DNA from: Convolutriloba macropyga
Taxonomy: Eukaryota
DNA: 64,000 nt
Assembly (NCBI RefSeq): GCF_964194025.1
Contig: NC_134470.1
Coordinates: 80,166,001 to 80,230,000, forward strand
Reading direction: 5' to 3'
Part shown: positions 1 to 64,000 of the stretch, piece by piece
Layout of the letters: each line of letters begins with the position of its first letter
Position numbering within the stretch: the stretch's first letter is position 1
Program-made: the position numbers and the translations under genes
Notes under the pieces: model-generated
What the model was told of the DNA's origin: nothing
Database searches by the model: none
What the model saw: only the letters and a program-made list of their open reading frames with translations

Positions 1-3000
1 CTTTATGAGTCTTCTAAATCAGAACTTTGCAAGTTTTTTGCAAATTTAAACTCGATAATTACAAAAAAAGCATTATTTATTTTTTGACAAACTGAAAATT
101 TTGTTTAAAAACTGATCTATTTCGCAATCATTTGAACAATGGAATGTTTTCCTAGACGCGCAGCAATATCTGGGTTGATCTTGATCTCATTGTGGATCCT
201 TACGATAAAAAATTTTTTAGATTTAAATGGGGCGCGACCTTTTTCTCAAAGCATTTCCGCTATGTAAATGTTTTTATGTAAATTACTGATAAGAATCTCA
301 AATCAGGGCTCAACTAATGTCAGATAATATTTGCAAAAAAGATGTTCAACGAAATTATAAAATGGTTTAAGAGTTCAGCTCATGGTTTTTATGGCTTTGA
401 CGAATTGTTTTCGTGAAAATTTTATAAACTTCTTGAGTTTTGCCTTCATTTGTTATACTTTTTTGTAGCCCAACGACTTAGTGTCCACAATCAAAGATGC
501 AGTTATTTTTTTAACAGGTATGGATGAACCGAGACAATTTTTTCAGTTTTTATCTAATGTCTCTTATGACTTTGAATATATGTGTTTTAAGAAAGGTCGG
601 TGAATTTTAGAACTTTGCCACTATTTTATCTTATTTCTCTCAACTTCGGGCGCAGTCTCAGTAAAAACAGACAAAAACCAATTCAATGTGAGTAATACAA
701 TATTGTTGGAATCGCTTTTATATTCAACTTCTGTTTCCCTTGTTTCGATACTACGGGTTTTCAAATAATTGTTTTTCATTTTAATTTTTGAGCATAATTG
801 CACTTTTTATCAGTCCATATCGTTCCCTTATCGAATGATCACATTGTTTGCAAATCTAATTGAAAGAAAGCATAGTAGGAAATTCGAACAGCGTTGGAAA
901 AATGCATTTCTGTATTTATTAATTGTTTTTCTTGAATAGTTTATGCTTTTTGTGCTGAGACCAAGTTAACTCGCAAAATTTTGTGGATTTTTTGTTGTTT
1001 TTTCAATGTTTGTCATACCTTTTGTTGTTGTCCGCCATATACTTGATAACAATAGTTCTCAATTGCTTCCCCAGGATGAATAACTCCACTTAGATAAAGA
1101 TTTCAGTTTATAGCTGTTTGTTTTAATGATTTTCAAATTAAATTTTTTAAAATAGTATTTTTAACTGTCAATTTGGTCACCATGTAACTCAATTTCACTG
1201 ATTATAAGTCTCAATTACTTTTGATGATTCATCCACTTTTATTGCGCTTTGTTATACGTTGTGACTGATTGCTTCGACCATTCAATTTAAAAAAAAAGTT
1301 TTCGAGATTTATATACTGTTCAATTTTCGGGTCCCTTTTCTTTTTGTTGTCGTTTCTACGTTGTCCTTTTATAAGGAAAGCTCGTTGATGTTAGGATGAG
1401 GAGAAGAGGATGATTTATAGTTCATGCGGGTAACATCTTATAACTATAGTGCCTTGAATAGTGTGATGTCGTAAAATTGTTTGAAGTTTTGGCTTCTTTG
1501 TGTGTTTATGTATTTGTTATTTTGTGGGGTCGTTGCATGATCTCATTATTATTAGGCCCAATTGGCTTCCTGGGGTGTTGCAACTTAATCCATCGCTTTT
1601 TGTTGAAATCTCAAATCTGTTATGAATTTTGGAAATATTTGTTTCCAAAACAAATTTGGGTTTTTGAGCTTTGTCATTTTTTAAAAGTTTTTGGTCGAAT
1701 TGTAGTTCACTCTTTGTAAACACAGGTCACAACACGATTGCAGTGAGCTATAAATTAACCCTTGTAACAGATTTAGCTTTTCCCCGGCTTTTTTACTACT
1801 TTTACTACGAGACTTCTAAAATTTTGAGATTTATATTTTTACATTATAGAGGATTTTTGTTTTCTTTTTGGTTTATAACAAAAATCGTAATTCCCATTGG
1901 CTTTAAAAGTTTGCGCAATTGAATATGGGATTCTGGTATATCTCAATTGCTTCCTATGGAGACATAAATGAAAATTTCAGTGATTTCAGGTGATATCTAA
2001 TGACATTAATAACTGTGAAGTTAATTGTTTTCAAAAATAGAAACGTATTTTTTAACTTTGCACCTCTTTGCTATTTTTTGCTTTTTGTCTACCTGTTAAC
2101 CATTTGCGTTGAGAACAGGTCCCATATTTTTTCTAAAGAAGTCTAGGTTAAATTTTTTTTTTAGATTTTATCTGACGCGAGTTTGATTTTGTTAAGATTT
2201 TTTTTATTGTAGACATCGAGTTGCGGTCGTAAATAATGTTTGTTTTTGATTTTTTAATAGTCCTTTTTAGTAGTTCTATTATTAAAAACTGTCATCGGCC
2301 CTCTAGCGTGGCATTAATATAATTCATTGGTTGTTTATTGAACGATATCTATGTTTTTGATCTCTTGATCATTTGGTAGCCAATTAAATTAAGAATGTGG
2401 ATGAGCGGGGTCGGAACATTATGTGGGTACGCACATAAACAAGCCTCCTTGTTAAAACTCATTGCGCAGAAGCCTTTTCGTTAGGGACCCTTATTACACA
2501 TATGAGTTCCTTTGACCTTAAACTAATTCAACATAAACTTAAATTTTAAAGTGCAAGTCATTTTATTGAGTGAGGTAAGTCACTTTTGATCAAAATCTAA
2601 TCACGCAAGCAACTTTTGCTAGAGACAGTGAGAAATGACTTCACGCACGCAAAAGCAGTTATTGAGAGGAAGAAGTCATTCAGAAAATGACCTTTCAGCT
2701 TTGAGGTGTGAACAAATGTAAAACGAAAAAAGAGCGTCAGACGACGAAACAAAACAAAGCAGGGCATGTCCTGACAAACAATTCAAAGAATTTTCATTGA
2801 CCTAACAAACAACTAGACCTAGAAAGGACATTGAGTGAATTAGAAAAAAAATTTAAAAAAAACAGAAGAAAAAAAACGAAAAAAAAAAACAGAAAATCAA
2901 TGTCAAAATGCTGCTAGGGAGAACAGAAAACCACTAGTGAGATATGTAATTTTGATTCTAACAAAGAACTAGGTCCAGATTGAGCTGTGAATGGATTGCG

Positions 3001-3644
3001 AAAACCATTAAGAAAAAAAACTGATCCAAAAAAATTGAAAAAACAGTAAAAATCAGAGTGAAATTGCCGCATGTGAACAAAAAACCACTACCGAGAAACC
3101 GAACTTTTGTTCAAACACCTTTTTTGCACTCTACTTTAAAACTAGAGCAAAATAATTTTACGCCGCAAAATCACTCGCTTTTTCGCTCCACTTCCTGTTT
3201 CGGCGTGACCAAAATCACCACTCCAATTTCACTTCAAAAATCATGAAAATGTGTGAACATATCTTAAAAAAAAAAACATAGCCGGAAGAATTCCGGGAAG
3301 GACTCGAAGTGGAAATCCATTAAACCGCCATACAACTACTTATCAGACAAAACGTGCCTCAACTAGTTTATGATTGTCTTGAAACAAAACCATAAAACAA
3401 AAAAGTAAAAACAAGAAAATCAAATCTGTTAAAATATGATAAAAAATGTGATCAAAATTTTTTTATAAATTGAGAACCCGAAATAACTGTCTCTGCCGAA
3501 ATTACTTCATCAAAACAACTAGTACTTACTAAAACCACTTATTAAAATTCTTTGAAAATACTTGAGGCCAAATTATGAAAAAAAGCTATTAAAAACAACT
3601 TGCAGTAAAAAACTGGAAAAAGTTAAAAAAAATTAATATCACAA

Positions 3645-4330
3645 AGGCATATAAATCAAAAGAAAAATTCCTTTCAGCCAATAGGGTATCCAGATGCTCG
3701 CAAGACAATAGCCAAGTAACAATAGGCTAAGAAACTTGTCTAAAGACGTGAAGAAAACGAAAAATTGCAATAAATTAAGAAAATTAGTTTCAATTTTCGC
3801 CATATTTCTCAACAAAAAAAATTATATCTACAAAACACTAACCAATTGTTATCTAAAACTTGCCCAAGTAGAAAGGGTTTTTTCGATACCCATTTGAGCC
3901 AGTAAAACAAAACAATCGTCAAAAAACGCAAAAACTAGCCCGAAAATCAGCAAAATACATGAAAAACCTCTGAATTTTTTAATGTTACAAAAGCATATGA
4001 ATCTAAAGAAAAATTCCTTTCAACCAATAGGGAATCCCGATGCTCGCAAAACAATTGGCAAGTTATAATAGGCTCAAAAACATGTCTAAAAAACTGAAAA
4101 CAAAAAAACTGCAAAAAATTAAGAAAAATAGTTCCAATTTTCGCCATTTTTGTCACATTTCTCAACAAAAATAAATGAATCATATCCACAAAGCTGTAAC
4201 CAATTGTTAACTAAAATTTGCTCAAGTAGAAGGGGTCTATTCAATTCCCATTTGAGCCGGTAAAACAGAACAATCGTCAAAAAAAAGCAAAAATTAGCTC
4301 GAAAATCAGCAAAATACATGAAAAACCTCC
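3645..4330. repeat. Diverged tandem duplication, ~345 bp unit (3645-3968 / 3991-4330)
   Basis: Both copies read aagaaaaattcctttca(g/a)ccaataggg(t/a)atcc(a/c)gatgctcgcaa ... gaaaatcagcaaaatacatgaaaaacctc. Confidence 0.85.
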
Positions 4331-4881
4331 GAATTAGCATAAAATTCATCTGAATATCCAGAAACCTTCAAACCACTACCAGAACTAGCCTTAAATTAAA
4401 ACAAAATCATAACCAAACCTCTTAACCAGAAAAAATGAAAAAAAACTGCTTTAAAATGCCGCACGTGAACAAAAAATTTCGCTCGCTTACAGAATTTTTT
4501 TTCACACCTCAAATTCTCGCTCTCTAGAAAACAGCGACATGAACAAAAAACCACTCTCTTCTATTCAATTCCCATTTGAGCCAGTAAAACAGAACAATTG
4601 TCAAAAAAAGCAAAAATTAGCTCGAAATTCAGCAAAATACATGAAAAACCTCCGAATTAGCATAAAATTCATATGAATATCCAGAAACCTTCAAACCACT
4701 ACCAGAACTAGCCTAAAATTAAAACAAAATCATAACCAAACCTCTTAACCAGAAAAAATGAAAAAAACTGCTTTAAAACGCCGCACGTGAACAAAAAATT
4801 TCGCTCGCTTACAGAACTTTTTTTCACACCTCAAATTCTCGCTCTCTGAAAAACAGCGGTATGAACAAAAACCACTCTCTT
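4236..4881. repeat. Near-identical tandem duplication, ~324 bp unit (4236-4559 / 4560-4881)
   Basis: tctattcaattcccatttgagcc starts at 4236 and at 4560; both copies end in aaccactctctt. Confidence 0.95.
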
Positions 4882-5601
4882 TTCGCTCCACTCTTTATTT
4901 TGTTCAGCAAAAAAAATCACTCCAATTTTTTTCACGTGTTTTATTTCCCGCTTCAAAATTCACTCCAATGAAATTGATTAAAAAAAGGACTTCTCCAATA
5001 CTCCTGGAGTCATGAAAAAGACAGCGCCTCAATACAATTCAAATTCTTTGAATTGTAAAAAACCAAGAGCACCGCAATATAGCTGCTCAGCTTACAGCTA
5101 TAAAAAGAATAAAGAAAGGGAAAACATTATTCCTAAGTATTAAAAAATCCGACTTTTTAGGGAATATTTAGAAATTATCGATTCGAATTGTAAATAAGTT
5201 TAAAACGAGATGTAAATTGTACAAGAAAAATTTATAAGTCCTAATCCAATGACTACAATTGGAGAATTTTTATGTTTCTAAATTGAGCGCTTGCTGAGAC
5301 AGTAATTGTGAGCTTTCATCTAATCAGGTGCCAGAAAAGGCGGAAAAAGCTCTTCTTCTCCGAAAGGTGTCTCAAGCAAAGACAAATAAGTCATTAGATC
5401 TAAATAATTGCTGCAAACTCTATTTGTGATAGGAAACAAGCAAAGATGACGAACTCATTATGCTTAACTCGTTATTTAATTAAAAAGTTTCAAACATTAA
5501 CCGACAAACGCCGGAAAAAATGATCTCATGCGACAGGCGGGGCAATTCAATACAGGTGCTGTACACTAGGATAATTTTTTTTATATGCGTGCAAAAAACA
5601 T

Positions 5602-5674
5602 AGCCCCGATAGGAATTCGAACCCTCAACATCCGAGTTCTGGACATCAGCATTCACCACTCCGCTATCATGCCC
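5602..5674 (-). mobile_element. tRNA-derived SINE head or tRNA pseudogene
   Basis: Minus strand has A box TAGCGGAGTGG, B box GGTTCGAATTCC and a T6 run just downstream (5593-5598). The acceptor stem pairs poorly, so it is not called a functional tRNA. Confidence 0.75.
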
Positions 5675-5902
5675 CTGTGTTTTCGTATCTTACAACTGCT
5701 TTATTTTAGTAGTTAACAATTTCAGAGAGGCAATTGAGATCAGACAAAAATGAAAATAATTTACAGAAATAAAGTGTTGTAAAATATTCAATGCCAATAT
5801 ACCAAATGTGGAAAAATACCCAAAATATACATTAGTTTAGTAATGTTGAAATTACAAGAGCAACTAATTAGCATACTATTTATCTATATGGTCATGCCTC
5901 AC

Positions 5903-6545
5903 CGTTGAAAGGACAAAAACAGTCCCGGACAAAAGAGTCCCGAATAGCGAAATATTTCCAGACAAAATAGTCCCAGACAAAACAGTCCCCAGAAAATAGT
6001 CCGAACAAAAGGTAGAGTTAAGTATGTTCACAACAATTAACAAAGAAATCACTAAATTATTCATATGATTGTATTTCATTGAACAAATATTTAACTGTGT
6101 TAGAGTATACACTCTAGTAAGTAAGTTGTGATCATAAGATGGAGATTGAAATGGTAGCTCAATATAAGAGAGCATAGTAAGACTCGCAATGTGGACCAGT
6201 TGGCTCAGTGGAGAGCACAGTATTGCAATCAATTAGATTGTGGGGTCGCAACCCGCAAAAATCCCAAATTTTACTCTCACTGTAATGGTGTTGACATAGA
6301 ATCAACATAACGATCAAAGAGTTGCTCTTATAAGCTGGTTACAACAGTTTTTGACAAATAATTTATTTTGAAACAAGTTCTTGGTTTAATCAATCAAAAA
6401 CAATACATTCAGAAGCTTAACTCGCAGATTTTGTTTGTTAATTGTCTGTAGATTTTATTCAAAATTGTTTCGGTATTTATTCAGGACTATTTTGTCTGCT
6501 TTTATTGGACTATTTTGTCTGGGACCGTTTTGTCCAGAGACAACC
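5903..6545. mobile_element. MITE-like element with inverted arrays of GACAAAATAGTCC (inner element)
   Basis: 5911-6010 carries repeated (g/a)gacaaaa(t/c)agtccc; 6483-6535 carries the reverse complement ggactattttgtct / gggaccgttttgtcc. Confidence 0.75.
6193..6255 (+). mobile_element. Degenerate tRNA-derived (SINE-like) sequence
   Basis: Perfect A box TGGCTCAGTGG (6201-6211) and degenerate B box GGGTCGCAACCC (6243-6254) at tRNA-like spacing. Confidence 0.55.
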
Positions 6546-6851
6546 TCAGCGTCTCTTGGGACTCGGTATGAACCTATCACAACCAAACATTGGATTCAAT
6601 TACAAAACATACTTGTAACACCGAGTGCTAATTTGTAATCGGATTATTGAAGGAAAATGTCAAAAAGGAATAAATTGTGTATAATGACATCGGGTATGTT
6701 GGGTATTTTGGCATCGGTTATTTTGACATTGGATAAGATGGCTTATTGGGTAATTTAGCATTGGTTATATTGGTACATTGGGTATTTTGGCATTGAGTAT
6801 AATGACACATTGGGTATTTTGGCATTTGGTTATATTGTGATGTAATATTAC

Positions 6852-7041
6852 CCGTGGACAGAGTATCGCTGTATGTTGGTGTCTTGCATATCTCTTCCTT
6901 TGTGATTGTGAACTGTGCCGTGGTTGTGAGAGAACGGCAAGATATCAGAATGAGAGTTGACACGATCAGTTCACACACTTGTGGGAAAGTAGTGCTGGTG
7001 TAGAAGTCCAGAAGATCCCACCAACCTTTCCAAAGAAGAAC
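6852..7041 (-). CDS. Fuseless-family membrane protein, downstream coding exon
   Basis: Acceptor tttgtag|, candidate donor |gtaata. Phase-0 translation VLLWKGWWDLLDFYTSTTFPQVCELIVSTLILISCRSLTTTAQFTITKEE... contains the W[RK]GxWxLLD motif characteristic of Fuseless repeats. Confidence 0.75.
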
Positions 7042-10000
7042 CTACAAACAGATATGCGTTCATAGCTTTTCTTCTAATCCAAAATCTACGAAAAACCTAA
7101 AATTTTCATCCAAAATGCAAAACTCATTTGTGAGATTAGCGATACTTGATTGGAACGAACTACATAGTGAAATTAAAAACGAACAAGACAAAAAAATTCC
7201 CGAAACAACTTAGAACTTTCTTCTGCTAAGTTATTAACTTAAATCTTTGTTTGTGGAAGGTTACTTGCTCAACATGGCATGATTTTAATTTTGGGAGAAT
7301 GCATTAGACTTATTGTTGTTGGGTTGACGTATAAAAACGGATAAATTCAACACGTTTTTTTTCTTCGAAATTTGAGACAAAATTTGAATCTACCTAATTT
7401 TTCTGTTGAATATTAAAATAAGTAAATTGTAAAAATTTACAATGCGGGATTATTATCAGTTGAATACTCGTTGATATGGATCGAAAATCAGATTGTTTTT
7501 TTCAATCCCGAATAAAACTTTAGCCTTGTTGTTCCTTCCCTCATTTAGGATTTACAATCGAGTTTGTTTTAGTTGGGAGTTTGTTCTAGTTAGGATTTAC
7601 AATCGTCAATTTAAAAACTTGCCTACATGCCTAATAAATCAGATAAACGAAATGCTTTTTTCAAAGAAAAAAACGCAAAATCGAAAACGATGAATCTTAT
7701 AAATTAATTTTAGCTTCATTAATTCCCTATGATTTCTAGCAATCAGACGAAGCAGGAAAAACGGCGACTGGGACACTTTTGAGTAACTTGAAAAATCGCG
7801 AAAAGTCTTTCAAAAGCATTTGCATGCCCAATTGGCCTACAATAGGTCGCCATTTGTACTCAATCAGCTTCTTATAAATACTCTTCACACGACTTACTTC
7901 CTTTCGAGACTCTCAACAAACTATTTAAAAGTTGCTCCACAGAAAGACTTTCAATTCTGCAATTAAAAAATAGTCAAAGAACATTTTTGTGGATTGGAAG
8001 TGCGGACTATGGTTTAATGTAGAGCACCACACTTTATAATCATCCAACACTTTTTTCCATTTCAAAATCAACAAAATGGGTGATTTATACTAAAGTTGAT
8101 AATAATGATTTACTATTGGAACAGATGACCCCTGTTACTGCTCAATTTTTCAATGATCTCACAATATAAATTAGCCAAAACTCACTTGTCGATTTCAAAA
8201 AAACTCAAAAGGAGGCATGCTTTATTTTACGTACACAGATGAAACGTCTCAAATGGAATTAGAGACTCGGTCGGTGAAATTCGGTTCGTATTAACAACTT
8301 AAATCAACGTCATGAAACGTTTCAAAAAGAGCATTTAAATGGATCACAGGTGACAAAAACACCTCTTAATCAACTATATTAAATCTACCATCCCTGCCGA
8401 TAATTATACATCTGAATAATTGTTCCAATCCCCAAAAATGGGGGCAAGTAACCTTACAACAGCCCTACTTTTTTGTTAAGCCAATTTTTACTTATCGATA
8501 ACTTTTGCGGAGAGATAAAAACGTGGTATCATTAAAAGCTCTTCAAGAACTGAATCGATTGTTGCAGAGATTTTCCGTTTCTCAAAAAAAATTGGGTTCA
8601 AAATTTCCTTCCCATTTGACTTGTCACGCCTCGTGTCTACTTATGAGCATCTTACGTACATTTTATTTCAGATATTTTTAATAGCTGCGATAGCTGAACG
8701 GGGCTATTATTGTCCTTCTTTTTGTTTTTATACGACTCGGAAGAGCAGTTATGGCTAACCGATTGGATTTTTTTCACGTGCGGCAATTTCAAAGCAGTCT
8801 TTTAGATTTAACCTAATGTTTATCAACTCAAAATGGTTTATTGTCTTTTTCAAAATTTTTGTTTCTTCACCAAAATTTACCTGTCTAGGGTATTTCCTTT
8901 AATTGCAGTTATGTTTTTGGTGGGTTGGATAACCTTTGAAATTATTGGTATCAGTAATTTGTTTAGAGAAAAAAAGTTCATTATTTGAGTTAAAATTTAG
9001 GCCTATTTTGTCTATTTTTGATGATTTGAGACTGTTTCTATAGTTTTTTGGGCAAACTTTTTCTTATTCAATTGCTTATTTGGAATTGTTCGGAGATTTT
9101 ACCAGAAAACTTCAGATTTAGCTTTTTCTGATAATTTTTACTTAATTCTTCTGACCGATTAGATTGAATAGGCAGTTTTCTAATAAAGTAGTTGACTGTG
9201 ACGTGAGACTAGTTTGCTTCGAGTCGATTACGGAGTCTTAAATTAGTTTTTCGTTTCGTCGCGACTTTTGTTGTTAGCTACAAGATTAGGTAAACAGTTG
9301 TTCAAAACTATTAACTTGTTCAAAACAAATTAGGCCAGCCATAATAAGCTCAGAAATAACTCTTGTTCCGAAACAAAAGACAAAAAAGAGGAATCGAAAA
9401 AAATATCACAATAAAAAATTATTCAATTCGAAATAGAAAACGTTGACCTTTTTTATGACTCAATACAATTACCACAAATGCAATAAAATGAAACACTGGT
9501 CAAAAGTAACAAAATTAACTTTAAAATTTGAATAACAATCAAATTAACGTAAGACTCCATAAATAACCAATCACCTTCAAATCGATATCAAAACAACATG
9601 AATATGAATTAATTCTACAATAACCTGTTAAACAACTGCTTGAAAAGACAATTGATTTTAAAAATTCGCACGCTTAGAAAAAAATTCACACCATTTCTCG
9701 CTGTGTTTCAAAAGAAGTTATGTACAAGATAAGTTCTTTCTTTTTGCTTTTCAATTTTAGTCACCGGAAAAATTTTTCCGAAAATTACTCCTTGAATTTC
9801 AGGTTGCTTAGCTAGGTTAATTATAAAAAAGCCGGAAAACTCCGGAATCGGCTCAAAGAAAAATTCGGTAAATCACAAAAAACTTGCCGAAGCCACCCAC
9901 TCAGCAAAAAGTTACTCTTTATGAAAGGATTTAATACGAAACTGAGGAGATAGAAAAAGACTGAACCCCAATAATTTCCTGAGCATTCTTCAGGAGTTAC

Positions 10001-10734
10001 GACTGGAAATGATTATTGGCAACATATTGTGCGTTTCCGTTTCCCTCCTAATTGCTTAAGTCAAATAAGGAGAGTAACAAAAATTCGATACTTTTCACTG
10101 GAGGAAATTACGGTCGCAGTTCCGCGTGGTTATATATTTTACTCTTACAATGTACATGAAATATTTGAAAAATTCTTTATGATTGCTTACTTATCTCAAT
10201 ATTTAAGTTTCCTTTCGGCACCATAATATGGCGAGAGTACCATGATGTTCCCTTGCGCACCATAAAGTTTCCTCCGCAAAAACAAACTATTTTATGCCTC
10301 TGTGGAAACTGCCGCCCGATGTCCAAACTTAAACAATTAAAACTCGTGCTAAATTAACACAAGACGGCTCGTGCGAGACAGTGCGTTGCGCAGAATGTTC
10401 CAACATACCACTCAAGGCCGCAAAAACAACTTTTAAAGTTTGTCAGAAAAACCGCTGTGGGTATCCGAAAGCAACTTATACGCAATAGAGAAAAATACTT
10501 GTACTCACTGAACCAAAAATATGCCGAAAACGAAAACTCTTCAATATATTCTAGAAAAATAAGTTTAGTAAAATTTGAAACACAGACACAGAAAAACCAT
10601 ACAAACCAACACATTTTACACAAAAAACACCAAAACCAAAAATAAACTTTAAAAATGTTCTATTTGGCAAAAGGTCAATACTCAAGATTCGTCATTGCCC
10701 ATTTAGGTTTTCGGTCTTTTATTCTAAAAAAAGT

Positions 10735-12060
10735 ACGTGTTGACTTTTTGAGACAATTCTGTCGGTAAACTTAATTTTGACACAACTTTTTTGAATCTTT
10801 TCGAAAAAGATTGTCAATTTTGATATTTCATGAGCATTATTGGAAAAGTCCTTGTTCAAGACCTTACCAATGTGCCATCAGCAAGATTTATTAAACAGTT
10901 TTAACTTTGAACTTTGTTAAGCCCGCAATTCGTAGCAAATAATAAGTAGTCTTTCTGATTATCATATTTCAGGTTTTTGCCCTCTGCCTCTACTTTTACC
11001 TAACATTTAAAGGAATCAACATGCTCAAATTAGCTATCTATTTCTCTCCCTTTATAACTCACACATAAAAAAAATTACACAAACGCACACAAACCCATAA
11101 ACCCTTATACAAACAGGGTTTCTGTGCTTGTGGCGTCTGAAATATTTTTGGCGTGTGATCTTGACTATTATTCATCTCAGTTCGTGTATGGTCTGATTCT
11201 TTTTTTTCTGGAACAAAGTATGGACTTCTTGGGGCAATTGTATCGGTAGTGGTGAAGTTGACATTAAAAATTCAAAAAAAAAAATAAATTAAAAACTAAA
11301 ATTTATAACTTTGAAGCTTTCCCAAAAGTTTTGTCATTTTTGATGTTTCATGGGCATAATGCGACAACTCGTTTTCTTTAAAAACCTCGTAAGCGTATTA
11401 TCAGAGAACAAGCTAATTAACGATTTCTGGCTTGTGACCTGTTTGAAAACATGTAACAAAAATAGAGCAGTTTTTCTAATTCTTCAACATTTCTGATAGT
11501 TTTTATTCTCTGCCTCTATTTGTCTAACATTTAAAATTTAAAGAAACTATTTATCTCAGACTTACTCTTTTCTTTCTCTCTTACACAAACATACCACGCC
11601 TTTCAATTACACACACACACACACACACATACATACACGCACACACACACACACACAATCACTCACTCACACACACACACATACACTAACACAGATACAA
11701 ACATCGCCATCAAAAATAGAAACATTTCAAGATTTCCTTTCTGGCATCCGATTTTTACCGAAGGCTCCTCACAATTCACTTAGGTCTTATTTGTTTTTTT
11801 TTTAGAAATTTATGTGTTCTTTTTGAGGCAATTCTATCGGTAATCGTAAAAATCACAATTAGCAGTTGAGCATAATCGGCCAAATCGTTTATTATTAGCA
11901 TGTGTTTGTTACAGGGCAGATTTATCAAACGCAATTTTGATGTTAAATATATTTAAAACCGCATTTTGTAGCAATTACTAAATAGTTTTTCTTATATTCA
12001 AAATTTCCGAGTTTTTCCACTCCGGCTCCAATTGCGTCTAACATGTAAAGAAACGATAAA
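10735..12060. repeat. Three diverged tandem copies of a ~500-600 bp unit
   Basis: ttg(a/g)g(a/g)caatt(c/g)t(g/a)tcggta recurs near 10748, 11229 and 11824; ctaacat(t/g)taaa recurs near 11000, 11524 and 12038. Confidence 0.65.
11609..11692. repeat. (CA)n microsatellite, imperfect
   Basis: Direct reading of acacacac tracts. Confidence 0.95.
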
Positions 12061-12696
12061 AGCTATCCTTAAAGGCTCTCATTTAATAGCGTTGAGAAAC
12101 ATTTTCAGTAACTTTAAATTTTGGCGCTTAATATTTTAAGTAAGAGTTGTATTAAAAACTAAAAATTAATAATTTTTGAACTGAAATACAAATTCCTCTT
12201 CCTTCTTTCAAAACAAAAAAATGGTTCTTCATATAAGGGGTTTCACAATAAAAATTTTTTCGGCTTTCAAAATATAAAATGGCCCAAAGACCCGAAAAGA
12301 TAAGTTCACAGAGCAACGTCAAAGAACAGAGAAGTAAAAAAGAATTTTAACATAAACCACTAACGTCGGGGAATTGCTCTCAAACGACCGGCGAGCGGTT
12401 GGCTTCGTCAACAGCTAGCCACGGTTTAGTGTCTTCAGGGCGCTACCTCTTATCCCGTTTCTGAATACGAAAGTCAAATAAGTCAGACGAGAAATTGGCC
12501 CAGCAAAAAATTGCATAAAAGACAATCAGGATTAACATATTTGCTACAAATTGCTTTTGAGAGCAATTAACAATGGTTTCCTAAAAGTGCCTGTTAGATC
12601 ATTTATAAAACATTTCAACTATAACTCATTGATAATGAGGATCAGTGATGGTGACATTACACCACATAACAGCAGCTGAACTGCGGAATCAACAAA

Positions 12697-12723
<27 letters not shown>
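12697..12723. repeat. (GA)n microsatellite
   Basis: Direct reading. Confidence 0.95.
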
Positions 12724-12729
<6 letters not shown>

Positions 12730-13004
12730 TAAAACGTGAACGAGAAAGAGAAGGAAAGGGACGCTAACCGAAAGAGAGGAGACAGGAATATCTTCCATGA
12801 TTGGATTCGACACTGCAACGCAACTTATAGTTTTCTAACCAAGAAAAAAATTGAAGCAAAATTAAAAAAAAGATTTGAGCTTCGCAATAAAAAAAAATCA
12901 GAACCATTTTTTGTCTCGAAAGTTCTGCCAAGTAACCCTATCTCCGAGACTTGAAAAGTTTCTTTGGCCAGTAATGGTCGTTAAACTCAGAAAAGGACAA
13001 AATA

Positions 13005-14190
13005 TTGAAAAAATTTGAAAACAATTGCAAATTTTAACAAAATCTTGCTAAAATTCAAGACAATAATATTTTGAGAACCTTTTCATTGTCTTGGGACTAT
13101 CCAGTATCCCTGTTTCAAGCCTGAAATAGTTTCACTGGCTCAAAGATCCACACGATTGGAACAAAAATTTTCCAAAAATTTGAAAATTTATCCAAATATT
13201 GCTAAAACTGGAGTAAAAAAATGTTGATCACACTCCCATTAACTCTAGAAACTATGCAGCAGCTTATTATCAAACCTTGGAGGCGGTCCCAGGGCCTCTG
13301 TTGCAAGAAAAAATTCAAAAACATGAAATAATTGCAAATATTTTAAAAAATTGCTTAAATTCGTGATATTAAAATCTTGAAGAACATTCCATTACATCTA
13401 TAAACTATGCAGTTAACTTATTATCAAACGCTAGAGGAAGTTCCATGGCCCTTGAGAATAGATAAACCTAAAAAAATGACAAAAAATTTCAAAAAACTTG
13501 CAAAATTGCAAGTTTTATTTTTAAAAAATTGCTAAAACTTGTGATATTAAAAAGTTGAAAATTAACCCATGACCAACAAATATTTTCCAGTAACTTAATA
13601 TCAAACCCTAACGGTGGCTTTTTTGACCCCTGAGACTCGAAAAAAACTGAATAATGACTATAAATATTTACAAAAATTGGAAAATAGAAAAAAAATATTA
13701 AAAATATGATAAAATTCGTGATGTTAAACCTTGCAAGACATTCCATTTAATCTAGAAATGATTCGGTAACCTATTTGCAAACACTAGAGGAGGTTGCTTG
13801 GCTCTTAAGGCTGAAAAAAGAATAAAAAAAAACAAATATTTCAAAAAACAAGTAAGCTTTATCAAAAAAATTGTTAAAACTTGTGACAATAAAAATTTGA
13901 AACACTATTCCATGACCTTTAAAAATTTCAGTAACTTATTATCAAACCCCATAGCATGTTTTCTGGCCCCTGGGTATGGAAAGAACTGAATAAGGAAAAA
14001 AATGTCAAAAAATTTGAAAAAATTGCACGTTTTGTCAAAAGATTGGTAAAATTCGTGATGTTAAAATGTTGAAACCATTACATTAACACTAAAAACAATG
14101 CAGCAAGCTATTATCAAACCCCTGAGGAGGTTCCTTAACACCTAGGGCTCATAAAAAAACAAAAATTATCAAAATGCTTGAAAAAAATTG
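13005..14190. repeat. Diverged tandem array, ~170-180 bp unit, about 7 copies
   Basis: Recurring ttgctaaaa(c/t)t(c/t)gtgat and (a/g)cttattatcaaacc at roughly 175 bp spacing. Confidence 0.8.
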
Positions 14191-15082
14191 CGGGGGTGTC
14201 TTCAACCTCTAAGAACCGCCCTTCACACCATAAGTATAAGTCTCCAAAACAGTTTGAGCTGAGACAGAGCTGAAAGGCTCTAAGAGCACTTAATGCCCGC
14301 AGGTCGCTACCTGTTTATCCCGTTTTTGAGGACGAAAAGTCAAAAGCGTCAGACGAAAAATCGGTCAAGCGAAAGATCGCATAAAAAAAGACCTACAGGA
14401 CTAATATAATTGCTACAAACTTCGTTTGAGAGCAATTAATAATTTTGAAGGAAATTATGTATTAGATTTGCGCTAAATTTCTCAACCTGGCCATCCGCAA
14501 ACTCTAACTCTCAAATCCCTCTGAATTTTTCTAGCGCAGATTAGTTTGAACGATCTGCTCTGAAAATCTAAAGAACACAAATAAAAAAGATAACAAAAGT
14601 TTTCCATCTTCACTTTTCATTAATATTGGCTGATTTGATGTTCATTCGCTGAACTCCTTTTTTATTCTCCAATTTTTTAAGAATACTGAAATGGTTAGCT
14701 CCGTTGAAAACGAGTTCTTTAAAATAAACAACTATATAAACTGAAACATGCATTTTCTGCCTTGTTTCACCTATTCAAAACTGATTTTTGCAATTTGAGA
14801 TCTAATTGCCTTAAATTTTCCAGAATTTTTTTGATAGAGAAAAAAGATGGTTCGTGTTTTACTTTATAACCAGCACAATACATATAGCAGGTTAAAAATG
14901 TTTTTAAACAACATTTTGAGAAATCAAATGGACTTTTTAGGAAATTTTTGGTTAAATTGATAATTTTTATCTTGAAACTGGTAATTACGGTGCGTAAACA
15001 AAAAGTGAAAATTTGATTGAAGAAAAAGCCAGCCTCGCATATATATTCCCACATTTTTGAAAAAAAGTTGGAACAACTAGTA

Positions 15083-15132
15083 AGGTGAACAACCCGTGGA
15101 TTCCAGAAGCCATAACTGCTACTACTACTAAT
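15083..15132 (+). mobile_element. 3' terminal remnant of a LINE/SINE with (ACT)n tail
   Basis: ggtgaacaacccgtggattccagaagccataactgctactactact matches the 3' end of the minus-strand LINE at 17313-17360. Confidence 0.75.
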
Positions 15133-15980
15133 AAACATTCATCCTCTACCAGTTGTTGTTGTAGCTGTCGCACATAGCTGCAAGCTGCAGGTAATTTTGG
15201 CGTGATACCCGAGCTTAATGTCATTTTCAACTGCTACCCTAGTTGCATTTGTATCATAATAAAAATAGATATATTGGTAGTATAGCCTATCTACAACTTT
15301 CTTGTGGTGCGGCAACCGTTCTGCATCTACGCCATGGTGAATGACATACGGTCCCCGGTTTACGGGGCCAGGAGGGGCATCGTCAACATCGGGGGAAAGG
15401 GGCAAGGAAGGCGGATTATTTTGTGCAGTGTTGTGTGGTCGTGTAGGACTGATGCTATTAAGTCCAGCCATTTGGTTACCTCTACTGGTCTTTCCCACAG
15501 GTCCATCACTTTCAGGTCCGTGTTGTCTTCCTGAGGGACGGCTGATCGGTTTTAAATGTTTTTACCCTATGCTCTTTACCCTATGGATTGAGAACCCCAT
15601 TACGTTTTCTTGCAAGGCATTTCAACTTATTGAAACTTCAATCAGAAACTGGAGCAAAATATACCCCAGGGCTTTTAAACAAAAAATTCTTATAAAAACC
15701 TGTTATGTCAATCAACCTGGACTAGGAGTAGAGGATCTTTTCTATTTTGCCCCCCCTCCCTCACCGTCCTATATAACCAGTCTGTTTGCACCCCCCCCCC
15801 CCCCCCAATATAAACTTTTTGGTCCATAAGATCCCTTACTTTATTCATAATAAATTGCCGGCACCTGCAAAAAAAGAGTAGATCCGGAGAAGATTTGACA
15901 TCAGCCAACAATTCAGCCATCTTTCATTATTTCTGCTCAATTTACTTTTCAGTTGGACAATTCAGCTCGGCAAACTTTAC

Positions 15981-16265
15981 CTGAAACCAAGTCACGAAGA
16001 AATCGTGGATCAGCTTAACAGTCACATGCGAGCATCTTGATCGGCTAGCTTTTACGAAGCAGGAAAGTGTTTCCACAAACATACAAAGGTACGATCCTCC
16101 GAATCCCACAAATAGCATAATCCATATATGATGCTCGTCTAAAGGAAATAGACAATCAAATAATGTCCACATGGTAAACCATACTATAGCTGCGCTCCAT
16201 GCCACGAAGAGCGCAGTGATCACATCGACAACTTTAGAGATCGTTCCCTTAGGTAATACAGCCAT
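15981..16265 (-). CDS. Fuseless-family membrane protein, first recognisable coding exon (95 codons)
   Basis: ATG at 16265; hydrophobic helices DVITALFVAWSAAIVWFTMWTLFDCLFP and IWIMLFVGFGGSYLCMFV. Ends WFQ at a phase-0 donor cag|gtaaag that joins in frame to the 7041 exon. Confidence 0.75.
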
Positions 16266-16399
16266 TTCTAAGTTGTTTTCTTCAATCTTGTAATGCTTTG
16301 TTCAATAATTACATAGTACATTTGCTATCTCTATAAATGATTAAGTCAATATTAGCTACAGCTTAGATCTATCGAGATCTTGAGAACAGTATTTAGTAT

Positions 16400-17312
16400 T
16401 CGCAAACATGAGCTTCTTTTAATCTGATATGCAAATAGATAGAGCTGTCACATGAAATCGTCAAGGTGAGAAAGTTGGCATACAGATCTGCAAATTGAAA
16501 TTTAGGTATCACTCAGAAAAAGGCTCCATTAAATAAGTTTATATTAGTTGGAACTTTCCGTTTTATATTTGGATCTTTCCGAAGAGATCCAAACATTTTC
16601 TACAAAAATTCTGTCTCAAAACGAAGAACTGATCGTCCGGGACAACAGCAGAAGATCGATGACTCCTGGTGTTTCAAAATTATTGATGCAGCTTTCATGG
16701 CAAAATCATACATTACCGTTCTTTACCATCATGGATGGTTAATTAAATCAAGCAATAGGGTCATCACGCTCAATGTAAAGGCACCAACAGCCGCAGAGCT
16801 TTCTACAAGCTTAAGAATACTCTACCTTGGAGCACTCCATCACATATCAAGTTCTTAACTTGTAGTATATTCTCGGCTCGCTGCGGTGCCGTGAATATAT
16901 TGCAAGAAACAAGTTGCAGATTCCAGAAACAAGTTGAAGATTCCATAGAACTCGCTAAATGCTTATTCAATGAGAAATTTAACTTACAGCATCCAAGAGT
17001 GTGTTTCAAGATTATTAGAAGTCTCAGAACGACCCAGAACTACCCGACCACGCTGTATCTAGGCGACGAATCGTCTTCGTCCGCTGTCGGTAAAGCAACC
17101 CTTTTCAATAAGTTTTTCGGCTCCGTCTATAGCGCAAAACAATGTTACCAACCCTTTCGCACTGCAAATAATATTGTTGTATGCGACATTATTTACACTA
17201 CTGCTCAAATTGAAATCCTACTGCTTCAAAATGAAAACTCCCTTGCAATGGGCCATGATGGAATCCCAAGTTCACGTCATGTGATGTAAAAGCACCTCTG
17301 GTGTACCAGTTA
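16400..17312 (+). mobile_element. LINE A (CR1/L2-group-like), 5' part: EN-RT linker, decayed
   Basis: ORF 16891-17289 has KATLFNKFFGSVY and AMGHDGIP, typical pre-RT motifs of APE-type LINEs. Left boundary is approximate. Confidence 0.8.
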
Positions 17313-19023
17313 TAGTAGTAGTAGTAGTTCAGGCTTCTGCAATGCACGGGTTGAAGCACCCTTGTTGATCGTTATAAATGAGATATTTTCGAAAGGGGGT
17401 TACAGTTTTTGCACAGGCAGCAAATTCTCCAAGTGCACATGTCAATTTCGTTAAAACTTCTAAAAAAGAATTTCCAATAAATGTCGCTGATCCGATATTT
17501 TATATTTTTGTTGTCTGTAAGGTCTGTCTGTTTGTTGACAATATTATAGAGATAGGCTGTTCTCGACCAGAAATTTTCGTCGCTTTTGAATAATCGTTTT
17601 TTCGTAAGTTTGATTTCACATTTCGCGCCTTGTCTCGTCCGATTATTGATGTTGAAATGTATAAACTTTTATGGCAATGTTGTATTTATTGTTTATGAGA
17701 TCACATAGTAGTAATAAGCTGTGAAGTTCGAAGTAAAAAGACAGAGGTAGAATTTTCAGTTTGATTAAACGCTCCTTATATGTGAGAGAAGAACCTATTA
17801 TCCATTTCGTCGCACTTTTTTGGATTCTTTCGATGAGTACTAGATCGCATTTAGACGGATACCACACTTGGCAGGCGTAGGATATAATTGGTACAATGTA
17901 ACCCGTGTATGCGTTTAATTTAACTTGAGGGAGAGTTCTGTGGTGAAGATTTCTTCTGAGGTACCAAAGTGCTTTAAGAGTTTTGGAGGCTCGTGTGCTT
18001 GCGTTTTGATGCCAAGTGAGGTTATCACAAACTTGTTGTATTCCGAGATCTTTTTGATGAGACGAGATGTTGACAGTTTCATTTTTTATTGTAAAGAGTG
18101 ACTTTTTCTTGAAACAGAGGATCTTGCATTTGTTTTCATGGAGGCGCATTTCGTTGTTATTGCACCATTCATTTAATTTCTGGAGATCAGTTTGAAGTTC
18201 ATGTTTGTTATTAGAGAGCAATTTGTAATCATCTGCATAACCGTAGGTTTGTCTGTATTCGATTTTTTGTGTTAAATCATTTATGTAGACGAGAAAAAGT
18301 AGTGGCCCCAGGATTGAACCTTGCGGTACGCCGCTAGTGACGTCACGAGGGCTCGACGTTGAGGTTCCAATGCGAACACGTTGTTTTCTGTCGTCACAGT
18401 AGTTGGCTATTAATCTGAGCGCTTTTCCCCCCATCCCTGATTCCGACAGTTTAGCAACAACGCGGTGGTCGGGTACTGTATCAAACGCTTTCTGGAAATC
18501 TAGGTAGAAAACGAAAAGTTCATCATGTGCAATTGAGTCGACTTCTTTGTACAGTTGGTCTAGAAAGCATAACATTTGAATAATTGCTGAACGTTGAGGC
18601 CGAAAACCAGACTGGGAATCGTGAAGTGTTTCTTTAACGTGCTCATAGAGTTTGTTGAAAATAAGTTTCTCGAAAACTTTTGAGAGGCAACATAGGCAAT
18701 TAATTGGTCTATACATTTTGATCGCGGCTTTATCGCCCTCTTTGTGTATTGGTGTTATGTCACTTTGTTTCCAATATGCTGGAAATTTACCTTTGTTAAT
18801 GAATGTTTGAAAAAGTAGAAGTAAGGATCTGCTTATTGTTTTTGATAGATTTTTCAGAAACAGGTTACTTATATCATCGGGGCCGTTGGCTTTACTAGTA
18901 TCGAGTTTGTTTAGTATACTTTCAATTTCTTTTTCTGAAAAATATCAAAGCAATTAAGATCTTTTTCTTCAAAATTGAACTGGTTCTCAACATTTGATAT
19001 TTTTGAATTGAAAATGGATATGC
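17313..19023 (-). mobile_element. LINE B, 5'-truncated and relatively intact, inserted into LINE A
   Basis: RT ORF plus (ACT)n tail, seen as agtagtagtagtagt at 17313-17327. Confidence 0.95.
17643..18940 (-). CDS. Non-LTR retrotransposon reverse transcriptase (frame open upstream of the 18716 ATG)
   Basis: KANGPDDI, FPAYWKQSDITPIHKEG, YRPINCL, YLDFQKAFD, SGVPQGSILGPLLF, YADD. Confidence 0.95.
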
Positions 19024-19026
19024 AGA

Positions 19027-19077
19027 TGCAAATGGATATGCGAGCAGAAAATTTGGCAAGAGGTGTGGAAAATATCA
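19027..19077 (+). mobile_element. LINE A middle sliver between two insertions
   Basis: Translates KWICEQKIWQEVWKIS, bridging APLVYQL (17292-17311) and YATPI-KSG (33990 onward). Confidence 0.75.
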
Positions 19078-19501
19078 TGTGAGTGTCACACGTATATTTA
19101 AAAAAATGTACTAAAAACCTTCGGTTTCAAGGTTAAAGATTTAGTTTAAAATTTGATTTATTAACACTGTTGATAGGTGTCAGAAAAGAAAAAAGACCCG
19201 TGATTAGACAAAGCTCGGGCTTTGAGCGAAATCAACGAAACTGACATATCTTTGTTGACTTGGTTAATTTACCACGAGGATAGCAACGATATTGAGTACC
19301 GACCAAAGCAAGAATTAAATTCATTCATTGAACACCAAAATAACCATCAGATCTAACCACTCCATTAAATTTTAATTTATTTAAACCAACCTTTCTTCGC
19401 CTAAATCTACTTAACAATTTAACTTATAACTTTGCTTTTTAACCAAGAATCACGCTCAATTAGCCAAAGAAATAGAGTATTGCGCACCGGCGGCTTCTAT
19501 A
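19078..19501 (+). repeat. Gypsy 5' LTR (TG...TA)
   Basis: tgtgagtgtcacacgta ... ggcggcttctata; homologous to 33558-33985. Confidence 0.92.
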
Positions 19502-22500
19502 GTGGCGATAGAGATTAAAACTAAATGAAAAACCACCACCCTATAATATTGAGCGTAATACTGATTTCTAAAGAAATCTATTTTTTTTGAAAATCAGCTG
19601 TCCGACACAAATCTGACGTCTAAACATCAAGACACGAAATAGGAATTTTGAACTGGTGTCGGGATTAGACAAGGAACACTGCCATCTTCCAACGTTCAAG
19701 TGAGAACTCCCTCGAAATTTCGAATATCGTAAACCTGTTCGTACATGTTTTTTTGATTAAAAAAATAGCCTTTAAAATCAAGCGTATTTGAATTCGACAT
19801 AGTTTGACTTAAAATACACCATTGCAACTCTTTTTTTTGAATTTTTTTCAAGAAAAAAATACAGTGTCAATATGATTCAAAAGCTGCTGAGTTAAAGTGT
19901 CAAAAGGTAGTTCGGGTTTCGATTATAGTTAATGAAATAATTTGACAAACAGCAGCATTTAAATAAAACACTGATGGCGCAGCTCTCCTCAAAAACGCTG
20001 TTTCCGGGGCTTTTTACGGGTTCGAACGATTTTGAAAGTTATGTTAAACACTTTGAGCTCTTGTAACAACTTCAGAACTGGCAAAGAAAAGAAACAGTAA
20101 ACGGAGACAAAACCGAAATTGATGAACGGCAGCATTATTTGCGTTAAGGCTATAAAATTCGGCTATTGATTTCTATTGTACACTTTCGGAGGACACTAGG
20201 AAGAGCAATGATGAGACCGTAAAAATTTTCAGAAAAAATTATAATGAGAAATTTATAGTTTTCCGGGGGAGGGTTGCTAGGAGAGTCCAGCAGACTGGTG
20301 AACACTTAACAAATTGTCACGGTGATTTGCAAACTTTAGCCTTGAAAGCGTACCCTCAGGAGTCTAATAAGATCAGAGAACATCTCATTTTGAGGAAGTT
20401 CCTTGAAGGCATAGAAATCAGTCAGGTGCGACTCGACATGAGAGAGAACTTGGGGACGCGGATGTGACTTGAGACAAAGCCTTAGAAAGAGCACTACATA
20501 TTGGAGCAGTCACGAGAATTATGGAGGTGGATGAAGAGCTGCGGGTTTCTGCCACCCAGTTGACCAGTTGAATGAAAACACTCAAATAGTTATTTTTATT
20601 AACGATTTAGTGCGCACACCGCAGACTAACCAATCTAACATGCAAGATAATCAAAAATTTTCATCGCAAGGAGCGAGGCCAAAAAATTTCGAGCGAAATC
20701 AACGAAACCGAAATATCTTTGTTGACTTGATTAATTTACCCGGTGATAGCAACGATATTGGGTATCGACCAAAGCGAGCATTAAATTCATTAGTTGAACA
20801 CCAAACTTACCATCAGATCTAACCACTCCATTAAATCTTAATCAATTTAAACCAACTTTTCTTCACCTTATTTTACTTAACAATTTCACTTCTAACTTTG
20901 CCTTTTAATCAAGTATCACGCTCAATTAGCCAAAGAAATAGAATATTGCGCACCGGCGGCTACTATAGTGGCGACAGAGTTTAAAAGTAAATGAAAAACC
21001 ACCACCCTATAATATTGAGCGTAATACTGATTTCTAAAAGAAATCTGTTTTTTTTTTGAAAATCAACTGTCCAACAAAAGTCTGACGTCTAAACATCAAG
21101 ACACGAAAGAGAATTTTGAACTGGTGTCGGGATTAGACAAGGAAACTGCCGTCTTTGATTTTTCAAGTGAGTACTCCTTCAAAATTTCGAATATCGTAAA
21201 TCTGTTCGAACATGTTTTTTTCATAAAAAAATAGCCTATAAAATCTAGCGTATTTGAATTCGACATAGTTTGACTTAAAATTCACCATTGGAACTCGAGT
21301 TTTTTTGAATTTTTCAAGAAAAAAATACAGTATCAATAAGATCCAAAAACTGCTGAATTAATGTGTCAAAAAGTAGTTCGGGTTTCGAACATAATTATTG
21401 AAATAATTTGAAAAACAGCAGCATTTAAATAAAACACTGATGGCGCGGCTCTCCTCAAAAACGCTGTACCGAGTCTTTTAACGGGTTCGAACGATTTTGA
21501 AAGTTATGTTTCACACTTTGAGCTCTTGTAACAACTTCAGAACTGGCAAAGAAAAGAAACAGTAAACGGAGACAAAACCGAAATTGATGAACGGCAGCAT
21601 TATTTGCGTTAAGGCTATAAAATTCGGCCCTTGATTTCTATTGTACACTTTTGGGGGACACTAGGAAGAGCAATGATGAGACCGTAAAAATTTTCAGACA
21701 AAATTATAATGAGAAACTTATAGTTTTCCGGGGGAGGCTCGCTAGGAGAGTCCAGCAGACGGGTGAACAATTAACAAATTGTCTCGGTGATTTGCAAACT
21801 TTAGCCTTGAAAGCGTACCCTCATCAGTCTAATAAGATCAGAGAACATCTCATTTTGAGTAGGTTTCTGGAAGGCTTAGAAATCAGTCAGGTGCGACTCG
21901 CCATGAGAGAGAACTTGGGGACGCGGATGTGACTTGAGACAAAGCCTTAGAAAGAGCAATACATATTGGAGCAGTCACGAGAATTGAGGAGGGGGATAAA
22001 GAGCTGCGGGTTTCTGCCATCCAGCTGAATGTAAACACTCAAATAGTTATTTTATTAACGATTTAGTGCGCACACCGCAGACTAACCAATCTAACATGCA
22101 AGATAATCAAAAGTTATCATCGCAAGGAGCGAGACCAAAAAACTTTGAGCGAAATCAACGAAACCGAAATATCTTTGTTGACTTGATTAATTTACCTCGG
22201 TGATAGCAACGTTATTGGGTATCGATCAAAGCGAGAATTAAATTCATTAATTGAACACCAAACTTACCATCAGATTTAACCACTCCATTAAATCTTAATC
22301 AATTTAAACCAACTTTTCTTCACCTTATTTTACTTAACAATTTAACTTCTAACTTTGCCTTTTAATCAAGTATCACGCTCAATTAGCCAAAGAAATAGAG
22401 TTTTGCGCACCGGCGGCTACTATAGTGGCGACAGAGATTAAAACTTAATGGAAAACCACCACCCTATAATATTGAGGGTAATACTGATTTCTAAAAGAAA

Positions 22501-25500
22501 TCTGTTTTTTTTTTGAAAATCAACTGTCCGACACAAGTCTGACGTCTAAACATCAAGACACGAAATAGGAATTTTGAACTGGTGTCGGGATTAGACAAGG
22601 AACACTGCCATCTTCCAACTTTCAAGTGAGAACTCCCTCGAAATTTCGAATATCGTAAATTTGTTCGTACATGTTTTTTTGACAAAAAAATAGCGTTCAA
22701 AATCAAGCGTATTTGAAAACGAAATAGTTTGACTTAAAACACATCATTGGAACTCGAGTTTTTTAAAATTCTTTCCAAGAAAAAAATACAGTGTCAATAA
22801 GATTCCAAATTTGCTGAGTTAGAGTGTCAAAAAGTAGTTCAGTTTTCGAACATAATTATTGAAATATTTTAAAAAACAGCAGCATTTAAATAAAACACTA
22901 ATGGCGCAGCTCTCCTCAAAAACGCTGTTTCCGGGGCTTTTTTCAAATTCGAACGATTTTGAAAGTTATGTTAAACACTTTGAGCTCTTGTAACAACTTC
23001 AGAACTAGCAAAGAAAAGAAACAGTAAACGGAGACAAAACCGAAATTGATGAACGGAAGCATTATTTGCATTAAGGCTATAAAATTCGGCTATTGATTTC
23101 TATTGTACACTTTCGGAGGACACTAGGAAGAGCAATAATGAGACCGTAAAAATTTTCAGACAAAATTATAATGAGAAACTTATAGTTTTCCGGGGGAGGG
23201 TCGCTAGGAGAGTCCAGCAGACGCGTGAACAATTAACAAATTGTCTCGGTGATTTGCAAACTTTAGCCTTGAAAGCGTACCCTCAGGAGTCTAATAAGAT
23301 CAGAGAACATCTCATTTTGAGGAGGTTTCTGGAAGGCTTAGAAATCAGTCAGGTGCGACTCGCCATGAGAGAGAACTTGGGGACGCGGATGTGACTTGAG
23401 ACAAAGCCTTAGAAAGAGCAATACATATTGGAGCAGTCACGAGAAGTGAGGAGGGGGATAAAGAGCTGCGGGTTTCTGCCATCCAGTTGAATGTAAACAC
23501 TCAAATAGTTAATTTTATTAACGATTTAGTGCGCACACCGCAGACTAACCAATCTAACATGCAAGATAATCAAAAGTTTTCATCGCAAGGAGCGAGGCCA
23601 AAAAATTTTGAGCGAAATCAACGAAACCGAAATATCTTTGTTGACTTGATTAATTTACCCGGTGATAGCAACGATATTGGGTATCGACTAAAGCGAGAAT
23701 TAAATTCATTAGATGAACACCAAACTTACCATCAGATCTAACCACTCCATTAAATCTTAATCAATTTAAACCAACTTTTCTTCACCTTATTTTACTTAAC
23801 AATTTAACTTCTAACTTTGCCTTTTAATCAAGTATCACGCTCAATTAGCCAAAGAAACAGAGTATTGCGCACCGGCGGTTACTATAGTGGCGACAGAGAT
23901 TAAAACTAAATGAAAAACCACCACCCTATAATATTGAGCGTAATACTGATTTCTAAAAGAAATCTGTTTTTTTTTTGAAAATCAACTGTCCGACACAAGT
24001 CTGACGTCTAAACATCAAGACACGAAATAGGAATTTTGAACTGGTGTCGGGATTAGACAAGGAACACTGCCATCTTCCAACTTTCAAGTGAGAACTCCCT
24101 CGAAATTTCGAATATCGTAAATCTGTTCGTACTTGTTTTTTCGACAAAAAAATAGCGTTCAAAATCAAGCGTATTTGAATACGAAATAGTTTGACTTATT
24201 AAAACACATCATTGGAACTCGAGTTTTTTAAAATTCTTTTCAAGAAAAAAATACAGTGTCAATAAGATTCAAAAGCTGCTGAGTTAGAGTGTCAAAAAGT
24301 AGTTCGGGTTTCGAACATAATTATTGAAATATTTAAAAAAACAGCAGCATTTAAATAAAACACTGATGGCGCAGCTCTCCTCAAAAACGCTGTTTCCGGG
24401 GCTTTTTACGGGTTCGAACGATTTTGGAAGTTATGTTAAACACTTTGAGCTCTTGTAACAACTTCAGAACTGGCAAAGAAAAGAAACAGTAAACGGAGAC
24501 AAAACCGAAATTGATGAACGGCAGCATTATTTGCGTTAAGGCTATAAAATTCGGCTATTGATTTCTATTGTACACTTTCGGAGGACACTAGGAAGAGCAA
24601 TGATGAGACCGTAAAAATTTTCAGAAAAAATTATAATGAGAAATTTATAGTTTTCCGGGGGAGGGTTGCTAGGAGAGTCCAGCAGACAGGTGAACACTTA
24701 ACAAATTGTCACGGTGATTTGCAAACTTTAGCCTTGAAAGCGTACCCTCAGGAGTCTAATAAGATCAGAGAACATCTCATTTTGAGGAAGTTCCTTGAAG
24801 GCATAGAAATCAGTCAGGTGCGACTCGACATGAGAGAGAACTTGGGGACGCGGATGTGACTTGAGACAAAGCTTTAGAAAGAGCACTACATATTGGAGCA
24901 GTCACGAGAATTATGGAGGTGGATGAAGAGCTGCGGGTTTCTGCCACCCAGTTGACCAGTTGAATGAAAACACTCAAATAGTTATTTTTATTAACGATTT
25001 AGTGCGCACACCGCAGACTAACCAATCTAACATGCAAGATAATCAAAAATTTTCATCGCAAGGAGCGAGGCCAAAAAATTTTGAGCGAAATCAACGAAAC
25101 TGAAATGTCATTGTTGACTTGATTAATTTACCACGGTGATAGTAACGATATTGGGTATCGACCAAAGCGAGAATTAAATTCATTAATTGAACACCAATCT
25201 TACCATCAGATCTAACCACTCCATTAAATCTTAATCAATTTAAACCAACTTTTCTTCACCTTATTTTACTTAACAATTTAACTACTAACTTTGCCTTTTA
25301 ATCAAGTATCACGCTCAATTAGCCAAAGAAATAGAGTATTACGCACCGGCGGCTTCTATAGTGGCGATAGAGATTAAAACCAAATGAAAAACCACCACCC
25401 TATAATATTGAGCGTAATACTGATTTCTAAAAGAAATCTGTTTTTTTTTTGAAAATCAACTGTCCGACACAAGTCTGACATCTAAACATCAAGACACGAA

Positions 25501-26500
25501 AGAAGAATTTTGAACTGGTGTCGGGATTAGACGAGGAACACTGCCATCTTCCACATGTTTTTTCGATTAAAAAAATAGCGTTCAAAATCAAGCGTATTTG
25601 AATACGAAATAGTTTGACTTAAAATACATCATTGGAACTCGAGTTTTTTTGAATTTTCTTCAAGAAAAAAATACAGTGGCAATAAGATTCAAAAGCTGCT
25701 GAGTTATAGTGTCAAAAAATAGTTCGGTTTTCGAACATAATTAATAAAATATTTTAAAAAATAGCAGCATTTAAATAAAATACTGATGGCGCAGCTCTCC
25801 TCAAAAACGCTGTTTCCGGGGCTTTTTACGGGTTCGAACGACTTTGAAAATTATGTTAAACACCCTTGTGCTCTTGTAACAACATCAGAATTGGCAAAGA
25901 AAAGAAACATTAAACGGCGACAAAACCGAAATTGATGAACTGCCGCATTGTTTTGCGTTAAGGATACAAAAGTCGGCAATTGATTTCTATCGTACACTTT
26001 CGTAGGACACTAGGAAGCTCTATGATGAGACCGTAAAAACTTTCAGACAAAATTATAACGAGAAACCTATAGTTTTGCGTGGGAGGTTCGCTAGGAGAGT
26101 CCAGCAGACGTGTGAAAAAATAACAAATTGTCTCGGTGATTTGCAAACTTTAGCCTTGAAAGTGTACCCTCAGGGTTATAATCAGATAAGAGAACATCAC
26201 ATTTTGAGGGGATTCCTGGAAGGCATAGAATATAGTCAGGTGCGACGCGATCTGAGAGATAACTTGGGTGACGCGGATGTGACTTTAGACAAAGCTTTAG
26301 AAAGAGCACTACATATTTAAGCAGTCACGAGAATTGAGGAGGAGGATAATGAGCCGCGGGTTTCTGCTGTCCAGTTGAAGGAGAACACTCAGCTACTTAA
26401 TTCGATTGGCGATTTAGTGCGAACACTGCCGACTAACCAATCTTACAGGCAAGATAATCAAAAGTTTTCATGGCAAGGCGCGAGGCTAAAAAAGATTCTG
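19224..26500 (+). repeat. Five tandem ~1.46 kb units of partial LTR + PBS + leader + 5' gag
   Basis: gagcgaaatcaacgaaac starts at 19224, 20691, 22147, 23610 and 25083. Confidence 0.97.
19503..19513 (+). promoter_or_regulatory. Gypsy primer binding site TGGCGA(T/C)AGAG (repeated near 20968, 22425, 23888, 25362)
   Basis: TGG-initiated motif 1 nt after the LTR end; cognate tRNA not determined. Confidence 0.75.
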
Positions 26501-26800
26501 CGCGGAAGCGGGAGTAGTTCAAGAGAGACCGGAGAGAGAAATAGGAGCTATAATAGCTATCACAGAAGCAGCGCTTATACAGTAGGGCGCGATCCCAAAC
26601 ACCAGGAGGCGAGAACAGAAGACAAGGTCGGTCGCACGAGAGTTGTGCCGAGCAGTCAAGACATCGGTGAGTTTTGAGAGAGAAAAATGTCACCGTTGCG
26701 CTCAGCGAAATCAGGCATCTAAGGACTTCTAGATTTGTTTTGAATGTGGGAGTCAAAATCATTTCAAACGATTTTGCCCGTATTTAAACGAGAACTAGCT
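25786..26800 (+). pseudogene. Gypsy gag (disrupted) with CCHC knuckle
   Basis: MAQLSSKTLFPGLFTGSNDF..., LARRVQQ..E....LGDLQTLA, and CFECGSQNHFKRFC at ~26735-26778. Confidence 0.85.
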
Positions 26801-29800
26801 GAAGATGGCAGGGCTTCATTTTCAGCAAGCTACGTAAAAACGTAGAAACAGCCCAGTGGAGGCCTTGTTTCACAATATAATGACAAAAGACTAACTGATA
26901 ATGGCTTGATTCATAGTGGAAGTAGTAATAATCTCTTAAGCGACACACTCTACCAACAACTCGGGGAACCGAGCCAGATCAGAATATGCAATAAAAACAT
27001 AATAGCTGCCAACAATGGAAAAATGCCTTTAAAACGGTCATCAGCTATTCAGGTCCAACTTCAAAAAATTTACTACTGAGATAGCAGTTGAGTTTTTAGT
27101 AACCAAAATTAAGATAACGCCTTGTTTAATGGGCATGGAGTTCTTATATAAATTTGACCGTTTTTTAAACCCCAGAGAAAACGAACTCTTTTGCGGGACA
27201 ATTGGGAAAACATTACAATTTTCCCCATCCCAACGAAGTAATAAGTACCTGTTTTTAATTGCTGCTGAGGATCACGAATTACCCCGCCTCCGCGAAAGTT
27301 TCATTAAATTCCAAAATTGTCGGTGAAGAAGGTAACATAACACAGCGAACAGAAATTATAGTCGAACCCATGAAAGAGTTTGAAGACAAATCACATGTAT
27401 TATTTGCGAGATCGCTAAATGACATTGTTAATGATGTCATATGGGTTCGAGTTCTGGATTCTACACTACAGCCAAAGAAAGTTTACACAAATGCGAGAAT
27501 TGCATGTGCGGAAAACATTGAAAAAATTTCAAGAATTTAACAAAATAACCCTGATAAAAGAACAAAACATAGAGATGAGTTTGACTTTGAGAAGCATGTG
27601 AACGCAAGATCAATGAGCTTGTCTTGAGGAGGAAATGACAAAGGTGAGGTCACAAAATTGAGGTCACAAAAGTGAGGAAAAGACAAAATGTGAAACAATA
27701 TTTTCGCCAAACTCAATTGATATGGGATTTCGTGACCGAATATATCATAAAATAAAAATAAAAAAGGATGCTGTGCCTTTCAAACAAACATACGGCAGCA
27801 TGAGATTTGAGAAAAGAAAAGCAATGAAAAAACCGTTGCAAACTTAGAACGAGAAGACTTAGTCGAACCAACACATTCCGACTGGGCAGCACTATCATTA
27901 CTTGTACCAAGAAAGATGGAACCTATAGCTTGGTTGTAGACTATCGGCGTCTGAAAATACTAAAAGAAAAATCATTCTGGCCTTTACCACGAATTAATGT
28001 GGTTATTGACTCACTGGAGGGAAACATTTACTTCTCGAACATAGATCTCTTGTTGGGATACTTTCAGATGGCGACCGAGGAAGAGAATCAGAATTGAACA
28101 GCTTTTATAACGCCTCTAGGCCTGTATAGGTGGAAATGACTCCCTATGGGACTAGCGTGTGCTTCGGGTGCTTTTCAAAACCTAATGGAGTTAACTTTTG
28201 CTGACATCATCCCTGAAGAAAATTAGGGCCTTTCTAGGCCTTGTGGGCTATTATCGAAAAGTTTTTCTGGGTTCCGGAAAAACAGCAGAACCTCTTTACA
28301 GTTCACTGAATAAGTCAAATAAAATTGAATGGAGTACAGAGTGCAAAAAAGCGGTAACCGAGTTAAAAAAAGGCTTTTGGACGCCCCAGTTTTAGAATAC
28401 CCAAACGATAGGGATAAGTATACATTAACTACGGATGCTTCGTTGACAGGAATTGGAGCAATTCCTACCGAAAAGAAAGGAACCGAGGATAGAGTTAATG
28501 TACATGCTAGCAAAACCCTGAGTAAAAGTCAGCGAATTTATTCAGTCACTACGCGGGAACTAATTGCAATTGTTCATTATACTCAACATTTTAAAAACTA
28601 TTTACTTAAACATCACTTTTTAATTATAACGGACCAACGGTTTCTTGTCTAGGTCTATAGTTTTAAAAAACCAGACAGTATGGTGGCAAGATGGATAGAG
28701 AAAATTGGGCAATTTAACTTTGACATCAAACATAGGGCAGGAAAAAAATTCGCACACTCTGACTGTCTGTCGCGCAGAAGCACAGAAGACGATGAACAAA
28801 CAGCTTTTGTTAACGCTATTGCGATGGACGCAGAGCAACACAATACAAATTATGGTAGTCGAGGTTGGCAGTTAGACAAACTGCAGAGAGTAAAACTGCC
28901 AGATTCGCAGCAAAATGAGAAAATAATCAAAGATGTATACTCCTGGGTACTAAACAAAAAAAGACCGGAACCACGGAAAATGAAAAATGGAGCATCAAAG
29001 GTGTTATGGAAATACTCGGTTCAGTATAAAAATCTTTGTCTCATAGACGGGATTTTGTATTGTAAACACCAAACAGAGTCAAACTATGAGACTGTTTACC
29101 AAACGCTTGTACCATGGGAGAGAGCTCGAGCTGTTGCATGAATCCACTAGCGCAGTTCACTTTGGGATTGAGAAAACATACCAAAGTGCTCGTGAAAAAT
29201 TTTTTGGCCGTGCTAAAGAAGGGACGAAAGAAACTGAATATAAAGCTGTTACGTGTGCCTAAAAAGGAAAAGGACTAAGCAGAGACATCGGAAATCACTC
29301 ACAAAATGGAAACCTAGTCATCCATTTTGGCAAGTATCTCTTGATATCATGGGTCCATTTCCCGAGTCTCGGGGAAACAAGTACATTTTGCTTATTGGTG
29401 ATCAATTCAGTAAGTGTTACGAAGCCGTAGCTTTACCCAATCAAGAAGCAAAAACCGCGTCAAGAGCGTTTGTTGAACGCTGGATAGTCAGATTCGGCTG
29501 TCTAGTCAAACTACACAGTGACCAAGGGTTTATCTTTATGTCAAAATTATTTTGTAGTCTTTGCAGTGAACTAGGAAATCAGAGGACATCAATCATATCC
29601 TACCACCCAGAAAGGAACGCGATGATGGGAAAAAGAAATCGGACAACAGAAGAATGTCTCTCCAAGCACATGGGCCAATATCAGCATGAGTAGTGGACCA
29701 AATTTCTACAATTAGCGATGATGGCCTATCTATCATCCATCCATAGTGTAACAAAATACAGCCCAGCGTGTGTGGTACTAGGTTTTCCACTGTCGCTACC

Positions 29801-30040
29801 TATAGACTGCATCTATAGCACACCACAGACGGCAACATATGCAACACCAAGTGACTATGTTTTCACAATGAAACAGAAACTACAGGAAACGAATCAGTTG
29901 TTGCGAGAATATATATGGATGTCGAACAAGAACTTCAGAAGACCTAATATGATCGCAGTAGGTATACACCAAGCTATAAAATTAGCGAAGAAGTGTTAGT
30001 TTTCAACCCAACGGCTAAAAAAGGAGTAACAAAATTCTAA
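26800..30040 (+). pseudogene. Gypsy pol (PR-RT-RNase H-IN), frameshifted, RT core partly deleted
   Basis: GLIHSGS (mutated protease site), KKDGTYSLVVDYRRL, AFLGLVGYYRK, LTTDASLTGIGA, VSLDIMGPFP, LHSDQG, SYHPERNAM. No YLDD motif between 28190 and 28220. Confidence 0.93.
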
Positions 30041-32185
30041 AACCAGAAAAAACCACAGGAATCTATTTGTAAATTAAAAAGTACTGAAGAAAAGATTAAT
30101 TGTGATTCCAAGGCACCAAAAACGGCTACAAGCTCGAGCAGCCGATTCAAATCGGTGCATGAGAAATTGAAGAATTACTTTACTGGGCAAGATGATTAGT
30201 ACTTCAGCTGTCAGGAAACTGATGATGTTTTTGTTTCAGGAAAATCCTGAAAGAAAAAATGGAATCGAAAAGAAAGACAATTCCGTCCGGAGCAGTGTGT
30301 GATGGAGTATCACTATAATTGTATCTGGCATTGCCAGCCATTTTTGGTTCTCCATCACTTTGTATCAAATTATACGGTAATGATTTTGTCAATATCGTAT
30401 CAACAAAGATCTATTCACTAGATCACACTACAAAATGTGATAACAAATTTCGAGTATCGGAAACAAAGGAAGAGGGTAGTTTGATATATGCTGAGGTTCA
30501 GCCTGAGATAGAAAACGGCATATACAGTGTCGGCAGTTTAAAAAAGCAACGTATATGACGAAGTTGTTTTTCTCACAAAAAATTCGAGACTACTAAAATC
30601 AATATGCTCCTTAAATGAAGGAGTTTGTAGGAACATTTGGCAGAACGAAAAGTTTGCCATATCAGGTTTTGGAGATAGGACATTTAAAGTCAAGATGTCG
30701 GTAACTGAAAAAAATTTACGACAGGCCACTGACACCAATTATGTCAAAGAGCATAGTCAAAGCTTCATGGCAAAAATGGGTGCGAAGGTTTCACCTACAG
30801 GCGTGGGTTTCACCTACAGGAGAAAAATTTATTGGAAATGTGGTAATCAATGCAAAAATTTACATCGGATAAATTTGGGGGAAATAGCTACAAAGAATCC
30901 TATTAAAAATTAAGGATCCCTTATGTGTCTCGAAAACTGTTTTCATCGAAACCACATATTTTGAAGACAATTTAGAAAAACTATTTTTTTGAAAATCAAT
31001 GTGAGCAAACATGTCAAAAGATCAAACATTTTATTAAAGAGGACGCTCTAAAAACTTTTGGTAACAACAAGACCACTTTTATCAGAGGAAAAACTTTAAA
31101 CAAAAAGAAAATAGAAGAATTTGCAATAGAATTTTTAGAGGAAAAAGCAATTAGTTTGTGTTTACAGCAGTTGGAAACAACCGGAATTCCAGGTGTTTTT
31201 ACTCCGAGGAGAGTTCAGAACTGAAAACTGGTAATCTTAAAATAACCATGGAAATGATTCTTGCAAGCGTTGTTGACACCTTTAATTCCTTCTCAAAGAA
31301 AGTGAATTTTTGTAATGAAAATTGGAACGCTCCAATGCGAGATTCAACGACTGAAAATTCAGACAATGATTGAAATATCAAAAAAGATTGTTAGTCCATA
31401 AGTAAAGTTCGTCGAGAAAGGAACTCACTTTGAAAGAGCAGGTTCTTTGCTATATGATCATAAATGAGCCAAGATGGTAGCAACAATAATTAAACTTCCT
31501 TTTTACACAGAAGAAGTTCCTGTGTTAGTAGAGGGACAGAACTTCCCACCTATTAGATATATGGAACCTATTACAAAAGTTTATACAATCATAATTATAC
31601 AATCAACCCGCTGTAACCAAATGTTGTCCAATTAGAAGACAACAGTTTTCAACAATATAGAGAAACATTGAAGAAATTCAATCCTGAGATATGTCATTGT
31701 CGATAAATGGTAACTTAAATTTAAGTGAGGAAAACCTGCATCGCAGCCTTTTCTCTACATCAGACGTCAAACAGTGTCAAATTGCTCGAACAGTTCGCCA
31801 TAATAGTAAAGGAAATATCAGTCGGGAAGCATTCCGAGATTCGGAAGAAAAATACAGTCACGAAATTTTTTTCCATTCGAACGACCAGTTCCAACATGAA
31901 CTTTTTCTAACAAATAAAATCACAATTTTTCGGAATTCAAGAACCGAGTCTTAACAGTCTATCTCATTTTTCAATTTGTGAAAAAGTTTCCTAAATTGCT
32001 CATCAATTTAGGATTAGTTTTTAATGGAGCGTCTTGGCAGCAATTAATGGGGAATCTTGACCAAATAACGGGAACACGTTTGTATAATCAATTACTCAAT
32101 TTAATAAATGAACGCCGAAAACAAAAGAAAATTATTGAAAAAAAGAGTCCTTAAAAGAGTCAGATGTTTAAAACATAGAAGAAAC

Positions 32186-32492
32186 GTCTCAAGTTCGAGA
32201 CTAAAAAAAAAGAAAAGAAGGGAAAAAAGAAAGAAAAAGAAAAATAGGTTGTCTCGATTTCAAGACCAAAAAAGGGAGAAACCTCTGGTTTTTGCGACCA
32301 GAAAAAGTGGTCTTGAGTTCAAGACCAAAAAAAGAAGAAAGGGGAACGTCTCGAGTTCGAGTTCAGAAAAATTGTCTTGAATTCGGGACAAAAAAGTTTG
32401 TCTTGAGACCAAGAGCAAAAAAATGGGAACGTTTCGAGTTCGAGACCAAAAAAAGAAAGGAAAAAAAGGGAAAAATCTTGAGTTCAAAAATG
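32186..32492. repeat. Array of ~9 palindromic motifs GTCTYGA-GT-TCRAGAC separated by purine-rich spacers
   Basis: Perfect copy ggtcttgagttcaagacc at 32309-32326; others near 32186, 32251, 32284, 32348, 32374, 32400, 32431 and 32477. Confidence 0.85.
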
Positions 32493-32623
32493 AAAATATT
32501 GAGACAATTTAGAAGCAAAAAGGGTTTTTTATCCAATAAAGCGGGTAACGAGATTTCACAGATTGGTAAATATGTGTACTACATGCCAGAATTGTGGAAT
32601 GTTTTTTATGAGAATCCCCGGGA

Positions 32624-33430
32624 GTGTACCGAGTGAAATCTTGTCTGTCGCGGACCCGGAAAGTATCTACGCTAGAACATCTGGCACCAGCCAATATTCG
32701 GTCGCGTGCTCTGCAGACTGAAGTGGAACTGCAAAACCAGTGCTTGCAGTTAGAGAAGTTGAAGAGTACTAACTCTTCACTTCAAAAAGACCTCATCGAG
32801 CTTCTACAGCAACTGGATAATTATTGCAACAAGACCAAAGAGGCAACAGAGGTAGTTTTGGGAGCGCCAAGTAAATGGAGCGCCAAGTGTGAGGCGTTAC
32901 GAGATAATTTAAAGGCAGCAGCATCCAGAAATGCTGAACAGGACTTCATTGAGGTATTGAAGCAAGATTTGGCCAATTTGAAAGCCAAAGCTGATAAAAA
33001 GGGCAAAGCCATCGAAAACATGGAGAAATTTAATTTCCAATTGAGGTCAGAGCTTGAGCAGCTGGAACACTACAACCAGCACTTGGCCAACGAATGCTGA
33101 AGAAAAAGCCCATCTCTTTGATCGACAAAAGAGTACTCATAGAAACGGAAAAGCCAAAACAAAGGCCATGGAGAAATGTTTATCGGAGATTCGGAACATA
33201 AACGATTTGAAACGCTATACGAAATTTTGTTGGTCACAACTTCTCCTTCAAAAGATCAGATCAAGAAACACTACAACTAAATGAGCCTGTTGATGCACCC
33301 TGATGCTGGTGCAGACAAAGAATTCTTCAAGACCATCAACCGGGCACATCAAATTCTGACAAAAGATGCGGCACGGGAAGCGCACAACATATTTGGACTT
33401 TAGGAGGCAGAAAAAGTTATGAACAACTAA
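32624..33430 (+). pseudogene. Gypsy-borne accessory ORF: coiled coil plus C-terminal DnaJ (J) domain, disrupted
   Basis: 32624-33100 is heptad-rich (L/E/Q/K). 33209-33430 translates ETLYEILLVTTSPSKDQIKKHYN*MSLLMHPDAGADKEFFKTINRAHQILTKDAAREAHNIFGL*EAEKVMNN*, with HPD at 33296-33304. Confidence 0.85.
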
Positions 33431-33544
33431 AACTGATAATTCAACTGTCCATATGAACTCTTTTACAGTAAAACGTTCATATAACAAGTTCTGTGAATGA
33501 ATATATTGTTTGATTTTGAGTGAGTGGTGCACATTAATCTTATT

Positions 33545-33557
33545 AGGAGGGGGGCAG
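33545..33557 (+). promoter_or_regulatory. Gypsy polypurine tract
   Basis: aggaggggggcag immediately before the 3' LTR TG. Confidence 0.9.
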
Positions 33558-33985
33558 TGTGAATGTCACACGTATCTAAAAAGATGTAGTAAAAACCTTG
33601 GTTTTCAAGGTTAAAGATTTAGTTTAAAACTTGATTTCTTACCCAATTTATGGCTAACACAAGGTTGATAGGTGTCAAAAATATGATTAGACAAAGCTCG
33701 GGCTTCGAGCAAAGTCAACGAACCTGACATATATTTGTTGACTTGGTTAATTTACCACAATGATAGCACCGATATTGGGTACCGACCAAAGCGAGAACTA
33801 AACTCATTCATTGAACACCAAACTTAATATGAGAGCTAACCACTCTATTAAATCTTAATCTAATTTCACCAATTTTTCTTCATTTTAATCTAATTAACAA
33901 TTTAACTTCTAATTTTGAATTTTAACCAAGTCCCACGCTCAATTAAATAAAAGACATATAGTATTTAGCACTGGCGGCTACTATA
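33558..33985 (+). repeat. Gypsy 3' LTR
   Basis: tgtgaatgtcacacgta ... ggcggctactata, followed by TSD atca. Confidence 0.92.
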
Positions 33986-35433
33986 ATCATATGCAACTCC
34001 CATAACAAGTCTGGTTCCACTAGTGATATCACCTTTTAACGTCCGCGTAGTATTTTATCTAAATTGTCACTAGTAATGAAACGCCTCCTTTTTGATTATG
34101 TGTATCCTAGGGTTCGCTCTTCTATTTCAAATCAACAGCTTGGCTTTATGCAATCCCTCATCACTGTGACCCAGATATTATCTTACTTGGACCATATCTA
34201 CTCTTTAAGTGACAATAATGTGCCGGTAGTTGAACTATATTTTGACGTAAAGAATGCTTTTGATTCCGCTAAAACAAAACCTATTATGGACGAAACTAGA
34301 AAAGTATGGTTTGGACATCGACTTTCCGACTTTTATGGATTCCTAATTGTTCAACAGAAAATGATGTGTTAAACTCGATTCCTCTCTCTCTCTCTCTCCG
34401 GAGATTCCGGTGATATCTGGTGTTCCCAGGGGCAGTGTACTTGGGCCCTTACTATTCACTCTCTTCAATAATGATATTGGCGACAACCTTGAAAGCAGCA
34501 ACTACTTTCTTTTTTGTGAAGATTCTTTCATCTGCCGAGCCAGGACTAGTGCAGGACGATTTGGATGTCCTTTTTAATTGATGGTCTTCCAATAGTCTAA
34601 CCTTCCAACTGTTCTGTCTAACCCCCAAATGTTCTTTACTGTCTTTTAATTCTACATTTGATTCATCCTTTACGTTGGGTAATGATTTATTCAATTCGAC
34701 GAAGCGAATTAATGACTTCGGTTTTATTTTTAAATCAAATCTGTCTTGGGAAACTCACATCGATGAAAAATTGAGCAAATCATTTCATGTTTTTCATTTT
34801 CTTAGAAGAAATGTTCCTTTTAATGTTTCAGAGAAATGGAAGAAATTCTCCACAGTACACTCATTCAGTCAGTACTATTATACGGAAGTCCTGCTTGGTC
34901 ACCCATAATCACTGAATTGCGAGGGCTGGAAAGATTTCAGTGCTGTGTTGTGAAATGGATCAAAAGCGCCAATGGCTACAACACGAAACTCAAACAATTT
35001 AAAATACTCCCTATATGCTTTCAACTAATAAAAACTCAACTCATCTTATTATGGAATTTGTGCAATGACAAACTTGATATAAGTGATCCCCCATACTTTT
35101 AACCATTTACCCACACGTTCATCAAATCTTTATCTTTTTAACATTCCATCTAGAGGGAAATTTTAGAGCGATAATAATTTCTTCATTCGTGCTCCGAGGA
35201 TTGCTTTTAAAGCTCAGCATAATTTCTTTCGAGATGCCGTTAACTTCATTTAGAACCGCTATATCTAAATATCTGAATACTAAGTTGTATTCTTTTTTAT
35301 TGATAACCCAAGAATTTTTTACAATATAAGTTTTTGTAAATTTTGTCAATCTTATCACACCAGTTCGCTTTTCTTAACTTTGTACTTATCGTATAAAGAA
35401 TCGAGTCTTTTACTACTAATGCTACTACTACTA
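33986..35433 (+). mobile_element. LINE A 3' part: decayed RT and (ACT)n tail
   Basis: QQLGFMQ, YFDVKNAFD, SGVPRGSVLGPLL, LLYGSPAWSP; tail tactactaatgctactactactac at ~35411-35434. Confidence 0.88.
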
Positions 35434-35690
35434 CAAGCTCTACGTCGCCTATGTTGCTCCAATACTCCTGTATGGTTCTCAAATCTGTTGCTTGTCTATT
35501 GCAGACATCACAGCTTTCAAAAATATCCAAGAGAATTGCATTAGATGGTTTTACGGGAGTTCTAGGAACTACTTGGACATACTTCTCACTCAAAAATTTC
35601 TCTCGATGGCTTTTCGAATCCAAGTTGAGGACTACCGGCTGTTCATTCTCTTGGCCCAAAGGAAGCTATTAAGCAACTTCTGTGTATAAT
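35434..35690 (+). mobile_element. LINE fragment (post-RT region)
   Basis: KLYVAYVAPILLYGSQI...IQENCIRWFYG resembles the corresponding region of LINE B (YTGYIVPIISYACQVW...IQKSATKWIIG). Confidence 0.7.
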
Positions 35691-35699
35691 GTTGAAACT

Positions 35700-36510
35700 T
35701 TATCTCTTGGTGTGACGAGAAGACGGAGAAACAGATTCAAACTCAAACGTAAATTAGCCCGTAATTGTAAAAGATTTATACCAGTACTTTGAGGACCTAA
35801 TAGACCTTAACATACCTCGTGGAACACGACATCGTCAGAGTAACCCAACGTAAATAACGCCTAGCACTTCTAATTTTATTGAATGACTACAAACCCAAGA
35901 TCAACTACTTAGTTCAAAGCCCACGAGCTACCGCAAAAGAAATGTAGAGACTTTAAGAGTTGTCGTGACTGAAGCTGCAGAGACAAAAAAGATTTTTTTA
36001 TGAAGAAGGTCTTATGCGTACTCGAAATATATGAATGGTTTTAAGCACTTGAAAAGCTTTAAAAAAATCATGCAGTCTCTCAAACCACTTGCGTTTAAGA
36101 CCAAAACAAACGTAAATGTCTATGACAGGGTAAATATGCCGAATGAGTTCTTCCAATCTTTCTTTTCGCCCAAAATTTCAATCGATATCAACGAAAATGA
36201 TCCTGAAAACCCAGAGTTGTCGACTTTTAGTGCATCGAAAATATCTCTGCAAAATATTCTTCTGACCATAGATCCTAAAAAATCTCGTGCTCCAGACGCC
36301 TTACCACCATTGTGCTACCAGAAAACTTTTAAAGAAATAGTCAACTGCCTGAACTAAATTTTGAAAAGCGTAAAGCGTCTAAGATTTTACCTGATAGTTG
36401 AAAAATTGCAGCAGTTTCCCCAATTTTCAAGAAGAGCGACAGAATATCAATTGAATATTACAAACCAGTTTCTCTGTTGAACATAAACAGTAAAATGTTC
36501 AAAAATTTTT
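35700..36510 (+). mobile_element. LINE fragment (EN-RT linker and RT start)
   Basis: NEFFQSFF, KSRAPDALPP, KIAAVSPIFKK, YKPVSLL. Confidence 0.8.
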
Positions 36511-38320
36511 ATTACCGTCATAGTAATTTTTATTACCGATAACTTGATAACTTGAATGTTTTATTATTAATAACTTGATCAGTGCATAATTTTTCAAAAA
36601 CAACACCTTGGTCCCTAGACATCGCCATGTTATATTCCGCTCATTATTTTTCAAGGATAAAGAAAAAACAATTTGTGTTCAGTGCAACTTGTATTTGGTG
36701 AGGAGCAAACCATTCCGGCCACTCTCTACAGCTACTCTCCAATCTGTCCTGACAGAGGTCATTCAGGTCTTGGCCAATCGCTGTCTTAAATTTCCCAAAA
36801 AGTATATTTTCAAAATAGATTTTGTCTGAACTCCGATTGCATTCCGCCCGCCAATTCTTTTAAGTAAGCCGTGTTCTCAATTTCATCGGTCATTTCAGTC
36901 AGTGCGTGAATTGGTATTCAACATTTTCAATCTTAAATCAGCTATTTTAATAAATGCCTTCGCTTTTGTTTAAGAAACCGGTCTGTGTTTTTACGTTTTC
37001 ACAAGCTTTGTGTCGTAGATGACTCCGGAACCGGCTGATGCTCTTTTTTGCGTCCTTGGGTACAATCTATTTGTTCAGTGCATAATCACCATATGTGATA
37101 TCGTCACAACCCAAGAGGTGCGTTTCATTGATTTAGAATACTGGTATTCGGCGCCTCTGTATGACTTCAGTGAGCACAAAAACGATTCCGCCATGGTAAA
37201 GTGATGAAGGACCTAATATCCTCCTCCGTATATCTGCATGGTCATAAGAACTGGCTAGGATTCTTGGGTCACTCCCTTCACTGTCTCTTTCTTCTTAGCT
37301 TGAGATGCGTTGCCCTGGTGGTTTGGGGTACCAATTCAGGGCAAGCCTTCCTCTTTATCTAGGATTGGAACTCGTTTTAGTTTTTGGAACTGCCTTCACA
37401 AACAGTTTCTCCCTTTTAAAAACTTTCTTTGCACAGTTACCCTCCGTAACCAATAGGCTGAGAGTCTTTATATCAGGATTTTAATCAGGAATTTGATATG
37501 TGTTACTATTCGCAAAAATCTCGCCGGGAAAGTTGATAGATTGGCAAAACAACGTTAGCTGCGCCGAGGTGGGTAGACAGGGAACGCAAGCCGCCAGAAT
37601 ATTCATATGCAAACAAATCGATTGCAGTTGAGTGAATCACAATTTTAGAACCCCTACCAATGGTTAAGGGCGCGAGAAACACAAAACCGACGGTCATTAG
37701 TCTCCAGGCATAGATCAAGTATGATGACTCCTATTAGAGACAAAAGAGTAGCCGCAATGTGCGGCCACTTCATTAGGGTTATAAATAGTCTGGTTGAGAA
37801 GGTTTTTGGTCCCTGATTCAAGAATTGGACAGTTCTTAGTGTACATCCATCTCTGCTTGCTTGAGCAGTGGAAAAGCAGACTCCTGGAACTCTAAACTTG
37901 ATTCTTTTTGTACCAATACAACACGTTGGACCATTAAACTTGATGTTCTATATGTGCCAGCTCTAACTGTAGAGACTTAAAAAAATGATAAATAATATTA
38001 ACATTAATAAATAATAAATTTCAAACCATTCAACCAGCGGGTCTTAAGCGAACTCAAGGATAACTCTATCCTATAATTTTATCATTCTGTTTTCATTACA
38101 GTTATTAGAGCCCTCGATAATTATTTTAACAGCCTTTTTTAACCATGCTTCTTCCTTCTTTTTTTGAAAAGGCGGTATGATCCTACCAATGGACAGGACA
38201 GTGAACTTCCACCACATACATCACCTCAGTGCTTTTAAATTTACCGGAGAAACACATTGTGTTTTTACAGACATCAACTAGTTTTTAGTAAACGAGCCAA
38301 ATGATTTTAATACTGTTATA

Positions 38321-38830
38321 TTAATTAATTGTCCAGCCTCCCTTCCAGCACAAAAACGCTATAAATGCTATCAGTCTCCGTTTTACAACTACCCTTTTAC
38401 GGCAGAACCTGAAGAAGATAAGCGCGCTGCGTATCTTCGTCCGATTGTTTGGCATTGCGTCCTCGTAAGTGAATCTTTTTTTCAGATTTTCGTTCCTGGT
38501 TACTCTATAATGCGTGTTGGAGAGGGCCCTATGCATCCAATGCAGAGGGCCCTGTGATGCAGCAAGCATCAGCGGAGTTAAACGTTTTTTTTGTCATTTT
38601 CCCTTTTATTTGATATATAGAACATTGGTTGCCTCGTGAAATTGCCTCGTGCTTCCTCGTCTCCTTCTGAGCGTGCCTCGGCCAACTGAATAAAATTTTT
38701 CACGTCAAGGAAGCTTCTAACTGAATCTGAGCTGTCAAAACAGCCGACAATGTTCTGTCCCGCTTTGTTTCGTTGGGCACAATGAGTTTTTGCCTTGACA
38801 TGATTCATCCCTGGTTTTGGGCTTAGCAAT
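38321..38830 (-). pseudogene. Possible ankyrin-repeat-like coding remnant
   Basis: Minus strand reads RLTPLMLAASQG at ~38550-38585, with an upstream NKAGQNIV; GC content is above the flanks. Only one convincing motif. Confidence 0.3.
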
Positions 38831-38859
38831 TTCTCATCGAAGTCTCCAAGAAAACTGTC

Positions 38860-40340
38860 ATTAACAATTTGTTAAAATTTTGTTTCACTCAAGTTTTATT
38901 GCACGTTTCCCTTGAATTAAACAACTGCAATGATTAAAACGATACACAAAAATGACGAAAAAATTTGTCTATCTTCATACAGACCTAACATTTTCTTCTC
39001 AAAAGTTTTAATGGTCTTTGAGAGAATGATACTCTCAAATTTCTAAACGATAATAAGACATAATAGTTCTAACTCACAGTTTTATTTTTAGAAACCTAGT
39101 TCGATTTAAGTACCGTTTTTGCTGTTTGTGCACAACTTTTATAACAATTTGGACTCCGATAACGACTCCTACATATGTTATTTAGACATTAATAATGCTT
39201 TCGATCTTGTCATTCAAACCTTCTTTTAGAAAAATTTGTTGTATTTGGCACTGGCGGTGACTTTTTGAATCTCATTTTTTCCTATTCCGCTTGTTGCTTG
39301 CAAGTCGTATTCGTTTACGGCGGCTTGTCTGGCCTTTTACTGGTAACTAGTGGAGTCACAAATGGTTCTCTCTTGGGCCCATTTTATATCTATCAGTTTC
39401 ATCGTTAATGGATGCTTGTCTACCCCTTTGCGATTATTTAGTAGAGTCTCACAAGGTTCTGTCTTGGGCCTTTCGTTGTTTATCTGATTCATTGACAACT
39501 TACTTGAAGTCGTGAATGATGGCCTACTATTCTTATATGCGGACGAAAGCACAAAAGTTAAACCCTCAATTGCTGCTCTTGCATACAGTTTTCAAAATTA
39601 GCTAAAATGAAGAAAAATTGAATGTGTTTTGGTGAAAAATTGAATGTGTAATGATGAAAAAAAAAATTGTGGGTCAGCAGCTGACCTGTTGCTGACACTC
39701 AAACATCTTTCAAAAAGAAAACCATGATAGCCTCAGATGTCATAAAGGATATAGGGGTTACCATTGGTGCCAATTTCGAAGGAAACATTCATATACTGGA
39801 TAAATTTAATAAGGAGTATGTAGTTCTTCACCCTATTAAAAGAACTCTTCAAAAATCTCTCCTGAAGACCACAAGAATACGACTGTACAATTGTTATGTT
39901 TTATCTGCATTACTAAACGCCTCTAAAAATTGACATCCAACAAAGAGCTCACTCTATGAAAAAAAGCTCTTTCTTTAAAAGCAGAGCAACCAAACTGTTT
40001 TGGTAACAAACCTTTATCTGCTGAAATGTGGAATCTAGAGTTCTTCCGATAGGCTTGATTCTAAAAATGAGTTCTTTTCCAAAAACAATGATAACTAGAG
40101 GAATTGATTTTCCTTTCGGAATTGTTTCAAATAACGATATGAGAGGTGACTGTTTTCTTCAACGAAAACACCAGCTAAAAATCACTAAGACCTCGCGCAA
40201 ACTGGCCCACTCCAATTTCATTGTGCGAGCAGTACAATATTGAGAATTCTTGCACTCTACTGCAGAAATTGATACTTTTAAGCGCCTAAAACGTTTAAAA
40301 AGAAATTGAAACAAACCTTTTTTGGTGTTTTTGGATTATA
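38860..40340 (+). mobile_element. LINE C, strongly decayed RT; tail resumes at ~49960-49980
   Basis: YLDINNAFD, SGVTNGSLLGP, SRVSQGSVLG, FLYADE, IKDIGVTI; ccactactgctact follows the BEL 3' LTR. Confidence 0.78.
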
Positions 40341-42110
40341 AATGGCACCCGTGAACCACAAGCAGGACCCATGAGACAGCAGGAACTAACTTTTGAAAAC
40401 AAAAAACAAAAAAATTTGGCAAAACACGAAAACAGAAAATTTTACAAGCTGGGACACCAAAATTGTTCAATCCCATCTTTTATGAAGGGAAAACGTGAGT
40501 GACCAACGGTCTCAGCACTTGGTTAGGGTAACCCATAATCAATCCATGGAACCCGCGATGGCTGTTTTCAGAGTTGCAAGTGTAAATACTAACACTTTTT
40601 TTGTGCAATACATCATTTTTTCATATAATTTTTATTTGTAAATTATTATTTTTTTTAGTTTCTTACGTGCACTTTTACTTATTTGTTTGTTGTCAAATGC
40701 CATAATCAAAGCATCCAGTGGTACGTAAAAACAATCCGTGCTTGCGGCAGTAAAATCATGTGCGTAGTAATTTGACATTTACATTTTAAATTTTAAATTG
40801 AATTACTTCATTTGGTTAACCTTGAGTTATAATGATGTAATAGATGATATTTAACTTATTTTTTAATATACACGTCTATTTGGAAAGTGAATTTTTATCA
40901 GAATCAGAATCCTGAGAAGCTGGCCCGGAGAACACTCATATACTGGATAGATTCAATAAAGAGTATGTAGTTCTTCAGCCTATTAAAAGAACTCTTCCAA
41001 AATCTCTCCTGAATACCACAAGAATATGACTGTACAATTGTTAAAAATTCCCTAAGACCTCGCCCAAGCTGGCCCACTGGAAACTTTTTGCAATCTACTT
41101 GAGAACTTGACATTTTTTAAGACCATAAATGTTTAAAGAGAAACTGAAACTATTTTTTATGGTGTTTATAGATTATAAATAGTACCCGTGAACCTTTCTA
41201 TGTTGATAGATTATGCGAAACTAGAATTTTTCCGATAAGCTTGACTCTAATAAAGAATTATTTTTCCGAACAAACTGATAACTAGTGGATTTGATTTTCC
41301 TTTTGAACATGTTTCAATTAATGATTTGAGAGCTAACTCTTTTCTTCAACAAAAACACAGGGTTAAATTCCCTATGGCCTCGCACAAATTGGCCTAATCC
41401 AATTTCATTGCGAGAGTAGTACAATTTGGAAAATTCTCGCACTCTACTGCAGAAATTGACGTTTTTTAAGCGCCTAAAACGTTTTAAAAAAAGGAAACAA
41501 TGCTTTTTTTGTGTTTGTTTTATTATAAATGGTACCCGTGAACCAAAAGCTGGACTCATGAGACAACAGGAACACACTTTTGAAAACAAAAAAAAAGAAT
41601 TTCGCAAAACACAAAAACAGAAAATTTTACAAGCTGGGACACCAAAATTGTTCAATCCCCCTTTTTATGAAGGGAAAACGTGAGTGACCAACGGTCTCAG
41701 CACTTGGTTAGGGTAACCCATAATCGATCCATGGAACCCACGATGGCTGTTTTCAGAGTCGCAAGTGTAACTACTAACACTTATTTGGTGCAAAAGAGCC
41801 TTTTTTCGTAAGATTTTCATTTTTAAATAATTTTTTATATATTTTTTACGTGCACTTTTACTTTTTTTTGTTTGTGGTCAAATTCCATAATCAAAGCATA
41901 CAGTGGTCACTAATAACCACTGTACGTATTGTGCGTATTTTTTTGACATTTACAGTGTAACTTTTAAATTGAATTACTTTATATGAATAACCTTGAATTA
42001 TGATGATGTAATCGATGTTTAATAATGATATTTAACTTATTATTTTCTTAACACGTCTATTTGAAAATGGAATTTTCATCAGCATTAGAACCTTGAGAAG
42101 TTGGTCTGGA
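40030..42110 (+). repeat. Local duplication of the LINE C / BEL-LTR junction (40030-40920 vs 41205-42110, plus a deleted third copy 40950-41195)
   Basis: attataaat(g/a)g(c/t)acccgtgaacc occurs near 40334, 41172 and 41522; gaagggaaaacgtgagtgaccaacggtctcagcac occurs twice. Confidence 0.9.
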
Positions 42111-42494
42111 AATCAATTGATTTTGAAATTGATTATAAATTGCTTGCTAATCAACTATAGTCCTTGTCAGGTTTGAGTGTTGCGATTTTGCTAAAATTAG
42201 CAAAGTTTTCTTTGTTAGTTGTGCTTTTTGAGATAATGTTTGCAACATTACAAAACCTGACTAAAATCTTAAAAACTTCAGTATAAAATTTAATTTCAGT
42301 CTTTCCTCTAGGAAATTCTGAACTCCAATCAAATCAAGTGAAAAATTAAAGTTACAAGTATATATTACGAACAGGCGAGTATTTGTTTTGACATGGTTGT
42401 TAGTCAATCAAATTAATTGAAAAACGAGGCTGGCGTAAACCTTGAGAACCAGGCTGTGAAAATTGGGTTCAACCGAGATTTTTACGCAGCCGCA
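41527..42494 (+). repeat. BEL 5' LTR, followed by a degenerate PBS (ttttgctccgccgacgcgga)
   Basis: Colinear with 48988-49959 (catgagaca, ttttacaa..tg.gacacca, caacggtct.agca, aaccaggctgtg, cagc.gca end). The PBS resembles the TGGTCCTTCGAGCCGG tRNA-Tyr type used by BEL elements. Confidence 0.78.
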
Positions 42495-45400
42495 GTTTTT
42501 GCTCCGCCGACGCGGACAACAACATGAACAGTATTGAATCTTCATTTCAATTTGGTGAACAAGAACTGAATCATAACGATGGCTGAAAAGAGATCCGATA
42601 GACATAGGAAAACTGCTAAATGTAAGACTTCAGACCAGTTCAAGATACTTGAAAGTGAGCAAGTTGAACTGCTCAAAATATTTGACAGATACTTTGTTGA
42701 TGTCGACGGTGACATAGCCCAGAAAAAAATTGTGTCAGCCAAAAAAATATTTCGATGTTTTTTGTGACTTACGGTAAACTCGAGTACAAAAGACAGCAAC
42801 AGAGGCAACCTCTGCAGCCAAAATAATTGGAAAGTTTCAATGCAGACGCCGAACAAAAGTTGTGCGAAAAGAAGGGTTCAGTCAAATGGTCAGTTGAACA
42901 AATACCAAATTTTGGAAAAATTGAAGAAAATAGCAGCTAAATTTTCAACTGTCTAAAAGACATTTCACGACTCTATGTTTTAGCTGGAAAACGGTAGCAA
43001 TATATATCGAAGCGAAAAAAAATTCGATGAAAAGTTGAGAACAGAAAACTTAAACGACCCCCGCAAGCAAGCGTTGTGTAACAAACTAGATCATCTGTCA
43101 ATGATATTTAATTCAACTTACGCAGAACTTATACAAACCATGAAGTCAGATATTGCTGGTGATTTCTTGACGGGTTAATACAAGAATAAGGATTGCCACC
43201 AAGGCATGCTAAAACCGTACCCGCAAACCACAGATAGTGAAAATCAAACATCGTTAGTTTCATCCACATTGGCGCTGTTGATAGTGACCCAAACTAGTTG
43301 TTTGTTGAGAGGGGAAATGCAGCGACAGAAGATGTCAAAAAAACGTGGAGATATTTGCTAGGCATTCTTATACACATCAAAGCAGATAAGAACCCAACTC
43401 ACGTTAATCAAAAATACGTGAGATTGATGAAATATAGCCGAAAATTTAAGAGGTACAAAAGAAAGAGATCAACAATTGCCAGAGCATCAGAATCCGTTGG
43501 AAAGTGAATGTGAAGAAATTGAATTACGTCGGCATCAAGAATATATACGGTTACTTTTATTACGTCCAAGGTTGCATCAACAAGAGGACAAACTACTTTT
43601 GCAGCAGCTTGAGCCAGACCTTGAAAATAAAAAAGGCTGAGACTGACAAAGAGCAAAGGCGCATAGAAATTGAACCATCAAAACTAATTTTGAAGAGCAA
43701 TTGGTTCGCAGGCAGATGATATAGAAAGTGTTGGATCCAGAAGAAACAGAGTAAGAATGGCAAGCTGGATAACAAGAGTTGCCCGGCAGTCGGGACCTTG
43801 CCAGACCCTCCTGAAAAGTCACAGATGACAGAGTTGACAAACACTTCAGCGCGTATCTGAAAACTACATCCTTGTTCCAAATAGGCACAGAAATTTATTC
43901 AACGTAACTGCGTGACTCGAGTATTCTCATGAAACCAAAAATCTCTAAACCAGTTAGGGTGACAGAACCACAAACGCATTTTTCAAAGACGACGTTCCAA
44001 CAGCAAGGAATGTCAGCATTCCAAAACAGACAGAGATGACAAAAATGCAAGCACAACACTCATAAATGATCGACGGAGAGTTCAATTCAAACAACGGTGA
44101 GCCAAAAAGTAAATAGCCCACCCAGTATTGATCCACGAATATTACCAAAGTTTAAAATAACGGAGTTTTTGGGAGACCTTTAGATTGGCCCAAGTGAGCA
44201 AATATTTTCCATGTCATTGCGCATCAAAAGCGCCTAAGAGATACTGCGATGATCCAGTGTCTGAAGATTAGATTCTTTATTCAGGCAAAAGCGTCAATTT
44301 CTGGATTGAGTTTCAGCTGGCATAATACTAAGCCTGGTACATTCTCTGCAAAAAATTCGGCAGACGAGAGTCATAGTCGAATCTAAACTTAATAATATAT
44401 ATAGTCAAATTCCGGTTAGGCACGACAACTGCAGTGGCATTGTTTGTTTTAAAAACGTAGTAACAAACACAATTGACACTCGGCTTGGATTTCAGCTTGA
44501 CCTGCAATTGGAGGGAGTTCTGAGTTTCCCAACCAGAAAACTTTTCCCACAGCTTAAAGGGCAGTGGGTACGACACCTAGAAGATAGTCAGTTATGGGCA
44601 GCGAATTTGATTGTACTCAAAGACTGGCTAGAATCAACAATCATTATACAGAGATCTTGTCAGCTCAGACAAGCTCTAAGTTTCAAGAGCCATTGAAAAC
44701 CAGAAACATTTACATTCGCATCCACTGCTAAGTATTATACAAATTCGAAGATCTGAGAATTTCCAATCAAAAATGTACAGCACTGATGATGTAATCTGAT
44801 GGTGCTACATATGAAACTGATTGAACGACCAAAACATGCGCTGAATTTCGGGTGAGATTTTGCAGTGATCTAATTGCGGCAGAGGACATTAAAAAAACTC
44901 TTGCCCGCTGGGTTCTCAAACAAGGAAGGTACAAAGAGTGTCTCAGATGCTGTAACAGCAGTAGAAGCAAACATCACAAAACGAAGACTAACTGTGGTGC
45001 GCACTAAACTGGTGAATGGTGAACTAAGGCTAAACGTGCTAAGATTGTGTGCCACAGGCTCCTCAATTTCATCCGTAGGTAAATCAATATTATCTACACC
45101 AAACCTAATTGGCCAAAAAGCGTCCTCGTCCCTAACAAAAGTTCACAGATTTTAAGCTGCCAGGGTTGAAATACCGCTGATAGCTGTTTTTGCACACGAA
45201 AAGTCTCAAACAATGACAACAGCGCAATTTAATCTTCTTCGGAAAATGACTTTAGAGGAGCTTATTGTAGATCTGCATGGATTGACAGACAGCTTCTCAC
45301 ATTTGAGGAACTTGCTAAAATCTAATTGTAGTACAAGCTATCTCTGGACAAGAATGAAACAACCTATATCACCCATTAGAACTCAAAAGCGCTTCAAACT

Positions 45401-47199
45401 GTCAATTCACCGTTCATTTTAAAGGCGAACAGAGAGCAATCAAGACATTGGAGCCAAGGGCTCATTTCACCGTTTGAAGATAGGATGTTGTATTTTGTGT
45501 CGGGAAAACGAACTGAAGTTACCAAATAGCTTCTACTCTAAATCAAGTCTCCAAACAACGCCTACAGAAAAATTATAAGCTACGGAGCAGGTATCAGGAT
45601 ACCATTAAGCTTGACGTCACGGCTTGTTAAATTTGTTAAATTAACCTAGTTGAACTGAACGATTTCAGTGATTTGCCTCAATGGTGTTTGCCAAATTATT
45701 GCGTCATCAACTCTCATAAGCCTGAGAAAGTCGGAAAATTATAAAACGCAAAAGTGAAGAATCAAGATGAGGCCCTCAATGACATTTTTTTATCCGGAAC
45801 AGATCTGCTGAGAATAGAAGTCAGACGACACGTTTTTGCTGGCAAATTGTATACACAACACGTTTTGTGGGCGAAATGCTTGCCAATTTGTGCAATTTAT
45901 GCTTTGTCTGAAGTGGCGAAACATAACTCGAAATACGAAAGTGCTAAAGACGGTCAGGACACTTCAAGAAGCTATCAAAAACTACGAAAAAGTTAAAAAC
46001 AGCCTGAGCAGAGGGGAATTCATTTGGATAAATTCATTACGGATTAACAGAAAAATCAATGTCCAGATCCCAGAAGCAGACAATTCAACAAAAGTTGTAA
46101 AAACTTTCAAGGCTGAACCACAATCATCCTCACTCATTGGTTTAAATTGAAATGCAGACAGATAGAGTTTTGCAGTCTGTCATAGAGTTGAAATGGAGAT
46201 GTCAGAGAAATGTCCTACCCTACGTCTCAATAGCGCTCTAACCACGTGTATTTTGTTCACCAATTACCATGACGAAATGATTTCTACTTAGATTTTTGGG
46301 GCAGCAATGGCACAAGCATGGGCCAAAGAATTGTCAGCAGAGCACTCGGAAATTTAGCTGTTGGTGCTTTCTTTCGCGAGAAGCAAGGAGCATGTCGCTA
46401 ATTTGGATATATTTGGAAAACAGAAGCACAGATTTTGAGACTCAGACTTAAAGTTTCACAAACGCGTCAAAAGAAGCAATGTGCACTGTGGCCTATCTGC
46501 AAGATGAAGCGACGTTAAACTTCACCTATGTTTTGGGAAAATGTCGTGTAGAACCTATCAGACCCAAGATGATTCCGCTGTTAGAACGTCAAGCAAAATC
46601 TCAAGATGCAGCTATTGAGAGAGCATAATTAGACAACTGAAAAAATCTATCAATGGACAGATTAATCAGAAATGTTACAGTGGCTACAATAAACTCACAA
46701 GAAACAACAATTGATTGTGGCCAGCAGAGCAGCAGAGATACTGGAGAACCAAGCGACTATCGGCACCAGAGGGGGCACAATGTCCATCGAAGGACTCAAG
46801 GAGTCCGTTTGGGTAAAGGGCTAGCATGGCATCTGAAGATAAAAGCCAATTCTCTGTGCAAATGCACAATGATGAAGCTGAGCAAGCTACCATTACTGTA
46901 TCGACAGAAATTATACCAAACGCTTGACTGGAAACGATACAGTACCTTCAACCGAAATAGAACCTTCATTGCATATTGCATAAGGTGAAAGAAAAAGCAG
47001 AAGGGACCTCTCAAATCAAGTCCCACAATCGGAAAAAATTTTTTGTCAATTTTTTCAAATCAAAACATTTCCGAATAGTTCGAAGCCAATATAATGCAGC
47101 AAAGAATTCTCGAAGGCGTTGACCAATGCCGAATTGTCACGCTTCATAAAAGAATAAAAGAGCATACAACAATATGATTGAAACATTGACTGAAGTTTT

Positions 47200-48440
47200 T
47201 GAATATTGATTACAACGCCAAGCATTCGACTTTATTGAAAGCAAAACTGCCAGTCGTACACTTTCTGTTGCAGAGAGCACATCGTGACAACCTACACAAT
47301 TGGACATAATACGTGAGAAAAGCAGGAATTCTGGATTATTGGGTTGAGAAAAGATTTAGGAAATTCAAGTCAAGTTGTGCCAAATGTTGGCACAAAAATG
47401 TCTACCATATTCATCCGCCGATAGAAGACCTGTCACGAGAGTGACTTGCTGAACATTTGTTTCCTTTTTCCCATACCAGAGTGGACTATTTCGGACAAAT
47501 TGAAGTCAAGTTTACAACGTTCACTGAAGAGATGGTATTGTATTTTCACTTGTCTAATCACCATGGCAGTACACAAACTAGCACATTCATTAGACACCGA
47601 GCTATGTCTAGTGGCAGTATCGGGATTCATTACAAAATATGGCTACTCAAATACCGTCTTCATTGATAATGGAAGAAATTTTGTCAGAGCAGCTGAATCG
47701 GTCAAGGCGCTTATGTACGAGTGGCACCAAGTTAAGATCCAGAAAATATTTAGCTCAGAAAAAAATTGGAAATTTAATTTTTCAACCTTTCTTAGAAGAG
47801 TATGGAGCAATTCGAGTGCAAGTTCGACTGAAACATTTAAATCTTGATTCCAATGCAAAACTTCCAACACTTTTGACAGCAAAACGTCCAGTCGTACAAC
47901 TACTATTGGAGAGAGCTCATCCTGATCAGTACTTAAAAAAAAGCTCCAACAAGAGTACTGGATCATCGAATTAAAAATGCGTTGAGTAAAATCAAGTCAA
48001 GATGTGTCAAATACACACAGAGAAACGCCAATGGAATTCAACCACCGATGGCAGATCTACTCCGAGAACGACTCAATGAACATGTTTTCCGAATTACCTA
48101 TACCGGATTGGACTACTTCGGACCATTTGAAGTTAAATTACTGCGACGTATCTTGAAGAGATGGTACTCTCTCTTCACTTGCCAAACAAACAGAGCAGTA
48201 CACATCGAAGTTGTAAAGTCGTTGGACACCGGGTCATGTCTAGCTGCAGTGACAAGATTTATTGCAAGACGTGGCTCCCCAAAGACAATCATCAGTGACA
48301 ACGGGAAAAATTTCGTTGGAAGAGCCAATAAGCTAAAAGCATTTGTGAACGAGTGGGACAAAGCCAAGATTGAGAGCTATATAGCCCAGAAAAAGATCCA
48401 CCTCGACCTCCACATTTTGGTGAAATCTGGGAGAGACTAG
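47200..48440 (+). pseudogene. BEL integrase, present as two diverged tandem copies
   Basis: VDYFGQIEVK / KRWYCIFTC / HSLDTELCL / DNGRNFV at 47450-47700 and LDYFGPFEVK / KRWYSLFTC / KSLDTGSCL / DNGKNFV at 48080-48320. Confidence 0.9.
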
Positions 48441-48987
48441 TTCGAAGTTGCGAGAAAGCCATTATTGAAAAATCTTGCACCTAAGGGATACTCAGCAAAA
48501 CAATGTATCTTGTGGAAAACACTTTTTAAGCAAGACCCATGACAACAGTAAGTAGCGATCGTTGGACTTTTCAGCTTTCATACCAATTCAGTAATTCCCA
48601 GGAAAGGAGAACGCGAGTGCTCTACTCACTCTCATCCAGTGAGCACTACCAGCTTCTGCAGAAATCATTAAAAATTGTCCACGCAAATTCGGACTTGATC
48701 CAGAAGAGTTGGACTCGTAAATCCCTCCCGCAATAGAACCAGAGACTGAAGTGACCAAAGGAACATATGCGTAACCTGAAAGATGGCCAGTTGGGATCGC
48801 TGGTAGATGACTCTGTCAATTGCTGTGAGTACAAACTGGGACGAATCATTGCAATCTTCACTGGCAAAAACCGTGTTGTGCTCTCAGCGAGAATCAAAAT
48901 GGCAATGGAAGAGTTGAACCGGCCAGTCTTGAAGTTGGCGACAGTACTGCACGAGGGTGTTTCCAGGATCCAAATTTTCGCCAAAGA

Positions 48988-49959
48988 TGTTGGCGCCGAT
49001 TCAAATCACAAGCAAGAGCCATGAGACAAAGAAAATTATCTTTTGCGAATGAAATTTTAGATCGTGTCGAAATTCAGAAATGAATGAAACTAAGTTTTAC
49101 AATTTGAGACACCACTAAGAGAAAACCTAGGTGAGCAACGGTCTTAGCATTTGATTAGGTTATTGCATAAGATAGCGATGGACCCAATGATCGTTTTTGT
49201 ATAGAGCAACAAATGTGGATATTGGCACTTATTTGGTAAAAAAATGCTTTTTTCTTGCCTTTCCTATACATAGCTTAATTTTTATTGTTTTTTTTATTGT
49301 ATACATAATGTTTATTACGCGAACTATTTGTTATATGTTTAAATTCAAATTCCATATTCCAGGCATCCACTGCTGCGTAGCATATTGCGCAGTAACTTGA
49401 CATTTAAAGTGTAAAAACTGACCTAAATTACTTTACTTGATTAAGCAATCAGCTCAGCAACAAGTTAAAATGATGTTATAGATGATAATCACCTATTACT
49501 TGTTTTACCCGTTTATTTGAATAGTGAAATTGTAACAAATTTACCACATTATTAAACTAATACCGAGATCAATTGGTTTTCAAATTGACTATAATTTAAT
49601 CCAGTTGATGCCCTAATCAAATCCAGTTTTTGTCAAATTTTTTCTTTCATGATTGCTTAATTGGGCAATGTTTTCCAATTAAGTCGATCTTTTTTATAAA
49701 AAGTTAGCATCTCTACTTACTTTGAATGACTGAAAACTTACAGACTTTGCTACGCGATTGAACATAGTTCATCATTTAAGAAGTTCTTATTTTCAAAAGA
49801 AGTCAAATCAAGCTTCAAAGTTACAGACCTTTATTACGAGCGATTCATTGTTTTGAAAAAATTATTAGTCAATTGAAATAAATGAAGAACTAGGCCGGTA
49901 TAAAGTTCGATAACCAGGCTGTGGAGATTGGTTTCCGCTGAGGCTCTTGAACAGCTGCA
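48988..49959 (+). repeat. BEL 3' LTR (TGTTGGCGCC...CAGCTGCA)
   Basis: TG...CA termini; begins right after the end of pol. Confidence 0.8.
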
Positions 49960-50199
49960 TCACCACTACTGCTACTAAATAATAAACTTCGTCATAAGTT
50001 TGCTCAATCTCTTCCCCGATGTTGTTGGAGAAATCCCATTGAATAGGGTTTCGCCACCCGGTAAGTCATTTTGGGGGACCACTTTAATGGTATTAGCATT
50101 AAACTTCAAATTCAAAGAACTATTGGTATGTTGTGCCAAATAATTTGCGAATCTGCAAAATCCTGGGCACTCATGACAATTTCCTCAAAAAATTCATTG

Positions 50200-53100
50200 T
50201 CTTTAGCAAAAAAACGACATATTGTAAACTTGTATGATTAAACTTCATAATTGATGAGATTTAAATTGCAAAGACTCAAACGTTGTATCAATATTCAGAC
50301 TTGGTAGGTCTGTAACGTAAGAGCAATGTACGGCATATAAGAAGGCCAATTTTGTTATCGACAAGCAGTCCACTGACAGAACAAGGCTTTGCTCGTAGGT
50401 AACGGTTATTTGTGGACACGGACACACCCAAAACAAGTTAATAATGAAATGGGCAGGTTCCTTACTGAAATACTCTCCCGAGTTGAATGTCCTCCCTAAA
50501 ATCCTCCCATTTTGTTGTAATAGTGCGGGTGGGGGGTTAATTTGTCTATGGGGGTAAATTGATGTAAGGTTGCGGGGGTACTGTATTCAGAGAGGGTAAA
50601 TTGATGTATGAGTTGGGCTGCAATGGGAGGACTTCTGAGGAATTACCCCCCCCCCCTCCCCGACTGAAATTGCCATGTAAGAGTTGGCTGCAATGGGCCG
50701 CAATGGCAATGGGAGGACATTTGAGGAATTAACCGCCGGACTGTAATTGACCTGTAAGAGTGGGCTGCAAGGGGCTGCAATGCGATGACTTTTCAGGAAT
50801 TAACCCCTGACTTAAATTGCCCTCTAAGAGTGGGCTGCAATGTGTGAAACGTTAAAGAATGAGGGGGTAATTTGTTCAGAGGTGTAAAATGATGTAAAGA
50901 ATCTTTAGCAAAAAAACGACAGTTTGTAAACTTGTATGATTAAACATAAAAATTGATGTAATTTTTTAAATTGCATGGACTCAAACGTTGTACCATTGTT
51001 TAGACATGATAGGTCTTTACCAGGTCAAAGCAATGTACAGCATATAAGCAGGCCAATTTTGTTATCGACAAGCAGTCCACTGACAGAACAAGGATTTGCT
51101 CGTAGCTAACGGTTATTTGTGGACACGGAACATATCCAGAACAAGTTAATAATGAAATGGGCAGGTTCCTTACTGAAATACTCTACCGAGTTGAATGTCC
51201 TCCCTAAAATCCTCCCATTTTGTTGTTAGAGTGGGGGTTAATTTGTCTATTGGGGGTAAATTGATGTAGGAGTGTGGAGTTAATTTGTTCAGAGTGGGTA
51301 AAATGACGTAAGAGTTGGCCTGCAATGGGCGGACTTTTGAGGAATTACCCTTCTGACTAATGTTGTCCTGTAAAAGTGGACTGCAATGGACTGCAATGGG
51401 ATTACTTTAAAGGAATTACCCCCTTACTAAAATTGCCATGTAAGAGTGGGCTGTAATGGGCTGCAATGGGAGGATTTTTCAGGAATTATCCTCCTGACTA
51501 AAACTGTCATGTAAGAGTGCGCCGCAATGAGCTGCAGTATACGGCATAGAAGCAGGCTAATTTTGTTATCGACAAGCAGTCCACTGACAGAACAAGGATT
51601 TGCTCGTAGCTAACGGTTATTTGTGGACACGGAACACATCCAAAACAAGTTAATAATGAAATGGGCAGGTTTCTTACTGAAATACTCTACCGAGTTGAAT
51701 GTCCTCCCTAAAATCCTCCCATTTTGTTGTTAGAGTGGGGGTTAATTTGTCTATTGGGGGTAAATTGATGTAGGAGTGTTGGGGGTAATTTGTTCAGAGT
51801 GGGTAAATAGATGTAAGAGTTGGCCAGCAATGGGCGGACGTTTGAGGAATTACCCCCCTGACTGAAAGTACCATGAAAGAGATGGCTTCAATGGGCTGCA
51901 ATGGGATGACTTTTGAGGAATTATCCGCCTGACTAAATTGTCCTGTAAGAGTGGGCTGCAATGGGATGACTTTTCATGAATTACTCCCCTGACTTAAATT
52001 GCCATGTAAAAGTGGACTGCAATGGACTGCAATGGGACTACTTTAGAGGAATTACCCCCCCCCCCCCCTTACTAAAATTGCCATGTAAGAGTGGGCCGCA
52101 ATGGTTTGCAATGGGAGGATTTTTCAGGAATTATCCTCCTGACTGAAACTGTCATATAAGAGTGCGCTGCGACGGGCTGCAGTGTACGCCATAGTAGCAG
52201 GCCAATTTTGATATCGACAAGCAGTCCACTCACAGAACAAGGATTTGCTCGTAGCTAACGGTTATTTATGGACACGGAACACATCCAAAACAAGTTAATA
52301 ATGAAATGGACAGGTTCGTTACTGAAATGTTCTCCCGGGTTGAATTTCCTCCCTAAAATCCTCCCATTTCGTTGTAGTAGTGGGGGTTAATTTGTCTATT
52401 GGGGTTAAGATTGATGTAAGATTGCGTGGGTACTGTATTCAGAGAGGGTAAAATGATGTAAGAGTTGGGCTGCAATGGGCGGACTTTTGAGGAATTACCC
52501 CCCCCCCCCCGACTTAAATTGCCATGTAAGAGTTGGCTGCAATGGGCTGCAATGGGAGGACATTTGAGGAATTACCCGCCGGACTGTAATTGTCCTGTAA
52601 GAGTGGGCTGCAAGGGGCTGCAATGCGATGACTTTTCAGGAATTACCCACTGACTTAAATTGCCATCTAAGAGTGGGCTGCAATGGGTAAAACGTTTAAG
52701 AATGAGCAGGTAATTTGTTCAGAGGTGTAAAATGATGTAAAGAATCTTTAGCAAAAAAACGACAATTTTTAAACTTGTATGATTAAACAAAAATTGATGT
52801 AATTTTTTAAATTGCATGGACTCAAACGTTGTGTCAATGTTTAGACATGATAGGTCTTTACCAGGTCAGAGCAATGTACAGCATATAAGCAGGCCAGTTT
52901 TGTTATCGACAAGCAGTCCACTGACAGAACAAGGATTTGCTCGTAGCTAACGGTTATTTGTGGACACGGAACACATCCAAAACAAGTTAATAATGAAATG
53001 GGCAGGTTCCTTACTGAAATACTCTACCGAGTTTAATGTCCTCCCTAAAATCTTCCCATTTTGTTGTTAGAGTGGGGGGTTAATTTGTCTATTGGGGGTA

Positions 53101-56100
53101 AATTGGTGTAGGAGTGTGGGGTTAATTTGTTCAGAGTGGGTAAAATGATGTAAGAATTGGCCTGGAGTGGGCGGACTTTTGAGGAATTACCCGTCTGACT
53201 AATGTTGTCCTGTAAGAGTGGGCAGCAATGGGCTGCAATGGGATGACTTTTCAGGAATTTCTCCCCTGACTAAAACTGTCATGTAAGAGTGCGCTGCAAT
53301 GAGCTGCAGTGTACGGCATAGAAGCAGGCCAATTTTGTTATCGACAAGCAGTCCACTGACAGAACAAGGATTTGCTCGTAGCTAACGGCTATTTGTGGAC
53401 AAGGAACACATCCAAAACAAGTTAATATTGAAATGGGCAGGTTCCTTACTGAAATACTCTACCGAGTTGAATGTCCTCCCTAAAATGTTCCCATTTTGTT
53501 GTTAGAGTGGGGGTTAATTTGCTTATTGGGGGTAAATTGATGTAGGAGTGTTGGGGGTAATTTGTTCAGAGTGGGTAAATAGATGTAAGAGTTGGCCTGC
53601 AATGGGATGACTTTTGAGGAATTACCCGCCTGACTAAAGTTATCCTGTAAGAGTGGGCTGCAATGGGCTGCAATGGGATGACTTTTGAGGAATTACCCGC
53701 CTGACTAAAGTTGTCCTGTAAGAGTGGGCTGCAATGGGCTGCAGTGTGCGGCATAGAAGCAGGCCAATTTTGTTATCGACAAGCAGTCCACTGACAGAAC
53801 AAGGATTTGCTCGTAGCTAACGGTTATTTGTGGACACGGACCACATCCAAAACAAATTAATAATGAAATGGACAGATTCGTTACTGAAATACGGGTTGAA
53901 TTTCCTGCCTAAAATCCTCCCATTTCGTTGTAGCAGTGAGGGTTAATTTGTCTATTGGGGGTAAATTGATGTAGGAGTGTGGGGGTAGTTTGTTCAGAGT
54001 GGGTTAAATGATGTAAGAGTTGGCCTGCAATGGGCGGACTTTTGAGGAATTACCCCTTGACTGAAAGTGCCATGAAAGAGTGGGCTGCAATGGGCTGCAA
54101 TGGGATGACTTTTGAGGAATTACCCGCCTGACTAAAGTTGTCCTGTAAGAGTGGGCTGCAATGGGCTGCAGTGTACGGCATAGAAGCAGGCCAATTTTGT
54201 TATCGACAAGCAGTCCACTCACAGAACAAGGATTTGCTTGTAGCTAACGGTTATTTATGGACACGGAACACATCCAAAACAAGTTAATAATGAAATGGAC
54301 AGGTTCGTTACTGAAATGTTCTCCCGGGTTGAATTTCCTCCTTAAAATCCTCCCATTTCGTTGTAGTAGTGGGGGTTAATTTGTCTATTGGGGGTAAATT
54401 GATGTAGGAGTGTGGGGGTAATTTGTTCAGATTGGGTAAAATGATGTAAGAGTTGGCCTGCAATGGGCGGACTTTTGAGGAATTACCCCCCTGACTGAAA
54501 GTGCCATGAAAGAGTGGGCTGCAATGGGCTGCAATGGGATGACTTTCGAGGAATTACCCGCCTGACTAAAGTTGTCCTGTAAGAGTGGGCTGCAATGGGC
54601 TGCAGTGTACGGCTTAGAAGCAGGCCAATTTTGTTATCGACAAGCAGTCCACTGACAGAACAAGTATTTGCTCGTAGCTAACGGTTATTTGTGGACACGG
54701 AACACATCCAAAACAAGTTAATAATGAAATGGGCAGGTTCGTTACTGAAATACTCTACCGAGTGGAATGTCCTCCCTAAAATCCTCCCATTTTGTTGTTA
54801 GAGTGGGGGTTAATTTGCCTATTGGGGGTAAATTGATGTAGGAGTGTTGGGGGTAATTTGTTCAGAGTGGGTAAATAGATGTAAGAGTTGGCCGGCAATG
54901 GGCGGACTTTTGAGGAATTACCCCCCTGACTGAAAGTACCATGAAAGAGTGGGCTGCAATGGGCTGCAATGGGATGACTTTTGAGGAATTACCCGCCTGA
55001 CTAAAGTTGTCCTGTAAGAGTGGGCTGCAATGGGCTGCAATGGGATGACTTTTCATGAATTACTCCCCTGACTTAAATTGCCATGTAAAAGTGGACTGCA
55101 ATGGACTGCAATGGACTGCAATGGGATTACTTTAGAGGAATTACCCCCCTTACTAAAATTGCCATGTAAGAGTGGGCCGCAAGGGTTTGCAATGGGAGGA
55201 TTTTTCAGGAATTATTCTCCTGACTGAAATTGTCATATAAGAGTGCGCTGCGATGGGCTGCAGTGTACGGCATAGAAGCAGGCCAATTTTGTTATCGACA
55301 AGCAGTCCACTCACAGAACAAGGATTTGCTCGTAGCTAACGGTTATTTATGGACACTGAACACATCCAAAACAAGTTAATAATGAAATGGACAGGTTCGT
55401 TACTGAAATGTTCTCCCGGGTTGAATTTCCTCCCTAAAATCCTCCCATTTCGTTGTAGTAGTGGGGGTTAATTTGTCTATTGGGGGTATATTGATGTAGG
55501 AGTGTGGGGGTAATTTGTTCAGAGTGGGTAAAATGAGGTAAGAGTTGGCCTGCAATGGGCGGACTTTTGAGGAATTACCCCACTGACTGAAAGTGCCATG
55601 AAAGAGTGGGCTGCAATGGGCTGCAATGGGATGACTTTTGAGGAATTACCCGCCTGACTAAAGTTGTCCTGTAAGATTGGGCTGCAATGGGCTGCAGTGT
55701 ACGGCATAGAAGCAGGCCAATTTTGTTATCGACAAGCAGTCCACTGACAGAACAAGTATTTGCTCGTAGCTAACGGTTATTTGTGGACACGGAACACATC
55801 CAAAACAAGTTAATAATGAAATGGGCAGGTTCCTTACTGAAATACTCCACCGAGTTGAATGTCCTCCCTAAAATCCTCCCATTTTGTTGTTAGAGTGGGG
55901 GGTTAATTTGTCTATTGGGGGTAAACTGATATAGGAGAGTGGGGGTAATTTGTTCACAGTGGGTAAAATGATGTAAGAGTTGGCCTGCAATGGGCGGACT
56001 TTTGAGGATTTACCCCCTGACTGAAAGTGCCATGAAAGAGTGGGCTGCAATGGGCTGCAATGGGATGGCTTTTGAGGAATTACCCGCCTGACTAAAGTTG

Positions 56101-59072
56101 TCATGTAAGAGTGGGCTGCAATGGGCTGCAGTGTACGGCATAGAAGCAGGCCAATTTTGTTATCGACAAGCAGTCCACTCACAGAACAAGGATTTGCTTG
56201 TAGCTAACGGTTATTTATGGACACGGAACACATCCAAAACAAGTTAATAATGAAATGGACAGGTTCGTTACTGAAATGTTCTCCCGGGTTGAATTTCCTC
56301 CTTAAAATCCTCCCATTTCGTTGTAGTAGTGGGGGTTAATTTTTCTATTGGGGGTAAATTGATGTAGGAGTGTGGGGGTAATTTGTTCAGAGTGGGTAAA
56401 ATGATGTAAGAGTTGGCCTGCAATCGGCGGACTTTTGAGGAATTACCCCCCTGACTGAAAGTGCCATGAAAGAGTGGGCTGCAATGGGCTGCAATGGGAT
56501 GACTTTCGAGGAATTACCCGCCTGACTAAAGTTGTCCTGTAAGAGTGGGCTGCAATGGGCTGCAGTGTACGGCATAGAAGCAGGCCAATTTTGTTATCGA
56601 CAAGCAGTCCACTGACAGAACAAGGATTTGCTCGTAGCTAACGGTTATTTGTGGACACGGACCACATCCAAAACAAGTTAATAATGAAATGGGCAGGTTC
56701 CTTACTGAAATACTCTACCGAGTAGAATGTCCTCCCTAAAATCCTCCCATTTTGTTGTTAGAGTGGGGGGTTAATTTGTCTCTTGGGGGTAAATTGATAT
56801 AGGAGTGTGGGGGTAATTTGTTCCCAGTGGGTAAAATGATGTAAAATTTGGCCTGCAATGGGCGGACTGTTGAGGAATTACCCCCCTGACTGAAAGTGCC
56901 ATGAAAGAATGGGCTGCAATGGGCTGCAATGGGATGACTTTTGAGGAATTACCCGCCTGACTAAAGTTGTCCTGTAAGAGTGGGCTGCAATGGGCTGCAA
57001 TGGGATGACATTTCAGGAATTACTCCCCTGACTTAAATTGCCATGTAAAAGTTGACTGCAATGGACTGCAATGGGATTACTTTAAAGGAATTACCCCCTT
57101 ACTAAAATTGCCATGTAAGAGTGGGCTGCAATGGGCTGCAATGGGAGGATTTTTCTGGAATTATCCTCCTGACTAAAACTGTCATGTAAGAGTGCGCTGC
57201 GATGGACTGCAGTGTACGGCATAGAAGCAGGCCAATTTTGCTATCGACAAGCAGTCCACTCACAGAACAAGGATTTGCTCGTAGCTAACGGTTATTTGTG
57301 GATACGGAACACATCCAAAACAAAATAATAATGAAATGGACAGGTTCCTTACTGAAATACTCTACCGAGTTGAATGTCCTCCCTAAAATCCTCCCATTTT
57401 GTTGTTAGAGTGGGGGGTTAGTTTTTCTATTGGGGGTAAATTGATGTAGGAGTGTGGGGTTAATTTGTTCAGAGTGGGTATAAGGATGTAAGAGTTGGCC
57501 TGCAATGGGCGGACTTTTGAGGAATTACCCCCTGACTGAAAGTGCCATGAAAGAGTTGGCTAAAATGGGCTGCAATGGGATGACTTTTGAGGAATTACCC
57601 GCCTGATTAAAGTTGTCCTGTAAGAGTGGGCTGCAATGGGCTGCAATGGGATGACTTTTCAGGAATTACTCCCCTGACTTAAACTGCCATGTAAAAAAGG
57701 ACTGCAATGGACTGCAATGGGATTACTTTAGAGGAATTACCCCCCTTAATAAAATTGCCATGTAAGAGTGGGCTGCAATGGGCTGCAATGGGAGGATTTT
57801 TCAGGAATTATCCTCCTGACTAAAACTGTCATGTAAGAGTGCGATGCGATGAGCTGCAGTGTACGGCATAGAAGCAGGCCAATTTTGTTATCGACAAGCA
57901 GTCCACTGACAGAACAAGGATTGGCTCGTAGCTAACGGTTATTTGTGGACACGGAACACATCCGAAACAAGTTAATAATGAAATGGACAGGTTCCTTACT
58001 GAAATACTCTACCGAGTTGAATATCCTCCCTAAAATCCTCCCATTTTGTTGTTAGAGTGGGGGGTTAATTTGTCTATTGGGGATAAATTGATGTTAGAGT
58101 GTGGGGGTAATTTGTTCAGAGTGGGTAAAATGATGTAAGTGTTTGCCTGCAATGGGCGGATTTTTGAGGAATTACCCCCTGACTGAAAGTGCCATGAAAG
58201 AGTGGGCTGCAATGGGATGAATTTTGAGGAATTACCCGCCTGACTAAAGTTGTCCTGTAAGAGTGGGCTGCAATGGGATGACTTTTCAGGAATTACTCCC
58301 CTGACTTAAATTGCCATGTAAAAGTGGACTGCAATGGCCTGCAATGGGATTACTTTAGAGGAATTACCCCCGTACTAAAATTGCCATGTAAAAGTGGGCT
58401 GCAATGGGCTGCAATGGGAGGATTTTTCATGAATTATCCTCCTGACTAAAACTGTCATGTAAGAGTGCGCTGCGATAGGCTGCAGTGTACGGCATAGAAG
58501 CAGGCCAATTTTGTTATCAACAAGCAGTCCACTCACAGAACAAGGATTTGCTCGTAGCTAACGGTTATTTGTGGACGCGGAACACATCCAAAACAAGTTA
58601 ATGATGATATGGGCAGGTTCCTTACTGAAATACTCTACCGAGTTCAATGTCCTCCCTAAAATCTTACCAATTTGTTGTTAGAGTGGGGGGTTAATTTGTT
58701 CAGAGAGGGTAAAATGATGTAAGACTTGGCCTGCAATGAGCGGACTTTTGAGGAATTACCACCTTACTGAAAGTGCCATGAAAGAGTGGGCTGCAATGGG
58801 CTGCAATGAGATGACTTTTGAGGAATTACCCGTCTGACTAAAATTGTCTCGTAAGAGTGGGCTGCAATGGGCTGCAATGGGATGACTTTTGAGAAATTAC
58901 CCCTCTGACTAAAGTTGTCCTGTAAGAGTGGACTGCAATGGGCTGCAATGGGAGGACTTTAGAAGAAATACACCCCATACTAAAATTGCCATGTAAGAAT
59001 GGGCTGCAATGGGTAAAATGTGTAAGAGTGAGGGGGTAATTTGTTCAGAGGGGTTAAAATGGTGTAAGAGTG
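50200..59072. repeat. Hierarchical satellite: 16 units, each a ~190 bp core plus ~42 bp and ~65 bp subrepeats containing a 10-bp GGGCTGCAAT repeat
   Basis: caagcagtccact recurs 16 times (50362 to 58521) with periods of ~430-435, ~500 and ~625-710 bp. Confidence 0.97.
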
Positions 59073-59705
59073 AATGGATAGTTTGTCCTGCTAGAATATC
59101 AATCAAAATATAGTCTTAAACGTAGTGAGAATTAGAAAAAAAATTTAACTTACCAGATTAGAAAGACAAAAGGAAATTGATTTCGGTCAGAGATTTTATA
59201 TGAATGAATTGTCAAGAAATGGTGCTGAGAATCAATATTCGGTTCAAATTGGTGAATCAAGATAATTGATATTAGAGATTATTTGATGTAAAATCTTCCC
59301 AGCATATATTGAATGATTACGATACCACCGGAAATGTGAACGAATTCTTAGAAAAATGTAAATGCATACCATCTATGGTATCCCCTGCGACTGATTTCTG
59401 GGAAATTTGCAGAAGCAAACCATATTGGTTAACTCTTGCGACCCCCACTGTAATCCATGCTGCTAAGATTAGTTTTGTATCTTGTTTTTCGCGCACTGGT
59501 AATGAGTATATATACAGCTGATTTTTGAGCCTTTTTTCATCCCCAAAATCAAATCACCATTCTGATCTAATAGTCAGACCTCTCCTGTAACTCTCTAAAT
59601 TCTACTGTAAACTATCATTCTTGTTATTCTCTCATTTTGAGAAATTGATTTTCCTACTTAGCTTAAAACGCTTTTATTCCGCTTGCGAAAACCCATAACC
59701 CAAAA

Positions 59706-59719
59706 GGTTATGGGCCCAG
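59706..59719 (+). promoter_or_regulatory. Copia primer binding site GGTTATGGGCCCAG
   Basis: Matches the copia-type PBS complementary to an internal part of initiator tRNA-Met. Confidence 0.92.
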
Positions 59720-59837
59720 CAGTTTTCTAAGTCGTGAAACCTATTTCTAAATCAAAACTAGTTTGTTGTTGACAGTCATAATCGTTTTCTGCTTAGTACC
59801 TTTTCTTTTCACAACTGTTTTGCCTGCTCAAACAACG

Positions 59838-62800
59838 ATGGATCAACAGACAGTGAAGCTGCTGACCTACACAGGAAAGGCACATGACTTTCCAATCTGG
59901 AGCACAAGACTTGCGGTAATGATGCAGACGAAAGGACTCTACAAATCACTACCTGGGACAGAGGAGCAACCCAATGAGCCTGCACCACTAGCCAATGGGG
60001 CGAGCAATGGTGAACAGAAGAACAACAAGGTGCTGAAGGATGCATATGAGAAGGAAGTTGCAGACATCAAGGAGAAACGGAACAATGTGTGGTGCCATCT
60101 GGCACTGACTCTAGATGCAACAACCTTCATGCTGATAAGACATGACTGTGTGGGAGAGGACGGCATCGGAGATAGAGCAAAGGCTTGGAAGCTTTTGCAA
60201 GAGAGTTTTCAGAGTGTGGAGGCACCGACAGTGATGACTTTGGTGGCACAGCTTGCTCGACTGTTGCTCGAGGGTGCTGAGGATTTAGATAGCTTCTTCA
60301 TCAGAGGACAGGAGTTGATCACAAGGCTACAAGAAGAGGGGGAAGCGGTCTCGGAGACCCTCTTCAACAACTTGGTCCTCAATGGTCTGCCAATGAGGTA
60401 TGAAAGTTTTTTTTATACAGGGGCGCTTTAACCCGGCAACGAACTTCACAGAATTGAGGAAAAGGCTGTAGAACTTCCATGAGAGCACAGAACAGAGGCA
60501 CAAAGGGCAAAGTGATTCAGTGGCGCTGGCAGCGAAGCGTGAAGAAGGGACCCAAGAAAGGAAACTGCTTTGTGTGTGGGATCCCCTGACACTTTGCCAA
60601 GGACTGCAAGAGGTAGGAGACAGCACAATGCAGCAAGTGTGGTGAGAAAGGTCACCTAGACAGGGCATGCACGAGACAAAGAGATGGAGCGAAGCATGAG
60701 TCAGTGGCAATGGATGGTTCCAACATTGGGTTCACCAGACGAGGAATACTGGGCAGCTCTTAACCAGTTGAAGACAGCAGGCATGCTTGTGTTGTACAGA
60801 TCACATAGTGACGAACATCGATGCGTACCTGGACTTTGAGCCCATTCAATCAGTGGTCAGAAATCCCAACGGAGACAGTGGAGGAACTCGATGATGTATG
60901 CAATGTTAGCGCATTGGCCAAGATCACAAAGACTCTAGTACCAGGAGTGGCAGAGACCCAACTACAAGAGAACTGCTTTGTGTGTGGGATCCCCGGACAC
61001 TTTGCCAAGGACTGCAAGAGGTAGGAGACAGCACAATGCAGCAAGTGTGGTGAGAAAGGTCACCTAGACAGGGCATGCACGAGACAAAGAGATGGAGCGA
61101 AGCATGAGTCAGTGGCAATGGATGGTTCCAACATTGGGTTCACCAGACGAGGAATACTGGGCAGCTCTTAACCAGTTGAAGACAGCAGGCATGCTTGTGT
61201 TGTACAGATCACATAGTGACGAACATCGATGCGTACCTGGACTTTGAGCCCATTCAATCAGTGGTCAGAAATCCCAACGGAGACAGTGGAGGAACTCGAT
61301 GATGTATGCAATGTTAGCGCATTGGCCAAGATCACAAAGACTCTAGTACCAGGAGTGGCAGAGACCCAACTACAAGAGAAGCTGGAGAGGGTGTTCACAG
61401 ACGTGATGGGACCTTTCAGAGTAGAGTCACCGTCAGGATTCCGATTCTCCATTGTGTTTGCAGACCAGTACACGAATCTTGTGTTTGTGGATACCAAGTT
61501 TGTGTTTGGCAAAAAGTGAAGCCTTGGCCAGCCTGAAGAACTTTGTTCTCAGTGTGGGGACGCCCAAGAAGCTGAGACAAGACAATGCGAAGGAGTTTCT
61601 CTACTTTGCATTGTCAAGATGTACTGCTTAGATGCAGGCATTCTACAGGAGAAGACCATACCAGAGACGCCACAACAAAATGGGTTAGCTGAGAGGTGCA
61701 ACAGGACACTGCTGGAGATGGCAAGATGCTTGCCCATTAACTCGGGTCTTCTCAAGATGACGTGGGGAGCATTAATTCTCCATGCAACAAGGATCAGGAA
61801 TTTGGCTGTGAGACGAGGAGAAGAAAAGTTCCCAGCAGAGCTGATGCGAGGTTTTAAACCTAAGCTTTCAATTAGCAAACTATCTATTTTTGGTTGCAGC
61901 GTCTTCATGAGGAAGAGGGACAGAGATGTCAGCAAACTTGAAACCAAGGCATTAGAAGGAAAGTTTGTGGGTTACACTGAAGGAGACAACGGATACCTGG
62001 TGTCCGTGCCCAACACGCAAGGCTGTGGTAGTTCGAGATGTGATCATCAAGGAGTCAGAAGTGGGCTTAATCCCTGACAACTCAGAGACGCCCGACCTTC
62101 TAGATGAGGGGTTACATCAACTGGGGATCTGGCACCCCGATGATGGTCATCAAGACGATGACAGCAAAGAGGAGCAGGGCACATCTGCTGCAATATAGGA
62201 GGAGTGGCATGACGCATAGAGCGTGAACACTCAAGAAACGACACTGAGACGAGATGACTCAGATGTTGAGGAAGCAGCACTGGATGAAGAACCTACTGCA
62301 ACAAGAGGGAGTCTCAGAGACTCGGATTCACTGGAAAACAGTGAAACGGAGGACTTCTCACAGACAGTTGGCTTCTTTGAAGAGGCACTGGAGCAAGCGG
62401 ACAGGGCAGAGCCCAGACGAGGGACACGAGCAAGGAATGTTCCGCAATATTTTGGAGAAGTCAGGACCCATCATGCAGTGACTGAGGGTGACTATGTGGA
62501 ACCCAAAAACAGTCTACAAAGCCAAGCAAGGTGACGATTGGGACAAGTGGCACCGGTCACTGGAGGAAGAGGTCATGGCACTCCATGACAACGGGACTTG
62601 GAACGTAGTGATACCACCCACAGACAGGGACGTCATACCGACAAATGGGTCTACAAAGTGCAGTTGGGACCCAGTGGTCAAGTGAACAAATACAAAGCAC
62701 GCTATGTGGCAAAAGGCTTCAAACAGATGGAAGGACTGGACTACTTTGAGACTTTTTATCGCCTACATGTAAACCAGGCCCACCTGAGACGTTCAGGATT

Positions 62801-63990
62801 GTACTTCAACTATCAGCGAAGCAAGGCCATGTGATGCAATAGTTTGATGTCAAGACGGCTTTCCTGCACTCACCAATAGGGTAAGAAGTGTTTCTGGAAC
62901 AGCCACAGGAGTTTGTAAAACAAGGATCAGATGGGGAGACGTTAGTATGCCGACTGAATAGGTGAATTTATGGTTTGAAAAAGGTAGCTAACAACTGGTA
63001 TAAGGAACTGGCAAAAATTTTATTGGGACAGGGGTTTTACCAGAAGCAGGAATGACCATTGTTTGTTCACAAGAGAGAGACAGAGGGTCACACTTTTATC
63101 TTGGTCTGGGTTGATGACACCATAGTGGCATCAAGAAGCATGACATTGATCTCCGATTTCAAAAAGGCACTCGAAGCATCATTTCACATGGAAGACAGAG
63201 GGAGATTACACTGGTTTCTGGGTGTAAGATTCAGACGAGAAGAGGGCAAATTCACAGTCGACAAAGAACGCTACATAGAAACGATGCTTGAGCGGTTTCA
63301 AATGGATCAATGCAAACCCTAAAGAACACCAGCTGATTTGAATTTGAAACATCAGACAGCACAGAACGGAGACGAAGAAGTGGACCAGAGGATCTACAGA
63401 AGCTTGGTTGGACCACTTCTGTATCTGGTCGAACAGACGAGACCAGACATCATATTCACAGTCAACATTCTGTCCATTCTGACCATTCTCACCATTCTGT
63501 CGACACATGAATGCACCAATCAACACTGAATGTGCGGAAAAAGACTTCTGAGATATCTTCAAGGTTCAAAAGGTTACAACTTACTTACAAAAAAGAAGCT
63601 AGTTGTGATTGAGTGGGGAAAGTGATGCACACTGGTCTGGTGACGTGAACGACAGACAATCAACGACGGGCAACTACTTCATGCTCAATGGACCTCGCGC
63701 AGCACTCAGCTGGGGTGTCAAGAAGCAGGCCACAGTTGCTCTTTTTCATCAGAAGCAGAATATCAGGGCATGGCAGCAGCAGTTCAAGAAGCATTGTATC
63801 CGAAGCCACTTCTGGAGAATTTCGGCATCCAACAGAAACATCCAATAGCAATTGGAGAGGACAACCAGAGTTGCATTAAATTGTGCCAAAAGCCAGTCCT
63901 GCACAAAAAGAGCAAACACATTGAGACAAAATTTCACTTCAATCGGGACAAGACGGAAGATGGGACTATTTCAATTCATTACGTTCAGAA
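59838..63990 (+). pseudogene. Copia gag-pol with stops, frameshifts and deletions
   Basis: Starts MDQQTVKLLTYTGKAHDFPIW; protease DSG is missing; multiple in-frame stops. Confidence 0.92.
60563..61380 (+). repeat. 408-bp near-perfect tandem duplication inside the Copia element
   Basis: aactgctttgtgtgtggg at 60563 and 60971; ORFs 60821 and 61229 share an identical N-terminus. Confidence 0.97.
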
Positions 63991-64000
63991 CATTCAGAAC

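Follow-up and report, generated by a model that had tools for sequence, protein, structure and literature searches.

The closest described relatives of the element analysed here are the HSV/gB-type env-carrying Ty3/Gypsy elements termed 'ancient errantiviruses' (Chary and Hayashi, PMC13524379), which, in the portion of that paper available, share with it the order LTR-gag-pol-env, the Gypsy order of pol domains, a class III fusion gene related to chuvirus-type glycoproteins and many near-identical young copies. Env-carrying Gypsy elements have been described as three-gene elements, and the pipeline of that study annotated three ORFs only; in contrast, families of Convolutriloba macropyga carried a fourth ORF with a J-domain. 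The terms DnaJ, J-domain, chaperone and accessory are absent from the available text of PMC13524379, as are DnaJ, J-domain, ORF4 and Hsp40 from the available parts of its seven supplements. Other LTR elements have likewise acquired, close to the 3' end, an accessory non-env module of cellular type, including bdelloid Vesta, TelKA and Juno with GDSL esterase or DEDDy exonuclease ORFs (PMC5408684), arthropod Copia with MBD (PMC6673714), and chromoviruses. In those the extra module replaces env or is fused to pol, whereas here it was added behind env and is a chaperone module; DnaJ has zero occurrences in the sections available of PMC5408684 and PMC6673714. No J-domain retroelement was found in the mostly open-access literature covered, nor in the accessible parts of PMC5408684, PMC6431247, PMC10410713, PMC6673714, PMC9004415 and PMC9210306. 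A J-bearing fourth gene in a retroelement is therefore apparently undescribed, although Repbase, Dfam or GyDB may contain an entry for such an ORF.

A decayed four-gene Ty3/Gypsy copy

The locus lies in a 64,000-nt stretch of Convolutriloba macropyga DNA (NC_134470.1, 80,166,001-80,230,000, forward strand), hereafter the window, whose positions are used throughout. Like other Ty3/Gypsy LTR retrotransposons, the element possessed LTRs, a target-site duplication, a primer-binding site, a polypurine tract and the expected order of pol domains. Its parts were as follows:

19074-19077, left target-site duplication ATCA (from sequence)
19078-19501, + strand, 5' LTR, TG...TA (blastn against the 3' LTR)
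19220-25553, + strand, tandem amplification in units of ~1465 bases comprising part-LTR, leader and 5' gag (in this copy only)
19503-19513, + strand, primer-binding site TGGCG... (same type in families A and B)
19700-19706, + strand, candidate splice donor in the leader of the first unit (predicted from sequence)
25765-26795, + strand, gag, decayed (CCHC zinc knuckle in open copies)
26800-30150, + strand, pol, decayed, approximate limits (order protease-RT-RNase H-integrase, full order in open copies)
30226-32166, + strand, ORF3, decayed class III envelope/fusion glycoprotein gene (tblastn; PF24664 in open copies)
32170-32520, + strand, A-rich short tandem repeats between env and ORF4 (copy number differs among family A copies)
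32526-33430, + strand, ORF4, decayed: small beta domain, long coiled coil, C-terminal J-domain (open-copy comparison and model)
about 33215-33385, + strand, J-domain, with HPD at 33296-33304 (Pfam DnaJ, E 3.8e-13)
33545-33557, + strand, polypurine tract (from sequence)
33558-33985, + strand, 3' LTR (blastn and alignment)
33986-33989, right target-site duplication ATCA (from sequence)

This copy is old and broken. Its LTR pair was 80.7% identical by blastn (352 of 410 aligned columns the same), its pol survived as pieces matching Pfam RT_RNaseH_2 (1.2e-23) and rve (2.5e-8), its env aligned by tblastn at 63-75% over 89% of the family A env, and its ORF4 showed 79% DNA identity to an open copy. 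The tandem units at 19220-25553 were 93-95% identical to each other, indicating that this amplification postdates the ageing of the insertion. Elsewhere in the window, decayed LINE-like reverse-transcriptase frames were seen by eye to the right of the 3' LTR (34040-35700), and a complex satellite array with units of ~434 and 647 bases occupied 50300-59000. The window held no tRNA gene, and one pattern search matched no priming tRNA to the TGGCG... site, a type absent from part 1 of 34 of the errantivirus element table of PMC13524379.

The J-domain was evaluated by translating 33143-33427 with X at stops and comparing it with Pfam DnaJ (PF00226). The match was well above the cut-off (49.8 bits against 27.8), covering profile positions 2-62 of 63. 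A profile of 19 host J-domains scored 35.2 bits on the same region, against 2.0 for the best of 200 shuffles (170 of which scored at all); this control and the Pfam E-value rule out a chance match. The HPD motif, read as intact in the original prediction, was so. The prediction's two stops (33278, 33401) were likewise seen, as were its two frameshifts, indels near 33102 and 33211 that separate the coil from the J-domain. Its reading of an LTR-bounded element with the frame ending 115 bases before the polypurine tract also agreed with the LTRs and the ATCA duplication. The gene limits it gave were right at the 33430 end, but the start lay further upstream, at ~32526, and a third frame-changing indel near 32613 had gone unseen, so that the decay amounts to three frame-changing indels plus two stops in or just after the J-domain. 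The J gene did not replace env: env is the decayed ORF3, which the prediction had missed, and the J gene is ORF4 behind it.

Families A, B and C and selection on ORF4

A DNA search of the 1.18-gigabase genome, in which 40 of 490 candidates were scored, yielded among those 40 a further 39 copies at 81-85% DNA identity, and 18 of 19 fetched copies continued into LTR sequence. A protein search raised the number to at least 150 (150 of 1622 candidates scored), many with open frames near 308 codons. ORF4 was present in three families of this genome (A, B and C), so that the predicted accessory gene of a Gypsy element is indeed a family-level feature. The majority of the genome's DnaJ matches belong to copies of the element and not to host genes, which should be heeded in annotation.

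Layout was evaluated in 20 family A and 15 family B loci picked for open ORF4 frames. Families A and B were organised as LTR-gag-pol-ORF3(env)-ORF4-PPT-LTR, and family C as env-ORF4. Upstream of ORF4 in these loci, env sequence was found in 19/20 A and 14/15 B, and pol in 16/20 A and 14/15 B (60% identity filter); two A loci retained only 15-16% of env. Sampling in reverse from the best 30 of 63 env matches, ORF4 was in place behind env in 10/11 A, 7/7 B and 1/1 C loci. In the 18 loci for which both LTRs were seen, the two were 93-99.8% identical, and these young copies had env and ORF4 frames open. In open A and B copies Pfam identified protease, RT, RNase H and integrase in pol and a zinc knuckle in gag, and no chromodomain, the mark of chromoviruses, on pol of A or B (E 0.05). 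ORF3 was 677 and 689 codons long in open A and B copies and matched the viral fusion glycoprotein family PF24664 at 39.9 and 33.9 (both A), 52.7 (B) and 68.7 bits (C), with a cut-off of 27. ORF4 of open copies matched Pfam DnaJ. A simple hydropathy scan found one passing segment per env protein, N-terminal in A and C-terminal in B, and a PDB sequence search with env returned nothing significant.

The families differed in several smaller respects. Gag and pol occupied overlapping frames in family A and one frame of 1686 codons in family B (L051/L052 versus L076), and the spacer between env and ORF4, which in A (e.g. L057) consists of an A-rich unit of 37-40 bases repeated a varying number of times, was nearly nil in B. 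One short element consisted of LTR-ORF4-LTR with ORF4 open and LTRs 95.9% identical (L056:7746-9774), and tandem ORF4-LTR units occurred at L058, L062 and L083. Host genes for a DnaJ protein and for DGCR6 lay ~1.7 kb from a family B element (L073/L027); as this host J-domain was not near ORF4 in the tree described below, the adjacency looks like coincidence. Host genes neighbouring fetched loci, such as the DGCR6 family match, are consistent with an animal genome.

Plain pairwise dN/dS of ORF4 (0.58 in A, 0.32 in B) is diluted by decay after insertion, and we therefore compared single-base codon differences from one natural copy according to whether they were private (one copy) or shared (three or more), with codons bearing more than one difference skipped and with the proviso that duplicated loci could inflate the shared class. 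In 39 A copies the private changes comprised 90 synonymous, 337 non-synonymous and 26 stop (dN/dS 1.01), against 94, 55 and 3 among shared changes (dN/dS 0.16; Fisher p 7e-21); frameshifts numbered 49 private and 3 shared. In the 20 A copies not chosen for open frames, private and shared dN/dS were 1.01 and 0.04 for the J part (p 1e-10), 0.97 and 0.17 for the coil, and 0.87 and 0.16 for the N-terminal part, and 14 B copies gave 0.73 and 0.14 (p 6e-4). HPD was retained in 50/53 copies. Controls on young copies (shared dN/dS 0.89 for 12 env copies and 0.53 for 9 pol copies) were uninformative, since each had only seven shared synonymous changes and the reference's own private changes were counted as shared. 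The pattern points to purifying selection on a gene while the element replicates, followed by decay after insertion. The J-bearing fourth gene is conserved and real. The findings that would have told against it (no DnaJ match, a one-off neutral retrocopy, or an arrangement already catalogued) did not emerge, the last judged from the literature alone.

Relatives with and without a J-domain

Two further families, D and E, possessed an env of the same clade, and in a pol tree of this genome's families only, A and B grouped together (92/98) as sister to D and E (100/99). In family D, of which dozens of near-identical copies were seen, the J-domain was found in 0/11 loci, although a fourth ORF was present. 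This ORF spanned 330 codons in D (L138-L141, e.g. L141:7867-8856) and 407 in E (L143:7640-8860), with an acidic front, a stretch that looked coiled-coil-like by eye and a basic, serine-rich tail, and had no Pfam match. As D and E replicate without it, the J-domain is not required for every env element. No homology of the J-less fourth ORFs to ORF4 was detectable with a profile of J-type N-termini. The simplest reading is one gain of the J-domain on a pre-existing fourth gene, although J may instead have been lost in D and E.

More distant env families had no J-domain in 20 loci and often carried other extra ORFs. Where env was 754-902 codons long, conserved post-env ORFs of 284 codons (L088:6721-7572, L091:6822-7673) and 611 codons (L094:6652-8484, L097:6817-8649) were seen, with a low-complexity front, a coiled-coil-like end and no Pfam match. 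Homology of the ORF4 beta domain to the beta stretch of J-less fourth ORFs (D, 284-aa and 611-aa) or to the integrase C-terminus was not supported, the scores with a profile of J-type N-termini failing to exceed those of shuffles. In two distant families small RING-finger-like ORFs lay downstream of env, at L093:8244-8666 and L095:8077-8571 (zf-C3HC4_3, E 3e-6 and 5e-3), and are possibly ubiquitin-ligase accessory genes. Loci with an 898-codon env (L088-L091, L099, L102, L104-L106), many of them with no pol match within ~3.8 kb upstream, are perhaps a non-autonomous env-only family.

About seven distant ORF4 relatives in public assemblies were identified by a profile search among 1.84 billion representatives and by two word searches; they had the same three-part layout and 29-44% identity to family A (P0095, P0101, P0104/P0243, P0116/P0301, P0125, P0302 and P0249). 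Some had an altered motif or loop, such as NPD in P0302. Searches of this genome for four of them (E 1e-45 or 1e-40) gave no match, and the best matches here to a fifth reached only 29-32%, so that they stem from other genomes. Among viral and metagenome contigs, no locus of an outside ORF4 relative was confirmed; linkage of these proteins to pol or env was thus indirect, through two pairs in which an env relative and an ORF4 relative were on equal-sized contigs (P0256/P0232, 9213; P0267/P0104, 3326).

In a tree of 56 J-domains over 88 columns, in which many forks were open, a branch (100/99) set 14 ORF4-type rows apart from the others, the 19 host rows among them. A short HPD-x-GG loop was present in 13/14 ORF4-type rows and 0/19 host rows, and the rows nearest to ORF4 were unnamed HPD-x-GG proteins. 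These do not point to a donor, since they were themselves chosen for resemblance to the query, intron-split host genes were under-sampled, and one host row sat inside the same weakly supported larger group. Such a single clade, separate from the 19 host J-domains, suggests that J was gained once and long ago, and speaks against a recent retrocopy of a host gene. This clade and loop rule out recent capture from the DnaJ genes sampled in this host.

Proposed role of the ORF4 protein and its known counterparts

A structural model of an open copy comprised four strands (16-49), one helix of 168 residues (55-222) and a J fold (232-303), with mean pLDDT 82.8 and pTM 0.31; the coiled coil and J-domain of the original prediction were thus both present, behind an N-terminal beta domain that it had missed. 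The best structural matches were cellular J-domains (Z 10.4, rmsd 1.7 over 69 residues). The protein had the four-helix J fold and HPD of J-domain proteins, and a basic helix II was seen in 11 family rows. The J-domain was C-terminal and Pfam matched no DnaJ_C or zinc-finger family on ORF4, unlike class A/B Hsp40s. Neither Pfam nor the ESM Atlas matched the N-terminal domain, and an Atlas search with ORF4 gave matches of 0.81 or less, none of them named. Modelled alone, the N-terminal domain reached pLDDT 59.8 and structural matches of Z 2.8 or less; about half of the 14 structural rows we take to be SH3- or Tudor-type, so that an SH3/Tudor-like nature may be entertained as a lead only. A hydropathy scan found no hydrophobic window over 1.6 in ORF4 of A or B, which argues against a secreted or membrane-anchored product.

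The ORF4 message is presumably spliced. A donor-like AA|GTGAGTA occurred in the leader of 11/12 A and 4/5 B copies examined, and candidate acceptors were seen before env (pyrimidine-rich, in A and B) and before ORF4 (TAG). Four public runs, made up of genome-size contigs, covered the element evenly throughout and had no joint with splice ends among those listed, which speaks neither for nor against splicing. ORF4 began with ATG in families B and C; in family A no ATG preceded the first beta strand, 20/20 young copies having another codon there, and translation in this family would have to begin in an exon further upstream or at a codon other than ATG.

J-domains stimulate Hsp70 through HPD. 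Given the intact HPD and strong selection, ORF4 very likely recruits or stimulates host Hsc70. Because it is without the domains by which general Hsp40s bind clients, it resembles a targeted co-chaperone composed of a targeting domain, a rod and an effector, and we postulate, with a probability of roughly 0.6, that ORF4 is an accessory co-chaperone directing host Hsc70 to a client at some step of the element's cycle. Made probably from a spliced subgenomic RNA, its product would be a soluble, cytosolic or nuclear, rod-shaped protein whose beta domain and coiled coil bind the client and oligomerise, and whose J-domain would stimulate Hsc70 such that the chaperone acts on the bound client. The most likely single client may be the element's own particle, with Hsc70 helping the Gag core to assemble, move or uncoat during an infectious cycle; we put this at slightly under even odds, none of the evidence gathered points to Gag as client, and the main rival client is a host complex.

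A host client would make ORF4 a counter-defence or host-control protein that recruits or diverts Hsc70 to dismantle the piRNA/Argonaute loading machinery, a silencing complex or a cell-cycle complex, much as the J-domain of SV40 T antigen makes Hsc70 take apart a bound Rb-E2F complex (PMC7356129, in the part available). piRNA biogenesis needs Hsc70-Hsp90 complexes whose disturbance activates fly transposons (10.1101/423210, in the part available), and ORF4 diverged between families A and B (34% identity) much like env (33%) and far faster than gag (59%) and pol (55%), as is common for host-facing proteins. The short LTR-bounded copy retaining only an open ORF4 would also fit, as would the weak SH3/Tudor-like matches, although the latter come from a low-confidence model at Z 2.8 or less. 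No sign of positive selection was seen, even the N-terminal part having a shared dN/dS of 0.16, and in our sample ORF4 was tied to env-bearing elements, which suits a role at the particle. We consider counter-defence unlikely, if the strongest of the other explanations.

Less probable still, at long odds, is a folding helper for Pol or Env, a private Hsp40 raising enzyme yield, as in the RT-folding idea of the original prediction. Viral polymerases are assisted by host Hsp40s (PMC7356129, in the part available) and the ORF4 J-domain is intact and selected, but by Pfam the protein has neither the G/F and zinc-finger regions nor the C-terminal client-binding domains typical of class A/B Hsp40s, it holds its J-domain at the C-terminal end of a long rod, and it carries no signal peptide that would take it to the ER, the site of Env folding. 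A functionless hitchhiking host fragment or one-off processed retrocopy of a host DnaJ, which the broken window copy and neutral private changes might suggest, is dismissed by the copy number, the occurrence in three families here and more elsewhere, the purifying selection on shared changes with few shared frameshifts, and the clade apart from host J-domains.

The preferred reading, an accessory co-chaperone, has counterparts among viruses. Polyomavirus T antigens, baculovirus BJDP and giant-virus and phage DnaJ proteins are virus gene products which, like ORF4, have an HPD J-domain, a module that can recruit host Hsp70. Among viral models, J proteins of phages, giant viruses, polyomaviruses and baculoviruses matched over the J-domain only, at 26-46% identity across 46-130 columns, and gave no evidence that ORF4 descends from known virus-encoded J proteins, which belong to DNA viruses. 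BJDP probably has a coiled coil. At 302 aa it is also similar in length to ORF4, and is listed as an auxiliary gene (PMC5794183). The J-domain of T antigen is N-terminal (PMC7356129, in the part available), whereas that of ORF4 is C-terminal. Cellular class C (type III) J-domain proteins likewise join a non-N-terminal J-domain to a targeting module; unlike them, ORF4 is encoded by an element and its N-terminal domain is without a Pfam or Atlas match.

On balance we favour a wider reading in which an ancient lineage of endogenous retroviruses of invertebrates, spread over more than one host genome, carries a spliced fourth gene for its own Hsp70 co-chaperone. This would be the first retroelement-encoded J-protein, arising independently of those of DNA viruses when a J-domain was joined to a pre-existing coiled-coil accessory protein, which is still J-less in the sister families. 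Retroelements thereby join the viruses that encode J-domains. The conserved fourth gene shows that accessory genes are possible in env-carrying Gypsy elements, as in complex vertebrate retroviruses, and its readable biochemical function would let the element steer host Hsp70. It offers a handle on which invertebrate retroviral step needs chaperones, or which host defence is disarmed, for which the sister families with a J-less fourth gene provide a natural comparison.
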